DNA of 64,000 nucleotides from an uncultured Acidobacteriota bacterium (lineage in GTDB: Bacteria > Acidobacteriota > UBA6911 > RPQK01 > JAPXNP01). The notes beneath the pieces were generated by a model. It was not told the DNA's origin. It did not search any database and worked only from the letters and a program-made list of their open reading frames with translations. The translations under genes and the position numbers were made by a program. The stretch spans positions 992,001 to 1,056,000 of the forward strand of contig CAVZRV010000007.1 in NCBI GenBank assembly GCA_963777605.1. Reading direction: 5' to 3'. Below, one piece after another: positions 1 through 64,000 of this stretch. Numbering within the stretch: the first letter of the stretch is position 1; the number at the start of each line of letters is the position of its first letter.

Positions 1-1
1 A

Positions 2-301
2 GACCTTCCGGAACTGGCGGAACGCGCCAGTATTTTCAAGATTCATCTTGCGTTGAGAAACCAGTCGCCCGGAAACTTCGAATTGACCAGGCTTGCGGCG
101 GAAACAGGGGGGTTCAGTGGAGCCGAGATCGAGCAGATCGTCATCACAGCGCTTTACCGGGCGCTCCACAACCAGTCAGCCCTCACGACCGAGAGCCTCA
201 TCCAGGAAGCTCACTCGACAATTCCACTGTCAGTTTCGCGCCGCGAAGAAATAGAAGAACTCCGGACTTGGGCGCGACAGCGATTTGTCAGCGCCAATTA
301 G
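2..301 (+). CDS. AAA+ ATPase (Ycf46-like), C-terminal part; gene starts before the window
   Basis: Frame is open from position 2: DLPELAERASIFKIHL...TGGFSGAEIEQ...IPLSVSRREEIEELRTWA, a typical AAA lid and Ycf46-type C-terminus. Confidence 0.8.
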   Translation, partial: DLPELAERASIFKIHLALRNQSPGNFELTRLAAETGGFSGAEIEQIVITALYRALHNQSALTTESLIQEAHSTIPLSVSRREEIEELRTWARQRFVSAN

Positions 302-362
302 GTTCCAGTCCCCAGGACCGGCCGGCTCAAACAGCAGAGGCCGGTGAACCGGGTGTCACCTC

Positions 363-491
363 CTACCGCTCGGAGTTTGTCGAATTGATGTGCAGCCTGT
401 CCAGATGGTGACTTTCTTTCTTCCCGGAACGGAAGATCCAGACGATCACAGCAGCGACAATAACAATGCCGATAATCAACGAGTAAGTCAT
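363..491 (-). CDS. 42-aa single-pass membrane microprotein (not in the ORF track)
   Basis: AGGAGG RBS upstream of ATG; translation MTYSLIIGIVIVAAVIVWIFRSGKKESHHLDRLHINSTNSER gives a TM helix followed by basic residues. Confidence 0.6.
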   Translation of the reverse strand: MTYSLIIGIVIVAAVIVWIFRSGKKESHHLDRLHINSTNSER

Positions 492-614
492 CTATTGGCC
501 TCCTAACCTTGACTTCTGCCAGCACCATTCCGGTCCGAGCTTTGAGCAGCCGCAATCACAGGAGATCGAACTTAGACGACCGGTCTTTCCCAATCACCTC
601 AGCCGTGCCATCGT

Positions 615-634
615 GAATTGACTTGATTCAATTC
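615..634. promoter_or_regulatory. Palindromic operator, FNR/Crp-like
   Basis: GAATTGA-cttgat-TCAATTC has perfect 7-bp arms; its core TTGAC-N4-TTCAA matches the FNR box TTGAT-N4-ATCAA at 8/10. Confidence 0.4.
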
Positions 635-860
635 TATCTGCGGGTTGTGAAAAAAGGCAACTCAAAAGCAACTTCAGTTCGACCGTTTAATTTCTCTACA
701 AGTGTGGTCTTTCTCAGCCATTCGGGCCCAGAACCCAAGCAGGGCGGGCTTTTGAGCCCTTGACAGGCAGGAGTGCGACCGGGAGTTGTAGAAGCCTTCA
801 ACAGTCACCAAAAGGACAAGTGTTGCAAAATCTCCCCAATGGTACTGGGAAACTGTTTAA

Positions 861-873
861 AATCAGTAGGTTC
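861..873 (+). promoter_or_regulatory. Putative IHF site
   Basis: AATCAGTAGGTTC has one mismatch to WATCARNNNNTTR and lies 30 bp upstream of the sigma54 -24 box. Confidence 0.35.
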
Positions 874-900
874 TAGATGTTGTTTGGGATTTCAAGTCGA

Positions 901-918
901 TTGGCGACAGACGTGCAT
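901..918 (+). promoter_or_regulatory. Sigma54 (-24/-12) promoter
   Basis: TTGGCGACAGACGTGCAT has exact GG-N10-GC spacing, and the downstream locus encodes a GAFTGA activator. Confidence 0.6.
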
Positions 919-929
919 TTACTAATGGC

Positions 930-1700
930 GTGAAACAAGGATCAGTTCCAACATGTATTTGGATGGACGCGGGGCTCATCTCCTATCGGCTGTGTGACCG
1001 GAATCTGGATTGTGACAACTGTCTTTTCGACCGGGTGATGAGAGGAAAGACCGAGGGACTGGAGCAATTGATTCAGCCCTCGATGCCAAAGGTGGTTCGC
1101 GGGCCGCGGTTCCTGCCTGGATTCGGGTTTGATCCTCGGTGCTTCTACTCGAGAAATCACTTGTGGTTCCGGGTTGAAGAGAAAGCAAACCTGAAGATCG
1201 GCCTCGATCACTTCGGAAGCCAGCTGTTGGGAGCCATCAGCGCGGTGGAAACGCCTGAAGAAGGCACTGAACTTAACGCCTTCACGCCGATTCGCATTTC
1301 CAACGAACTCGGAGAAGTCGAGTTGGTGTCGCCCGTCTCGGGAAGGGTGGTATGGAACAACCCTGATCCCCGCCGAACTCCTTCTCTGGTCTCCGACGAC
1401 CCCTACGACCGGGGGAGCATGATCACGGTTGAATCCGACGATCTTACCGGAAGCCTCAAAAGCCTCCATTTTGGAAGGTCGGCTGAGGTCTGGCTCCAGC
1501 ACGAGGTCGAACAATTGGCGGGAGACGTGATTGCCTTGGCGTTTAAGGAGCATCCCACCGTCGGAACGACCGCGACGGATGGCGGAGAGGTGATTGCAAA
1601 TTACCTCGCAGTTATTCGGCGACAGGAGAGTTTTCGGACAGTGCTGAAGAGATTCTTCGGGGCAGTCCCCGTTAAAAAGGGTGGCTCAAAATGGTATTAG
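930..1700 (+). CDS. GcvH-like protein with an N-terminal 4-Cys motif and no lipoyl lysine
   Basis: H-protein fold motifs YSRNHLW, IGLDHFG, SPVSGRV..N, DPYDRG; N-terminal CIWM..G..YRLCD..LDCDNCLFD; C-terminal DGG. Confidence 0.8.
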   Translation: MKQGSVPTCIWMDAGLISYRLCDRNLDCDNCLFDRVMRGKTEGLEQLIQPSMPKVVRGPRFLPGFGFDPRCFYSRNHLWFRVEEKANLKIGLDHFGSQLLGAISAVETPEEGTELNAFTPIRISNELGEVELVSPVSGRVVWNNPDPRRTPSLVSDDPYDRGSMITVESDDLTGSLKSLHFGRSAEVWLQHEVEQLAGDVIALAFKEHPTVGTTATDGGEVIANYLAVIRRQESFRTVLKRFFGAVPVKKGGSKWY

Positions 1701-2357
1701 TAATGGTTTTCTTAACCGTAGTCTGTTCTATCGCGACAGTTGAAACCGTTGCCTGGCTCAGGCGGCGACGCGAGCTTCAGGAATCAGCTCAACGGTCCAC
1801 TGAACCTGTGATTGGGGAGGTGTACTGGCATCCGGGCCACGCCTGGCTTCGTGTGCTTTCCAGAGAGCGGGCGGCGATCGGGATCGACGGTTTCGCCCTT
1901 AGACTGCTAGGGAGAGTTGACGAAGTTCGTTTGCCCGAGCCGGGGACCCGGGTCCGCCAGGACGAACCTTTTGCTTCGGTTCGCCAAGGGTCTCGGTGGG
2001 TACGGTTCGCCTCGCCGGTAGACGGAACGATCGACGAAGTTAACCCTCAGGGTGTGAAAGATGGCCGTGACGGAGAAGAACGTTACGAGAAGGGATGGCT
2101 GTGCCGGTTGCAGGCTTCCGACCTGAGAGAGATGCCGGCGGGTTTGATCGGCGCACACGACATCCGTGACTGGATGGCGCGCCAGGTCCAAACCGTGATG
2201 GACTTCTTCGCGCAGAGATCGGCAGGTCCCGCAGCTCCAGCCCATGATTCCCGACGGCGGAACGCTCGTGGACGGCCTTCTGGAGCAGGCCGACGATGAA
2301 ACTTGGGCACAACTGACGCAGCGCCTGTTCGAAGCCTCCTCACGGAAGGAACGTTGA
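1691..2357 (+). CDS. Membrane-anchored GcvH-like protein, no lipoyl lysine; +1 frameshift near 2230
   Basis: N-terminal TM; HPGHAW, IGIDGF, SPVDGTI.EVN, YEKGWL. The family C-terminus (QLQPMIPDGGTLVDGLL...) continues in the next frame after a CCC run and stops at 2357. Confidence 0.75.
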
Positions 2358-2563
2358 AACTTGGGCGCCGGACTCCCGGCGCCTTCTGTCGAAGAAACCA
2401 TCCTTATAGTTGAATAATCCTGCAATACTCGGTCAATATCAGCTTACCGCTGCAACAAAATTCTTTTTGCTTCTGGACGATGGCTTGCTATCTTGTAAGG
2501 TGGTCGGTCCATGGGAGGCCGACGTGTCCCCGCCAGCCTAACCGGGGAAAGAGGTGGTGAGCT

Positions 2564-4201
2564 TTGACTGGGCGTCTGAGTCTTCGACTCATCCTGAGCC
2601 TCATTGCGATTCTCGGGATCATTTTCACGCTGTTTGGATACCTGGTTACCGAGCTGCATCGGCGTGACCTCGAGAGCGTCAATTCCGAAGCTGCCGATCG
2701 CATCAGCGACTCGATCAAGCGCAGCATTCTGTACAGCATGCAGCTTAATCACCGGGAGCATATCTACCAGACCATCAAGACAATAGGCGGTGAACCGGGA
2801 ATCAACAAAGTTCGAATCTTCAACGAGATCGGCAGGATCAGCTTTTCGAGTGATGATGCCGAGATCAATCGGATGGTCGACAAGCGAGAAGAGGCCTGCT
2901 ATGGCTGCCACAACCAGGAGGAGCCCCTGCGGCGGCTGGAGCGACCTGACCGTCACCGGATATTCTACGACGCCCAGGGAAACCGGATCCTTGGGGTCAT
3001 CAATGCGATTGAAAACGAACCGAGCTGCTGGGAAGCGGACTGTCACGCGCACATCCCGGAGCAGGCCATTCTCGGTGTGCTCGATGTGACGGTTTCGCTG
3101 GCACACGTCGACGAAATCACCCGGCGGGGGCGCAACCTGATGCTGATCCAGTTGGGGATCGCGGTTCTGGGGGTGTCGATCCTGCTTGGGATGCTGGTTT
3201 GGAATTTCGTCGATCGCCCAATTCGACAGTTAATGGTTGGGACGGAGAAGATCGCCTCCGGAGACCTGGACTATCGAATTCAGGTCAACACCAGCGACGA
3301 AATGGGATCTCTCAGTGAATCATTCAACCGGATGACCCGCCAACTCGACCAGGCCCGGGCCGAGGTGAACGCATGGACGCAGACCCTCGAGGCGAGGGTG
3401 GAGGAGAAGACAGCAGAACTGAAGCGGGCCCACGATCAGATGATGCAGGTGGAGCGCATGGCGTCGATGGGGAAACTGGCTGCCATCGTGGCCCATGAAA
3501 TCAATAATCCGCTGGCGGGTATTCTGACCTCGACCCGGCTGATTCTGAAGCGGATTGACCGAAAGGCGATCGAACTGAAAGACGACAGCCGGGAGCATCT
3601 CGAAATGATCGCTGACGAGACAAGCCGGTGCGGTTCCATCGTCAAGAACCTGCTGCAGTTTGCGCGGCCCACCAGCAAGAACCGCGAACCCGAAGACATC
3701 AACAACGTAATTCGCGAGTCATTGAGGCTCGTCCAGCACAAGATCAACCTCATGAGCGTGGAAACCCAGTTAGAACTGTCGGATGATGTGCCCCCGGTTG
3801 TCTGTGACGCCCAGGGGATCAAGCAGTCATTGCTCGCGATTCTGATCAATGCGTGCGAAGCGGTCGGAGACTCCGGGGGAGAAATCGAATTAGGGTCGGA
3901 TTTCCTTCCGCAGGAAGACCGGGTTTGTATCTGGGTTCGGGACAACGGTCACGGGATGGACGAACAGACCCGGCAGCGAATTTTCGAGCCCTTTTTTACA
4001 ACGAAAGAAGAAGTACGCGGCGTCGGCCTGGGGATGGCTGTGGTGAGCGGAATCGTTAGCGCTCACGGCGGAACCGTCGACGTGGAATCGGAAATTGGCC
4101 GGGGAACCACGATCAGGATCTACCTTCCCGCACAGGTTCCGGACCAGATTGGGGTGGTCGCCGATGAAGTGCGGGACGAGAGGAGAGAGAGCGACGCATG
4201 A
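2564..4201 (+). CDS. Sensor histidine kinase (periplasmic CxxCH domain, HAMP, HisKA, HATPase)
   Basis: Two TMs; CYGCH; H-box AHEINNPL; N box ILINACEA; DNGHGM; FEPFFTTK; GVGLGM. Confidence 0.93.
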   Translation: MTGRLSLRLILSLIAILGIIFTLFGYLVTELHRRDLESVNSEAADRISDSIKRSILYSMQLNHREHIYQTIKTIGGEPGINKVRIFNEIGRISFSSDDAEINRMVDKREEACYGCHNQEEPLRRLERPDRHRIFYDAQGNRILGVINAIENEPSCWEADCHAHIPEQAILGVLDVTVSLAHVDEITRRGRNLMLIQLGIAVLGVSILLGMLVWNFVDRPIRQLMVGTEKIASGDLDYRIQVNTSDEMGSLSESFNRMTRQLDQARAEVNAWTQTLEARVEEKTAELKRAHDQMMQVERMASMGKLAAIVAHEINNPLAGILTSTRLILKRIDRKAIELKDDSREHLEMIADETSRCGSIVKNLLQFARPTSKNREPEDINNVIRESLRLVQHKINLMSVETQLELSDDVPPVVCDAQGIKQSLLAILINACEAVGDSGGEIELGSDFLPQEDRVCIWVRDNGHGMDEQTRQRIFEPFFTTKEEVRGVGLGMAVVSGIVSAHGGTVDVESEIGRGTTIRIYLPAQVPDQIGVVADEVRDERRESDA

Positions 4202-5565
4202 TAGCCAAGTCCGTTGCACGGGTATTGGTGGTAGACGACGAACTCGCCGTACGCAAGTCACTGGGGGGCTGGCTTCGGGAGGAAGGATACGAGGTCGATG
4301 TCGCCGGCTCTGGGAAGGAGGCCCTCGAGGCGCTCAGTCGAAACGACTGGGATGTCTTCCTGGTAGACATCAAGATGCCCGGGATCGACGGCCTTGAGCT
4401 CCAACGGCGGATCCAGGAGATCCACCCCGATTCCACGATCATCATCATGACGGCCTATGCCTCGGTGGACACAGCCGTCGAGGCGATGAAACAGGGAGCG
4501 TATGACTATGTCGTCAAGCCTTTCGAGCCGGAAGCCCTGGAGAACCTGATTCGGAAGGCGGCCGAACGGAAGCAGCTGCTCGATCAGAACGTTCAACTGC
4601 GGGCGAAGATTGACGAGATGAGTGCCTTCCATGGGATTGTCGGGCAAAGCGGGGTGATTCGCCGGGTGCTCGAGGAGATCAAACTGGTGGCCGAGTCGGA
4701 CACCACGGTCCTGGTTCGGGGGGAAAGCGGAACCGGAAAGGAGCTGGTGGCCCGGGCCATCCATGCGTGCAGTCCGAGAAGGTATTTGCCCATTGTGACG
4801 GTCAGCTGCGGGGCACTTGCGGAAGGAGTCCTGGAGAGCGAATTGTTTGGACACGAAAAGGGTGCGTTTACAGGGGCGCAGTACCGGCGCAAGGGCAAGT
4901 TCGAGATGGCGGACGGAGGGTCCCTGTTCCTCGACGAGGTCGGTGACATCTCCCTCAAGACCCAGGTTGACCTCCTTCGGGTGCTGGAACACAAGGAGGT
5001 TTGCCGGGTTGGGGGGAACAAGATGGTACCCGTCGATTTCCGATTGATCACGGCGACCAACAAGAATCTGGAGAACATGGTGCAGGAGGAAACCTTCCGG
5101 GAGGATCTCTACTATCGCCTGAACGTTTTTGCGATTACACTTCCGCCCCTCCGGGAGCGACGGGACGACATTCCCCTTCTGGTCGATCACTTTCTGCGGA
5201 AGTTTGCCCGCAGCATGAACAAACCTGTGGGGAGTGTTAACAATGAAGCACTCTCCATTCTCTCCTCCTATAACTGGCCCGGGAATATCCGAGAGCTGCA
5301 GAACGCTATCGAGCGCGCGGTCCTGGTGTGCCGGGGCGCTGCCATCGAAGCGGAGCATGTCCCGCTTCTGAAAAATGAGAAGGACCGAACGCTCGATGAC
5401 AAGTCACTCGCATCAATTGAGAAGGACCATATCGAAGCCATTTTGGGCGAGACTGACTGGAACATCTCTCGGAGTGCCAGAGTCCTGGGGATCGACCGGG
5501 TCACCCTTTATAACAAGATTAAGAAATATGGGCTGAAGCGAGAAGATTCAGCCACCAACAACTAA
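4198..5565 (+). CDS. Sigma54-dependent response regulator (NtrC/AtoC family)
   Basis: REC domain (VVDD, D-IKMPG), GESGTGKE, GAFTGA, WPGNIREL, Fis-type HTH. Confidence 0.95.
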   Translation: MIAKSVARVLVVDDELAVRKSLGGWLREEGYEVDVAGSGKEALEALSRNDWDVFLVDIKMPGIDGLELQRRIQEIHPDSTIIIMTAYASVDTAVEAMKQGAYDYVVKPFEPEALENLIRKAAERKQLLDQNVQLRAKIDEMSAFHGIVGQSGVIRRVLEEIKLVAESDTTVLVRGESGTGKELVARAIHACSPRRYLPIVTVSCGALAEGVLESELFGHEKGAFTGAQYRRKGKFEMADGGSLFLDEVGDISLKTQVDLLRVLEHKEVCRVGGNKMVPVDFRLITATNKNLENMVQEETFREDLYYRLNVFAITLPPLRERRDDIPLLVDHFLRKFARSMNKPVGSVNNEALSILSSYNWPGNIRELQNAIERAVLVCRGAAIEAEHVPLLKNEKDRTLDDKSLASIEKDHIEAILGETDWNISRSARVLGIDRVTLYNKIKKYGLKREDSATNN

Positions 5566-6134
5566 TGAATCAAATCCGGCTGGTCGGGGTCGGGAGCCCG
5601 GACGTCGATGTTCTTGAGTTTCTCTCGCTCACCCTTGGTGAGAGTCTCCCTCAGCCTTGCCTGGTGGATGGAGTCCGCTTTGACGTATCGGAGGCCTTCG
5701 AGGTGTCTCGGAGTCAATACTTTTCCACCCGGATCGTTTCGGACCTGCTGAACTACTCCGGCGGATATCCTCGGGCCAAGGTGCTTGGAATTACCGACGT
5801 TGATTTGTTCATTCCGATTCTTACCTTTGTCTTCGGGGAAGCCCAGCTCGGAGGGCCGGTCGGCCTGGTTTCAACCCATCGTTTAAGGCAGGAGTTCTAC
5901 GGTCTTCCTGAAGATCGAGGCATCTTTCTGGAGCGGGTGGAAAAAGAGGCCTTGCACGAGCTTGGGCATACCTTCGGACTGGTCCACTGTCATCGACCCG
6001 GGTGCGTGATGGGCTTCTCGAACGCGGTGGAGAAGGTCGACCTGAAGACAAATACCTATTGTTCCGAGTGTCGGATCACCGCCGGGTTGGAAAAGACCGC
6101 CTCGGAGTTCATCCGAAGCCCGGAAAGCATTTGA
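5565..6134 (+). CDS. Archaemetzincin family Zn metalloprotease (M54)
   Basis: HELGHTFGLVHC...CVM...YCSEC and FVFGEAQLGG; start overlaps the regulator stop codon. Confidence 0.92.
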   Translation: MNQIRLVGVGSPDVDVLEFLSLTLGESLPQPCLVDGVRFDVSEAFEVSRSQYFSTRIVSDLLNYSGGYPRAKVLGITDVDLFIPILTFVFGEAQLGGPVGLVSTHRLRQEFYGLPEDRGIFLERVEKEALHELGHTFGLVHCHRPGCVMGFSNAVEKVDLKTNTYCSECRITAGLEKTASEFIRSPESI

Positions 6135-6141
6135 GGTCCCA

Positions 6142-6520
6142 GCGTGGTACGGCCGTCCCGGCCGTGACCGGGATTTCTTGTCTTCCGCGGAGCACAGGCG
6201 AGAAGCCTGTGACACGGCCGTCCCGGCCGTGACCTTGGAGTTCCTCCGCTGTTCTCCCATGGTCACAGGCGGGAAGCCTGCTGACACGGCCGTCCCGGCC
6301 GTGACCTTGGAGTTCCTCCCCTGTTCTCCCATGGTAACAGGCGAGAAGCCTGTGACACGGCCGTCCCGGCCGTGACCTTGGAGTTCCTCCGCTGTTCTCC
6401 CATGGTCACAGGCGAGAAGCCTGTGACACGGCCGTCCCGGCCGTGACCTTGATTCCAGTCTTCTGTTTTCCGTGGCCACAGGCGAGGACGCCTGTGGCAC
6501 AGCCGTCCCGGATGGGACGG
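6142..6520 (+). repeat. REP/BIME-like array, about 6 units with ~71-bp period
   Basis: Hairpin ACGGCCGTCCCGGCCGT at 6149, 6214, 6286, 6357, 6428 and (degenerate) 6499, alternating with hairpin CACAGGCGAGAAGCCTGTG. Confidence 0.9.
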
Positions 6521-6557
6521 ACGCGTAGATTTTGGAGTGACGAGCGTTATTCCTGGT

Positions 6558-7184
6558 ATGGAGTTCAAACCTCTGTCTTCAGACCAAATCATTCGCCGTT
6601 ACCGCCGGAATCTCCCCCACTGGCGAGCAGCGGGCGCAACCTATTTCATCACCTTTCGGACAGCCGATTCGTTACCCTCAAGCAGGTTGCCCCAGATCGA
6701 GGAGCAACGTCGACTCTGGCTCCAGTTTCATCCCCCTCCGTGGTCGGCCGCAGAATATGCCGAGTTTCAACGGTTTCGATTCCGGACCTTGGACCGGTGG
6801 CTCGATCAGGGATTGGGGGCATGTGCATTGAGGGATCCTCGACTGGCCCGCGAAGTAGAGGAGACGCTTCGATTCTACGACGGCCGACGCTATGTATTGG
6901 ACGAATTCTCGGTCATGCCGAACCACGTTCACGCCCTGGTTCTTCCGATTGAAGCGTGGGAAATCGAGACCATCCTGCAGAGCTGGAAGTCCTTTTCCGC
7001 CCATTCTGTCAACGAGCTCCTCGATCGTTCCGGAACCTTCTGGCTTGACGAAACCTACGATCACATCGTGCGCTCGGTCGAGGAACTGGAGAGGACGCGA
7101 GCGTACATCAGGAACAATCCGAAGAGTGCCCGCCTTTCCGCGGGAACCTACCGAGTCAGCTGCGGCAGTGGGATCGAAACCTGA
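6558..7184 (+). CDS. REP-associated tyrosine transposase (RAYT, Y1 HUH family)
   Basis: RNLPHW...YFITFR, HUH motif MPNHVH, WKSFSA, FW..ETYDHIVR, catalytic YIRNNP; flanked by REP arrays. ORF is open from GTG 6537. Confidence 0.9.
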   Translation: MEFKPLSSDQIIRRYRRNLPHWRAAGATYFITFRTADSLPSSRLPQIEEQRRLWLQFHPPPWSAAEYAEFQRFRFRTLDRWLDQGLGACALRDPRLAREVEETLRFYDGRRYVLDEFSVMPNHVHALVLPIEAWEIETILQSWKSFSAHSVNELLDRSGTFWLDETYDHIVRSVEELERTRAYIRNNPKSARLSAGTYRVSCGSGIET

Positions 7185-7190
7185 TCCATC

Positions 7191-7396
7191 GCGTGGTCAG
7201 GCCGTGACCGGGATTTCTTGTCTTCCGCGGAGCACAGGCGAGACGCCTGTGACACGGCCGTCCCGGCCGTGACCTTGAGTTCCGTCCCCTGTTCTCCCAT
7301 GGCCACAGGCGAGGACGCCTGTGGCACGGCCGTCCCGGCCGTGACCTTGGATTCCTCTTCTGTTTTCCGTGGCCACAGGCGGGACGCCTGTGACAC
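7191..7396 (+). repeat. REP/BIME-like array, about 3 units
   Basis: Same two hairpins and same linker types as 6142-6520, in the same orientation. Confidence 0.9.
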
Positions 7397-7427
7397 ACTG
7401 CTGTCTCTCCGGTGAAACAGCTCTGAA

Positions 7428-9470
7428 TTAATCGACAAGGATAATTTGATGGATCTCCAGACGTGGCAGCAGGGCGTGTACGACCCCGTCGGAGTATCGA
7501 AAGGGGAGAGACCCTCCTTCGGGGACAAGGGTCAGGCTGTCCGGCTTTCGAGGGGTACGGATTTCGATCGTAAGCGGGCCGACGGCGGGGATCTCGTCGA
7601 AAACGTTGACCTTTTCGTCGGCGTGGGGGCCGCCGGTGTTGACCAGGTTCAGGGCCAGCTTTCCGTTGACGCGATTCAGGGTGACATCGACGAAGTGGGA
7701 TCCGCGCACCGAGACCACGGGATCGGGAACGAGGCGGCGCACCACATCGGCCAGGAAATCCCGGCTGACTTCGGTACGGCTGTTGACGTAACGCTCTCCC
7801 AGATCGAGGTAAATGCCGGCGATTTTTCCGCCGCCCAGTTGCCGGATCGAAGCGGCCGGAAAGCCTTCGCCGACCGGATCGTTGACGGTTTCCGGATTTC
7901 GATTGAACACGGTGCCAGTCCCCTCTGTCCCCTCTTTGAGGTTGACCTCCTGAAACCGGGACTTGATTCCGGCCATCCGGTCCTGAAAGAAAAGACCGTT
8001 AACGAGATCCTCCGGTTCTCCGACGAAATCGACGCCGAGCTCATCCCGGAAGAGCCCTGTCGCACTCGGTCCGATGACCAGCAGATTTCCTCCGCGGCGG
8101 ACGTACTCGACGAGCTTGTCCCGGAACTCAGGCTCGATGGAGTCCCACTCGGGATAAACAAGAAGCGGGTACTCATCCATACGGCCCTCGAGCTGGTGCT
8201 CCATGACGATGTCTACGACGTTCTGAGACTCCAGCAGGCTCTGCAGGACACCGCGAAGAGGAACAAGTTCCCCGCCCCACGCGGCGAAGAGCTTCCGGTT
8301 GGTCCGGTAGAACGCTTTCCCTGAGTAGATCAAGCCAAGCTGGGGAACGGGGACCGCCCCTTGGCAGACCGACTGGCGCGCCCGGCAGAAACGGGCTACA
8401 TCGGCCATAAGGTCCATTTGCCAGAGCCGAATTGAGCCGTCCCGCTTCTGGGGAAAGTAGGCCTGAAAGCCGCCTCCGAGAGACAGTACCATCGCGGCTT
8501 CCTGCTTGAGTTGTACGGGGGACTTTGTGCTGTAGAGTCCGTCCGCCCAAGTGAAGCTCCAGGCCATCAGATCCCAGGGTTTCCCTTGGTAGACCATGCT
8601 TCTCCCCTCGAGGCGTGCGCTGTTGACACTGTTGCGGGCAGAGAAGTCGCCCGAGATGAAGTCGACCGGAACCGTCACCGGCTCGGGCATCATCGACGTG
8701 TACGCCCAGTTGCTGGCGATCTGAAAATCGGGATCGTGGCGGTGCAGGGTGTCTACGTAGTGCTTGAGGTAGTGCCGGAAGCCGTTCCTGCAGAAGTCGG
8801 AGAATTCAAGCCAGTGAGGCTGATCGGGCTCTTTGGGCACGGACTCGATTCCGGTTTCGCGGTGAAACCGCGCGAGGACGGCGGGCGCGTAATCTCTCTC
8901 CGTGGCCCAGCATTCACCATCCACCCATACGCCATCGACTTGATACTCATCGCGCAACTCCTCGAGCTGGGGGATGAGCAACTTGTCGACGTAAGGTCCG
9001 AAGACCGAAGTGAGTCGATCGTCAGATTTTCCGTCGGGGCCGATCCGGGCCCAATCCGGGTGTTTCTTGACGGCCTGGGCATCCCAGACTCCTGAATGGT
9101 GAACGTAAAGTGCAACGCCGTGACGTGCCGTGACCTCCCTGAAGATCCTTAGCGGGTCCTTCACAAAGCCGGGAGCCTGATTCCCGACCGTGGTGGGGTA
9201 GGAAGAGTAGCCCGGGTGGCCCTTACTGTCGACCTGGATGTAATCGGGATGGACTTTCTCGAGAACCTCTTCCACCATTTCGGGAGTGAGGTTGCGCCCG
9301 ATCTCGACCGAATCCTCTCCGGCATGGAAATCGAAATGAATACCCAGATAGCTCTCCGACCGTCGCAGTCGCTTCGAGGCCGATCCGGTTTGAGCGGCCC
9401 AGACAGCCAAAGTAAGCAGGCTGAGGGCGAATACTCCGGTCAAAATGCCATACCTGGTAAATCTCGCCAC
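7428..9470 (-). CDS. Secreted glycoside hydrolase, alpha-L-fucosidase-like (GH151/GHL6 type) with trimerization-like domain
   Basis: Signal peptide after GTG 9470 (GGGAG RBS); GIHFDFH, QVDSKGHPGYSSYPT, DGVWVDGE. Confidence 0.75.
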   Translation of the reverse strand: MARFTRYGILTGVFALSLLTLAVWAAQTGSASKRLRRSESYLGIHFDFHAGEDSVEIGRNLTPEMVEEVLEKVHPDYIQVDSKGHPGYSSYPTTVGNQAPGFVKDPLRIFREVTARHGVALYVHHSGVWDAQAVKKHPDWARIGPDGKSDDRLTSVFGPYVDKLLIPQLEELRDEYQVDGVWVDGECWATERDYAPAVLARFHRETGIESVPKEPDQPHWLEFSDFCRNGFRHYLKHYVDTLHRHDPDFQIASNWAYTSMMPEPVTVPVDFISGDFSARNSVNSARLEGRSMVYQGKPWDLMAWSFTWADGLYSTKSPVQLKQEAAMVLSLGGGFQAYFPQKRDGSIRLWQMDLMADVARFCRARQSVCQGAVPVPQLGLIYSGKAFYRTNRKLFAAWGGELVPLRGVLQSLLESQNVVDIVMEHQLEGRMDEYPLLVYPEWDSIEPEFRDKLVEYVRRGGNLLVIGPSATGLFRDELGVDFVGEPEDLVNGLFFQDRMAGIKSRFQEVNLKEGTEGTGTVFNRNPETVNDPVGEGFPAASIRQLGGGKIAGIYLDLGERYVNSRTEVSRDFLADVVRRLVPDPVVSVRGSHFVDVTLNRVNGKLALNLVNTGGPHADEKVNVFDEIPAVGPLTIEIRTPRKPDSLTLVPEGGSLPFRYSDGVVHALLPRLEIHQIILVD

Positions 9471-9544
9471 AGGCAACTCCCTGCCTTGTTCGACTGAGTT
9501 GAAGGGAGGCCGGCACCCGACCTCCCTGAGAGCCGTGCCGGCGG

Positions 9545-10906
9545 CTATCTTCGGACGTTCAGCCAAGTCTCGTAGCTGTTCACCTCGACAGGTTCCTGTT
9601 CCTCCTTTGGAACGCCGAGATACTCGGCCACGGACGGAACCAGCTTCGAGTACCAAATGGTCGCGTTTACAGTCACCTTGCCTTCCGGTATCGATTCAGG
9701 CAGGCGGAAAGTGTAGGTTTCGCTGACCGCTTTCAAAGGCGCAAGCCGATAATCGGGCCCGAGTTTTGCGGTGTGCCACTGGGCGATCGTCATGCGGCCT
9801 TCAGGATCAATGTAGGGAAGGCGGAAGATACGGTCTCCCTCGGGAACGCCGCCGTCGCGCAGGAGGCCCTTGAAATCGGCCAGACCCTTGATGTCCCCGA
9901 TATCCTGGTAGGCCAGCGCCGATGCGGATGCAATCGTCAACTCCTCTCCCTCAAAGCCCTTGGCATCGACGGGAAGGTGGTAGACGTTGCCGGCGGAATC
10001 GCGGGCTTCGACGTGGAGCCAGAGCAGGCGCTCCTCCGCGGAACCGCTGGGAACCATGTGCCCGGCCTTCGCGTTGACCACCACCGCGGTTACCTTCACT
10101 TCATCGCCCGGGCCGGCTTCGCGCACGGAGGGATGCGCCCGGACTTCTGCGACGCCGCGCAGTTTTCCGTCGTCATGCGCGCCATGGAAGAGGTGCTGAC
10201 GGACGTTGGGTCTATCCTTGCCCATTCCGGGGGCGCTGTTACCGGCGGCCGGCGGCATGTGGCAATCCTGGCAAACGATCCCGGCCTTGGCATGAGGGCT
10301 CTCTTTCCACTCCAGTTGGGTTGACTTCACCCAAACCCCGTAGGGATCCTTTTCATTGTGGCAGGTGCCGCAGAACTCGGTCGTCCGCAAGAACGGGTTG
10401 TCCTTAATCTTGTGAACCGGACTTTCATCATCCGAGTGAATACCCTGCTTGACGTCGCCCGGGGATATCACATAGTTGAAGTTAAAAGGAACATCCCCTT
10501 TGAACCCGGTGATGCTGTGACAGACTTCGCAGGAGACACTTTCGTTAGCCCGGGTTCCTTCTGCAGGACGGCTCGGCGGGATGTCTCCGGCGAGGAAGGC
10601 CAGCGGCGCATGACAGCCGTTGCAGCCGGCCTTGATTCCTGCCACCTTTTCCAGTTTCAGGCTGTGCGGCAGAGCCAATTCGAAGTACTCGATCTCATCC
10701 CAGGGGTGCGTGAAGCACTGAGACATCATGGCCTGTTCGTGCTGAAAGGTCAGGTCGACGTGGCACGAGGCGCAGGCGTCCGGCTCCTGGAAGCGCTCGT
10801 AGGGAACGGTGCCCATCGCTTCGTCACCGACCTTCTGGGCCCAAATCGGGCCACATAATACCAGAGCGATCGCCGCGGCGGCGGCGTATCTTGCGGATCT
10901 CATCAT
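9545..10906 (-). CDS. Periplasmic pentaheme c-type cytochrome (c554-like domain)
   Basis: Signal peptide and five CxxCH motifs: CASCH, CNGCH, CEVCH, CGTCH, CQDCH. Confidence 0.88.
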   Translation of the reverse strand: MMRSARYAAAAAIALVLCGPIWAQKVGDEAMGTVPYERFQEPDACASCHVDLTFQHEQAMMSQCFTHPWDEIEYFELALPHSLKLEKVAGIKAGCNGCHAPLAFLAGDIPPSRPAEGTRANESVSCEVCHSITGFKGDVPFNFNYVISPGDVKQGIHSDDESPVHKIKDNPFLRTTEFCGTCHNEKDPYGVWVKSTQLEWKESPHAKAGIVCQDCHMPPAAGNSAPGMGKDRPNVRQHLFHGAHDDGKLRGVAEVRAHPSVREAGPGDEVKVTAVVVNAKAGHMVPSGSAEERLLWLHVEARDSAGNVYHLPVDAKGFEGEELTIASASALAYQDIGDIKGLADFKGLLRDGGVPEGDRIFRLPYIDPEGRMTIAQWHTAKLGPDYRLAPLKAVSETYTFRLPESIPEGKVTVNATIWYSKLVPSVAEYLGVPKEEQEPVEVNSYETWLNVRR

Positions 10907-10952
10907 GATGTTCCCTCCCCTCAGTCAAGCATCCAAACGGCGCAGGATGGAC

Positions 10953-13215
10953 CTATTTTGTGGCCCGCCCCAGTTCCTGCGCATCAACCACAGCGATGGC
11001 AGCCATGTTGACAATGTCCTTCGCCTCGAATCCGTGCTGGAGGACATGGACCGGCTTCTTCATCCCGACCAGGATCGGCCCGATCGCTTCGGCACCCCCA
11101 AGGCGCTGAAGCAGCTTGTAAGCGATATTTGCCGACTGAAGGTCGGGGAAGATGAGGACGTTGGCCGATTTGGTCAGGCTACTGAACGAGTAGTGTTTCT
11201 CGATGAGGTCGTGAAATACGGCGGTGTCGGCCTGCATTTCACCGTCGATCATCAGATCAGGCGCCTTCTGCTTGACCAGTCGGGTTGCCTCCCGGACCTT
11301 GTCAACAAGCGGATGGCGGACACTGCCGAAGTTCGAAAAGGAAAGCATGGCGACTCTGGGTTCCACGTTGAAGCGGCGAGCCACTTCGGCCGTCAGAATG
11401 GCGATTTCGGCCAGTTCCGGTGCCGTGGGATCGATGTTGACCGTGGTGTCGGCGAAAAAGTAGGTGTGGTCCTTGAGGACCATCATGAACAGGCCCACGA
11501 CTCGACTGCAGTCTTCCCGGGTCTGGATGATCTGCAGCGCCGGTCGGAGGGTGTCGGGATAATGCTGGCTGATACCGCAGACAAGGGCGTCTGCGTCCCC
11601 CTGCTGGACCATCATTGCGCCGAACACGGTCTTGTTTTTGAGCATGCGCCGGGCATCGGTCAGCGTGACACCCTTTCGTTCACGCAGTTTGAAAAGGGCC
11701 TCGGCATATTGTTCGGCCTTCTCGGGAGGCATCCGGGTCAACAATTTCGATATCGCTGAGCCGCAATTCGTGCTGCAGAATCAGTTCCTGCATTCGGTCA
11801 TTGCGTCCCAGCAGAACGGGCTGGGCGAATTTCTCGTCGACGATGATCTGGCTCGCCCGGAGCACCGTCTCGTGTTCCCCTTCCGGAAAAACCACCCGCT
11901 TGGGGTCTCGGCGCGCCTGGTTGATCATGAGCCGCATGACTTCGCGGGATCTCCCGAGCCGTCGCTCGAGGTCCTCCCGGTATTGTTCGATATCGATCGT
12001 GCGGCGGGCAACGCCGGTTCTCATAGCCGCTTCGGCAACAGCGGCGGATTCGACGATGAGAACGCGATGGTCGAACGGCTTGGGGATCAGGTAGTCCGGG
12101 CCAAAATGAAGCCGCTCAATCCCGTATGCTTTCGTCACCGACTCGGGTACATCCTCGCGGGCCAATGAAGCCAGGGCGTGGGTCGCCGCGAGCTTCATTT
12201 CCTCATTGATCGCGGTTGCCCGTACATCCAGGGCGCCACGGAAAATGAACGGAAATCCGAGGACGTTGTTAACCTGGTTCGGGTAATCGGAACGACCCGT
12301 TGCCATGATGGTGTCGGGTCGTGCCGTCATTGCCTCTTCGTAGGTGATTTCCGGGTCAGGGTTGGCCAGGGCAAAAACGATCGGGCGCTCGTTCATGGTC
12401 CGGAGCATTTCGCCGGTCACGCAGTTCGCGATGGACAACCCGACAAAGACATCCGCCCCCTTCAGGGCTTCTGAAAGCGTTCGGGCGTCGGTGTCGTTGG
12501 CCAGCGCCTCCTTGTACGGGTTCATCCCAACGGTACGACCGCGGAAAACGGTCCCCTTCGAGTCGCAAAGGATCAGGTTCTCGGGGCGAACACCAAGAGA
12601 GATGTAGTACTTGGCACAGGCGATTCCGCTCGCACCCGCTCCATTGAATACCACGCGGACGTCCTCAATCGGTTTGCCCGCAATCTCCAGGGCATTCAAG
12701 AGAGCTGCTCCCGAGATAATGGCGGTCCCGTGCTGATCGTCGTGGAAAACGGGGATAGTGAGGAGTTCCTTCAGGCGTTCTTCAATGCGAAAACATTCCG
12801 GCGCCTTGATGTCTTCCAGGTTAATTCCTCCAAAAGTTGGCTCCAACAGCTGGACGGTCCGGATGATCTCCTCGGGGTCCAGACTGTTGAGCTCGATGTC
12901 GAAGACGTCGATGTCTGCAAATCTCTTGAAGAGAACAGCCTTCCCTTCCATGACCGGCTTCCCTGCAGCCGGACCGATATCCCCCAGCCCGAGCACCGCT
13001 GTTCCGTTGGAAATGACGGCAACCAGGTTGCCCTTGGCGGTATATTCGAATACATCATCGGGGTTTTCGTGGATCTTGAGGCAGGGAACGGCTACTCCCG
13101 GCGTGTACGCCAGAGAGAGGTCCCTCTGTGTTAAACAGGGTTTACTCGCAGTGACTTCAATCTTTCCCTTGCGACCCTCGCTGTGGTATTCGAGGGCTTC
13201 CTTTTCCCTGATCAT
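10953..13215 (-). CDS. maeB: NADP-dependent malic enzyme with PTA domain; frameshift near 11730
   Basis: [37 protein letters not shown]; the PTA domain (DGEMQAD, ANIAYKL) continues in ORF 10953-11744. Confidence 0.9.
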
Positions 13216-13427
13216 GGTAGAACCTCCTACACCTTATCTTTGATCGCGCTAGCGACAACTGCAAGCGTTTTGTCGGCCATTCTCGTGAAAAGGCCAAGGG
13301 CACGCGATTGAAAGGGCGGCACAGTCGGAAGGTGACGCAGGGATGACCCGGGTTGGGGCATTTCACCCGAGTCACTCGTCAATGTTGGTCTCAAGTTCGG
13401 ACCCGAGGAGAAGCAGGAACCGGACAG

Positions 13428-13808
13428 TCACTCGGCCAAGAAATCAATCACGAACACATCATCGACAACAGGGCCGACCAGCTTGCCAAACGCCTTGTGG
13501 GCCGGGTGAACGAGATATGCATCCCGGTCCTTCTCATTCCTGAAGGTCAGGATGAAGCAGTGGGTGAATCCCTTGTTCAGGTTCTCCGGGCTGATGTTGG
13601 TTCCGGTCTCAAAGGAGACAATCGTGTCAATGCTGTTTTTCAGATTGCCGAATTCATCGACCACCTTGTCGATCTGACTCTGGTCCGTATTCGCCTTGAA
13701 CTTGAACGCAACCACATGGCGCACGGTACCGGCAGACTCCTCGGCCGGAGAAGCAAAGAACGCGATGCTGAACAGCGCAAGCAGAGCGATAGGAATGAAT
13801 CGGTGCAT
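13428..13808 (-). CDS. Dabb family stress-responsive A/B barrel protein with signal peptide
   Basis: RHVVAFKFK...GFTHCFILTF...YLVHPAH...VIDF. Confidence 0.85.
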   Translation of the reverse strand: MHRFIPIALLALFSIAFFASPAEESAGTVRHVVAFKFKANTDQSQIDKVVDEFGNLKNSIDTIVSFETGTNISPENLNKGFTHCFILTFRNEKDRDAYLVHPAHKAFGKLVGPVVDDVFVIDFLAE

Positions 13809-14060
13809 GAAAATCCCCCCAGTTCGAAACTCGGAAAGACGATACACTGAAGCCTTTCCGTCTTCAAGCGACCGAGTCAAACTCTGGCTGCCCTACCGGG
13901 AGCAGTGCTACTGGGCGTCGGTCGGGCTCTCGAGTATCAAGACCTGGTCGTGGTCGAGAACCGGATCGATTATAGCGGTGGGACTTCCGGCAAGTCGGAT
14001 GCCATCGGTGACAGCGTTGACCTGGTCCACCTTCACATCCAGCCTGCGAAAGAACCTGGG

Positions 14061-15972
14061 CTATTCGACGGGTGCGCTCTTACGGGCGTCGAGGTCGCCC
14101 CACCGTTGGTAGAGCGTTTCGAGTTCTTCCTCGAGGCGGTGCCACCTGAAGGTGATCTCAGAGACTGATTCGGCGCGCTCCTGGTAGAGTTCAGCTGAGG
14201 TCATCAGGGCATTCAGACGCTCCCGCTCCCGCTCCAGTTCCTCGATTTTCCCGGGCAGCGCCTCGAGTTCCCGTTCCTCCTTGTAGGACAACTTGGAGGA
14301 AGTCTTCGATGGGACCGCTTTGCGGGCTCGTGCGGATTTCTTCAGGGGATTCGGAGTGGGGGTCGCGTAAACCTGATTGGCACGACGGCCCCGCCAATCA
14401 TCGTAGCCACCCACGTATTCAACCAGGTTCCCGGGGGACTCGAAGACGAGGCAACTGGTGACGGCGTTGTTCAGAAAGGTTCTGTCGTGGCTCACCAGCA
14501 GAAGTGTTCCAGGGTACCCGACGAGCAGTTCTTCGAGCATTTCGAGGGTTTCGACATCGAGATCATTGGTGGGCTCGTCCATGACCAGAACGTTTGCCGG
14601 ACGGGCAAACAGGCGTGCGAGCAGGAGCCGGTTCCTTTCCCCTCCAGACAGGGCCCGTGCCTGCATTCGAGCCCGGTCGGGAGGGAACAGGAAGTCTTCG
14701 AGGTAACCGTAGAGATGCCTGGTCTTGCCACCGGTTGAGATCTGGTGACGGCCGTCAGCGACGTTGTCGGCGACAGTCTTCTCATCATCGATCTGGGAGC
14801 GCATCTGGTCGAAGTAGGATACCTCCAGGCCCGTGCCCAGCTGGACTCTTCCGGAAAGGGGCGGAAGGAGACCGAGCAGGAGCCTGATAAGCGTTGTCTT
14901 TCCAATGCCGTTCGGCCCGACGATACCAATCTTGTCACCCCGGACAAGCGTGGTCGAGAAGTCCCTGACGATCGGAAGATCCTGCCAGGAGAAACTGATG
15001 TTCTCGACGCGGGCCACCAGCTTGCCCGATCGGGCCCCCTCGTCGAGTTGGAGGTTTACGCTGCCGATTTCCTCTCGAAACCTTCGCCGCTCGTCCCGCA
15101 TATCCTCGAGGGCGCGGACCCTCCCTTCGTTGCGGGTGCGTCGGGCTTTGATTCCCTGTCTGATCCAGGCTTCTTCCTGGGCCAGCCTTTTCTCGAAACG
15201 TCTCAGCTCAACCGCTTCAGCGTTCAGAAGGTCTTCCCGCCGGCGCAGGTAGTTCTGGTAATCCCCCGGCCAGTCGGTCAATCGCCCCCGGTCCAGTTCG
15301 AGGATGCGGTTGGCAACGTTCTGCAGGAAGCTCCGATCATGTGTGACAAAGAGGACCGCCCCCTTATATTCGTTGAGATCTTCTTCCAGCCAGGTTATCG
15401 AATCTATGTCGAGGTGATTGGTCGGTTCGTCCAGGAGGAGAATTTCAGGTTCGGTCACTAGCGCCTGGGCAAGCAGCGTCCTTCGCTTGACGCCTCCGGA
15501 GAGCTCATCGAACTGGGAGTCGGCGGGAAGCTTGAGCCTGGAGATAATGGTCTCGACCATCTGTTCGGTTCGCCAGCCGTTGGCCGCTTCCAGCTCGCTC
15601 TGAATTTCGCCAAGGGTCTCGAAGTTTCGCTCCACCGGGGTCAGCCTGGAGCCGGGAACTGGCCGCGTGATAGGCGCGAACGAGGTTGCCGATCGACCCA
15701 AGTCCCTCCGAGACAATCTCAAAAACGGTTCCGGAAACGTCCTCCGGAACCTCTTGGGCAAGACGGGCGATCCGGACCGACTTTTGAACCGACCGCTCTC
15801 CCGCTTCAGCGGCAATTTCCCCCGAGATGATCTTCAATAGAGTGGACTTGCCGGTGCCGTTTCGCCCCAGTAGACAGACTCTTTCCCCCCGATCCAGGGT
15901 CAGGTCCACTTGATCGAGAAGTGGAGGGCCACCAAATGCAAGTTGGATATCTTTCAGACTGATCAGGGGCAT
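14061..15972 (-). CDS. uup: ABC-F family ATPase Uup; frameshift near 15630
   Basis: Two ABC domains (GRNGTGKST / LSGG / LLLDEPTNHLD and GPNGIGKT / LSGGERNR), EEAWIRQGIKARRTRNEGRVR linker, KLSYKEERELE C-terminal domain. Confidence 0.88.
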
Positions 15973-16205
15973 AAGCAACCAGGGAAAGACCGGAGCTCAA
16001 TCGTCAGCTTCGAACGGATGGTCTAAATTTGGTCCCATTACCCAGATTAGCACGGCAATCCCCGCCATCCCTCATTACGCCTCCCTGGAGCGGTCCTTAA
16101 GTCCGAGCCATTCTCGGGGAAGACTTGTGTCCTCCTACCGTCCGCCTGTTGTGGTAGCCTCCAAGCAGGCGGGTCCCCATCAGGAGGGGCCGTCGGAGAT
16201 GGACC

Positions 16206-16523
16206 ATGAAGGCTATCGCAGATATCTGTATCGTTCCGATCGGAGTGGGAGTCAGCCTGTCCAGGTACGTGGCAGCGTGTGAGGAAGTGATCCGGGGAAG
16301 CGGGTTGAAGGTGCAATTGCACGCGTACGGGACCAACGTCGAGGGAGACTGGGATGAGGTCATGGCAGTCCTCAAGCGTTGCCATGAGGTCGTCCATGAA
16401 ATGGGTGCACCGAGGATCACCACGACGGTCAAGGTGGGTACCCGGGTTGATCGGGACCAGTCGATGACGGACAAAATTGAGAGCGTGGAGCAGAAGCTGA
16501 AGGAGGGCAGGGTCTGTGAGTAG
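16206..16523 (+). CDS. MTH1187 family thiamine-binding protein
   Basis: IVPIGVGVSLSRYVA...HAYGTNVEG...GTRVDR. Confidence 0.88.
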   Translation: MKAIADICIVPIGVGVSLSRYVAACEEVIRGSGLKVQLHAYGTNVEGDWDEVMAVLKRCHEVVHEMGAPRITTTVKVGTRVDRDQSMTDKIESVEQKLKEGRVCE

Positions 16524-16559
16524 TCGCGGGCTCCCAAGGGGCTGGACGGGGAGGACGAA

Positions 16560-17483
16560 GTGAGCTGGCAAGTCAGGAAACATACGCTACCTTTCGTTGC
16601 ACTCGTGGTTCTTCTGTTAGCACTGAACTGTCCAACGGCCGTTTTGGTCGCTGCGGATCACCTCGTCAAAGTCAGCTATGAAGCCCGTTCCCTTCAGCCC
16701 GGAGAGCTTGCGGTACTGACGGTAGAAGCTCCGGCCATGATCGAAGGCGGCGTTGCCGACATTTTCGGCAAAAGCTTTCCCCTTTTCAGAGTTTCCGACA
16801 ACAATGTCTATGAGGGACTGGTTGGCCTTGACCTGAACCTGGATCCTGGTACTTACACGTTGAAGGTTCACGGCCGCCTGAAAGGAGAGCCCTTCGAGGT
16901 TTCCGAAGCCCTCACGGTCAAGTCCAAGAAGTTCCCGGTACGCCGGATTACGGTGGACGAGAAATTCGCCAACCCTCCCGCCTTGGTGATGCAGCGGATC
17001 GAGCGGGAGCAGGCACTGGTCAACGGGATTCTCTCGAAGACGACGCCGCGGAGGTACTGGGACGGGACATTTGTCCGGCCGGTCCCCGGAGCGGCATCGA
17101 GCAGCTTCGGGAAACGCAGCATCGTGAATGGACAGGCGCGCAGTCCGCACAGCGGGACGGATTTCAAGGCATCGGCCGGAACTCCGATTCATGCCCCGAA
17201 TGCCGGCAGGATCGCCCTGGCTCAGGACCTCTACTTCGCCGGGAACACGGTGATCATCGACCACGGGCTCGGGCTCTACACCTACTTTGCCCATCTCTCG
17301 AAGTTCGAGGTGAAGCAGGGTGACCAGGTAGAAAAGGGACAGGTTGTCGGGCTGGTCGGTTCCACGGGAAGAGTGACCGGCCCCCATCTGCACTGGACGG
17401 CCCGCCTCGTGGGAGCCAGGATTGACCCCCTCTCCATCCTTGAGCTGCTGGGAGACCCCGGCGCTATCGACTCAGCACGCTGA
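16560..17483 (+). CDS. M23 family metallopeptidase
   Basis: HSGTDF, IIDHG, HLS, STGRVTGPHLHW; signal peptide. Confidence 0.92.
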   Translation: MSWQVRKHTLPFVALVVLLLALNCPTAVLVAADHLVKVSYEARSLQPGELAVLTVEAPAMIEGGVADIFGKSFPLFRVSDNNVYEGLVGLDLNLDPGTYTLKVHGRLKGEPFEVSEALTVKSKKFPVRRITVDEKFANPPALVMQRIEREQALVNGILSKTTPRRYWDGTFVRPVPGAASSSFGKRSIVNGQARSPHSGTDFKASAGTPIHAPNAGRIALAQDLYFAGNTVIIDHGLGLYTYFAHLSKFEVKQGDQVEKGQVVGLVGSTGRVTGPHLHWTARLVGARIDPLSILELLGDPGAIDSAR

Positions 17484-19113
17484 CGACCAGCAGCGTGAGA
17501 TCATCATACTGACGCGCGTTGCCGACAAAGCCGGAAACGGACCGCTGGATGGATTCCAGAATTCCCTGGGCGTTTCCCTCGTCGGCGGGAATCTCGGAAA
17601 CGGCCAGGCACAGGCGCTCGTCGCCGAACATTCCTTCCTGTTCGTTTTGGGCCTCTACGACTCCGTCGGTGAACATGACCAGGTGGTCTCCCTCAGAGAG
17701 CTGAACCGTTCCGGCCTTGAAGGTGAAGTCCTTTCTGAATCCGACGATTGGGCCTCCTTCGGTGAGCATCGAGACCGTCCCTTTCTGGAAAAGAAACGGG
17801 GGATTGTGCCCAGCATTGACGTAGGTCAGGATGCCTGATGGAATGTCGAGTTCGCCGTAGAAGAGAGTCACAAAACGGTTGTCCGGAGCATCATCCACGA
17901 AGCCGTTGTTCAACAGGGCAATCGTCTCATCGACCCGGGCCCGGTGCCGAATTTGGTTGCGCAGCATCGAGCGGAGACTCGCCATCAGCAACGCAGCGGA
18001 GAATCCCTTTCCACTGATATCCGCGACAACAAGGGCGCAGGTGGTTTCGTCGAGAGGAATGACGTCGAAGTAGTCACCGCCCACTTGTGCCGCCGGTTCA
18101 CTGTACCCGGCAAAGACGAAACCGGGGTAGGCGGGCATGTTCTTGGGCAGGAATCCAAGCTGGATAGAACGGGCCAGGCTGATCTCTCGATCCAGCCTTT
18201 GTTTTTCCAGTGCTTCCCGGTGCAATCGGGCGCGCTCGATCGCGATCGCAGCCTGATCGGACAGTGCCGAGAAGATGGGGAGGTCATCCTCGGCGAAACG
18301 ATCCCCTCCAAACCGGTTGAGGGCCTGCAGGACGCCGATGATTTGTCCGTCGGCATCGTGCATCGGAACACAGATCAGGTTTCGAGTTCGAAATCCTGCC
18401 TTGGAAATCTCACCGAAGAAGCGAGGATCCCGTTCGACATCAGGTACGATCAGCGCCGCCTTGTTGGTGACGACCCAACCTGCGAAGCCCTTCCCGGCGG
18501 GGATGCGCAAGCCGGAAATTTCGGCGCGGGCCGGGCCGGTCGGAACGGCAATTTCCAGCTCCCCGGATTCCCGATCCAGGAGCATCAAGGAACTGGCCTC
18601 CGCCCGCATGATTTCCTTGGCAGCTTCCATAATTTCCGCCAGCAGATGTTCCAGCGTTACAGAAGAATTGATTCGGGCTGAAATTTCCACAAGGTGACTC
18701 AGGCGGACGCTCGTCGAGGCCCAGGTCACCCAACTGTTATTTCCTCCGATGAGACGACCGAACTTCGCCAGATAGCGACTTTGATCCCTGGCAACGAGAA
18801 ACGGGGAGAGGCGAACGGCGATTGCCGACTCCTCGGCGGGTTCTGTGGCCAGGACCTTAATCCAGCAGGGTGTGGCAGGGGGGGCTTCGGCAACTCCTGT
18901 GCCTGATTCCAGCAGAACGGCCCCCAGTCGGACGTGAAACTTCAACGAGGTGTTGGCAGGTGGAAGAGAGCGTAACATCCCCTGCAGTTGGGCGAGGTTG
19001 CCCGCCACAGCCAGGAGCTGCCCGGTGGTCTGCCGGGGCCGTCCGTCCTCAACCCAGAACAAGTCGAGCGTCACTCCAGGGGAAAAGTGGAACAACTCGT
19101 CGAGGTTGTCCAT
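17464..19113 (-). CDS. GAF-domain SpoIIE/PP2C serine phosphatase (RsbU-like)
   Basis: GAF domain followed by VGGDYFD, ADISGKG, NAGHNPP, FTDGV, DDLTL. Confidence 0.9.
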   Translation of the reverse strand: MDNLDELFHFSPGVTLDLFWVEDGRPRQTTGQLLAVAGNLAQLQGMLRSLPPANTSLKFHVRLGAVLLESGTGVAEAPPATPCWIKVLATEPAEESAIAVRLSPFLVARDQSRYLAKFGRLIGGNNSWVTWASTSVRLSHLVEISARINSSVTLEHLLAEIMEAAKEIMRAEASSLMLLDRESGELEIAVPTGPARAEISGLRIPAGKGFAGWVVTNKAALIVPDVERDPRFFGEISKAGFRTRNLICVPMHDADGQIIGVLQALNRFGGDRFAEDDLPIFSALSDQAAIAIERARLHREALEKQRLDREISLARSIQLGFLPKNMPAYPGFVFAGYSEPAAQVGGDYFDVIPLDETTCALVVADISGKGFSAALLMASLRSMLRNQIRHRARVDETIALLNNGFVDDAPDNRFVTLFYGELDIPSGILTYVNAGHNPPFLFQKGTVSMLTEGGPIVGFRKDFTFKAGTVQLSEGDHLVMFTDGVVEAQNEQEGMFGDERLCLAVSEIPADEGNAQGILESIQRSVSGFVGNARQYDDLTLLVVSVLSR

Positions 19114-19137
19114 CGGGGAAATAGTAACAAAATGCAG

Positions 19138-20568
19138 CTATGCAGGAGGGCCGAACTGCCATCCCGTGCGAGGGAAACGGCTCAGAACGACGGAGTCGCC
19201 GGTCAGCCAGCCGTGCCCGAGTGCGTGACCCTGGTACCGAATCAGTACCTGGCCGGGCTGGGGTGCCGAGCAGGAATGGTCCAAACGGTTTGCGAAGGCG
19301 AAGACGTCCTGCCAATTCGTCAGCTCTACGCAGTTTCGAGTCGCTTGCGCTCCAAGCAGGTGAGCCCCTTCAGTAGTGATAGTGGGAGGGAACCTGCGCG
19401 TGTGGGCGATCGGGAGACCAATCCGCACCGGGACGGCGTGGAAGGGGAAGCCTTCAAAGCCGCTGGACGCCGAGTTCAGTTCCGCTGCGAGAGAGTACAG
19501 GCTTCCGGCGAGCAACCTGTCCGAGAAACCGAATCGATGAGAAAGCTGTTCCAGGACTGCTTCGATAGCCGGTTCCGGGTCGCCGGAAAGGACCGAGCAG
19601 GGAGTTCTCGGACTGCGCAGTCGGGGACGACCGAAGGATCCGGTCTTGCGAATTCGGGCGACAAAGAAACCCTCGCAATGGTTTTCATGTGGGTAGATGC
19701 GAATTGCACGGCGCATCTGGGCAGGCCAGTGATGGCCTTCAAACTGCGTGAGGCCGGGGCGAGTTTGGAGGCCCGGCAGGAGGACCGGCTCGAGTTCTAT
19801 TGGGAACCGTTCGAGTGCCTCAGCAAGGATCACTTCGTTTTCCTGCGGCGCCACCGTGCAGGTGGAGTAAATCAAGACACCTCCCGGACGGAGTGCTTTC
19901 AGTCCGCTGGTGAGTAGGCTCCGTTGCTGGATCGCCAGGCGCTCACTTCGTGCGGGCGTCCAGCGGCACAGCACCTCCGGGGACTTACCAAGGGTGCCGA
20001 GGGCCGAACAGGGCGCGTCCAACAGGACTCCGTCAAAGCTCTCAAAGTACTGGTTCCCGTAGAGCTCACCGTAGCCCTTCAGCACGGCAGCGTTGGTGGC
20101 CCCCATTCTGCGAAGGTTGAAAACAAGGCTCCGAATTCGTTTGGCGGACGGATCGTTGGCGACGATCAGCCCGTCCGGGCTGATCCACTCGGCCAGTTGA
20201 GTGGTTTTGGACCCGGGAGCCCCGCAGAGATCCAGCACGCGATCCGCGGACTTGGGCGCGAGGGCACAGACTGGGGTCATGGAAGCCAGATCCTGGATAT
20301 AGATCTCGCCCAGGAAGTGGCACAGGCTCTTGCCGATTGAGCCAGCATTTCGATCGGCGCTGAACACGCCCTCCCAGCCGGGTAGTCCTTTGAACTCAAA
20401 TCCCTCAGCGCGAAGGAGAGCCTCCTGAAACGAGCGTGAGTGCTTCAGCGAATTGAACCGAAACCAGAATGGAGGTTCGACGCCGGCCTGCTCCAGGTAG
20501 TGCCCGGACTGGCCCTCCGTGACGGCGTCGAGCAGGGAGGCGAGCTCCGAGGTGGTGTCAGTTGTCAT
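19138..20568 (-). CDS. rsmF: RsmF/NOP2 family rRNA cytosine-C5 methyltransferase
   Basis: YIQDLASM, LDLCGAPGSKT, LLDAPCS, YSTCT..PQENE, GFFVA. Confidence 0.8.
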   Translation of the reverse strand: MTTDTTSELASLLDAVTEGQSGHYLEQAGVEPPFWFRFNSLKHSRSFQEALLRAEGFEFKGLPGWEGVFSADRNAGSIGKSLCHFLGEIYIQDLASMTPVCALAPKSADRVLDLCGAPGSKTTQLAEWISPDGLIVANDPSAKRIRSLVFNLRRMGATNAAVLKGYGELYGNQYFESFDGVLLDAPCSALGTLGKSPEVLCRWTPARSERLAIQQRSLLTSGLKALRPGGVLIYSTCTVAPQENEVILAEALERFPIELEPVLLPGLQTRPGLTQFEGHHWPAQMRRAIRIYPHENHCEGFFVARIRKTGSFGRPRLRSPRTPCSVLSGDPEPAIEAVLEQLSHRFGFSDRLLAGSLYSLAAELNSASSGFEGFPFHAVPVRIGLPIAHTRRFPPTITTEGAHLLGAQATRNCVELTNWQDVFAFANRLDHSCSAPQPGQVLIRYQGHALGHGWLTGDSVVLSRFPRTGWQFGPPA

Positions 20569-20643
20569 TCGTGTACTCAAACCGATATTATCAAGGACAG
20601 GCAGTTCCGGAAGACCGGGCCATTTCCTTTCGAGTGTTTGAGA

Positions 20644-21399
20644 GTGAAGCATCCTTTCCAATGGGTCGTCGTCCTTTTGCTGGTACTTCTCGCGCCGAGC
20701 ATTTTGCGAGGCATGGAAGACCGGCCTGCAATCGATTCAGGGTCGGTACCGGACTTCACTTTTGTTCGCCTGATCTATTCAGGGGGCAACTGGAGAGGAT
20801 CGAATTGGGCGACCGACTACCCGAAGGCGGACCATCAACTCCTTTATGCGATCCGAAAGTTAACCGACCTCTCGTTCATCAATCCTGAGGCCAAGGCGAT
20901 GCCTCTCAGTTCCGAGGAACTGTTCGAATACCCTTTCCTGTATGCAGTCGAAGTGGGGTACATGCACTTGAGCGACGAAGAAGCCGCCCGCCTGCGGGAG
21001 TACCTGCTTCGGGGTGGTTTCCTGATGGTGGACGACTTTCATGGTGAGTACGAGTGGCAGAACTTCTACCACGAAATCAAGAAGGCGCTGCCGGAATACG
21101 AACCTGAAGATCTCCCCATCGAACACCCCGTCTTCCACTGCTACTTCGAAATCAACAAGGTCTTTCAGGTCCCTGGCCTGCAGTTCCTCTACACGGGACG
21201 CACTTGGGAAAAAGGAGGCCGGGTGGCGCACTATCGTGGTATCCACGACGATAACGGACGTCTGATGGTGATGATCAACCACAACGTTGACTTCGGAGAC
21301 GCCTGGGAGTGGGCCGAGGTCGAGATGTACCCGCGTCGTTATGCCCACCTCGCATTTCAACTCAGCGTCAACTACATCGTCTATTCGATGACCCACTGA
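20644..21399 (+). CDS. DUF4159 domain protein
   Basis: WATDYP, YPFLY, LREYLLRGGFLMVDDF, DFGDAWE, VNYIVYSMTH. Confidence 0.85.
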   Translation: MKHPFQWVVVLLLVLLAPSILRGMEDRPAIDSGSVPDFTFVRLIYSGGNWRGSNWATDYPKADHQLLYAIRKLTDLSFINPEAKAMPLSSEELFEYPFLYAVEVGYMHLSDEEAARLREYLLRGGFLMVDDFHGEYEWQNFYHEIKKALPEYEPEDLPIEHPVFHCYFEINKVFQVPGLQFLYTGRTWEKGGRVAHYRGIHDDNGRLMVMINHNVDFGDAWEWAEVEMYPRRYAHLAFQLSVNYIVYSMTH

Positions 21400-21457
21400 A
21401 TTGCCGGCGGCGTTTCTCCGGATTGTGACCGCGAGACCACGCGCGCGGCCGCGAACT

Positions 21458-22670
21458 TCAATCTCCGTTTGAGCGAAGTTGCTCGAGGAGGCGCGATGCT
21501 TCCCGGGCAGCCCCATCATAATCAGGAAGCGAGAGCACCGCCCGATAGTGAGCGGCGGCGGCTTCGGTTCGGCCCAGCCGGGACAGGGTACGGCCCAGTT
21601 CGAGGTGTCCCGTTACCCGGTCCGCGTCGGAAGCGTCCGGACTCGCCAGGGCTGCCTCAAAGTAGCTGCAGGCAAGATCGGGTTGGCCGCTGTCCCGAAG
21701 CTTGAGCGCCAGCTGGTTGTTGAACCGGGCCTGGCGGAGGGCCTGATAGTTGGGCGCTTGTAAAGCCGCCAGCTGAGAAATTCGACGATAGACGTCCAGG
21801 GACTCGGTTTGGCGACCCATACGCTCCAGGATTTGGGCCTGGTTGACGTGAAAGATGTAATTCTCGGGGTACTTGGCGTGGAGCTGTTCTGCCAGGCGGA
21901 GCCCGTCCCGATAGCGCTTCTCACGGACAAAAAGGACCATCTGAAGGACCCGGCTGTCGTCGGAGACGAACTCTCCATTTTGAGCCGCAAGGTTCAGGTA
22001 CTCGAAGCCTCGCTCTTCACTTCCCCGGTAGCCGAAGAAAGTGGTGAACCACTTGATGTACCAGGGGAGGTTGGCAACGATGTATTCGTACAGTCCGGCA
22101 CTCATGTAGGCGTCGTAGAAGTCCGGGGCCCGTTCCAGAATTTGGGAGTGATAGCGATAGGCCCGTTTTCCAAATGTGAATGCGCTGCCGACACTGTGTT
22201 CGACCGTGAATGCATACGATCCCTCGACGCCCTCGACGGCTCCCAGGAAATAAAGGGCTTCCAGATCGTAGGGGTTCTTCTCCAACAGGGCAGTGCAAAG
22301 CTGGCGCGCCTTCTGAATGTTCTCCTGGTAGCGTTGGCGGATTCCGCTGGGAACATCGACCGCCCTGGCGTCGGCAAAGTATCCGGGAGAAACAAACTTC
22401 TCCAAATCGAGGTCGAGGTGATCGAAGAGGAACTTGAAGCCAGGAGGTCGCGGCCAAATAGAGCGGAGGGGCGGGGTGTTCCGGATATTCCTCGGCAAGG
22501 CGGGTGAAGACCTCGTCTGCTGCGGCATAGTCCAGGCGGTATATGTCATCAAAGCCCGGACGGGCCTCGCGCATGAACTCGGGAGAACGCAGGTCGCCTG
22601 CATTGAGGATAGCCGTCCCAAATACCAGGGGAAGGACCAAGGAATGGACCAGCCGAAAGAGGGGATTCAT
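21458..22670 (-). CDS. Secreted tetratricopeptide repeat protein; frameshift near 22440
   Basis: Signal peptide and TPR start in ORF 22017-22760, continuing in ORF 21458-22621 with TPR-like helices (FYDAYMSAGLYEY). Confidence 0.7.
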
Positions 22671-22749
22671 AAGCGCCTGGCACCTCAGCGCGATGGCTCG
22701 CAGCGTCGGGCCAGCCCTGCAACCCGGCGCGTGGATCAACCGCACTTCA

Positions 22750-23466
22750 TCACAATCCACCCCAGTAGAACATCACGCCCGTGCTGATTTGCCAATTGTG
22801 CAGTAACCCTTCAGCGTTGAATCCAGGCCCCACGTTTCCCTGGAAGGAAGGAGAGTTCTTGGGGAGCCCATATCCGGGTACACCCGTGATTTGATCGCGA
22901 AGGTCAAACCGAACACCCCAGCGCTGGCCGACAAGATACTTGAGTCCTCCGCCAACAGAGGCCGCCAGCTTCCAGACATTCTGAAGGTCAACTCCTGCCC
23001 TGGCGGCGTCGGCGCGAGACGCTCCGTCAACCTGAAAAAAGGCGGCACCCAAACCTGCGGAGACATAGGGACGAAGCTGCTGGTCAGAAATAGTGGGATA
23101 AAAGAGCAGGTTGTAGACGGCGCTGTGGACTTGATGTTTCAGGTCAAGCCTGGACAGTGTTGGGCGCACGTCCAAAAACGCCATGGGCTGGTTTGAGAAG
23201 CTATATTCCAGTTCGGCGCCGAAGTTGTCGTTCAGGTTCTCCGTGATTCTTCCGCCAGCCATGTAACCGGACGAAAAATCAAGGGTTACGAGTCGAGTCG
23301 CATCTTGGCCGTCCACCGGAGTGACACTCGTCTTGTCTCCGACCGAGCTGAGCCCGAACAGAAGGGAGAGTTCCCACTTGTCCTTGTTTTCGTACTGGGT
23401 CTGTGCGCTGAGCGCCGGGGCGCTGAGAACCACAACCGCTACTGCCAGAATGATCTTCCTTAACAT
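22750..23466 (-). CDS. Outer membrane beta-barrel protein
   Basis: Signal peptide, amphipathic strands, RPYVSAGLG, GGGLKY, terminal aromatic residue. Confidence 0.8.
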   Translation of the reverse strand: MLRKIILAVAVVVLSAPALSAQTQYENKDKWELSLLFGLSSVGDKTSVTPVDGQDATRLVTLDFSSGYMAGGRITENLNDNFGAELEYSFSNQPMAFLDVRPTLSRLDLKHQVHSAVYNLLFYPTISDQQLRPYVSAGLGAAFFQVDGASRADAARAGVDLQNVWKLAASVGGGLKYLVGQRWGVRFDLRDQITGVPGYGLPKNSPSFQGNVGPGFNAEGLLHNWQISTGVMFYWGGL

Positions 23467-23573
23467 CGTGTACTCCCGCAGGCTTCTATGAGGCACTAAT
23501 ACTATACTCAAGATGCGAAAAGAGCTGCAAAGACTACAAGAGAGTCGCCGCGTGCAGCCGCTTCGAGAATTCG

Positions 23574-23604
23574 ATACACTAGTTTTCTTATCGGTTTAGT
23601 GTAT
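23574..23604. promoter_or_regulatory. AT-rich inverted repeat in the cysD promoter (candidate operator)
   Basis: ATACACTA-N15-TAGTGTAT in the divergent intergenic region. Confidence 0.4.
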
Positions 23605-23642
23605 ATAGACTCAGAACTACTCTTTCGTATAGAAGAAAACCA

Positions 23643-24548
23643 ATGGAACAGTACAGTCTGACCAACCTGCAGCAGCTGGAGGCGGAGAGTATCTTCATCA
23701 TCCGGGAGGTCGTTGCGGAATTCGAGAACCCGGTGATGCTCTACTCCGTCGGGAAAGATTCCTCCGTGATGGTTCACCTGGCTCGAAAGGCCTTTCGCCC
23801 CGGCAAAATTCCCTTCCCGCTCCTCCATATCGATACTTCCATGAAGTTCCCGGAAATGTACGAATTCCGTGATCGGTTTTGTCGGGAGATAGGTGCCGAC
23901 TTGATCGTACACACGAACCGGCCCGCCCTGGACGCGGGGGCCAGTCCCTATGCACTGGGGACGCAGCGTTGCTGCGGCCTGCTCAAGACCCAGGCCCTTC
24001 TCGATGCGCTCCGGGCCGGCCAGTACGACGCGGCGTTCGGCGGTGCCCGGCGTGAGGAGGAAAAGAGCAGGGCAAAGGAGCGAGTGCTTTCGTTTCGGGA
24101 CGCATTCGGCCAGTGGGACCCCAAGAACCAGCGCCCTGAACTGTGGGAACTCTACAACACAAGGGTCAACCAGGGAGAGACGATTCGGGCCTTTCCGCTT
24201 TCGAATTGGACTGAACTCGATATCTGGCATTACGTGCACCAGGAAGAGATCCCCGTCGTACCGCTCTATTTCGCCCAGGAAAGAGACGTTATTGAGCGGG
24301 CCGGCCAGTTGATCCCAATCTACGAGAAGACCATGGTGCGAGCCGAGGACGAGGTCAAGCGCTTGCGTTGCCGCTTCCGAACTCTTGGTTGTTACCCCTG
24401 CACGGGGGCCGTGGCCAGCGAGGCGACGACGGTGGAGGAGATCATCGAAGAGATGATGATTGCACGGCAGTCAGAACGGGTTTCGCGAGTGATCGATCAC
24501 GACGCTGAGGGTTCAATGGAGATGAAGAAACGGGAGGGCTACTTCTGA
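23643..24548 (+). CDS. cysD: Sulfate adenylyltransferase subunit 2
   Basis: [52 protein letters not shown]. Confidence 0.97.
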
Positions 24549-26464
24549 TGCAGGTAGAAGAACTACTGCGCCGAAACCGCGAATCCAGCCTTCTCCGTTT
24601 CGTGACCATCGGAAGCGTTGACGACGGCAAGAGCACCTTGATTGGTCGCCTGCTCTACGAATCCAAGAGTATTTACGAGGACCAACTCCAGTCCCTGGAA
24701 CGGGCCTCGTCCCGCCTGGGCCGCGGGCAGGTCGATCTGGCTTTCTTGACCGACGGACTCAAGTCGGAGCGGGAGCAGGGGATCACCATTGACGTTGCTT
24801 ACCGTTACTTTTCAACGCCGCGGAGGCGCTTTATTGTTGCCGATTGCCCGGGGCACGAGCAGTACACGCGGAACATGGTCACGGGAGCGTCAACCGCAAG
24901 CCTGGCGGTCCTCCTGATCGACGCCTCGCTCGGAGTGCTGACCCAGTCCAAGCGGCACGCATTCATTGCCTCGCTCCTGGGAATCCCGCATATCGTCGTC
25001 TGCGTCAACAAGATGGACCTCGTTGACTGGGACCGCGAAGTCTACGAGGGGATCAAGACCCAGTACCAGGATTTTGCCGCCCGGCTTGAAATCAAGGACC
25101 TGACTTTTATTCCAGTCAGCGCACTGGATGGGGAGAATGTCACTTCCCTGGGATCCCGAATGCCCTGGTATCACGGGCCTTCGCTCCTCGAGCACCTGGA
25201 GACCGTCTTCACGGGTAGCGACCGCAACCTGGTCGATCTGCGGATGCCGGTCCAGTACGTCCTGCGGCAGAGTGCCGACTTTCGAGGCTACTGCGGCCGA
25301 ATCGCTTCGGGGATCCTCCGTGTCGGGGACGAAGTGCGCCTTCTTCCCTCCGGACGGAGCAGTCGAATCAAGTCGATTGTCGGACCCGACGGCGAACTGA
25401 GTTACGCCTTCCCCCCGCAGTCGGTTACGGTCAGCCTGGAGGACGAAATCGACGTGAGCCGTGGGACCGTCCTGGCGCACCCGCAAAATCTGCCCGTCGT
25501 CGGCCGGGAACTGGAGGCGATCCTGGTGTGGATGTCCGAGGAGCCCTTCAAACCGGGCAAGCCATACATTATCAAGCACTGCGCGCGACAGATTCGCGGC
25601 CAGTTTACCCGGCTCAACTACCGGATCGAACCCGAAGAACTCCACCGGGGACCGGCCGAGTCGCTGGGTTTGAACGAAATCGGGCGAGTGGAACTTGAAC
25701 TCTATCAGCCGATCGCCTTTGACGAGTACTCGAGAAATCGAACTACCGGCAGCTTTATCGTGATTGACCCGGTTGGCAACGGAACCGTCGGAGCCGGAGT
25801 AATCATCACCCGATTCAAGGGGAGAGGCTCCGCCGCCCGATCGGGAGCCCTGGCGTCCCCCGCAAGCCGGAATATTACACCGCACCGGGGACTGGTTCCG
25901 CCGGAGAGGAGGCACCAGTTACTCGGGCAGCGGCCGGTGACGCTCTGGTTTACAGGCTTGAGTAGTTCCGGCAAGAGCACGATTGCACTCAACCTTGAAA
26001 AACGGCTTATTCACGACGGGCATGCGGCCTATGTTCTCGACGGCGACAATATCCGGGTCGGGCTGAACCGGGACCTGGGTTTTTCGGCTTCGGACCGAAC
26101 CGAGAACATCCGAAGGATTTCCGAAGTCGCCGCTTTGTTCAACGAGTCGGGGATGATCGTTCTGACCGCCTTCATTTCTCCCTATCGGGAGGATCGTTCC
26201 AGCGCCCGGGAAATCGTCGGAGACGCCAACTTTGTCGAGGTCTTTGTCGATGCCCCCGTCGAAGTCTGCGAAGCCCGGGACCCGAAGGGGCTCTATCGCC
26301 GCGCCCGGAGCGGGGAAATCGCGGAATTTACCGGAGTGTCCGCTCCTTACGAGGCGCCGGAGGCTCCCCAGATCCATCTGAAGACGGCCAGTCAGAGTGT
26401 GGAGGAGTGTGTCGAAGAAATCCTCCGGCACCTGAGGGGAAAAGGCTTTCTCGCGAACGGCTAG
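24548..26464 (+). CDS. cysNC: Bifunctional sulfate adenylyltransferase subunit 1 / adenylylsulfate kinase
   Basis: GSVDDGKSTLIGRLL, EREQGITIDVAYRYF; APS kinase motifs WFTGLSSSGKST, LDGDN, DPKGLY. Confidence 0.95.
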   Translation: MQVEELLRRNRESSLLRFVTIGSVDDGKSTLIGRLLYESKSIYEDQLQSLERASSRLGRGQVDLAFLTDGLKSEREQGITIDVAYRYFSTPRRRFIVADCPGHEQYTRNMVTGASTASLAVLLIDASLGVLTQSKRHAFIASLLGIPHIVVCVNKMDLVDWDREVYEGIKTQYQDFAARLEIKDLTFIPVSALDGENVTSLGSRMPWYHGPSLLEHLETVFTGSDRNLVDLRMPVQYVLRQSADFRGYCGRIASGILRVGDEVRLLPSGRSSRIKSIVGPDGELSYAFPPQSVTVSLEDEIDVSRGTVLAHPQNLPVVGRELEAILVWMSEEPFKPGKPYIIKHCARQIRGQFTRLNYRIEPEELHRGPAESLGLNEIGRVELELYQPIAFDEYSRNRTTGSFIVIDPVGNGTVGAGVIITRFKGRGSAARSGALASPASRNITPHRGLVPPERRHQLLGQRPVTLWFTGLSSSGKSTIALNLEKRLIHDGHAAYVLDGDNIRVGLNRDLGFSASDRTENIRRISEVAALFNESGMIVLTAFISPYREDRSSAREIVGDANFVEVFVDAPVEVCEARDPKGLYRRARSGEIAEFTGVSAPYEAPEAPQIHLKTASQSVEECVEEILRHLRGKGFLANG

Positions 26465-26684
26465 GGCTGGTCGGCAACAATGAGGCACGCCACCTTCCGG
26501 GGGACCTTCCAGGTTCCACCGATTGCCTGGTGGGAACGATTCTCTTGACACTGTTGGATTCCCGCGCACACACTGGGCGGGAGAAGAACAGCAAAATGGT
26601 TTCCCTTCCTCGCCGAGAGGCTCGTCCGGGTATTGCCATCAGCCGGCGGCCTTTCATCGGGGTGATCCTGAGGAGGTGACCACC

Positions 26685-27746
26685 ATGCGCTCAACGACTT
26701 GGCGTTGTGTCCGATCTGTCGCAATTGCCCTGGGCCTCATGCTGTCCGCCTGGCTCCTCCTTTCCTGCGGGGGCTCAAACCGGAGAGAGGAGGCCTCGGC
26801 GACGCTCGTTCTAGGGGCCTACACCACCCCGCGAGAAGCGTACGGCAAGGCCATCATTCCAGCCTTTCAGGAGTTCTGGAAAGCGCGAACCAGCAAGTCG
26901 ATCCAGTTTCGAGAATCCTACCTGGGAAGCGGAGCACAATCGAGGGCCGTGGTCGGCGGATTTGAAGCGGACCTGGTCGCTCTGTCTCTGGAAGCGGATG
27001 TGGATCGGATCAGCGAGGCCGGGCTGATTCAACACGACTGGAAATCGGGTTCCAATAAAGGAATTGTCTCTACCTCGATCGTCGTACTGGCGGTTCGAAA
27101 GGGGAACCCTCGAGGAATCAGAGACTGGGCCGACCTCCGCCAGCCGGACCTGGCAGTCCTGACGCCCGACCCCAGGACCTCAGGAGGCGCGATGTGGAAC
27201 ATCTGCGGCCTTTTCGGCGCTGCTCGGAGGGGATTTGTAGAAGGGGTTCCAGCCGACGACCCGGGCGCCGCCGCGGATTTTCTCAAAGCCGTTTTCAGGA
27301 ACGTCTCCATCATGGACAAAGGGGCCAGGGAATCGATCACGAATTTTGAACGGGGTGTCGGTGATGTGGCCATTACTTACGAGAACGAAGTGCTGGTGGC
27401 ACGTCAGGCCGGGCAGGAGTACGACTACGTTATTCCACGCTCGACCATTCTGATCGAGAATCCGGCAGCGGTCATCGATACCTACGCGGACCGGCACGGA
27501 GTGCGGGATGTTGCAGAGGCCTTCCTGGAGTTCCTCTGGAGCCCGGAAGCACAGCGCGCCTACGCCGATTACGGACTTCGCCCGGTGGATCCCGAAATTG
27601 CGGCTGAAGTCAGTGCGCGCTACCCGGTCGTCGAGGACCTATGGGATGTGAGCTACCTGGGCGGATGGGAACAGGCTGTCCCGCTCCTGTTCGGTCCGGA
27701 CGGAATCTACACCCGCATGTACCTTGAGATGCACGGAGCCCAATGA
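26685..27746 (+). CDS. sbp: Sulfate ABC transporter substrate-binding lipoprotein
   Basis: Lipobox LLSC, GSGAQSRAV, KGNPRGIRDWADL, PRTSGGAMWN, YENE; GAGGAGG RBS. Confidence 0.92.
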   Translation: MRSTTWRCVRSVAIALGLMLSAWLLLSCGGSNRREEASATLVLGAYTTPREAYGKAIIPAFQEFWKARTSKSIQFRESYLGSGAQSRAVVGGFEADLVALSLEADVDRISEAGLIQHDWKSGSNKGIVSTSIVVLAVRKGNPRGIRDWADLRQPDLAVLTPDPRTSGGAMWNICGLFGAARRGFVEGVPADDPGAAADFLKAVFRNVSIMDKGARESITNFERGVGDVAITYENEVLVARQAGQEYDYVIPRSTILIENPAAVIDTYADRHGVRDVAEAFLEFLWSPEAQRAYADYGLRPVDPEIAAEVSARYPVVEDLWDVSYLGGWEQAVPLLFGPDGIYTRMYLEMHGAQ

Positions 27747-28615
27747 GCAATCCGGTCAGGCTGGGCGAACCGGTAGCGCCGTCGTCACAGGTTTCCACAC
27801 GAGTGCAGCCCTGGGGGAGATGGGGTCTGAGGGCTGCGGCGGTCAGTTACCTCGGTCTGATGATCGTTGTGCCGCTTGGCGCCGTCGTGGAGACCGGTCT
27901 GTCCGGAGGAGTGGGAGTCTTCCTGGGAGACCTGTCGAACCCCATCGCGTGGTCAGCCCTGAAACTCACCCTGATGGTGGCCGCCGCCACCACAGCCGTC
28001 AACACCGTTTTCGGAACCTTGACCGCCTACGTTCTTGTGCGGATCGAATTTCCCGGGCGGCGGTTCTTCAACGCGATCGTGGATCTGCCCTTTGCCGTGC
28101 CGACGCTCGTGACCGGCCTCATGCTGGTCGTCCTGTACGGACCCCAGGGATTGGCTGGAGCCTGGCTCGAGCAGCACGGAATTCAGCTGATCTTCGCCAA
28201 GCCGGGCATCGTTTTGGCCCTGCTGCTGGTGACCTATCCTTTTGTGATCCGGAGCGTCCAGCCGGGTCTGCTGGAACTGGAACGGGATCAGGAAGAGGCG
28301 GCGTACACCCTGGGAGCCTCGAAGTGGATTGCTTTCTGGAGGATTGTCCTGCCGACGATTCTTCCCGCGGTCTTGACCGGAGCTCTCTTGACCTTTTCTC
28401 GAGCGCTGGGCGAGTTCGGATCGGTGGTCATCGTGGCGGGGAACATTCCGGGCCAGACCCTGACGGCTCCGGTGCATATCTACGGGCAAATCGAGTTTGA
28501 CAACCAGCGGGCTGCCAGTGCCATGTCTATCCTGATTCTGGCACTCTCGTTCAGCCTCATCGTGGTCGTGGACTGGATGCAGCGAAAGAGGGATATCCGA
28601 CATGGCCGGTCGTGA
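27743..28615 (+). CDS. cysT: Sulfate ABC transporter permease CysT
   Basis: VDLPFAVPT, EEAAYTLGAS, RALGEFGSV. Confidence 0.9.
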   Translation: MSNPVRLGEPVAPSSQVSTRVQPWGRWGLRAAAVSYLGLMIVVPLGAVVETGLSGGVGVFLGDLSNPIAWSALKLTLMVAAATTAVNTVFGTLTAYVLVRIEFPGRRFFNAIVDLPFAVPTLVTGLMLVVLYGPQGLAGAWLEQHGIQLIFAKPGIVLALLLVTYPFVIRSVQPGLLELERDQEEAAYTLGASKWIAFWRIVLPTILPAVLTGALLTFSRALGEFGSVVIVAGNIPGQTLTAPVHIYGQIEFDNQRAASAMSILILALSFSLIVVVDWMQRKRDIRHGRS

Positions 28616-29462
28616 CGGGCGCCCCATTGACGCTCCGCAGGGCGGGCGGGCCTTGCGAAAGAACCGCTTATGGGAGTGGTGCCTGGTGCTTCTGGTTGCG
28701 GGCTACGCTGGAGTGCTCCTCCTGGGACCCATGACCGCAGTGATCTTCGGTGCTCTGCGCGAGGGACTCGGGGTCTTCTGGGCCCAGGTCACCAATCCGG
28801 AGGCCGTCAATGCCATTCGGCTCTCGTTGCTCCTGGGTTTGGGGGCAACGGTGCTGAACACCGTTTTCGGGCTTGGAATCGCCTGGGTTCTGGTCCGGGA
28901 TAACTTTCCTGGAAGACGCTATCTCAATGGGCTGGTCGATCTCCCGTTTGCCGTTTCTCCGGTGATCGCCGGTTTGATGTTGATTCTTCTCTTTGGACGA
29001 GACGGGTGGTTCAGTCCCTGGACGGAAGCAATCGGACTGAAGCTGGTCTTTGCCTGGCCCGGTATGTTACTGGCCACGACCTTTGTCAGCCTTCCCTTCG
29101 TCGTTCGAGAAGTCATGCCGGTCCTGAACCAGATTGGGGTCGAGCAGGAACTGGCTGCCTATACGATGGGGGCGAGCTCGTGGAGGACCTTCTGGTCGGT
29201 GACCTTTCCGTCCCTTCGATGGGGACTGCTCTACGGGATTTCGCTCACGTTGGCGCGGTCGTTCGGAGAATTCGGGGCCGTTCTCGTGGTCAGCGGTGGC
29301 GTGAGCGGACTGACGGAGACCTCGACGCTCTACATTTTCCGTTCACTGGATGACCGGAACTATGTCGGGGCCTACGCGATTGCGTTGCTGCTGGCGATGA
29401 TTTCGTTCGGGATCCTGATCGGAATGGAATTTCTAAAGCGCTCGAGAGAAAAGGCGGATTAA
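28602..29462 (+). CDS. cysW: Sulfate ABC transporter permease CysW
   Basis: DLPFAVSPVIAG, PFVVRE, LRWGLLYG, GEFGAV. Confidence 0.9.
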   Translation: MAGRDGRPIDAPQGGRALRKNRLWEWCLVLLVAGYAGVLLLGPMTAVIFGALREGLGVFWAQVTNPEAVNAIRLSLLLGLGATVLNTVFGLGIAWVLVRDNFPGRRYLNGLVDLPFAVSPVIAGLMLILLFGRDGWFSPWTEAIGLKLVFAWPGMLLATTFVSLPFVVREVMPVLNQIGVEQELAAYTMGASSWRTFWSVTFPSLRWGLLYGISLTLARSFGEFGAVLVVSGGVSGLTETSTLYIFRSLDDRNYVGAYAIALLLAMISFGILIGMEFLKRSREKAD

Positions 29463-29497
29463 CGGCCGGGCCAGGAGCCCGCCTGCAGGGACACGGT

Positions 29498-31402
29498 ATG
29501 TCAATTGTTCTCGATCACATCAGCAAGAGTTTCGGAGGCCATGTCATCGTGGACGATTTCAGTCTCGAAATCGCCGATGGAGAGTTCTTCGTCCTCCTGG
29601 GAGCAAGCGGCAGCGGAAAGAGCACAATACTCAGGATCATCGCGGGCCTGACACCGGCAGATCGCGGAAGGGTCCTGCTCCACGATCGTGACGTCACCTT
29701 GCTGACACCCCAGGAGAGAGATATCGGGCTGGTCTTCCAGAACTATTCGATCTTCCGGCACATGACGGTCGCCGAGAACATTGAATTCGGACTCAAGCTG
29801 AGAAAGAGTTCCAAGGCGGAACGAACCCGCCGCAGGCAGGAGCTGCTCGATCTCGTCGGCCTCTCCGGGTTGGGCGACCGGTTGCCGAGCCAGTTGTCGG
29901 GGGGCCAGCAGCAGAGGGTCGCGCTGGCCCGAGCCCTGGCCTACCAGCCCAAGGTTCTGTTGCTCGACGAGCCATTCGGCGCCCTCGACGTCAAGATCCG
30001 GAGCCAACTCCGGCGTAACCTCAAACAGATTCAGCAGAAACTCCGGGTCACGACGATCATGGTGACCCACGACCAGGAGGAGGCTTTCGAACTGGCGGAT
30101 CGAATCGGGGTTATCGAGAAGGGGCGCCTTCTTGAACTCGGGCCGGGAGAGGAGCTTTACCTGCGTCCCCGGACCTCCTTTGTCGCAACCTTTCTCGGTG
30201 GCGGCACCGTGGTGGTGGGAAAAATCCGTGAGGGAAAGGCTCACTTCGGGCGCCTCGTGTTACCCCTGACTGCAGAGATGGCACCGGACGAGAACACGCG
30301 GGTTCAGCTCCTGATCCGACCCGAGCAGGTCGCACTTTTCGAGCAACCTCCGCCGGCAAGTGAAATCTGCCTGGGACGGGCGGAACTGATCGAAGAGTCC
30401 TTCACCGGGTCGACGCGGAAGCTCCGGCTCCGGCTCCCCAGGCTGAGAGGGACTCGGCAGATCTCCCCTCCCCCCCCGTTTGGGGAGGATGGGCTGCTCG
30501 TGGACGCCCTTCAGGGAGCCTCCGATGTGGGAGTCGGGGCTACCCCGTACGCTATCGTCAAGGGATTTCATGTCCTTAAGGCGCCCCCCTTGCGGGTGCT
30601 CGTCGTGGCCCCTCCCGGACAGAGTTGTACCCAGGCTCCTCCCTTCGTCCGGTGGACAATCGAGAAGCTGGAAGGGACCGGCACTTGTCTCTCGACGGGC
30701 AGACCGGATGCCGCAACCGAGTCGGAACCGCCGGCGACAGGATCGGAGCAGCAAGCTGGTGGAGAAATGGAAACCACTTCCCGAAAGGGCGGTCACTTGG
30801 AGGGAGTTCTCGCGGAACTGGAGCACTCCCTATACGACATCGTGGTTCTGGTCGTCCCGGACCGAGGCGGATCGAAGACCCTGCCCGGTGAGACGCTGGA
30901 GCTGATCGATTGCCTGCTGCGAATGGGAGAGTTCCCAATCCTGGTGGTAAACGGGGAGTTCACCCGGATCCGTCGGATGATGATCTGCACGCGGGGCGGA
31001 GAGCCGGGCAAGCACGACGTGATGGGCGGGGGAAGGCTGGCCCGGCGGCTTGCGGTTCCGGTCGAGTTGCTGCACATTACGACTCCCGAGTCCCCGTCCA
31101 GTGACCTCTCCCGGGCTCACCTCGATCGCGCAGCGGCGACCCTGCGCTCGTTGGACCTCGAAGTTTCCCTGCGTTTCCGTGAAGCTGACTCGGCCGCTCC
31201 TGCGATTCTCGAGGAAGCGCATCGTTCCGAAAGCGACTTGATCGTGGTTGGCGGACATCTGCCCAGAAGCCGGTTCTTCCCGGGCGAGGACGTGACTCGA
31301 CAGGTGATCCGGGGGGCGGACCGGCCGGTTCTGGTGATCCCGGTGGAGGAAAGGCGGGTAGGAATCCCGGACTCGAGGACCGGGACTCCATCGCAGTTGT
31401 AA
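29498..31402 (+). CDS. cysA: Sulfate ABC transporter ATPase fused to two C-terminal USP domains
   Basis: GASGSGKST, LSGGQQQRVALARALA, LLLDEPFGALD; the C-terminal ~270 aa is USP-like (RRMMIC..G, DLIVVG, VIRGADRPVLVIP). Confidence 0.85.
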   Translation: MSIVLDHISKSFGGHVIVDDFSLEIADGEFFVLLGASGSGKSTILRIIAGLTPADRGRVLLHDRDVTLLTPQERDIGLVFQNYSIFRHMTVAENIEFGLKLRKSSKAERTRRRQELLDLVGLSGLGDRLPSQLSGGQQQRVALARALAYQPKVLLLDEPFGALDVKIRSQLRRNLKQIQQKLRVTTIMVTHDQEEAFELADRIGVIEKGRLLELGPGEELYLRPRTSFVATFLGGGTVVVGKIREGKAHFGRLVLPLTAEMAPDENTRVQLLIRPEQVALFEQPPPASEICLGRAELIEESFTGSTRKLRLRLPRLRGTRQISPPPPFGEDGLLVDALQGASDVGVGATPYAIVKGFHVLKAPPLRVLVVAPPGQSCTQAPPFVRWTIEKLEGTGTCLSTGRPDAATESEPPATGSEQQAGGEMETTSRKGGHLEGVLAELEHSLYDIVVLVVPDRGGSKTLPGETLELIDCLLRMGEFPILVVNGEFTRIRRMMICTRGGEPGKHDVMGGGRLARRLAVPVELLHITTPESPSSDLSRAHLDRAAATLRSLDLEVSLRFREADSAAPAILEEAHRSESDLIVVGGHLPRSRFFPGEDVTRQVIRGADRPVLVIPVEERRVGIPDSRTGTPSQL

Positions 31403-31476
31403 CGTCCTACCCGACTTCTTTTTCAGGAGGCCCTGCCCTGCGGGGTTTGTGGAAGGCATTCGATTAACGGGGGTTC

Positions 31477-32826
31477 GTGATGACAGGTTCCACACGTTGC
31501 CGTATTTTCGTTTCGGTCGCCCTGCTGGTGGCCGTTGCAGTTGCCCTGGACGTTGATCTCTCTGCTCAGGACCGCTTCCAACAGCTCGATCAACGGATTG
31601 CCCGGGTGGAAGCTCAACTGCAGGACCTTCTGGCGGAAGTCCAGCAACTTCGCAAGGAGCGGGCACAATTGGATCTTGCGGAGAAGCCGCCTCAGCCGAA
31701 GGTCGATCTCGACAGCCGGGGCTTGCAGGTGGAAACTCCCAAACGGGACTTCAGCCTCCAGATCTCCGGCGGATTTCAGGTGGATGCCCGAAACTTCCTG
31801 TCCGGCAGGACTGTTATCGGCGGTGATACTCTTCTGATCAGGCGGGCCCGGCCGAACCTGATCCTGAAGGCCGGCAAGTTCGGATTTCGCCTGACTCCCG
31901 ATTTCGCAGGTGCTTCCGCCTCTCTCTACGATGCCTACCTGAGCTGGACACTTACGCCCTATCTTCAACTGCGGGCAGGAAAAATGAAGTCGCCGCTCGG
32001 CCTCGAGAGGCTTCAGTCCGCCACCGCTTTGGGACTTGCGGAGCGGGGACTCCCCTCGGAGTTACTGCCCAACCGCGACGTGGGGGTGATGCTTCAGGCC
32101 AGCCTTCTGGACAAGCGGGTCGATTTCAACCTCGGCCTTTTCAACGGGGCGCCGGACGGGTCCAACCTGTTCCAGGACTTTGACGAGAAGAAGGACCTCG
32201 TGGCGAGGGTTTTCACTCTGCCCTTCCGAAACGGAACGTTGGCGCGGGGTTTGGGTATCGGAATCGCGGGCTCCTATGGTCAGCACCTGGGCCTTGCCCG
32301 GATTTACCAGACCACCACCTTGCAGCCTTTCTTCAAATTTGCGCCTGACACGATCGCGAACGGAACCAGTTGGAGAGTCGTCCCGCAGGCTTACTACTAT
32401 CAGGGACCCTTTGGAGTCATAGCAGAGTGGGCCGCCTCCTCGCAGGAGATGGCGCTGGGCCAGAGGATGCTGGCGGCACGAAACTCTGCGTGGCAGGTGA
32501 CGGGAAGTCTGGTTCTGACGGGAGAAGCGGCTTCCTACGGGGGAGTGGACCCTGCCTCCGATTTTGAACCGGGGTCGGGAAAATTCGGAGCCTTTGAGCT
32601 CGTCCTCCGCGCCGGAAGGCTCAACCTTGACAGCGATATCTTCCCGGATTTTGCCGATGAACGGCTGTCCGCCCGGCGGGCGACCGGGTTCGGCGCGGGT
32701 CTGAACTGGTACCTCAGCCGGGAGGTCCGGCTGCTTTTCGACTACGAAACCACCGGCTTTGTCCCGTTCCTGCGACCGGTTGACCGGGAGCATGCCATCA
32801 TCACGCGAATGCAGTTTGCTTACTGA
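31477..32826 (+). CDS. OprO/OprP family anion-selective porin
   Basis: Signal peptide and coiled coil; RRARP, PDFAG, GKMKSPLGLERLQS, NRDVG, GLNWYL. Confidence 0.85.
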   Translation: MMTGSTRCRIFVSVALLVAVAVALDVDLSAQDRFQQLDQRIARVEAQLQDLLAEVQQLRKERAQLDLAEKPPQPKVDLDSRGLQVETPKRDFSLQISGGFQVDARNFLSGRTVIGGDTLLIRRARPNLILKAGKFGFRLTPDFAGASASLYDAYLSWTLTPYLQLRAGKMKSPLGLERLQSATALGLAERGLPSELLPNRDVGVMLQASLLDKRVDFNLGLFNGAPDGSNLFQDFDEKKDLVARVFTLPFRNGTLARGLGIGIAGSYGQHLGLARIYQTTTLQPFFKFAPDTIANGTSWRVVPQAYYYQGPFGVIAEWAASSQEMALGQRMLAARNSAWQVTGSLVLTGEAASYGGVDPASDFEPGSGKFGAFELVLRAGRLNLDSDIFPDFADERLSARRATGFGAGLNWYLSREVRLLFDYETTGFVPFLRPVDREHAIITRMQFAY

Positions 32827-32893
32827 GATCCCAGGCTCCCCTTGACCCGGAGCCGTCCGGTATGATGAATTGTGGGAAATTTCCTCGACGAGC

Positions 32894-34351
32894 ATGGCTT
32901 TGAAAATCTTACTCGTACTACCGATTCGTGAAGGAAAGAACTTCCAGATCGCGCCCGATCTGGGGATTCTTTACCTGGGGACTGCCCTGCGCTCCCAGGG
33001 GTACGATGTCACCCTGCTCGATTGCCCGAAAGAGAAGTTCACCTTCACCGATTTCAGCCGGTTTGTTCAAGAAGGAGACTTTGATGTTGTCGGATTCCGG
33101 TGTTACAGCCGCGATCACAACTACGTGCGCTACCACTCGGAGATCGTCAAGGCAATTAGACCGGAGACGCTGACACTTGCAGGAGGCCCCCATCCCTCGG
33201 CCCTTCCGGAATTCTTTCTAGGCGATATCTCCACCCTTGATTTCGCCTGGCAATCGGAGGCTGAAGAGGGACTCCCAACCCTTCTCGACGCCTTCCAGAA
33301 CGACGGCGCGCGGATCCCGGATTCGATTCTTGAGACGATTCCGGGACTGGTCTGGAAGAATCGAAGCGAAGACCGCATCGTGGTCAATCCTCCCAGCTTC
33401 GGGCTCGATCTGGACCGGTTCGGAATTCCGGCGTGGGATCTGGTTCGGCCCGAGACGTACCCCAGCTTTATCTGGGAAGAGTATTACCCCATGGTCACCA
33501 CCCGGGGCTGTCCCTATCCCTGCACCTACTGTAACGCCCCGCAACTCTCCGGGAAGAAGTTGCGGCATCGCAGCCCCGAGCACGTCATCGAGGAACTGAG
33601 GCTGTTGAAGTCGCGCTACGGCGTGGGGCGGTTCAGCATCCTCGACGATGAATTTACGCTGAACAAGAAGTACGTCTTTGAGCTGTGCGAAGCACTGATC
33701 GACGCCGGTCTCAATCTGAAGTGGGATTGCCCGAACGGGGTTCGGATTGACTCCCTCTATCCCGAAATGCTCCAGTTGATGGAGGCCGCCGGTTGTGAGG
33801 CCCTGGCGGTCGGGGTCGAGTCGGGCTCGGCACGGGTCCAGAAACTGATCGACAAGCGGGTTACGGTCGAGAGGATCCGAGAGAAGGCGGCCATGATTTC
33901 GGGCTGCAGCGGGATTCAGCTGACCGGCTATTTCATGATCGGATTCCTCGACGAGACCGAAGAGGAAATCCGGGAGACGATCGATTTTGCCTGCGCGCTC
34001 CCTCTGCGAAAGGCGAATTTCAATATCGTCATCCCGATTCCGGGAACCCGGATCTTCGACGACCTGATCCATAAGGGCCTGTTGGAACTGCGCGAGATCA
34101 ACTGGGACACACTGACCAGCGACCAGGTTGCTTTCCGTCGCAACCACGTCAGCGGTGACCGCCTGTTGCGCATGCAGCGGTATGCCTACATGCGATTCTA
34201 CGGTCGCCCGAAAATCATGTTCGATCTGCTCAAGGAATCGCTCGACAATACTGAGGTGATCAAGGCCAGCCTGCGGAAGATCAACATGCTTTCCTGGCGC
34301 GACGAAACCTACCGCTTCACTCCCCTGTACCTGAAAGATCGCCCCGTCTGA
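32894..34351 (+). CDS. Cobalamin-binding radical SAM enzyme
   Basis: B12-binding domain (LGILYL, GGPHPS) followed by TRGCPYPCTYC, DDEF, GVESGS. Confidence 0.9.
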   Translation: MALKILLVLPIREGKNFQIAPDLGILYLGTALRSQGYDVTLLDCPKEKFTFTDFSRFVQEGDFDVVGFRCYSRDHNYVRYHSEIVKAIRPETLTLAGGPHPSALPEFFLGDISTLDFAWQSEAEEGLPTLLDAFQNDGARIPDSILETIPGLVWKNRSEDRIVVNPPSFGLDLDRFGIPAWDLVRPETYPSFIWEEYYPMVTTRGCPYPCTYCNAPQLSGKKLRHRSPEHVIEELRLLKSRYGVGRFSILDDEFTLNKKYVFELCEALIDAGLNLKWDCPNGVRIDSLYPEMLQLMEAAGCEALAVGVESGSARVQKLIDKRVTVERIREKAAMISGCSGIQLTGYFMIGFLDETEEEIRETIDFACALPLRKANFNIVIPIPGTRIFDDLIHKGLLELREINWDTLTSDQVAFRRNHVSGDRLLRMQRYAYMRFYGRPKIMFDLLKESLDNTEVIKASLRKINMLSWRDETYRFTPLYLKDRPV

Positions 34352-35176
34352 TCAGCGCTGTGCCCTGGATGCGCACTGTACCAGCAGCTTTCCGCCCTGG
34401 ACGGCTACGTCAGAGATGTAGTCGGGGAGCCGGAAGTTCTCCCGGTTCTCCGGGGATTCGAACAGCCGGGAGGCGGCAGTGGACAAGCTGATCGCCGGAA
34501 TCGGAAAGGACCCCAACTTGCCAGCGGTGGGCTCCAGGTGAAGGTAGCCGTCGCGAGCGGAAAGCCTTCCCTGGAGTTCAAAGCTCATCTCTTTACCGTA
34601 GAGCTGAAACTTGAGGTAGGTTCGGACCTGCTCTCCGATCAGGGCCACTCGTACATCGGTGACTGTCGATTGCAGCTGGGCAATTTCTCCGGAGGAGAGG
34701 TCACCTCCCGGATCGGAGGAGCCGGGAAGACCGGCCTGAGAGACCTGACCTTCTTCACTTTCTCCGGCTGACGGGAGTTGCAGGTTGGAGTGCAGCCAGG
34801 CATTGAGTTCGGCCTGATCGAGGTCGACCTTCCGGGCGCGCCCGGCCCGGACGTAACGCTCCATCTGGGCGATCTTACGTTTCGCGCTTTGGTGAGCTTC
34901 AGGACTGACCGCTATGACCGGCGCGGGAGCCGGACTCAAAATCAGATAAAGGGTCATGGCCGAGACGATCAGCATGAACCACCGGGCCATCCGCAGCACC
35001 GGCCGAATCCAGCCGGTTCGGGAAACCGGGTCCTGCTCGGGCGGAGGGATTGGCGGACCGCCGACTTCAACGGCGTGGCGGGCGTGGAACTTGGCGAAAA
35101 CAATGCCGCAACGAGGACATTCCTCGGTTGGCTCTTCCTGGTTGAACGAGCAGTTCGGGCATCTCTGACATCTCAT
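34352..35176 (-). CDS. Zinc-ribbon membrane protein of unknown function
   Basis: CPNC...CPRCG at the N-terminus, one TM, then a periplasmic domain. Confidence 0.65.
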   Translation of the reverse strand: MRCQRCPNCSFNQEEPTEECPRCGIVFAKFHARHAVEVGGPPIPPPEQDPVSRTGWIRPVLRMARWFMLIVSAMTLYLILSPAPAPVIAVSPEAHQSAKRKIAQMERYVRAGRARKVDLDQAELNAWLHSNLQLPSAGESEEGQVSQAGLPGSSDPGGDLSSGEIAQLQSTVTDVRVALIGEQVRTYLKFQLYGKEMSFELQGRLSARDGYLHLEPTAGKLGSFPIPAISLSTAASRLFESPENRENFRLPDYISDVAVQGGKLLVQCASRAQR

Positions 35177-35309
35177 GCAGTCTGCTCCAGTCCGGGGCTC
35201 CCCAACTGGCCCTATCGGCAGATCTGGAACTTAACTTTAGCCTCTTCGGCAAACAGACCGCGAAGCTCCCCGACACGCCAGCTGCCTTCGTGATCCGGGC
35301 AGGCCCAAC

Positions 35310-35684
35310 CTAGGCCTCGATGACGACGGCGGCGACGGCATACTCGGCGGCGTGGGTGATGGTCAAATGAGCGGAGATCCCCTTCATTTCCTTGAGGATC
35401 TCCTCGGCTCGGCCGTAGAAGTTCAGTTCCGGCCTGCCCTTTTCTCCGGAAACCACTTCCACGTCCTGCCAGCGAATGCCTTCCTGCCAACCGGTTCCGA
35501 GTGCTTTCAGGGCGGCTTCTTTGGCGGCGAACCTCCCTGCAAAGTGTTGATAGCGATTCTTGCGCGCAACACAGTATTGCAGTTCCCGTTCCGTGAATAC
35601 CCGCCGAGCCAGGGCATCCCCGTTCTCGAGAGCCTTACGGATGCGGCTTACTTCGACGATGTCGATGCCAAGTCCGATGACCAC
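35310..35684 (-). CDS. acpS: Holo-[acyl-carrier-protein] synthase
   Basis: GLGIDIVEV, AGRFAAKEAALKALGTG, TITH. Confidence 0.95.
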   Translation of the reverse strand: MVIGLGIDIVEVSRIRKALENGDALARRVFTERELQYCVARKNRYQHFAGRFAAKEAALKALGTGWQEGIRWQDVEVVSGEKGRPELNFYGRAEEILKEMKGISAHLTITHAAEYAVAAVVIEA

Positions 35685-35708
35685 GTTGTGTTAACCTCGC
35701 TCAAATTG

Positions 35709-36443
35709 ATGCTTGAGAATGAAGATGGTTGCCATTCCTTCTACCACAATCTCCCGGAACTCGAGCAGATTCCTGATTTTATCCACGGATTTATCGCTCG
35801 CCAACCAGGAGTCACCAGTTTGGACGAGGCAGAAGAGCGGAATGTTCAGTTGCTGGCCGCGCTCGGGATTGGTGCTTCCCGGATCGGTCTGCTGAACCAG
35901 GTCCATTCGAATCAGGTCCTCGTCGTCGCTCGTCAGGATCAATGGCGGGCATGGCCCCAGCGATTGGGCAAGGCGGATGGCGTGGTCGCTCTTGTTCCCG
36001 GACTCGTACCGGTACTGCGAACAGCAGACTGTGTCCCGGTGATTGCCGTTGCGCCGAACCGGCGGGTGGTTGCCCTGTTTCACGCCGGTTGGCGGGGATT
36101 GCGGGCCCGCATTGTGTCGCGAGGGTTGCGTGCGTTGATGGAGTCTTCAGGCGCCGATCCGGACGAGGTCAGGGTTGGCATCGGGCCGTGTATCCGTTCC
36201 TGCTGCTATGAAGTAGGGGAGGAAGTCCTGGCTGCATTCGAAGCGGAAGGATATGAGCGCAGCGCGATCTCGGACGGGCGCCGCCTCGACCTTGCCGCGG
36301 TGGCCCGAAGGCAGGTCGAAGAGGTCGGCATCCCTTCGTGGATTGATCCCGGTATCTGTTGTGCGTGCCGAAACGACCGGTTTTACTCTTATCGAAAAGA
36401 AGGGACTCCGCTACGGATCTGGACCTTTGCCGGCTTCCAGTGA
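35709..36443 (+). CDS. pgeF: YfiH/PgeF family purine nucleoside phosphorylase (laccase-like domain)
   Basis: QVHS, ADG, TADCVPV, HAGWRG, GPCI..CCYEVG, FYSYR. Confidence 0.88.
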   Translation: MLENEDGCHSFYHNLPELEQIPDFIHGFIARQPGVTSLDEAEERNVQLLAALGIGASRIGLLNQVHSNQVLVVARQDQWRAWPQRLGKADGVVALVPGLVPVLRTADCVPVIAVAPNRRVVALFHAGWRGLRARIVSRGLRALMESSGADPDEVRVGIGPCIRSCCYEVGEEVLAAFEAEGYERSAISDGRRLDLAAVARRQVEEVGIPSWIDPGICCACRNDRFYSYRKEGTPLRIWTFAGFQ

Positions 36444-36553
36444 GAGTGGAATCCACTGAACCCCGACCGATTGCCATGGTCGGAACCCTCCTGGCGACTA
36501 GCACTCTTTGAATGATTTCTCGCGAGGTGGGAGAGGCCGGGCTGACCCGGGCC

Positions 36554-37039
36554 TTAATCCAGTTTGGTTGCGAGGATGTCCGCCCGCATCTTGTCCCTGT
36601 AGGCGCGAAGTTTCGTGACCAGTTCGGGGTCTTTTCTGCTCAGGATCTGGACTGCGAAGAGGCCGGCATTCTTGGCACCTGACCTGCCGATTGTCATGGT
36701 CGCCACCGGAATACCGCCCGGCATCTGCACGGTTGAGTAGAGGGCATCAACGCCCTTCAGGGGAGAGGAGTCGATCGGAACTCCGATGACGGGAAGAATG
36801 GAATGAGCGGCCAGGGTCCCCGCAAGGTGGGCGGCAAACCCCGCACCCGCAACCAGGACCTCGACTCCACGCTCCTCCGCACTCTTTATGTACTCAACGG
36901 TGTCGTGCGGCGTCCGATGAGCCGACAGGACTCTCATTTCGTAGCCGACACCAAATTCATCGAGAATTGCTGCGGCCGCTCGCATGACTTCGGCGTCAGA
37001 GCGACTGCCCATCAGGATGCTTACTTTTGGATTTTCCAT
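36554..37039 (-). CDS. purE: N5-CAIR mutase
   Basis: MGSRSD, SAHRTP, AGFAAHLAG, VQMPGGIPVAT. Confidence 0.96.
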   Translation of the reverse strand: MENPKVSILMGSRSDAEVMRAAAAILDEFGVGYEMRVLSAHRTPHDTVEYIKSAEERGVEVLVAGAGFAAHLAGTLAAHSILPVIGVPIDSSPLKGVDALYSTVQMPGGIPVATMTIGRSGAKNAGLFAVQILSRKDPELVTKLRAYRDKMRADILATKLD

Positions 37040-37053
37040 AAAACTCTCTTTCC

Positions 37054-38343
37054 TTAGCCGATACCCAGTCTTTTCAGCCCTTTGGCGGCGATATCACGCC
37101 GGTAGTACATGTCCTGGAAGTGAATCTTGTTGACCCCTTCATAGACCCGGATGATCGCCGATTCCAAATCAGGGCCCAGGGAAGTAACGCCCAGGACCCG
37201 CCCGCCGCCGGTGACGATGTTGCCGTTCTGAAGAGCGGTTCCTGCGTGAAAAACGATTGTCTGCGAATCCTCTTCCGCCATCGGAATGCCGGAGATCTCG
37301 TAACCTTTGGAGTAGGGACCCGGGTAGCCCTTGGATGCGACCACAACGCAGACGGCGGCGTCTTTCTTCCAGGCCACCTCACTCCCGGACAAATCCCCTT
37401 CAGCCAGCGCCCAGAAGAGTTCGAACAGGTCGGAGTCGAGCCGGGGCACTACGGCCTGTGTCTCAGGATCACCGAAACGGACGTTGAACTCGAGCACCTT
37501 GGGACCGTCGGCCGTCAACATCAGCCCGGCGTAAAGGATCCCCTGGAATGGAGTTCCCCGTTCGGACATGCCGCGGAGCGTGGGTTCGATGATCGTGCTC
37601 ATGATGCGCGAACGTAACTGGTCGTCAAGCAGGAAATCAACCGAGTAGGCACCCATCCCTCCAGTGTTGGGCCCGCGGTCGCCTTCGTAGGCAGCCTTGT
37701 GGTCCTGCGAAGGGACCATCGGGAGGATGTGTTCGCCGTCGGTGAACACCATGAACGACGTTTCCTCGCCAGTGAGGAACTCCTCGATAACGATGCGGTC
37801 ACCTGCGGAACCGAAGTCGTGGCTGCGCATGGTTGAGCGCACGGCATCCAGCGCCGGTTCCAGTCCTTCACAAATCAGGACCCCCTTGCCGGCGGCAAGG
37901 CCATCCGCCTTAATGACGGTGGGGAATTCAAACTGCCCCGCTTTCAGGGCAGACTCGGCAGCATTCGCCGATTCGAAGACCGCAAACCGGGCCGTCGGGA
38001 TGTTCTGGTCCTGTAGAAACTGCTTGGAAAAGACCTTGCTCCCCTCCAGTTGCGCAGCAGCGGCCGTCGGACCGGCAATGCGCAGTCCTTCCCCACGAAA
38101 ACGGTCAACGATTCCGTCCACCAGGGGAGCTTCCGGGCCGACCACGGTCAGGTCAGCCGACACATTACGGGCCAGCGAAACAACCTCGTCCAATTTCCCC
38201 AGGCTTACGGAGACATTGCGGCCCAGCAGTGCGCAGCCCGGATTGCCGGGAGCGCAAATGATTTCAGAGACCTTGGGACTCTGTTTCAGCTTCCAGGCCA
38301 AGGTGTGCTCACGCCCACCGGAGCCGAGCATCAAAACTTTCAC
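37054..38343 (-). CDS. purD: Phosphoribosylamine-glycine ligase
   Basis: GSGGREH, GPEAPL, KADGLAAGKGV, GPNTGGMGAY, EFNVRFGDPE. Confidence 0.97.
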   Translation of the reverse strand: MKVLMLGSGGREHTLAWKLKQSPKVSEIICAPGNPGCALLGRNVSVSLGKLDEVVSLARNVSADLTVVGPEAPLVDGIVDRFRGEGLRIAGPTAAAAQLEGSKVFSKQFLQDQNIPTARFAVFESANAAESALKAGQFEFPTVIKADGLAAGKGVLICEGLEPALDAVRSTMRSHDFGSAGDRIVIEEFLTGEETSFMVFTDGEHILPMVPSQDHKAAYEGDRGPNTGGMGAYSVDFLLDDQLRSRIMSTIIEPTLRGMSERGTPFQGILYAGLMLTADGPKVLEFNVRFGDPETQAVVPRLDSDLFELFWALAEGDLSGSEVAWKKDAAVCVVVASKGYPGPYSKGYEISGIPMAEEDSQTIVFHAGTALQNGNIVTGGGRVLGVTSLGPDLESAIIRVYEGVNKIHFQDMYYRRDIAAKGLKRLGIG

Positions 38344-38349
38344 GGCGCC

Positions 38350-38634
38350 TCAACTCTTGGTTTCGCTACTCGACGTAGACTTCGACACACTCTCGGAGGT
38401 GGTCGGAGCGGGCGTTTCCTTCGCGGAAGAGTTGCTGGACGATCCGTTGGACTTCGATTTTCCGTAGTCGTTCACGTACCAGCCGGCGCCCTTGAATCGA
38501 ATAGCCGGCGCCGACAACTGGCGCTCCAGTTTCCCCCCACAGTAGGAACAAGCGACGGGATCGGGATCCGATACTCTCTGAAGGACTTCAACAGTCCGGT
38601 CACAATCAACACAACAATATTCGTATAGAGGCAT
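38350..38634 (-). CDS. FmdB family zinc-ribbon protein
   Basis: MPLYEYCC..C...C..CGG...FKGAGWYVNDY. Confidence 0.9.
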   Translation of the reverse strand: MPLYEYCCVDCDRTVEVLQRVSDPDPVACSYCGGKLERQLSAPAIRFKGAGWYVNDYGKSKSNGSSSNSSAKETPAPTTSESVSKSTSSSETKS

Positions 38635-38806
38635 TGTACCCTCCAGATACACATTCTAACGGCGATGGAATATAAGATCGAAAGTATTGATTGTCAAGGT
38701 GATGCACCCGCGACTGTGAAGCGTTCCGGGCTGTCGTGCTATGATCGAGCCCTGCTGAAACGGCTGTCACAGAGGGCTGAGATCCTGTCATTGGTGGAGT
38801 AATTAT

Positions 38807-40093
38807 ATGCTAAATCGGATTTTCATCCGAGAAAACCTGGACCTGGTGAGGGAGCGCCTCGCACGAAAGCGATTCGAGCTGGACGTTGCCGGATTTTTGG
38901 CCCTCGATGAGCGGGAGCGGGAGATTCGGACGAAGGTTGAAGAATTGCGTGCATTGCGCAACCGCACCAGTGAGGAAATCGCGTCGGTGAAGAAGTCCGG
39001 TGGCGATGCCACCGCGAAGATCACCGAAATGCGCGAGGTTTCGACGGAAATCAAGCGCCTGGAAGAAGGGCTGACGGCGCTCGAAAGCGAAGTGCAGACC
39101 TTCCTGTCTACGATCCCGAACCTGCCGGACCAATCGGTGCCCGTGGGAGTTGACGACCAATCCAACCGGGTGGAGCGCACGGCAGGGACACCGAGGAAGT
39201 TTGATTTCCCGGTGCTGGACCATGTTGACTTGGGAACCCGGCTCGGGGTTCTCGACATGGAGCGTGCCACCAAAATTGCCGGGGCTCGGTTCGCGGTCTA
39301 CTCCGGTGCCGGTGCCCTTCTCGAGCGAGCGCTGATCAACTTCATGCTCGACATCCACACCCGGGAACACGGCTACCGTGAGGTCTTGCCTCCGTTTATG
39401 GCCAATAGTGCGAGTTTCTTCGGGACCGGAAATCTGCCCAAGTTTGAGGCCGATCTGTTCAAGGTCCAGGGGACGGACTATTTTCTGGTTCCGACTGCGG
39501 AGGTCCCGGTCACGAATCTGCACGCCGGCGACATTCTTGACGAAGATGATCTCCCGCTCTACTACACGGCGTTCACTCCCTGCTTCCGCAGTGAAGCGGG
39601 TTCCTACGGGCGGGACACGCGGGGGCTGATCCGACAGCACCAGTTCAACAAAGTGGAACTGGTGAAGTTCACGACTCCTGAGCAGTCCTACCGGGAACTC
39701 GAGAAACTGACGGCCGACGCCGAAGACATCTTGCGACGACTTGAACTGCCCTTCCGGACGGTTACGTTGTCGACCGGGGACATGAGTTTTACCTCCGCCA
39801 AGACCTACGACCTGGAAGTGTGGATTCCGAGTCAGAATAGTTACCGGGAAATCTCTTCCTGCAGCAACTTCGAAGATTTCCAGGCCCGGCGGGCGAATAT
39901 TCGCTACAAGCCCCGCGAAGGTAAGCGGACGCGGTTGGCCCACACGCTCAACGGCTCTGGACTGGCGGTCGGGCGCACCTGGGTTGCCATTGTCGAGAAC
40001 TATCAGCAGGCCGACGGCAGCGTGGTGATACCCGAGGCACTCCGCAGCTACATGCATGGACTCTCGGTGATTCGTCCCGATGATTCGATTTAA
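38807..40093 (+). CDS. serS: Serine-tRNA ligase
   Basis: [46 protein letters not shown]. Confidence 0.98.
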
Positions 40094-41021
40094 CCTCGAC
40101 AAGAACGTCAAACTCGATTTCTACGAGCAGATCAAGGGGCAACTCCTTTCCGCAATCTACTGCGGGAAAGTGAAAGGGGGAGACCGGCTGCCGTCGATTC
40201 GGGAACTCGCCGAAGCCCTCGAGGTCAACTACAAGACGATTCGCAGGGTCTATTTGCAACTCTCGCAGGAAGGCTACGTCGAACTCGTCAAGGGGAGTGG
40301 GGCCTTCCTCAAGAAGCGCAGCGGCGAGGATACCTACGAGCAGATGCGCCGGCACGCGATCTTCCGGCTGCTTCGGGAGGTTTCCGAGAAAGCCCGGGGG
40401 TTGGGCATGTCCCAAGAGCGATTTGCCCGAATCTTTCTCAGTTACTCCACCGGGACGAATCTGCGGACCCTGAAGCTCGGAGTCGTTGACCACGAGGAAG
40501 AGGCCTATATTTTCTCTCGGGAACTCCGGATGCGCCTGGCGGCCGATGTTTCCGCGGTCACGCTGGGTCGAGAGCAGGAGTCACGACAGGAACTCGAAGA
40601 GGCCGACTATCTGCTCACTACCAGCTACCACATGGGGGAGGTCCGGGCCCTCGCTGAGGAGTTGGGAAAGGAGTTCGTCGAAATCAAGCCCAGTCACGAG
40701 ATCTACACGGAGATACTCGAGGCCGCCCGGAACCACAACATCGCGATCGTCATCAAAGACGAGAAGACGATGCATGCGTCCTGGGACATCTTCATGAACC
40801 TCTATCACCCGTCGACGACGAAGCGGTTCTGGATCGCCCCGATTGATCGTGAGGACCTGATTCAGCACATTGTCGAGGAAGCCGACCTGATCTTCGTGTC
40901 GCCCATGGTGTGGGACGAGATGCGACGGCGGACGCCTTCCGGTAAAGAACTGAAAACCTACGAGAATTTCATTTCCGAGAGCACCATCAACTATTTGAAG
41001 GAACTCCAGTTGCTCGCCTGA
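40080..41021 (+). CDS. GntR family transcriptional regulator with a long C-terminal domain
   Basis: YEQIK..., [24 protein letters not shown]...G....GSG. Confidence 0.85.
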
Positions 41022-41035
41022 GCGAGCCGATTGCC

Positions 41036-42106
41036 ATGAACAGGGTGCTGGACCAGCTGCTCATTGCTCTTCCCAAGGCTGAACTGCACCTGCACCTGGA
41101 AGGGTCGGTCAGCCGGGATCGAATGGGTGGGTTCGCGGCAAAGTACGCTGCTGCTCTTTTGGATGCGGGTTTGGCCAACCCGGCGGAGGCGGTGTACCAG
41201 TTCAAGGACTTTCCGGGGTTCCTCGCTGCCTACAAGACAGTCTGCCTCCACCTGCGGTCGCTGGAAGACTACCTGTTGCTGTTGAAAGATCTGGAAGCCT
41301 ACTTCTTGGCGGAGAACATCCGCTATGCCGAAGTCCTGTTTACGCCTTCGATCCCCTGGAAATTCGGATTCGACGGACGAGAGATCCTGTCTGCCCTGGT
41401 GGAAGAATCGGCTCGATTCGAAAAGGAAAGTGGCTGTCCGATCCGGTGGATTCTCGACTGCGTGCGTCAGTTCGGGCGGGAATCGGCGGAGCGCACGGCG
41501 GAACTGGCTTCGGAGTTCAGGGAGCGCGGTGTGGTGGCTGTCGGTCTTGGTGGAGACGAGATTTCCCTGCCCGCTTCGGAGTTCGAGGAGGTGTTTGCCT
41601 GGAGTCGGGCTCATCAATTGTATGTCCATGTTCATGCTGGCGAGACTGGTGGGCCGAAGGAGGTCTGGGAGGCGCTCCAGGTACTGGGAGCCAACCGGAT
41701 CGGCCACGGCATCCAGGCGGCCAGGGATCCGAAGCTGATGGAATACCTTCGTCTTCGAGCGGTAGGGCTGGATGTCTGCTTGACCAGCAACGTGCGTACT
41801 CGATCCTGGCCGCTGCTGGGAGACCATCCCCTGCCTCTTCTGATGAAGAGGGGAGTTCCGATCAGCCTCAACACCGACGATCCAGGCTTATTCGAAACCC
41901 GGCTCTCTCTTGAGCTGCGCAAGGCGATCCAGACGTTTTCCTTGACAGCCGATGATTTGAGCCGGATTCTCATCCAGGGAGTGCGTTCGTCCTTTCTCCC
42001 ACACGAACGGAAGATGGCCCTCATGCAGCAGTTCGGTGACGAAATCAGCCGGCGCCTCGAGCCCTGGCCGGCCGGCCGCAAGGAAGAGGGGTTGGCTGAG
42101 CAATGA
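41036..42106 (+). CDS. add: Adenosine deaminase
   Basis: LPKAELHLHLEGS, HAGE, RIGHG, SLNTDDP. Confidence 0.9.
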   Translation: MNRVLDQLLIALPKAELHLHLEGSVSRDRMGGFAAKYAAALLDAGLANPAEAVYQFKDFPGFLAAYKTVCLHLRSLEDYLLLLKDLEAYFLAENIRYAEVLFTPSIPWKFGFDGREILSALVEESARFEKESGCPIRWILDCVRQFGRESAERTAELASEFRERGVVAVGLGGDEISLPASEFEEVFAWSRAHQLYVHVHAGETGGPKEVWEALQVLGANRIGHGIQAARDPKLMEYLRLRAVGLDVCLTSNVRTRSWPLLGDHPLPLLMKRGVPISLNTDDPGLFETRLSLELRKAIQTFSLTADDLSRILIQGVRSSFLPHERKMALMQQFGDEISRRLEPWPAGRKEEGLAEQ

Positions 42107-43044
42107 AGCTGATCATTCAGATTCCCTGTCGCAACGAAGCCCAGACACTGCCCCGGACGGTGGCTGACCTTCCCCGCGTTGTCCCGGGTTTCGACACAGT
42201 GGAATACCTGATCGTTGATGACGGGAGCACCGACGGAACGAGTGAAGTGGCTCGACAGTGTGGAGTCCACCACGTCATTCGGCTCAGCACTCATCTCGGC
42301 TTGGCCGAGGCCTTCCGGTCGGGGTTGGACGCCTGCCTCAAGCGCGCGGCGGACGTAATCGTCAACACCGACGGTGACAATCAATATGTTGGAGCCGATA
42401 TCGTCCGGTTGGTCGAGCCGATCATCGAACAGCGGGCCGACATGGTGGTGGGGGCGAGGCCGATAGAAGAGATCGCCCATTTCTCCACGCTCAAAAAGTT
42501 TCTCCAGCGAATAGGCAGCCGCATCGTCCGCCAGGTTTCGAATACCACGGTCCTCGATGCGACCAGTGGCTTCAGGGCATTTACCCGGCATGCCGCGCTG
42601 CGCCTCAATGTATTCACCCAGTACACCTACACTCTGGAAACCCTGATTCAGGCCGGGCTTTCGAACATGAAAGTAGTCTCGGTCCCGATCCGGACCAACG
42701 CGCCGCTTCGTGAGTCCCGGCTGATCAGCAACATCCCGTCCTACATTCAGCGGTCGGTCTTCACCATGCTGCGGATTTTTGTCCTCTACAAGCCGCTGAG
42801 GTTCTTCGTCAGTGTCGGCGGAGCGGTATTCGGAACCGGTTTTCTGATCGGGATGCGTTTCCTCTACTACTACCTGGTCGGGCAGGGAGACGGAAAAATC
42901 CAATCGCTGATTCTCGCCGCCGTTCTGCTGATTATGGGCGTGCAGTTGGGGATTGCGGGACTGCTGTCCGACCTCATCGCGACCAACCGGCGGATTCTCG
43001 AGGAGGTGCAGGTGCAGGAAAGGGAACGGCAACTGGAAGGGTAA
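42103..43044 (+). CDS. Glycosyltransferase family 2 (DPM1-like) with C-terminal TMs
   Basis: IPCRNE, VDDGSTD, DGDNQY, SGFRAF. Confidence 0.9.
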   Translation: MKLIIQIPCRNEAQTLPRTVADLPRVVPGFDTVEYLIVDDGSTDGTSEVARQCGVHHVIRLSTHLGLAEAFRSGLDACLKRAADVIVNTDGDNQYVGADIVRLVEPIIEQRADMVVGARPIEEIAHFSTLKKFLQRIGSRIVRQVSNTTVLDATSGFRAFTRHAALRLNVFTQYTYTLETLIQAGLSNMKVVSVPIRTNAPLRESRLISNIPSYIQRSVFTMLRIFVLYKPLRFFVSVGGAVFGTGFLIGMRFLYYYLVGQGDGKIQSLILAAVLLIMGVQLGIAGLLSDLIATNRRILEEVQVQERERQLEG

Positions 43045-43682
43045 TGACTCAAGCGGACGGAATCGTACTGGGCAACGTCTACAACAAGTATGAATCGCGC
43101 AATCCGCTGGCCCGGTGGATGCTTCAGAACTACCTTGCGGCATTTCACGAACTGATTAGCTGCCTTGATCCTGTGCGAGTCCTGGAGGTGGGCTGTGGTG
43201 AGGGATATCTGGGACAGGTTCTTTCAGACTGGCTTCCCGGCGCTCAGATAGCCGGAATAGACTTGTCACCCGGGCTTTTTACGACATCGTCCCGTTCCCC
43301 GGAGAATCTCCACTTTGCCGCCCAGTCGGCGTACCAATTGGGCTTCCCCCGAGCGCATTTCGATCTCGTCGTCGGCGCCGAGGTCCTTGAGCATCTCGAT
43401 GATCCGGAGACAGCGCTTGCCGAGATTGACCGGGTGGCCGGTGGCCACATTCTGGTCAGTGTTCCGCGGGAACCCCTGTGGCGAGTGTTGAACGTCGCTC
43501 GACTCAGTTACCTCAGGGATTTGGGCAACACTCCCGGACACCTGCAGCACTGGTCGAGTCGCCGATTCGAACGCCTCATCGCCCGCCGGTTCGACGTGCT
43601 CAGTGTGCGCAGACCCATCCCCTGGACGATGATCCTGGCCCGGAAAAGGGGTTCGGCAGGGGGCACCGGGCCCGATTCCTGA
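43044..43682 (+). CDS. Class I SAM-dependent methyltransferase
   Basis: VLEVGCGEG, EVLEHL, SVPREP. Confidence 0.88.
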   Translation: MTQADGIVLGNVYNKYESRNPLARWMLQNYLAAFHELISCLDPVRVLEVGCGEGYLGQVLSDWLPGAQIAGIDLSPGLFTTSSRSPENLHFAAQSAYQLGFPRAHFDLVVGAEVLEHLDDPETALAEIDRVAGGHILVSVPREPLWRVLNVARLSYLRDLGNTPGHLQHWSSRRFERLIARRFDVLSVRRPIPWTMILARKRGSAGGTGPDS

Positions 43683-43791
43683 CCAGCTGAGTTCCCGCTG
43701 AAAAAGGATCAGCGGATCTGGTAGCAGCCGACCGATTATCGTGGTATGAAGGGGATCTAACCAAAAACAAGTAGATTTGGAGATCTGGAAG

Positions 43792-44487
43792 ATGGCAACT
43801 AGCGAATCCGCGTTCTGGTCGACGCTCGCCAGGAAGTTCCTTCTGGCACTGACCGGCCTCTGTCTGTTCGGATTTGTGTGCGTTCACCTGGCGGGCAATC
43901 TCCTCCTCTTCGTCGGAGCGGATGCCTTCAACCAGTACTCTCACAAACTGATCAGCCTCGGGCCGGCCCTTTACGTGGTCGAAGGCATCCTGGCCGCACT
44001 CTTTCTCGTTCACATGTACACCGCAATCACCGTGACCTGGGGGAACTGGCAGGCGCGGACCAACCGATACGTCAAGTCGGAAAGTCGGGGTGGCCCGAGT
44101 CGCATGACGATCTCTTCCAAGACCATGATCTGGACGGGTCTGCTCCTGCTGGCCTTCACGATCGTCCATCTGGTCACCTTCAAGTACGGTCCGGGGATCA
44201 GTGAGGGCTACGTCACGACGATCGACGGGCAGCAGGTGCGTGATCTCTACCGCCTGGTCGTGGAGTCGTTCCAGAATCCGCTCTATTCCCTCTACTACGT
44301 CGTTTCGATGGCGTTCCTCGGATTTCACCTCCGCCATGGCTTTTGGAGTGCGATTCAGTCGCTCGGCGGCTATCATCCCCGCTTGACCCCGGTGGTCTAC
44401 GGGCTGGGCCTGGTCGCTGCGGTTGTGCTCGGCGTCGGGTTCCTGGTGATTCCGGTCTGGTTCTTCTTTGGAGGTTCGGCGATATGA
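43792..44487 (+). CDS. sdhC: Succinate dehydrogenase cytochrome b subunit
   Basis: Five TMs with heme His ligands ([14 protein letters not shown]); first gene of the sdhCAB cluster. Confidence 0.92.
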
Positions 44488-46397
44488 AGCTCGATTCCAA
44501 AATTCCCGCAGGGCCCATCAGCGAAAAGTGGGATCATCACAAGGCCAACCTGAAGCTGGTGAACCCGGCCAACAAGCGGAAGTTCGACATCATCGTGGTC
44601 GGTACCGGTCTGGCGGGTGCGTCCGCCGCGGCCAGTCTGGCCGAACTGGGTTACAACGTACAAGCGTTTTGCATTCACGATTCTCCCCGCCGTGCCCACA
44701 GCATCGCGGCCCAGGGCGGGATCAACGCGGCCAAGGATTACCCCAACGACAACGACAGCGTCTGGAGGCTCTTTTACGACACGGTCAAAGGCGGCGACTT
44801 CCGTGCCCGGGAGGCCAACGTCTACCGGCTCGCCCAGGTCAGCAATCTGATCATCGATCAGTGTGTCGCCCAGGGGGTGCCGTTCGCCCGCGAGTACGGC
44901 GGGTACCTCGACAACCGCTCCTTCGGTGGCGCTCAGGTGTCGCGGACCTTCTACGCACGGGGCCAGACGGGCCAGCAGCTTCTCCTGGGCGCCTACAGTG
45001 CGTTGATGCGCCAGGTCGAGCGCGGCAAGGTTCAGATCTACCCGCGGCGGGAAATGCTGGACCTGGTGCTGGTGGACGGAAAGGCCCGGGGTATCGTTGT
45101 TCGAAACCTGATCACCGGCGAAATCGAGGCGTATGAGGCGGAGGCGGTCGTCCTGGCGACCGGTGGCTACGGAAATACCTACTACCTGTCGACCAATGCC
45201 ATGAATTCCAACGCAACCGCCGTCTGGCGTTGCCACCGGCGCGGAGCCTTCTTTGCCAACCCCTGCTTCACCCAGATCCACCCGACCTGCATTCCGGTCT
45301 CGGGACACTACCAGTCCAAGCTCACGCTGATGAGTGAGAGCCTGAGAAACGACGGGCGAGTCTGGGTGCCGAAGACGAAAGGGGACAAACGTCCGCCCCG
45401 CGACATCCCGGAAGGGGAGCGAGACTACTACCTGGAGCGGCGTTACCCGAGTTTCGGAAACCTGGTGCCCCGCGATGTCGCGTCCCGTGCGGCAAAACAG
45501 TCCTGCGACGAAGGACAGGGGGTCGGTTCCACCGGATTGGCGGTTTACCTGGATTTCGCCGATGCCATCGCGCGGGAAGGCGCCGGCTACATCAAGGACA
45601 AGTACGGCAATCTGTTCGACATGTACGAGCGCATTACCGGCGAGGATCCCTACCAGACTCCGATGCGGATCTACCCTGCCGTGCACTACACCATGGGCGG
45701 TCTCTGGGTTGACTACAACCTGATGAGCAGCGTGCCCGGACTGTTCGTTCTGGGAGAGGCCAACTTCTCGGATCACGGGGCGAACCGGCTTGGAGCCAGT
45801 GCCCTGATGCAGGGCCTCGCCGACGGCTACTTCGTCATTCCCATCACGATTGCCGGCTACCTCGCTTCGGCCAGCCTGCCGGCGGTCAAGGCCGATTCCC
45901 CTGAGTTCCGTTCGACGGTGGAAGAGGTGCGGGGCCGCATCGACCGGCTGCTCTCCACGGGCGGGAAAAAGTCGCCGCGCGAGTTCCACCGCGACCTGGG
46001 GCACATCATGTGGGAATACGTCGGAATGGGGCGTAACGCCGAAGGGCTCAGGAAGGCGGCCGGAGAAATCCGAAGCCTTCGCGAGGAGTTCTGGCAGAAC
46101 CTTCATGTTCCCGGATCAGCCGACTACCTCAACAAGTACCTGGAGTTTGCAGGCCGAGTAGCAGACTACCTGGAACTGGGCGAACTGATGGCCCTGGATG
46201 CCCTGAATCGGAAGGAATCGTGCGGAGGGCACTTCAGGGAAGAGTACCAGACACCCGAGGGTGAGGCGCTCCGGGACGATGAGAAGTTCGCTTACGTGGC
46301 GGCCTGGGAGTTCAAGGGCCTGGACAAGGATCCGGAACTCCACAAGGAAGAACTGACATTCGAGAACGTGAAGCTGACCACTCGGAGTTACAAGTAG
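44484..46397 (+). CDS. sdhA: Succinate dehydrogenase / fumarate reductase flavoprotein
   Basis: [41 protein letters not shown]. Confidence 0.96.
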
Positions 46398-46408
46398 GGA
46401 GTCAATTC

Positions 46409-47182
46409 ATGGCGCAGAGTATGACGATTCACCTTCGCGTTTGGAGGCAGCCTGGTCCCGGACAGGAAGGGCGGCTGGTCCCGTACACCGTGAAGAATGC
46501 TTCACCCGACATGTCCTTTCTCGAGCTGCTCGATCTGCTCAACGAGGATATTGTGGCGCAGGGCCAGGAACCGATCGAGTTCGAGAGCGATTGCCGGGAG
46601 GGGATCTGTGGTTCGTGCGGAGCGGTAGTCAACGGGCAGGCACACGGCACTCAACGAGGATCGGCCTTGTGTCAGCTTCACATGAGGCATTTCAAGGACG
46701 GCGATACCATCGTGGTGGAACCCTGGCGGGCCAAGGCGTTCCCGATCATCCGGGACCTCGTGGTGGACCGGAGCGCGTTTGACCGGATCATCGCGGCGGG
46801 AGGCTACGTCTCCGTCAACACCGGCCAGGCTCCCGACGCCAATGTCACGGCCGTGCCTCGGGAGAATGCTGAACTGGCAATGGACGCTGCGGCCTGCATC
46901 GGATGCGGGGCCTGTGTCGCAGCCTGTCCCAACGCCTCCGCGGCCCTCTTCACGTCGGCCAAGATCAGCCAGTTTGCCCTTTTGCCCCAGGGCCACCCGG
47001 AGCGGGAGCGGCGGGTCCTCAAAATGGTCCGTCAAATGGACCTCGAGGCCTTCGGCAACTGTTCGAACCACGGCGAATGCGAGGCCGTTTGTCCCAAGGA
47101 AATCACCATCGGCAACATTGCCCGGATGAGGCGGGAGTACCTGCGGGCGCTGGCCAAGCTCGGACGAACTGAGAGTATCTGA
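46409..47182 (+). CDS. sdhB: Succinate dehydrogenase iron-sulfur subunit
   Basis: [34 protein letters not shown]. Confidence 0.96.
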
Positions 47183-47261
47183 AGGTGGGCGCCCTCTCCA
47201 GTAGAGGGGCCTCCCGACTTGCGGAGGCGAGGTGCTCTCTGCTAATTTTCTGCAGGATCAG

Positions 47262-47351
47262 GGAGGGGTGGCCGAGTGGTTTAAGGCGGCGGTCTTGAAA
47301 ACCGCTGTACGGGTAACCGTACCGTGGGTTCGAATCCCACCCCCTCCGCCA
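47262..47351 (+). tRNA. tRNA-Ser(TGA)
   Basis: GGAGGGG/CCCCTCC acceptor stem plus GCCA; anticodon arm GCGGT-CTTGAAA-ACCGC; long variable arm; GTTCGAATC T-loop. Confidence 0.97.
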
Positions 47352-47393
47352 ACCTCTTTCAATGCAACAGTTTAAAACGGCCTCTGTTGCAGC

Positions 47394-48030
47394 TCACACA
47401 GCCTCCGCAATTTCCCCGGAACGATGTATCCGCTTTGTATCCGCTCCCCCTTGGAGGACTCGCAGTATCCGCCGGGAAGAATGCTCCGGTGAAAACTGCG
47501 CGTAGTGCTGCTCAGTAGTCGCCACGCTGGAGTGACCGAGTACTTGCTGGATGTCGTGCATTGACGCACTTTGTTCGGCAAGACGGATCGCGTAGTGTCT
47601 GCGGAGGTCCTTGACGAGCAGGTCAGGGATTCCTGCCTCTTCTCTGGCCTCATCCCAAGGTCTTCTGCACTGACGCCACCGAGTCTTCGTCTTCGGGTTG
47701 TAGAAGACGTAAGGACAATCGTCCAGTCTGGGCAGTACTTTTGTGGCTTCGAGTGCAGCTTCGGTGAGCGGCACATACCGGTACTTCCTCGACTTCGTGT
47801 TGTCAGAAAACACGACCATCCGTTGTTCTTCCTGAATCTGCCAGTGCTGAAGGCTCAAGGCTTCCTCACTGCGACACCCGGTCTCCCGCATGAAAACGTA
47901 CAGGGGGCGGAACAGGGGGCGAAGTCTTATCAATCACCGCTTGAATCTGCTCATCCGTGAACCGGGGACGTTCATTGCGATCCTCCCGCAACAACTTGAA
48001 CCGGGCGATCGGATTGGCTTTCGCCAGCCT
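47394..48030 (-). pseudogene. Tyrosine integrase, 5'-truncated, with a frameshift near 47925
   Basis: ETGCRSEE, TKSRK, KDLRR, LGHSS, TEQHYA; upstream frame NPIARFKLLREDRNERPRF is cut off near 48040. Confidence 0.85.
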
Positions 48031-48039
48031 GCTCAGCGA

Positions 48040-48072
48040 CAACTACATTTCCCGGGTAGGGAAATGTAGTTG
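48040..48072. repeat. Perfect 14-bp inverted repeat
   Basis: CAACTACATTTCCC-gggta-GGGAAATGTAGTTG. Confidence 0.85.
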
Positions 48073-48410
48073 ACGTCGGGGACCCGACGACACGCCAGAG
48101 ACTCGAAGCCTTCGCCGGAAGCGTTGACTGGGACGTTCCGCACCCCCTGCACCGGAGGAAGTTCCACAAGTTCGTGCTGGAAGCCTTTAAGCAGGGGGAC
48201 CTCTCCTTGTCCGCACCGGAAATCGAGCAGGTCGTGGTGGGGCATTGCGGGACCCGCCCAAGGCACCTCGATGAGTGGATCAGGGACTACCGGCGAGGCA
48301 TTGAGCTGCTTCGAGTCGAGCAATCTTCGTGATCCCGTATGTTGACACCGCTGCTAAGGTCAACAGGAAGCATGGCACGCCGAGACCGAACAACTGTGAG
48401 AGATAGAGAT

Positions 48411-48767
48411 ATGAATTTTGTGTGTCCGAAGCCGATACCTTGGGCTGACATCCGCTCGGCCCTGTATAGAGAATGGAAATCGTCATTTCAGGACGATGAC
48501 CCTCCACCGAAGCCCTTGATCTTGGGCGGCTGGGTCGGCTCCTGCGATGTGGAAAAAGGCTTGAGATGGCAGGAGACTGTCGAGTGGGCCTCTGCTCGTG
48601 GACTGAGCCACCTGATCCCCGATCTGACCGACGACGAGAAGTACTTCGGCGGCAGGAGGTTCTGGGAGCCAGTGCTTGGAGAGCAGTTCGAAAAGCCCAA
48701 GCGGAAACCAGCGCCGGATGAAACGACGCGGCACCTGATCCACCTTCAGGAGAACTGGCCGCTGTGA
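48411..48767 (+). CDS. Hypothetical protein, possibly truncated
   Basis: Protein-like composition (CPKPIPW...PPKPLILGGW...RWQETVEWA); ATG preceded by a purine-rich tract. Confidence 0.5.
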   Translation: MNFVCPKPIPWADIRSALYREWKSSFQDDDPPPKPLILGGWVGSCDVEKGLRWQETVEWASARGLSHLIPDLTDDEKYFGGRRFWEPVLGEQFEKPKRKPAPDETTRHLIHLQENWPL

Positions 48768-49318
48768 TCGCTCATACAAGCCGCCTTGGGGAGACTGGAA
48801 CTGGGGAAGTCAGAGTCCCAGAGCATTCACGCGGTTCCGGAAGCAGATCAATGAGGCGCTGTCGCCCCATGGGGTGGATCACGTCTGGTTCAGGGACCAC
48901 CCGTCTTACGAATAGCCGGGCCGATCCTTGACATCGTCGGCGAAGGCCCTGAGATTAGAACGTTGCATGGAGCCGAGCGAGAAACCGAACAACGCGGACA
49001 TCAAGGTTGATAGCGCACTCCCTGTCCACGCTAAAGAAGCACTGGGTCTGCAACTCGGCGATGAGGTTGTCTGGACCGATGCTCCGCGCAGGGTGCTGGG
49101 GACAGATGGCCGATGGCGTATTGCTGTCGAGCCCGGAATGCGAGGTCGGGTCCTGTCGGTCCACGAGGGCTCCAACATCAAACCGGACAGTGTCGGCTGG
49201 GGCACCCCAGCATGGGCCATTGTGCGGTTCGGAAATGATGGAAGTTCGACCGAGGGTTTTGGAGGGGCCAGCCCACAGGCCGACCCCCACGGACTATCCT
49301 TAATAGCCTCCCTCTGGA

Positions 49319-49912
49319 CTAGTTTGTGCAGGTCAGGCGAGGTCCTTTCTCTACTTGGGGAATGGCAACGGGGCAGTCATCCGGCAGGCAATATGGTGCA
49401 TCCTTCTTCAGGACTTTCCATCGGCGAACAACGTTGAAGTCAACCATTCCTGAGTCGCAGATCCCGGCGTTATCGTACAGGGTTCCGGTCAGCGTACCTC
49501 CCCAACTATTTGTCCTGTTGCCGCTGAGTTCGCTGTCGTTATCGTTCCAAACGCCGTACACGATCCCTTCCGCAAGAATCCGTGACGGGTCGTTTACCAA
49601 AGCACAACCTTCCGAGAAGAGGTCGTCCAAAGTCGCGGAGAAGACGAGGGTGAAATAGTTTCCTTGGTCCTTGTACTTAATACTCCCATCGGGCCGGGTT
49701 ATCGTCATCCACTCTAAAGGATCATGCTCGCCGGGTGCGCAGAAGAACGTCGGTCTAGTAGAGTGTAATGAAAGCACGTTACCCCCATCCCAGAACCATG
49801 CAAGCATAGGTGTCTCCCCCGAATCCTTCACGGCTCCATTCTGCGCCGAGACCGGCAATAAGAGCAGGACGACGACGACCGTTGCCAATAGCACAATCCA
49901 CCATTTGTTCAT
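49319..49912 (-). CDS. Secreted hypothetical protein
   Basis: AAGGGG RBS; MNKWWIVLLATVVVVLLLLPVSAQ signal peptide; six Cys. Confidence 0.7.
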   Translation of the reverse strand: MNKWWIVLLATVVVVLLLLPVSAQNGAVKDSGETPMLAWFWDGGNVLSLHSTRPTFFCAPGEHDPLEWMTITRPDGSIKYKDQGNYFTLVFSATLDDLFSEGCALVNDPSRILAEGIVYGVWNDNDSELSGNRTNSWGGTLTGTLYDNAGICDSGMVDFNVVRRWKVLKKDAPYCLPDDCPVAIPQVEKGPRLTCTN

Positions 49913-50625
49913 CTCATTCCCCCTTTTGATTGACGCAACAACTAAGAGCACGGACTCCTTTATCTGCTGAAGCGAGGGGCTTCCGGATACCCTCGCGAAT
50001 CAGTCAGGAATCGCAACTCTACAGCTCAAGAATCAGGAGGCAGACGAAGAACTCCGGTCATTGGACGGGGCGTGCAGTTGTGTGACTTCGCTTATTGAAG
50101 TCCAGCGGGCAATTGGTGACGAGCCCAGATGCAGAAGAGCCAGAGACGGGAATGCAACAATTAGCATGTAGTTTTCCCCTTTGTTGATATTGCAAGCAAC
50201 TTTCGGACCGAAAAGGGACCTTGACGTTCCGCCGCAGATTCTAAGAATGGAATAGAGTCCTAAAACGCTCATTCACAGCAGCTTGTAAGAGTTACACTCA
50301 AAGTAACGAACCACTGAGTTGTTAAATTGTGAAACTTTTGTATTCACCTCAATGTAAGGTTTCCCGACAATTCTGGCGGAGGACTTGGGATTGGGCCTAA
50401 GGGGGTTGGCCCGATCAACAAGTGCAGTCCTCCGCGCCGGATCTGAGAGAAGGCATACCCACCCGGCTTTCTCCAACGAGTCGAATGGAGAGATCGCCTC
50501 GGTGGATCACACCATGAAGTGGGAGAAACTGGGCTCAACTTCAGACCCAAGTTGACCGGGAAGTCGCCGAAGGCGGCCTGATCCCGGAATCCCGGCCAAT
50601 TCTCAAAACTCTTCTACTTTTTCCA

Positions 50626-50665
50626 ATTTCCAATCCAATAGTTGGATTTCCTTGGGATGCTGGGA
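50626..50665 (+). repeat. 40-bp direct repeat, copy 1
   Basis: ATTTCCAATCCAATAGTTGGATTTCCTTGGGATGCTGGGA, identical at 53082-53121. Confidence 0.9.
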
Positions 50666-50843
50666 TTGAGGTTGGCCCGAGCGGGCGAGTTGACCACGAA
50701 AACGCACTACCTCACAATGCCGGATTCTGCCTTGTGTGTTTCCGGGTCATGCGCTAGAACTAAACCGTGATTCGTAGATTGGGACATGATTGGGACCTCT
50801 GTTTCGGGGTCGAATCAGTTCCTGCTGCGAAACGGACGTGCCT

Positions 50844-52980
50844 ATGGCCAGCGGCTCGCTCTTGGCTCTTGTTGCTCTTCTCATCCAATTGCCGCCCGGT
50901 GGAAACACTGCGCCAACGCTGACGCTCCCGGCCAGCACGGTGTCGGTTACGCAGGGGCAGAACGTCAATGTGACGGCCACGTCCGTCGATTCCAGCGGCG
51001 ATACACTGGGATTCACCTGGCTGTTCAATTCGACGACGGTCAATACCCAGTACATCAGCACCGTCAAGTCGAGTACGATGACTTATCGATCGACGTTGAC
51101 CTATCCGACGGCCGGCCTCTCGCCCGGTTCGTATACCTTCAGCGTGCAGGCATTTGAAACCTCCACGTCCGATAAGTTCGGGTCAGTGAAGCGATTTCTC
51201 ACGGTTATCGTGAACTCGGGCGGCAGCGGCGGCGAGCCCGGCTTTTTCGAACAGCAAATTGGGTCGTGCCAGGGAAACCCCGGACCTACCCTGGTCAGTA
51301 TCCTTCCCGACCCAAGGCAGGGCCAGATCCTCCTTTCGGGCGGACAGACTGCCAACGTGCAGTTGGTGTTTACCGACAGTTCCCAGCTCAACGCTCCTCT
51401 GGGCGGAGTCCAGACCGGCGTATCGACCGGGACTTGGGATCTAGCCAGTTGCAGCAGAAAGGGATCGACCCGAATGGGAGCGTTCCTCTGGCCATGACGG
51501 ATCCGACGCAGGCACGCATGACGCTGTCGTTCCAGACACCGTCGGGACTTACGGGCGACGCGAATGCCTACGTGACGGCGACTGACGTTTTGGGCTGCTC
51601 AAGCACCGTGGGTTTTGGTTTGAACTTCACTGATACCCCAGTTAGCTCCGTGCCGTCGGCGAGAATCCGTTTCGATACGAACGGCGACGGGGCATTTGAG
51701 GGCTCTACGCCAACAGTTACAGTCGAAACCGAGTCACGTGAAATCTCTCTCGATGCGTTGGAGAGCAGCGATGATGAGGGGCTCGAAAACCTGACTTTCC
51801 TCTGGACTCTGAATGCTCCGAGCGGATTAGCAACATTGTCACCTGTCAGCGGGCCAACGACGACCCTTAAAGTCGATCCCGTGAAATCGGGTAATGTGAC
51901 GGTAACGCTGACCGCCGCGGACTCGCAGGGTCAGTCGGGGCAGGCGAGCGTGACGTTTTCGGTCCTCAGGACGGGTCCCACCGCTGATTTTCTTGTGATC
52001 CCGCCGAGCGTAGAGTCCGGTTCCGAGTTCAGGGTGATCCCCAAAGCTGTAAGTGGGGGAGGGGGCGGACAGTTTCAGTACGACTGGAGTGCCGAAGATG
52101 AGTACGGTCAGGCCATTAGTGTCTGCGCCTGCGGGGGTATTGGGTCAGCCCTTGTTACAGCTCCTATACTCGGGGAAGCGGAGGAATCGAGAACTCTTAC
52201 AGTCACTGTCGTGGCGATTGAGGACGGCATGGCTTCGGTCCCGGTGACTAGAGAGGTCATAGTCCGCCGACCAACGCTGTACTTCTCCCAACTGGCGGTT
52301 GGGGCAATCACCGATTCCCTTGAGTTCCAGACCACGATTGCACTCGTCAATGACACAGAAGAGACTGTCAATGCCGTTGGGATCTTTGCGAACAACGAAG
52401 CGGGAGCCGACTGGTCGGTTGTTGCAGATGGCACTCCGGCGAGCACCTTGGAACTGAGTCTCCCAGCCGGGGCCTCTCGGATCATCACTCTAACCGGCGA
52501 TGAGGTGGCGATTGGCTGGATGTCGTTGACCTCTGATGCCCCGTTGACGGGTTATCTTTTCTACCGGGTGGCGAACCGACAGACAGGACGTCCGGTGAGT
52601 GAAGTGCCGGTGCTGCCGACGAACGGGACACATTTCCGGACTGCGCTTGGACCGGGGCAGAACCAAGATGTGGCCATCGCACTCGTCAACACCGGAGATA
52701 GCCCAACCCAATTCCGGATCGTAGTGAAAGAGTTCCCTGTCGGAGACGAGGGAGCGGACATGACGCTTGCGACTCAGGCCATTGAGCTGGGACCAAAGCA
52801 GCACCTCGCCCAATTCCTCAACGAACTGATGGCGGACGACGGCCCACTCCCGATTCCGGCGTCCTTTTCCGGGGTTCTCTTTCGATTGAAGTGGTCAGCG
52901 GAAGCCCGTTGTCGGCAACCATATTGAAGACGCTGGACGGCTTCCCACTTTCAATATTGCCTGTTGCTACGAGGGATTAG
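50844..52980 (+). CDS. Large secreted Ig/PKD-like repeat protein with Acidobacteria-type C-terminal domain; frameshifts near 51440 and 52875
   Basis: Signal peptide; NTAPTLT, LDALESSDDEG..LTFLW, VTLTAADSQG; C-terminal LYFSQLAVG..FQTTIALVN..IALVN..HLAQFLNEL. Confidence 0.65.
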
Positions 52981-53081
52981 GCAGAGTTCATCGCCGGCAG
53001 GATCGGCAAGCGGTGGGCATGGCTGGTTGAGGGACTGGCTCCCTCGATCCCAACATCCCAGCAAAACTCAACTACTTCTCT

Positions 53082-53121
53082 ATTTCCAATCCAATAGTTG
53101 GATTTCCTTGGGATGCTGGGA
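53082..53121 (+). repeat. 40-bp direct repeat, copy 2
   Basis: Identical to 50626-50665. Confidence 0.9.
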
Positions 53122-53438
53122 CAGTGGGCCTGAAAGGCCCGAGGCGAGGGTATGGATTGAGACTGCTTCTCCGGGACGACCGGCCTCGAAACTAATCATC
53201 AATCCATTCAGTGGACGGGCATTACCAGAGTATTCTGACCGGATTGTAAGCCGGTCAAACGCAGGCAGGTGGTTGGCTTGCGAAAGTCCCTATCCCTCAA
53301 AATGCACCGAGAAGTGGTGACCTGTAACCTTTTCCTATCTGGAAGCAAATACCCCTAACAGAACGGGCGCTGCAGCAAGCCTAGACAATCGAAAAACTAG
53401 AGACCGGTCTCCATTTTTGCTTTAAGGAGAACGTGCAA

Positions 53439-53952
53439 ATGCAGAAGAAACTTGTGTTGTTTGTGATGACATTTCTGTTGGCCTTGACGGGGCTGGCGTT
53501 CGCTGGGTCCTCCACCGCCAACGGCTGGTATGAAGGGAAAGAGATCTATTACCTCGACGAAAGGATTTGAAGACAACCTTCACGCATCGGAGAATGGGCC
53601 GATATCTACGTGATTGGAGGGGATCGAGCCTACCAAGCCAACGTTGTGGAGTTCATACCGGGTGAACGTGGCTATTCTCCCCATTGGGACGTGAACGTCG
53701 TGCACACCGCTCCGGGCGTGACCCTGGCGATGACATCGTCGCATCGCCCTATGTTTCAGAGCATTACTGCAACGGAAGGCGTCTTGTTCGACGATGTGGG
53801 CGATATCCTCGCCGCTCAGGCAGCTGGCTTAGTTAACGATCGAGGAACCGGGTTTGATCGTGCTCTGTCCGATCGTTTCAGCACAGGCTGCGGACGCACC
53901 GGGAAACAATCCCAAATCGGAGGACTTCCAGCCCTTTCCGGATACCTTCTAA
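53439..53952 (+). pseudogene. Small secreted protein with several frameshifts
   Basis: AAGGAG RBS; [23 protein letters not shown] signal peptide; GWYEGKEIYY; continues as QANVVEFIPGERGYSPHWDVNVV in another frame. Confidence 0.6.
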
Positions 53953-54617
53953 ACGCCAAGTCTGGCTTTGACCGGGGTCTGTGAATGCGAGCAGGCCCCG
54001 AAAGGCTTAGGCCTTTCACCGGAAACTATCAGCAGCCGTGTGTTCCTCCTGTAAAACTTAGCTTGGCGGCTTGGCATTTCCCATGGAAAAGGGAAAAAAT
54101 ACCAACGTCCCTACTGCACCCCCAGCTTCACCTTCGAAAAGTCCTCCACCACGGACTGTGATCCATTCTCGAACTTAACGACGGCGTAGAGGCCTTGGTG
54201 GATCTAGGTTCGAGAAGCTGATACAGGGCTTGGCTAGTGAGTTCTCTCGCAGGATGATGATCCGGCCCATTCGATATGGCTCAGCGGTGGATTGCAGAAG
54301 AGGCAATCGCCGATCTTGAGGGTGGAGGGGTTGGGGGTTAATTGCCACTTTCCGATGGGACGATGACAGCTCAGAAGCCTGCTGGCCAGACGAAATACAG
54401 TTTTGCAGTTTGGAATGCTTTAAAGGGGGGATATAAAACAGAGTGCGCGTCTCGTCCCATGCCGAGAAGGAGACGTAATAGACGCTCGGGGTGGGGTGAG
54501 GCATTTGATTCCGGGGAAGGGGTTCTATCGCTCGTGACGTTTCCGAGGCTGCCATCGGGGCGGTTGACTGGGTTTGCTCAAAGGTGAGAATCAGACATTG
54601 ATCGCCTCGTTTCGGTA

Positions 54618-54812
54618 ATGGAGGTACTTCACAGTGGGATATGGGGACAGGTGTCAGGTCTGTGGGCAGGCTTCTTGGGGAGTGATAAGCGGAACGGCAG
54701 GTACCTCTGTAAGACTTGCCGAAACGTCACGGGTCGGACATCTGGAAGCTACTACTGCAATTCGTGCGGTAATCACTCCGCATCAGCATTGATGAAGGGC
54801 AGCGGGTGGTAA
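54618..54812 (+). CDS. Small Cys-rich (CxxC...CxxC) hypothetical protein
   Basis: YLCKTC...YYCNSCG. Confidence 0.35.
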   Translation: MEVLHSGIWGQVSGLWAGFLGSDKRNGRYLCKTCRNVTGRTSGSYYCNSCGNHSASALMKGSGW

Positions 54813-55101
54813 GGAGTTGATCCTTTATCTTTTCTACATCGTGCGCGGCGTGATCTACTCGATCTGGAGAAGAAGCGGAGAGCTCAATGTTTGCGCGGTT
54901 TGTAGGGCTCCGCCTTGTTCCTGCTTCGGCAGCGCGTCCGGGTGCAGCACAACGGATTCTAGAGCTGAGAGACGAAAAAGAGTGTCCTTCTGTGCAGAGA
55001 AGATCTTGGTCAAAGCCAAGGTCTGCAAACATTGCGGGCGGGATGTGGAACTCTCCGATTAGAGAAGAATGATGCTCATTTCAGAATGAAGGAGTTTGGA
55101 A

Positions 55102-55326
55102 ATGCCTTTAGATCTTAAGGACTTAGAGGAGTTGCGTTGCCCCGAGTGCCATAAGCCACTGGTAATAGTTCCCGTTGAGGGATGCACAGACAAGTTCCGC
55201 TTCCTTGGGTGTGCATGTCCTGACAAGGAGGAGTTCTTCTTGCCTCCAACAATCGCGTTCGGACCCAAGCGGGGTCCAATGTTCCTTTATGTCCCCAAAA
55301 AGGATTCCGAGGTTGCTGCTGACTGA
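55102..55326 (+). CDS. Small zinc-ribbon hypothetical protein
   Basis: AAGGAG RBS; LRCPECHKPL...GCAC. Confidence 0.45.
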   Translation: MPLDLKDLEELRCPECHKPLVIVPVEGCTDKFRFLGCACPDKEEFFLPPTIAFGPKRGPMFLYVPKKDSEVAAD

Positions 55327-55489
55327 GATCTGCTGCGCAGTGAATGCGAGATTGCAGCTCTCAATCCAGCTGGTGCGTAGCAGTGTGCAGTCCGCGCAGT
55401 GAGTAGTGGTTCGCTTCTGTGGGGCCAACTATTCGTCGATAATCCGGGTGGCTCTGATCGATATAGTGCAGGTGCAAGGAGAGTGCACA

Positions 55490-55780
55490 AATGCCCAGAA
55501 AAGCAACTTCGCCCACGTTGAGCTAAAGGTCCTGTTAAAGTCTCGCAGGCGATGCGCTCAGTGCGTTGGGCTACACCAGAGACTCGAAGTGAAACAGAGC
55601 GAGTCCGCACATCGACAGAAACGCACAGCACTGCTCGGTAGATAACCTCGCCTTCCTCTGCCTTGCACATCACGACGAGTATGACAGCAAAACCAGCCAA
55701 TCAAAGGGAATCACCAGCAAGAGCTAAAACAGTACCGAGACCAGCTCTACGAGGATCTCGAATCTGAGGAACAGTTTTCT
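55490..55780 (+). pseudogene. HNH-like nuclease fragment
   Basis: Read across frames: KVLLKSRRRCAQC...HIDRN...DNLAFLCLAHHDEYDSKTSQSKG...ELKQYRDQLY. Confidence 0.5.
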
Positions 55781-56959
55781 TGGCCCGACTCCCCTTTCGC
55801 CCAACACGAGAAAGGGCCTCCTGAAAGCCTCGTGCCAATAGCCTGTACGATCAACAAATAGCAGTCTATCGAGTAGTGCGGGAGTTTCTCGGTGAGATAT
55901 ATCGTCGAGCGACAATTACTAGGGAACAGCTTGCACGATACAATCATGGAATTGATGAAGCATTGTTCCTTTTCCGCAGTAACGAGTTCACTGCGTACTT
56001 AACGGAATTGGCGAACAAGGCCATACGGCTGATGCATACACACGAAAGACTTGAAGATCAGACCTTGCCGGTGAGTGAGCGGCGCACCGATTTTGCAGAA
56101 GAGAATGCACACTTACTCGAGTGGTTTTCGGAGCAGTTTGAGGTTGTTCGGCAGAAATTCTATGAACAGATTCTGGGAGTCCCCAAGTCGAATCCTTGGA
56201 GCAGTCTCAGCGAATCCTCTCAGATCGGGACACAGACGACATACCGTTCTTTTCAGATACTATCTGCCTAACGGCTGGGCAGAACGACCAATTCGTTGAA
56301 TTTCTAGAGGCAAATTGTGGCCGGATAGTTTACTTGAATGCCAGCTCGATTTCTCAGTCTCAACTGAAGAACAGCATGAGCTGGCTCGAAGGGAAGGGCT
56401 TGGGTCGATTGTCGATGTCTATGAGAAGTTGCAGGATCACGCTGTCGTTGCATGAGCGGCAGGGCAGGTCATTTATCCTGCAGTTCCGCTTCCTCGCGAA
56501 TCATCAGCTGAATACTTCAGCTGGGGGACTGGGATCTGTACTGCAGAGCCACCGGTTTCTTTGATCTCTCGCGCACATTTCACAGCGGTCTGACGGTTGT
56601 GTTCCACTTGTTGAGGCTCCTTTGATCTCAAGGTCGTATGCTAAATAGTACGAGAAATTTGCGTCGCCTCCACAGTCTGGACTGCCGAGAACAGCTGTTC
56701 GCTAGCTGAGACTACGCAAAAATACGCTTGAGCGTGTTCAATTGAGGTCAACTAGGTTATCGTGAGTCTTCGTGAGCTTGAATGAGAGCTGGTATCGGTA
56801 GAAGTCGATGTTAGTGGTTACGCGAAGGGCACGACGCAACGCAGGTATCTTCCATTGCGATGATGACTCTCTCACGGACTGATTGGGCTCAGCAAGTTCA
56901 TCAGCGAGGTAACATATAGCGTTGAATTTGGCAACTACACGTCGGAGGCTTGACTTTCT

Positions 56960-57351
<392 letters not shown>

Positions 57352-57544
57352 TGTATGAAGCTGCTGTCATGACACTGATCGGAGTAAATGTATCTGAGAC
57401 TCGGCATCACTCCGCAGTAGAGAATCGCGGTGATCATCTCTCGTCCCTCGATCGAATCGCAGGCGATCAGCACTTGCCTCAATTGCCTCGCTGGAGCTTC
57501 CGCCAGCGACCGAAGGACATATGCCAGTTCAAAAGCCAGCACTT

Positions 57545-58467
57545 TTAGACCTGGAAGACCTGCGCGTTGCGCCACTCCAGCAATGCTGGATCGGGCGAGT
57601 CTTCGGGTAAATCTGGGTTCGGATTCGTCGACCGTGGAACGGTTGGGAAGAACAGCCATTAGAAAAGTCCGCTTCGAGCATGGGACGATCTCAAAACGAT
57701 GGTCGGTCGTGATGGTGACGTAGCCCTTGTCGAAGAGTCCGTGGATGTCCGAACGGAGGAGCAGGCCGTTGGAGACCCGGTGCACTCCGCCAAGGTGGTA
57801 AGGGCGGATATGTCCGGCGTCGAGCGCGGGAAGGGAATGCTCCCGAGTGACCGCACAGGCCCGGCCATAGGCATCGAGAACGCTGGCCCGGAAAATTCCT
57901 TGGCCAATTCGGGGCCGGATCAGCTGGGGATCACCATATCGAGACTCCACGCTGGCAACTTCTGCGTCAATCATTCGGGACTGCGTAACTGCCCGGCAAT
58001 GGTCCCAGATCCGCTTACCCTCACCAGATGGCCAAATCGTATCCGGCACCTTGGACGGTCTGTCGCTCCCAATCTTCGGGCTGGGGAATCCATACGGAGC
58101 GGTGGAAGAAGATCGGCTCGGCGATCATCAGGCATCCGATCTCATATCGGTCATCGTGGGCACGGTTCGTGGATTTCCGGTATTTCTCGATCCGGCGGAC
58201 CATATCCTCGTAGTTGGCAGCACCGTTCGCAAGATCGAAGTCGTCCCACGCCAGCTAAGCAGGAAGCACCGTCTTACGGATGAAGTATCCGAACCCTGCG
58301 ATGGCATAGTAGGGTTTCTTCAACTTGAAGAAGAAGGGGGCTCCGGGCGGGACAGCCTGGAATGGTCGAGTGTCGGACGGCTGCCAGAAGTTGACCTCCT
58401 CAAGCCTGGTTTGGGCCAAGAGGAAGCGGTACCAGTCGTGGTCGGTGTTGGGGATGTACCCCTTCAT
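57545..58467 (-). pseudogene. HNH endonuclease (putative restriction endonuclease) with several frameshifts
   Basis: TDHDWY..EVNFWQP..FFFKLK, IGC, PRIGQGIFR..VLDAY..CAVT, AGHIRPY..GG....SNGLLLRSDIHGLFDKGY, LLEWRN. Confidence 0.8.
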
Positions 58468-58796
58468 GCGGACAGCAGGCTCAGCATAGGGTTTCACTCC
58501 AGCATTGGCAAGTGTTGGACCACCACTAATGGGTTCCTGGAGGCGAAGCCCCACTGCCGATCCGTCAGCTTTCAGCAGGTCCTTGTTTCGGAGCGACTTC
58601 ACAGAACGTGAGCACGTAACCAGGAGGACTTGATCTCCTCCGCCGGAGGGACTAGGCTGATTGTATAACTTGGTCGGTGCTGACCGGTCTCCGCCGGTTC
58701 TCCTGATCCAGCTCTGATACGTTTTCGCAATTCAACCGGACGAGGCCAGCCGACACTGTCCGCAAACCTGCCATTTCTTATGTGGAGGAGAGATCA

Positions 58797-59740
58797 ATGC
58801 GAAAACAACAACTGGGTTGGCTGCTGATCGCGACTGCCGTGCTGGTGCTATGCCTCGGCAGCCTGGTTGCGCAGGGTGTGGGTGAGCCAAATGCCAAGGA
58901 CCGACCCCTTCGGATCCTTACTTACAACATTCATCATGGGACCGGAAACCTGGAGTGCCTGCCTGGCGAGACAACCCCACGAGACTGCGACTTCGACCTG
59001 GCGCGGATCGCCGAAGTCATTCGGTCTCAGGAACCCGATTTGGTCGCGCTCCAAGAGGTCGATCGGTTCTGGGCGCGAAGTGCCTACACTGATCAGCCGG
59101 AACTGCTTACGGATGTGCTTGGAATGAAGGGCTGCTACGGGGCAAACCTGACTCTTTCGCCCGATGCGGAGTCCGACATGCCACGCCAGTACGGCGTTCT
59201 GATTCTCAGCCGATTTCCGATCCTCGCATGCGAGAACACGTTCTTGCCGAGTGTGCAGCCTGGTGATCCTCCGGTCGAGCGCGAGCAGCGAGGGTTGCTC
59301 AAAGTGATCGTCAACGTTCGAGGCGTGCCACTTACTTTTTATGATACGCACCTGGAGCACACGAGCACTTACCAGGATGTCCGCGCTGCCCAAGTCGAAG
59401 CGATCTATCAGTTGGTCGGGAACTTCAATGGACCGACAATTCTGGCTGGGGACCTTAACGCCGAGCCGGATGCCCTGAACTGGCACCTTTGTTCTCCCTG
59501 TTCCTGGATTCCTGGGTGCTCGGAGGAGATGGCGGAGAGGGATTCACCTATTCGGCAGACCCTGCCGAAGACCTTGACCGTCGGATCGACTATGTACTCG
59601 TCTCGGAGGATGTTTCGGTTCTAGAGACGACGGTAGTGAACAATGAGCTGATGGGCATCGCCTCGGATCACTTCCCGGTTCGAGTGGACGTCGAGTTGCC
59701 TGGATCTGCCGTGGGCATCGGACTCGGTCACCGAAAGTAG
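58797..59740 (+). CDS. Secreted endonuclease/exonuclease/phosphatase family protein; frameshift near 59480
   Basis: LTYNIHHG, ALQEVD, THL, AGDLNA, then RIDYV and ASDHFPV in the next frame. Confidence 0.85.
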
Positions 59741-60563
59741 GCTTGGACCAGTCGCTGACACCGGTGCTAAGGACTTGGTGTCCTGCAAAGCGAACTTCTG
59801 ACTGCTGTTGGGACAATTGTGGGGGCCTCGATGATTTGCGGACGGATACCCTCAGAGAATCCGAGGCTCCACTCCCACGACTTGCGATCGATGGTGCATA
59901 ACCAAGGCGCAGGTCCAGGAATGGTCGAACAAGCCGGACTGTCGGAGAGGTAGCTCAGAGGTCTAAACGGGTTAGCGACCAGTCCCGCAAGAATTGTCCA
60001 CTCGTTGGATTCAATCCGCAGCACACCCGTTCAGCGGCAATTCTGCATGTATCCACTTTTGTGTATCCGCCTCAGTTGATGAAGTGAGGGTGGATATTTT
60101 TCCGTATTTTCCCCGGAGGAACCGCTGGCCGGAAGGCGGTAGTGTAGATCTGTTGTCATGAAATCTGCCGAGAATTCAACGCAACTTCTGGAGCTAGCCA
60201 TCAAATTGGCCGCTCGACACGACCTCCCGGTGCCAGAAGTCCTCGCATTCTTATCATCGAAGGAAGCCCAAGATAGATGTTCAGGTCTGAGAAGCCTTTT
60301 CCACACTCGGCAGCGGAGGAACGGGAAGCAAACTCCTGAAAGTTCTTCTCTTCATCACCTGCGCCTGCCCCAGCGAACCTGATGTTGCTCCGCAAGAGTC
60401 CAAGCCCTGCGCTCCTCCACTGACCTCCAAAGATGTATCCGTTTTGTATCCGCGCCAGTTGGTAAGTAGTGGTAAATTCCTTGGGTCTGACCTGTCCACT
60501 GATCCCTTTAAATGATTGTTGAATCAGGGTTTTGGTTAGCTTTGGGAACCTGCGGTTCCCGAA

Positions 60564-60622
60564 CTTGAAAACCGCTGTACGGGTAACCGTACCGTGGGTT
60601 CGAATCCCACCCCCTCCGCCAA
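60564..60622 (+). repeat. Distal att site: duplicated 3' half of tRNA-Ser
   Basis: CTTGAAAACCGCTGTACGG...CCCCTCCGCCAA, identical to 47294-47352. Confidence 0.95.
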
Positions 60623-60802
60623 AATTCGCACTTCCCACTTCGTTCTCGCAATTCGAAATCGTCATTCGTCCTCGCCGTTTGCGTTTTGGAAGCGGGAAAC
60701 GGGAGGTTTCGGGTTCCTCGTTTCGGGACGTGGACTTCGGTGCGTGTTGCCTAACAGCCGATGGGAACCCTGAGACACGGTTCCGGGTTTCTGGTTCCTG
60801 GC

Positions 60803-60900
60803 GTAATCCAGGCAGCCATGCCTGAGATCTCTCCCGGGCAGCCTGCTCGCTCCAAGGTAATCCAGGCAGCCTTGCCTGAGATGTCGGCCGGGCAGCCTGC
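60803..60900 (+). repeat. Two-unit tandem repeat, 54-bp period
   Basis: GTAATCCAGGCAGCC(A/T)TGCCTGAGAT...CCGGGCAGCCTGC at 60803 and 60857. Confidence 0.7.
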
Positions 60901-61805
60901 CCGGCGGAAGGGATCATGGTCAATCCAGATTGCTTGATTTCCGGGTTGACCTGAAACGGCACGCCACCGGGATTGAATCGCACTTTCGGTGCTGCATTCC
61001 CACCGGGCTGAAAATGACCCTGCGCCGTTGGCGCGTCTCGGGCAACGCGGGTCCAGTTTTACTCTTTGAATGATTCGCCTTGATCCTTCCGGTGCCGCCT
61101 ACTATGCTACGAATCGCTCCGCGGACGTTCGCCATGAAACGAGGGACGACTGGATCTGTTGTTGTCGGTTTCTTCCTCTTCCTGCTCTTCTTTGCCTTAA
61201 TCTGTCCCGCTTTTCTTCAATCCCAACATCGCAGTGGAACCCTCGTTAGCCGGTGGACTTCGTCAAGGCAAGTTTGGTAGTGGCATCGAGAAGTACACCA
61301 CCATTCCTTTGGCGGGCCAGACGCTCAGCCAATGCTCATATATTGGAGTGAGATCATCGGGTGCCTTGCTCAGAAACTCCTGCTGAGTTGTCTTACCTTT
61401 AGATTGGATCGATGTTCCAGTTTCTTCCGCTGCCACGACGACTTTGGGTCGTTCAGTTACGTACTGAACTTTGATGACTCCCCTGGTTTTCTCAACGGTC
61501 CGACTCACCGGCTCCACGGCGGGTGAGGAGTTGCCCACTCCAGGACGACGCCTCCCTGTCGTACCGGACAAAATTCTCGGTCCAAAGGTTCGCCAGCCCC
61601 TGTTCGTCACAAAGGGCTGTCGAGCGAGGCCTCACTGTAGACGAATCCTCTCTTGCTTCCACCAGGAAGAACCGCGGTATGGGCAGGAAGTCGCGGCCTC
61701 ACGTGCAGCCGCAATCCTGGAATTTCCACTTCGGTGGCGCTATCCATATACTGGGATTGAGCTTTTACCGTTGACGTTCTTTTCCTACTTCCGTATCCAA
61801 AGCAG

Positions 61806-63218
61806 ATGAAAGTTATGTTGCCATGGTACAAAGCGGCGATTACACTTTCTCGCCTCCTCATCATTGTTGTGCTTTCCTTGGGAAGCTGTGCGCGCTACAA
61901 ACCGGCACCGATCGATCGACCCCATGTCGAGAAAGAGTTAGCTCCTCTCTCCGACGATCAGATTGAAATTGAGGCGAAGTCAATCGTGCACCCCATTCTC
62001 GAGCCGTTGGAGATCGACTTGGGCGACGGTTTGTCTCCGGACGAGGCCGCGCTCGTCGCAGTCCTGGTCAATCCGACGCTCCAGGGAGTTCGAGACCAAA
62101 GAGGCATCGCTGCGGCTCAGTTGCTGCAAGCCGGAATTCTGCCCAATCCACAGCTTTCGTCCAACCTCGACGTGCCTGCCGGCGGGAGTACGCAGGGAAC
62201 GGTAACGGGCCTGGGTACCGTTCTGGATTACGCCTTTTCAGAGCTCTTGACTCGACAGCTGGCAATCCAGGCAGCCCAGGCCGGAGCGGATTCGGTCGAA
62301 CTCTCCGTGGCCTGGCAGGAATGGCAGGTAGCCGAATCCGCCAAGCTTCGCGTTTATAGGGTTACGTTCCTGGATCGACAGGCTGCGGTGGCCGCCGATG
62401 AGGTAGCGGGACTCCGGGAGAATCTGGCTACAGTACAAAAAGCAGTTGATTCCGGAGATATGACGATCATCAACCAGTCGGCGGCCAAGGCGGCTCTAGA
62501 AGACGCGCGGGTGTCGCATCTCATGATCAAACAAGAGCAGTCACAGGAAAAGTTGGCGTTAAACGAATCCCTCGGGTTTTCCCCTGACCGACCTGTGAAG
62601 CTTCAGTCCAGGATCGATCCTCCCAATGCTGTGGGACTCCCGAGCCTGGAAGCTGTGCTGGACAAGATGGAGGAGCGACGGCTTGACCTACTCGCGCTCA
62701 AGAAGGGCTACCAAAGCCAGGATACCCGCCTCAGGATCGCGATCCGCAACCAGTTCCCGAAGCTCAGCCTCGGGTTCTCTGAACAGCGAGATACCGGGAA
62801 TGTTGTGACATCGGGTTTCGGGATCTCAATCAGCCTTCCGTTTTTCAATCGCAATCAAGGCCAGATTGCATTTATGGAAGCATCCCGAAAGCAGTTGTTC
62901 GACGAGTACGTCGGACGGGTTTTCGAAGCGCGAGCCCAGGTTGCCCGCATCGTGGCCAACATTTCGTCGCTCACGGAACGTTTAAACGCTGCCGAGGACT
63001 CGGTTGATACCCTGCAAGAGCTAGTGCAGACCTACCGGCAAGCCCTTTTGGAAGGAAGTGTCGATGTCTTGAGTTATTACAGAGCCCGGAACGAGTGGTT
63101 CACCAGGCGGATCGAGGTGATCCGTTTGAAACGGGATCTTGCGGATCAAATTGTCGCCCTCGAAATTGCTTCGGGCTACTACCTGGATCATTCTTCCGGC
63201 GTGAAGGGGACTCCATGA
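61806..63218 (+). CDS. TolC family outer membrane efflux lipoprotein (CzcC-like)
   Basis: Lipobox LGSC, NPTL, AGILPNPQL, ISLPFFNRNQG. Confidence 0.88.
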   Translation: MKVMLPWYKAAITLSRLLIIVVLSLGSCARYKPAPIDRPHVEKELAPLSDDQIEIEAKSIVHPILEPLEIDLGDGLSPDEAALVAVLVNPTLQGVRDQRGIAAAQLLQAGILPNPQLSSNLDVPAGGSTQGTVTGLGTVLDYAFSELLTRQLAIQAAQAGADSVELSVAWQEWQVAESAKLRVYRVTFLDRQAAVAADEVAGLRENLATVQKAVDSGDMTIINQSAAKAALEDARVSHLMIKQEQSQEKLALNESLGFSPDRPVKLQSRIDPPNAVGLPSLEAVLDKMEERRLDLLALKKGYQSQDTRLRIAIRNQFPKLSLGFSEQRDTGNVVTSGFGISISLPFFNRNQGQIAFMEASRKQLFDEYVGRVFEARAQVARIVANISSLTERLNAAEDSVDTLQELVQTYRQALLEGSVDVLSYYRARNEWFTRRIEVIRLKRDLADQIVALEIASGYYLDHSSGVKGTP

Positions 63219-64000
63219 AGCACTGGAAAGCGGCCATACCGGTCCTGCTCGTTCTCTGTGCTGCCTCCTACGGTATTTATCGTCACTTCTTGGAAGGCAG
63301 TTCCACTGCTCCCAAGTCTGGCGGGTCAAATTCCTCACAGCACTCACCAACGCCTCCAAAACCGGTTGCTCGAGTCAAGACTATGTTGCTGCGAAAAGGG
63401 GTCATCAACGAAGTCCTGACCGTGTACGGTTCGGTTGTGCCGGCTCCGGGTGCATTAAAGACCCTCTCTGTTCCTTACGAGTCTCAGGTGAAGCGGATCC
63501 TGGTCAGCAAAGGTCAGCAGGTATCAGAGGGGGAGCCTTTGGTTGAAGTAGAACCGAGCCCGGATACTTACCTGCAATTGCGCCAGGCACGTGACAATGC
63601 ACAGGTCGCGCGCCAGAGCCTGGATTATATGCAGCGGCGTTTCGACCTGAAGTTAGCGACCAACGACCAGTTGCTCCAGGCTAAGCAGGCGTTTAGCCAG
63701 GCCCAGCTCACACTTCAGAGTATGGTCGACAGAGGAGTGGACGGCCGCAAAGAGCTGAAGTCGGATATCGCTGGCCTTGTCGCTCAGATTTTTGTTCAGG
63801 AGGGAGCCATTGTTCCAGCTGGTCAGCGGATGATGGAGACCGTCGCCCAAGGCCGTCTCGAAATTAGGCTGGGAGTGGAACCGGAGGACATCAGCCATGT
63901 GAAGGTGGGTGGGCCGGTTTCACTATCCGATGTCAATGTGCCGGTGGCCAAGGCAACGGCTGGGCGAATCCGGACGATCTCTCAGGCAGTGAATCCTGCC
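63215..64000 (+). CDS. RND efflux periplasmic adaptor subunit, partial; runs off the window
   Basis: ATG overlaps the TolC stop; MKHWKAAIPVLLVLC TM; VYGSVVP..., VSKGQQVSEGEPL lipoyl-like half motif; frame open to the window end. Confidence 0.85.
   Translation, partial: MKHWKAAIPVLLVLCAASYGIYRHFLEGSSTAPKSGGSNSSQHSPTPPKPVARVKTMLLRKGVINEVLTVYGSVVPAPGALKTLSVPYESQVKRILVSKGQQVSEGEPLVEVEPSPDTYLQLRQARDNAQVARQSLDYMQRRFDLKLATNDQLLQAKQAFSQAQLTLQSMVDRGVDGRKELKSDIAGLVAQIFVQEGAIVPAGQRMMETVAQGRLEIRLGVEPEDISHVKVGGPVSLSDVNVPVAKATAGRIRTISQAVNPA

Follow-up and report, generated by a model that had tools for sequence, protein, structure and literature searches.

What do two proteins with the fold of the glycine cleavage H protein (GcvH) do beside a sensor kinase, a sigma-54 activator and an archaemetzincin, when neither of them has the lysine that would carry lipoate? 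The H-protein fold is familiar as that of a lipoate carrier, and GcvH requires its lipoyl-Lys for glycine cleavage; for archaemetzincins structures have been solved, and to our knowledge their physiological substrate is not established. The question is raised by a five-gene cluster in a stretch of 64,000 nucleotides from an uncultured Acidobacteriota bacterium (we call this whole stretch the window), the features of which are collected in Table 1. Our tentative answer is that the cluster may be an autoregulated, sigma-54-dependent redox-signalling module with the two lipoate-free H paralogues as its cytoplasmic sensing or relay parts, a reading that we hold to be possible, if short of probable.

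Table 1. Features of the cluster, with positions in the window and the basis of each assignment.
Feature	Position	Strand	Basis
Sigma-54-type -24/-12 promoter-like element TGGCGACAGACGTGCA	902-917	+	pattern match
H-like 1	930-1700	+	ORF, 256 aa, GTG start
H-like 2	1691-2299 as read, homologous C-terminus on to 2357	+	ORF and homologue alignment
G+C-rich hairpin, 9 bp	2363-2384	+	RNA fold
Sensor histidine kinase	2564-4201	+	ORF, 545 aa, TTG start
NtrC-type sigma-54-dependent response regulator	4198-5565	+	ORF, 455 aa
Archaemetzincin (peptidase M54)	5565-6134	+	ORF, 189 aa

All five genes are open reading frames on the same strand, with matches to the families that a sequence-only reading had claimed for them, and the overlapping start and stop codons it described are confirmed by the ORF coordinates: H-like 1 and H-like 2 share 10 nt, kinase and activator 4 nt, and activator and protease 1 nt. 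The start that it placed at 901 has to be given up, as it is out of frame with the H-like 1 ORF; the GTG at 930 is the start kept in four relatives. H-like 2 and the kinase are separated by a gap of 206 nt, and this gap contains the hairpin, which lies directly 3' of the H-like 2 read-through stop (-21.9 kcal/mol, z -2.74). A clear T-run is absent and a terminator scan made no call there; the hairpin is a possible attenuator or terminator dividing the H-like pair from the kinase operon.

Both H-like proteins match Pfam GCV_H (52.1 bits for H-like 1 and 58.4 bits for H-like 2), and both score well under the cutoff of 115.85 bits of the gcvH equivalog TIGR00527, at 59.6 and 56.8 bits, respectively. 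Alignment places Gly128 of H-like 1 at the column of the lipoyl-Lys of E. coli GcvH (ESVKA), and Ser101 of H-like 2 at that of the pea H-protein (ESVKA). The loss of the lysine, claimed before for both proteins, is thus borne out, and it is family-wide: lysine occupies the column in 2 of 152 aligned relatives of H-like 1 and in 0 of 59 relatives of H-like 2, where the position is G, E, N or D. The AlphaFold2 model of H-like 1 (pLDDT 88.3) retrieves H-proteins only in Foldseek, with 3a8i_E as top match (E 7.5e-10), and it fits GcvH structures with a target TM-score of 0.89 and an rmsd of 1.5 A; NqrA and RnfC, whose lipoyl-fold domains are cofactor-less parts of membrane redox complexes, were non-significant in that search (E 0.17-0.9).

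From its N-terminus, H-like 1 consists of a 4-Cys motif (C-x12-C-x5-C-x2-C; C9, C22, C28 and C31), the GcvH fold, a long helix, a flexible G-x-T-x-x-DGG loop (residues 212-219, modelled at low confidence) and C-terminal helices. The 4-Cys motif had already been pointed out, and it proves to be a conserved property of a large family without a family name (193 representatives at E<=1e-30), across which both C-x12-C-x5-C-x2-C and G-x-T-L-x-DGG are near-invariant: among 152 aligned rows, C9 is kept in 140, C22 and C28 in 150 each, C31 in 151, D217 in 140, G218 in 147 and G219 in 142. Small Cys4 Fe-S sensor sites are known from WhiB and FNR, and the cysteine spacing of H-like 1 (x12, x5, x2) differs from both.

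H-like 2 carries the N-terminal membrane helix that was expected of it, followed by RRRR; a helix followed by K/R is found in 56 of 61 members of its family. H-like 2 is membrane-anchored and exposes its H domain to the cytoplasm, and in three Desulfobacterota loci with cytoplasmic partners resembling heterodisulfide reductase (Hdr) the anchored paralogue is soluble. The gene is frameshifted near 2215-2230, and alignment to the intact homologues of the related loci L001-L003 finds the homologous tail, PDGGTLVDGLLE...SSRKER, in another frame; H-like 2 thus gains its DGG motif only by read-through of the shift. The claim of a DGG near the C-terminus of both proteins accordingly stands for H-like 1 and fails for H-like 2 as read. 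The two proteins are ancient paralogues with the GcvH core and a C-terminal helix/DGG-loop/helix extension in common: the homology of their families spans 190 columns, this extension among them (hhalign profile-profile, E 1.1e-46), and in a quick tree built from 125 cores the two types behave as two lineages, the label needing 4 changes vs 42 in shuffles. They have the fold of GcvH (E. coli 3a7a/3a8i, pea 1dxm) and keep its motifs HxW, G-x-D, P-x-x-G and PY-x-GW; unlike GcvH, they lack the lipoyl-Lys, have gained either the 4-Cys motif or the membrane helix as well as the extension of ~75 residues, and have none of the P, T or L partners in their vicinity.

The kinase matches HAMP, HisKA and HATPase_c in Pfam, and is built in the order TM1, periplasmic single-Cache domain, TM2, HAMP, HisKA and HATPase_c. 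Its AlphaFold2 model (pLDDT 83.2) has a Cache fold with a helix at 112-115, and Foldseek relates it to WalK/YycG extracellular Cache domains (9a5d_A, 1.2e-9) and to the heme sensor GSU0935 (3b42_A, 1.6e-4). The Cache domain bears two putative heme-c-type motifs, CXXCH (C112-x2-C115-H116) and CX4CH (C155-x4-C160-H161), both invariant in 49 orthologue sensor domains. The label of a heme-type kinase thus fits the motifs and the fold; a Pfam match to DUF3365/Tll0287 is absent at E<=0.1, and a bound heme would be a prediction from the motifs. The heme-c Cache sensors (sCache_heme, DUF3365/Tll0287, GSU0582/GSU0935), as described in PMC12889525, likewise have a periplasmic single-Cache domain with CXXCH on a short inserted helix; there the insertion lies between strands 3 and 4, whereas the kinase model has it after the second strand and the kinase has the invariant CX4CH in addition.

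The activator has a receiver, an AAA+ domain with GAFTGA at residue 221 and an HTH_8 (Response_reg 1.5e-32, Sigma54_activat 2.4e-68 and HTH_8 3e-14 in Pfam), which are features of an NtrC-type sigma-54 enhancer-binding response regulator, and it scores under the cutoffs of every named NCBIfam equivalog, e.g. AtoC and ZraR. Kinase and activator have the same architecture as the NtrC-family pairs AtoSC and ZraSR (HAMP-HisKA-HATPase kinase with receiver-AAA+-HTH_8 activator); unlike in these, the accessory proteins have the H-protein fold and a protease gene is integral to the operon.

The protease, a cytoplasmic archaemetzincin, matches PF07998 (Peptidase_M54, 1.4e-27) and passes the archaemetzincin profile NF033823 (archmetzin; 154.4 bits, cutoff 145), while it scores 89.7 against a cutoff of 250 with the profile of the non-proteolytic Myxococcus variant. 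It has the full zinc motif HEXXHXXGXXHCX4CXMX17CXXC, HELGHTFGLVHCHRPGCVM...CSEC, the extended form of which is present in 43 of 46 neighbourhood homologues, and no signal peptide was found in the window protein. The extended motif HEXXHXXGXXHCX4CXM...CXXC is also that of AmzA and AMZ-tk (PMC3427221 and PMC4681839). What sets the window gene apart from these is its translational coupling to a sigma-54 response regulator and its conserved place beside H-like proteins in bacteria, a context of which no description was found in the accessible text of the literature searched.

A sigma-54-like element lies 13 nt before the GTG with which H-like 1 begins. With 8 of 11 consensus positions it is under the threshold of 9/11 that we used in our site survey; it is kept in position in L001-L003 (TGG-N-[AG]CC-N-GACGTGC), followed by a conserved GTG or ATG start. 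Across the window a loose sigma-54 pattern shows no enrichment (13 found vs 8 expected), so that support for this element comes from its position and from the relatives. Sigma-54-like sites precede 32 of 81 operon-first H-like genes, vs 1.96 expected (binomial P 2e-30), and it is therefore likely that the activator has the H-like genes among its outputs, whatever else they do. The 32 include loci without a kinase within 8 kb (L057-L059, L062, L070 and L071). Three-component systems with accessory sensor proteins and the PspA-PspF feedback are comparison cases: as in these, the presumed target operon of the activator encodes small proteins, by which signalling may be modulated in turn.

The same arrangement is met again in other phyla, more often than chance would allow. 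We counted genes at 45 related loci, from at least six phyla, that have 3.5 kb or more of upstream and 5 kb or more of downstream sequence: 31 have the kinase orthologue, 35 the activator, 32 an M54 gene and 38 a second H-like gene; all five genes are found together in 26 of the 45, and all seven, counting an iron-sulfur/quinone module, in 22. The sequence-only reading had named two outcomes that would speak against it, homologues with a lipoylated Lys and a lack of co-occurrence of the five genes, and it survives both checks. A DGG-bearing H-like protein is present at all 26 adequately flanked M54 loci, and three loci that keep kinase and activator (L029, L034 and L038) lack both M54 and the C-terminal loop. 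As the latter all come from Planctomycetota, they count as no more than one or two independent events.

The iron-sulfur/quinone module consists of a Fer4_11 four-cluster protein (45 of 76 loci; 27 of the 45 well-flanked ones) and an NrfD-family membrane protein (53 of 76; 29 of 45), the genes of which lie between the two H-like genes or next to them, in most relatives between them. Among the quinone-interacting modules HmcBC, HybAB and NrfCD, its proteins are closest to HmcB/HybA and HmcC/HybB, with best matches to HmcB (256-268 bits) and HmcC (342-344 bits); unlike these, they do not reach the equivalog cutoffs (420 and 550), and most of the FeS subunits have no signal peptide, Tat signals included. 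Catalytic, cytochrome or HmcF-like partners were not found in the relatives, save for a c7-type triheme tail in Pyrinomonadaceae. The window itself lacks the module (tblastn with 16 representatives, zero hits); here, as in L001-L004, L043 and L061, the kinase-activator-M54 genes are still found near the 4-Cys H-like gene. The Desulfobacterota relatives have Hdr- or formate-dehydrogenase-like partners in its place: at L026 the H-like genes adjoin HdrA/HdrB/HdrC-like genes, at L069 they head an operon with HdrA-like, MvhD and selenocysteine FdhA genes, and at L057 one with a 2Fe2S-flavin-molybdopterin fusion of 1290 aa. The Hdr-like genes are limited to five or six Desulfobacterota loci.

Based on this, we suggest that the 4-Cys site may hold an Fe-S cluster, another redox-active metal or a thiol centre, the state of which would mirror electron flow through the associated iron-sulfur module, be it HmcBC/NrfCD-like as in most phyla, Hdr- or formate-dehydrogenase-like as in Desulfobacterota, or, in our organism, absent or located elsewhere in the genome. 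This state would be relayed to the kinase/activator pair, which would in turn drive transcription of the H-like genes, in relatives together with the redox module. The archaemetzincin might trim or remove the H-like proteins and so set or reset the signal, with the exposed, near-invariant G-x-T-L-x-DGG loop as its likeliest cut site. A sensing or adaptor role together with the kinase was part of the sequence-only reading, and it has gained one independent support: in a predicted metagenome gene (P0078), a complete 4-Cys H-like module, DGG loop included, is fused to a HisKA-HATPase_c kinase core. That reading is incomplete, since the H-like genes are probably also outputs of the activator and their iron-sulfur and redox-enzyme neighbours fit a role as redox partner as well as one in sensing. 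Several observations weigh against signalling: the fusion is found in 1 of 151 family representatives; at ten or eleven adequately flanked loci a DGG-bearing H-like protein has no M54 gene within reach; and in the window the promoter-like element is below threshold and would yield a near-leaderless, GTG-initiated mRNA, a search upstream found no enhancer-like inverted repeat, and H-like 2 is frameshifted.

The strongest rival, which we regard as somewhat unlikely, is that the H-like proteins belong to iron-sulfur oxidoreductases of the membrane or the cytoplasm, as structural partners or as carriers of electrons or sulfur; a 4-Cys Fe-S or dithiol centre would then replace the lipoyl arm, and kinase, activator and protease would simply be neighbouring regulators of the enzyme operon. 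The operons of large redox enzymes headed by H-like genes, as at L057 and L069, fit such a role at least as well as signalling. In its favour are also the frequent Fer4_11 and NrfD neighbours, the sigma-54 sites before H-like genes that open redox-enzyme operons, and an anchored paralogue that has its helix with a membrane partner and is soluble with a cytoplasmic one. There is also a precedent: LbpA of the sHdr system is GcvH-like, genetically tied to Hdr-like enzymes with which it acts, and lipoylated on a conserved Lys, with dedicated lipoate ligases alongside (PMC6067878; PMC10332631). The H-like proteins would be its lipoate-free counterpart; like LbpA, some Desulfobacterota relatives adjoin HdrA/B/C-like genes, whereas the lipoyl Lys is absent, a ligase is not among the conserved neighbours and the window has no Hdr genes. 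Against a carrier or subunit stand the loci without enzyme genes in reach (the window, L001-L004, L043 and L061), which nevertheless keep the H-like and kinase-activator-M54 genes, and the kinase fusion, which would be unexpected for a carrier. In addition, the FeS subunits may not share a compartment with the cytoplasmic H-like domains: most of them are without a signal peptide, yet HmcB and HybA, their closest named relatives, are periplasmic.

We consider it improbable that the H-like proteins serve in maturation or protection, e.g. by delivering Fe-S or metal or in a stress response, and are induced by the two-component system with neither a signalling nor a carrier role of their own. Probable output genes under sigma-54 control, a conserved Cys-rich site and the variety of unrelated Fe-S-rich enzymes next door (HmcBC-, Hdr- and FDH-like) would suit such factors; the proteins matched no known maturation family in Pfam, NCBIfam or Foldseek, and it would be left unexplained why two paralogues, of which one has a membrane anchor, are so tightly paired, and why a kinase fusion occurs. 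We likewise give little credence to a decaying system, in which the redox module was lost, H-like 2 became a pseudogene and the window copy no longer works like its relatives. The frameshift and the missing HmcBC/NrfCD-like genes could be read in this way, but the four closest loci (L001-L004) have the same layout without the redox module, three of them with an intact H-like 2, and the other four genes of the window cluster are intact with complete motifs. Another window gene, maeB, is also split in mid-domain, which points to assembly indels rather than decay. That these are ordinary or shifted-site lipoylated H proteins of glycine cleavage or another lipoate-dependent pathway can hardly be right: the GCV_H matches are above the Pfam cutoff, public pipelines name the relatives 'glycine cleavage system H (lipoate-binding) protein', and a lysine stands one position past the lipoyl column in 15 of 59 anchored-type relatives, but neither window protein has one at or adjoining that position, the equivalog scores are half the cutoff, and P, T and L proteins and lipoate ligase are missing from the gene families conserved over 76 loci and from the window, where, as previously asserted for gcvP, gcvT and lipoate ligase, GCV_T, GDC-P and lipoate-ligase domains are absent from the 59 ORFs scanned (7 + 52).

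Returning to the redox-signalling reading, one may take it further. We speculate that the H-like proteins might themselves be the physiological substrates of the archaemetzincin, cut at the DGG loop so as to free an inhibitory C-terminal helix pair or the membrane-anchored paralogue, and that the 4-Cys H module might be an Fe-S redox sensor of a new class, reporting electron flow through HmcBC- or Hdr-like modules to a sigma-54 two-component switch. This would be a new, proteolysis-gated form of H-fold redox signalling in at least six phyla; in this full form we think it unlikely.

Found in several phyla and mostly next to an iron-sulfur/quinone module, the cluster appears to be without a described function; no description of one was found in the literature searched. 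An M54 gene that in many bacteria is firmly linked to the same defined partners provides a short list of candidate archaemetzincin substrates. The automatic annotation of the Lys-less 4-Cys/DGG family as lipoate-binding GcvH is a systematic mis-annotation, and it inflates predictions of glycine cleavage in metagenome-assembled genomes of Acidobacteriota, Bacteroidota, Ignavibacteriota, Planctomycetota and Desulfobacterota. The recurring link to HmcBC/NrfCD-, Hdr- and formate-dehydrogenase-like genes under sigma-54 suggests that the anaerobic and microaerobic respiration of these mostly uncultured lineages has a layer of regulation or electron transfer that nobody has yet studied.

The five genes at the head of the window all lie on the + strand, as the sequence-only reading had described, and their start and stop codons overlap by 10 nt between the two H-like genes, by 4 nt between kinase and activator, and by 1 nt between activator and protease; 180 nt separate the hairpin behind H-like 2 from the start of the kinase. 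The activator carries the GAFTGA motif. Domains of the P, T and L proteins and of lipoate ligase were not found in the 59 window ORFs scanned, for P, T and the ligase in agreement with the same reading, and PADLOC gave no defence-system match for the cluster, the resemblance of the activator to RtcR models being of the generic AAA+ kind. The terminator called behind the protease gene (6155-6174) is the first hairpin of a repeat array.

Features of the cluster and of its surroundings in the window
Feature	Position	Strand	Remarks
Small ORF	366-491	-	42 codons; single hydrophobic helix, MTYSLIIGIVIVAAVIVWIF...; preceded by AGGAGG; long intergenic region upstream of the cluster
Sigma-54-like element	902-917		TGGCGACAGACGTGCA; score 8, below threshold; position conserved in L001-L003
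H-like 1	930-1700	+	256-aa ORF; GCV_H 52.1 bits
H-like 2	1691-2299	+	202 aa as encoded; GCV_H 58.4 bits
Hairpin	2363-2384		9 bp, GC; after the read-through stop of H-like 2
Kinase	2564-4201	+	545 aa, TTG start; HAMP, HisKA, HATPase_c (Pfam/NCBIfam)
Activator	4198-5565	+	455 aa; Response_reg, Sigma54_activat, AAA_lid_14, HTH_8 (Pfam/NCBIfam)
Protease	5565-6134	+	189 aa; Peptidase_M54; archaemetzincin subfamily 154.4 bits (cutoff 145)
Repeat array	6144-6519		six copies of a 71-72-nt unit with GC-rich hairpin
Y1_Tnp gene	6537-7184		REP-associated tyrosine transposase-like; flanked by the arrays (region 6144-7396)
Repeat array	7225-7396		three copies of the same unit
GHL6-like gene	7428-9656	-	742 aa; weak glycosyl-hydrolase-like match; adjoins the cytochrome gene
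Multiheme cytochrome	9545-10906	-	453 aa; MtrC/MtrF-like and c7-like matches; forms with the GHL6-like gene an opposite-strand pair, 3.4 kb downstream of the cluster
maeB	10953-13215	-	MaeB-type malic enzyme, split mid-PTA_PTB into two overlapping ORFs
Dabb-like gene	about 13428-13808	-	small secreted protein; stress-responsive A/B-barrel (Dabb)-like by eye
Sigma-54-type match	13990-14004	-	TGGCATCCGACTTGC; good; ~180 nt upstream of the Dabb-like gene
Sulfate-assimilation block	23643-31402	+	PAPS_reduct-domain protein, GTPase/APS-kinase fusion, sulfate-type ABC transporter with a Usp domain on its ATPase
Phage-integrase fragment	47394-47933		followed by ~10 kb of ORFs without Pfam matches
HNH-domain protein	56901-58049		G+C 0.43 at 56-58 kb vs about 0.59 elsewhere
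Probable mobile element	47394-58611		probably integrated

Against the curated gcvH cutoff of 115.85, H-like 1 (the 4-Cys protein) scores 59.6 and H-like 2 (its membrane-anchored paralogue) 56.8, i.e. about half. HMMER alignments to solved H-proteins pair Gly128 of H-like 1 with the lipoyl-lysine of E. coli GcvH and Ser101 of H-like 2 with that of the pea protein, and the corresponding column of the 4-Cys family holds glycine in 97 of 152 rows and lysine in 2; the lysine loss first noticed in both proteins is thus borne out, and canonical glycine cleavage is excluded for both. The AlphaFold2 model of H-like 1 has a mean pLDDT of 88.3 (core >95), and all 22 of its Foldseek matches at E<=0.001 are H-proteins (best 3a8i_E, TM-score on target 0.89). 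The N-terminal 4-Cys segment and the C-terminal extension had no PDB match in Foldseek; the latter is modelled as a long helix at residues 182-207, a loop of low confidence that bears G212-x-T214-x-x-D217-G218-G219, and a pair of short helices.

This DGG motif, ascribed earlier to the C-terminal region of both proteins, stands in frame in H-like 1; H-like 2 as encoded ends instead in a junk tail, with its homologous C-terminus, including PDGGTLVDGLLE, in another frame that runs to 2357. Because the homologues of H-like 2 in three related loci (L001-L003) are intact and read straight through this region, we place a one-base indel in the window near 2215-2230. The window holds a second frameshift in maeB, where PTA_PTB profile positions 3-75 and 74-319 fall in separate ORFs, and this second split gene makes an assembly indel in H-like 2 more likely than decay.

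A word-based search returned only three relatives of H-like 1, and a full HMMER profile search gave 193 cluster representatives at E<=1e-30 spanning the whole length. When the best 151 of these are aligned with the window protein (152 rows), the four cysteines are conserved in 140, 150, 150 and 151 rows, the 12 gaps at the first Cys column being truncated gene calls, and D217, G218 and G219 in 140, 147 and 142; the full motif C-x-W-[MVA]-x-[AST]-G-x3-[YF]-x2-C-x5-C-x2-C is present in 123/151 and DGG in 135/151. The family of the anchored paralogue is homologous to the 4-Cys family over 190 profile columns, the DGG extension included (hhalign E 1.1e-46), and DGG is found in 56 of its 58 members. 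An N-terminal hydrophobic helix followed by K/R (56/61) predicts a cytoplasmic H domain for the anchored paralogue. Both the 4-Cys motif and the membrane anchor, which had been picked out from the window proteins, recur in most members of their families. A quick tree built from 125 H-like cores requires 4 changes of the 4-Cys label, vs 42 in shuffles, and places the window proteins with Acidobacteriota relatives, which makes the window probably acidobacterial.

Some relatives, among them P0056, P0115 and the H-like protein of locus L069, have two Cys motifs in tandem (C-x12/13-C-x5-C-x2-C-P) or two tandem anchored-type H domains; the Cys segment therefore acts as a separable module. Public names of relatives are limited to 'glycine cleavage system H (lipoate-binding) protein' or 'hypothetical protein'. 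An Atlas search with the whole H-like protein likewise reached only 'hypothetical' or 'GcvH family' clusters, and no lead came from a query of the N-terminal 62 residues alone (best score 0.77). Complex prediction of the intact L003 H-like pair (245 residues plus anchored residues 30-216, alignments supplied) gave no verdict (score 0.00, mark 0.32) and speaks neither for nor against an interaction.

To survey the neighbourhoods, species-representative genomes were scanned with the pattern C[IVL]WMDAG[LVI][VI], yielding 76 loci; these are restricted to members that have the Asp required by the pattern, roughly a third of the family. By label these are 29 Bacteroidota, 13 Ignavibacteria, 13 'delta proteobacterium' MAGs plus Desulfacinum hydrothermale, 11 Acidobacteriota (one Aminicenantes), 4 Planctomycetota and 5 others. 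Two loci labelled Chromatiales (L018) and Synechococcus (L027) have the seven-gene layout of the Bacteroidota/Ignavibacteria type, and the H-like proteins of both are nested within rows from Bacteroidota and Ignavibacteriota, which suggests binning errors or transfer. Six-frame ORFs of all 76 loci were searched with the five window proteins and then clustered all-against-all. Genes were counted in the 45 loci whose 4-Cys gene has flanks of no less than 3.5 kb on the upstream and 5 kb on the downstream side, the other 31 being left out for short flanks or, in 5 cases, because the regular expression missed the Cys motif. Here we find a kinase orthologue (E<1e-90) in 31, the activator (E<1e-130) in 35, M54 in 32 and a second H-like gene in 38; all five occur together in 26/45, so that the grouping proposed from the window does recur across genomes.

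Seven genes, with the iron-sulfur (FeS) and NrfD genes added, are found together in 22/45. Over all 76 loci, the ~260-aa Fer4_11 four-cluster protein occurs in 45 and the ~400-aa NrfD-family membrane protein in 53; they are nearest to HmcB/HybA and HmcC/HybB, but score below those cutoffs. Bacteroidota and Ignavibacteria usually have the order anchored-H, FeS, NrfD, 4-Cys-H, kinase, activator, M54; Pyrinomonadaceae have 4-Cys-H, anchored-H, FeS, NrfD-c7 fusion, kinase, activator, M54. Both redox genes are missing in the window and L001-L004, and independently in L043 and L061; tblastn with 16 representatives found neither in the window. No further conserved family was seen in more than 10 loci.

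Variant loci of Desulfobacterota combine the H-like genes with different redox proteins, and their non-Cys paralogues are without a membrane helix. Locus L026 encodes, in order, FrhB-like, HdrA-like, HdrC-like and HdrB-like proteins, three H-like proteins, an activator, a PAS kinase and M54. In Desulfacinum hydrothermale DSM 13146 (L069), the single cultured host among the loci, kinases, an activator and M54 are joined by an H-like protein that has two Cys motifs, a receiver protein, an HdrA-like protein of 1377 aa, MvhD and FdhA. The FdhA-like gene (15324-16747 of the locus) encodes a formate-dehydrogenase-like molybdopterin subunit with an in-frame TGA in CARL*HSP, a typical selenocysteine context, and lies downstream of the HdrA-like and MvhD genes in an operon headed by an H-like gene. 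In L057-type loci a lone 4-Cys H-like gene precedes a 1290-aa 2Fe2S/flavin/molybdopterin fusion.

Sigma-54-like sites (consensus TGGCAC-N5-TTGCA, GG and GC fixed, at least 9 of 11 positions) were sought from -200 to +120 of operon-first H-like genes. They are present at 32 of 81 such genes, in 30 of 70 loci and all major phyla sampled, where 1.96 are expected from the density over 2.05 Mb of strand sequence (binomial P 2e-30, inflated by kinship of the loci). The -12 GC of the sigma-54-like element is followed, 12-14 nt further on, by a GTG/ATG start that the window shares with L001-L003; the element would yield a near-leaderless transcript, which we regard as uncertain. No enhancer-like inverted repeat upstream of H-like 1 is common to the window and L001-L003. 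For the - strand match near the Dabb-like gene no link to the system was found.

The kinase had been called heme-type. Its residues C112, C115, H116, C155, C160 and H161 are invariant in 49 orthologues, and the model (pLDDT 83.2) shows a single-Cache fold in which a short inserted helix bears the CXXCH; the sensor matches the extracellular domains of WalK/YycG (1.2e-9 to 1e-5), with a weaker match to the heme-c sensor GSU0935 (1.6e-4). According to a 2026 preprint (PMC12889525), such a CXXCH insertion defines the heme-c Cache domains (DUF3365/Tll0287). The window kinase, however, does not match that Pfam profile and adds a second CX4CH motif, so that heme-type sensing is a plausible prediction from sequence and model, while membership of the heme-c Cache class does not hold.

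P0078, one of the longer family members at 505 aa, combines, in order, the Cys motif, GCV_H (81-191), the DGG loop (225) with the following helices, HisKA (269-336) and HATPase_c (383-493), with 32% identity to window H-like 1 over residues 9-230 (E 1e-35) and 27% to the window kinase core. This predicted protein, a single unverified metagenome gene call, does show the 4-Cys H module where a kinase input domain would sit. Longer fused forms did not turn up in a word-based search, weak evidence by the tool's own account.

The window protease and 43 of 46 neighbourhood homologues contain the full extended archaemetzincin motif in the form given in PMC3427221. The window M54 has no signal peptide, which places it in the same compartment as the H domains. 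A DGG-bearing H-like protein is present in 26/26 of the M54-bearing well-flanked loci, and in three loci of planctomycetes (L029, L034, L038) kinase and activator are retained, with M54 and the C-terminal DGG loop both missing; ten or eleven well-flanked loci have DGG without a nearby M54. The association is suggestive and comes from one or two independent events.

In the freely accessible literature searched we found no description of lysine-less, Cys-rich H-like proteins, nor, in the portions covered, of an archaemetzincin beside a sigma-54 two-component system. Three elements stay constant across contexts: a candidate sigma-54 promoter, a 4-Cys H-like protein, which mostly comes with its paralogue, and a kinase-activator-M54 operon, the last in most lineages. 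The iron-sulfur redox module varies; on this basis we tentatively favour a redox-signalling or relay module. The main rival, which we consider somewhat less likely, would make the H-like proteins partners of redox enzymes, as carriers or as subunits and comparable to LbpA of the sHdr system but lipoate-free; the regulators would then be merely adjacent. The operon structures of L057 and L069 point in that direction, whereas P0078, with its fused kinase, and the loci that lack a redox module favour signalling; the two readings are compatible with each other. If the system does signal, the 4-Cys site would sense electron flow through the associated redox module and pass the signal to the kinase and activator, the activator would drive the H-like operon, and the archaemetzincin may process the H-like proteins at the DGG loop.
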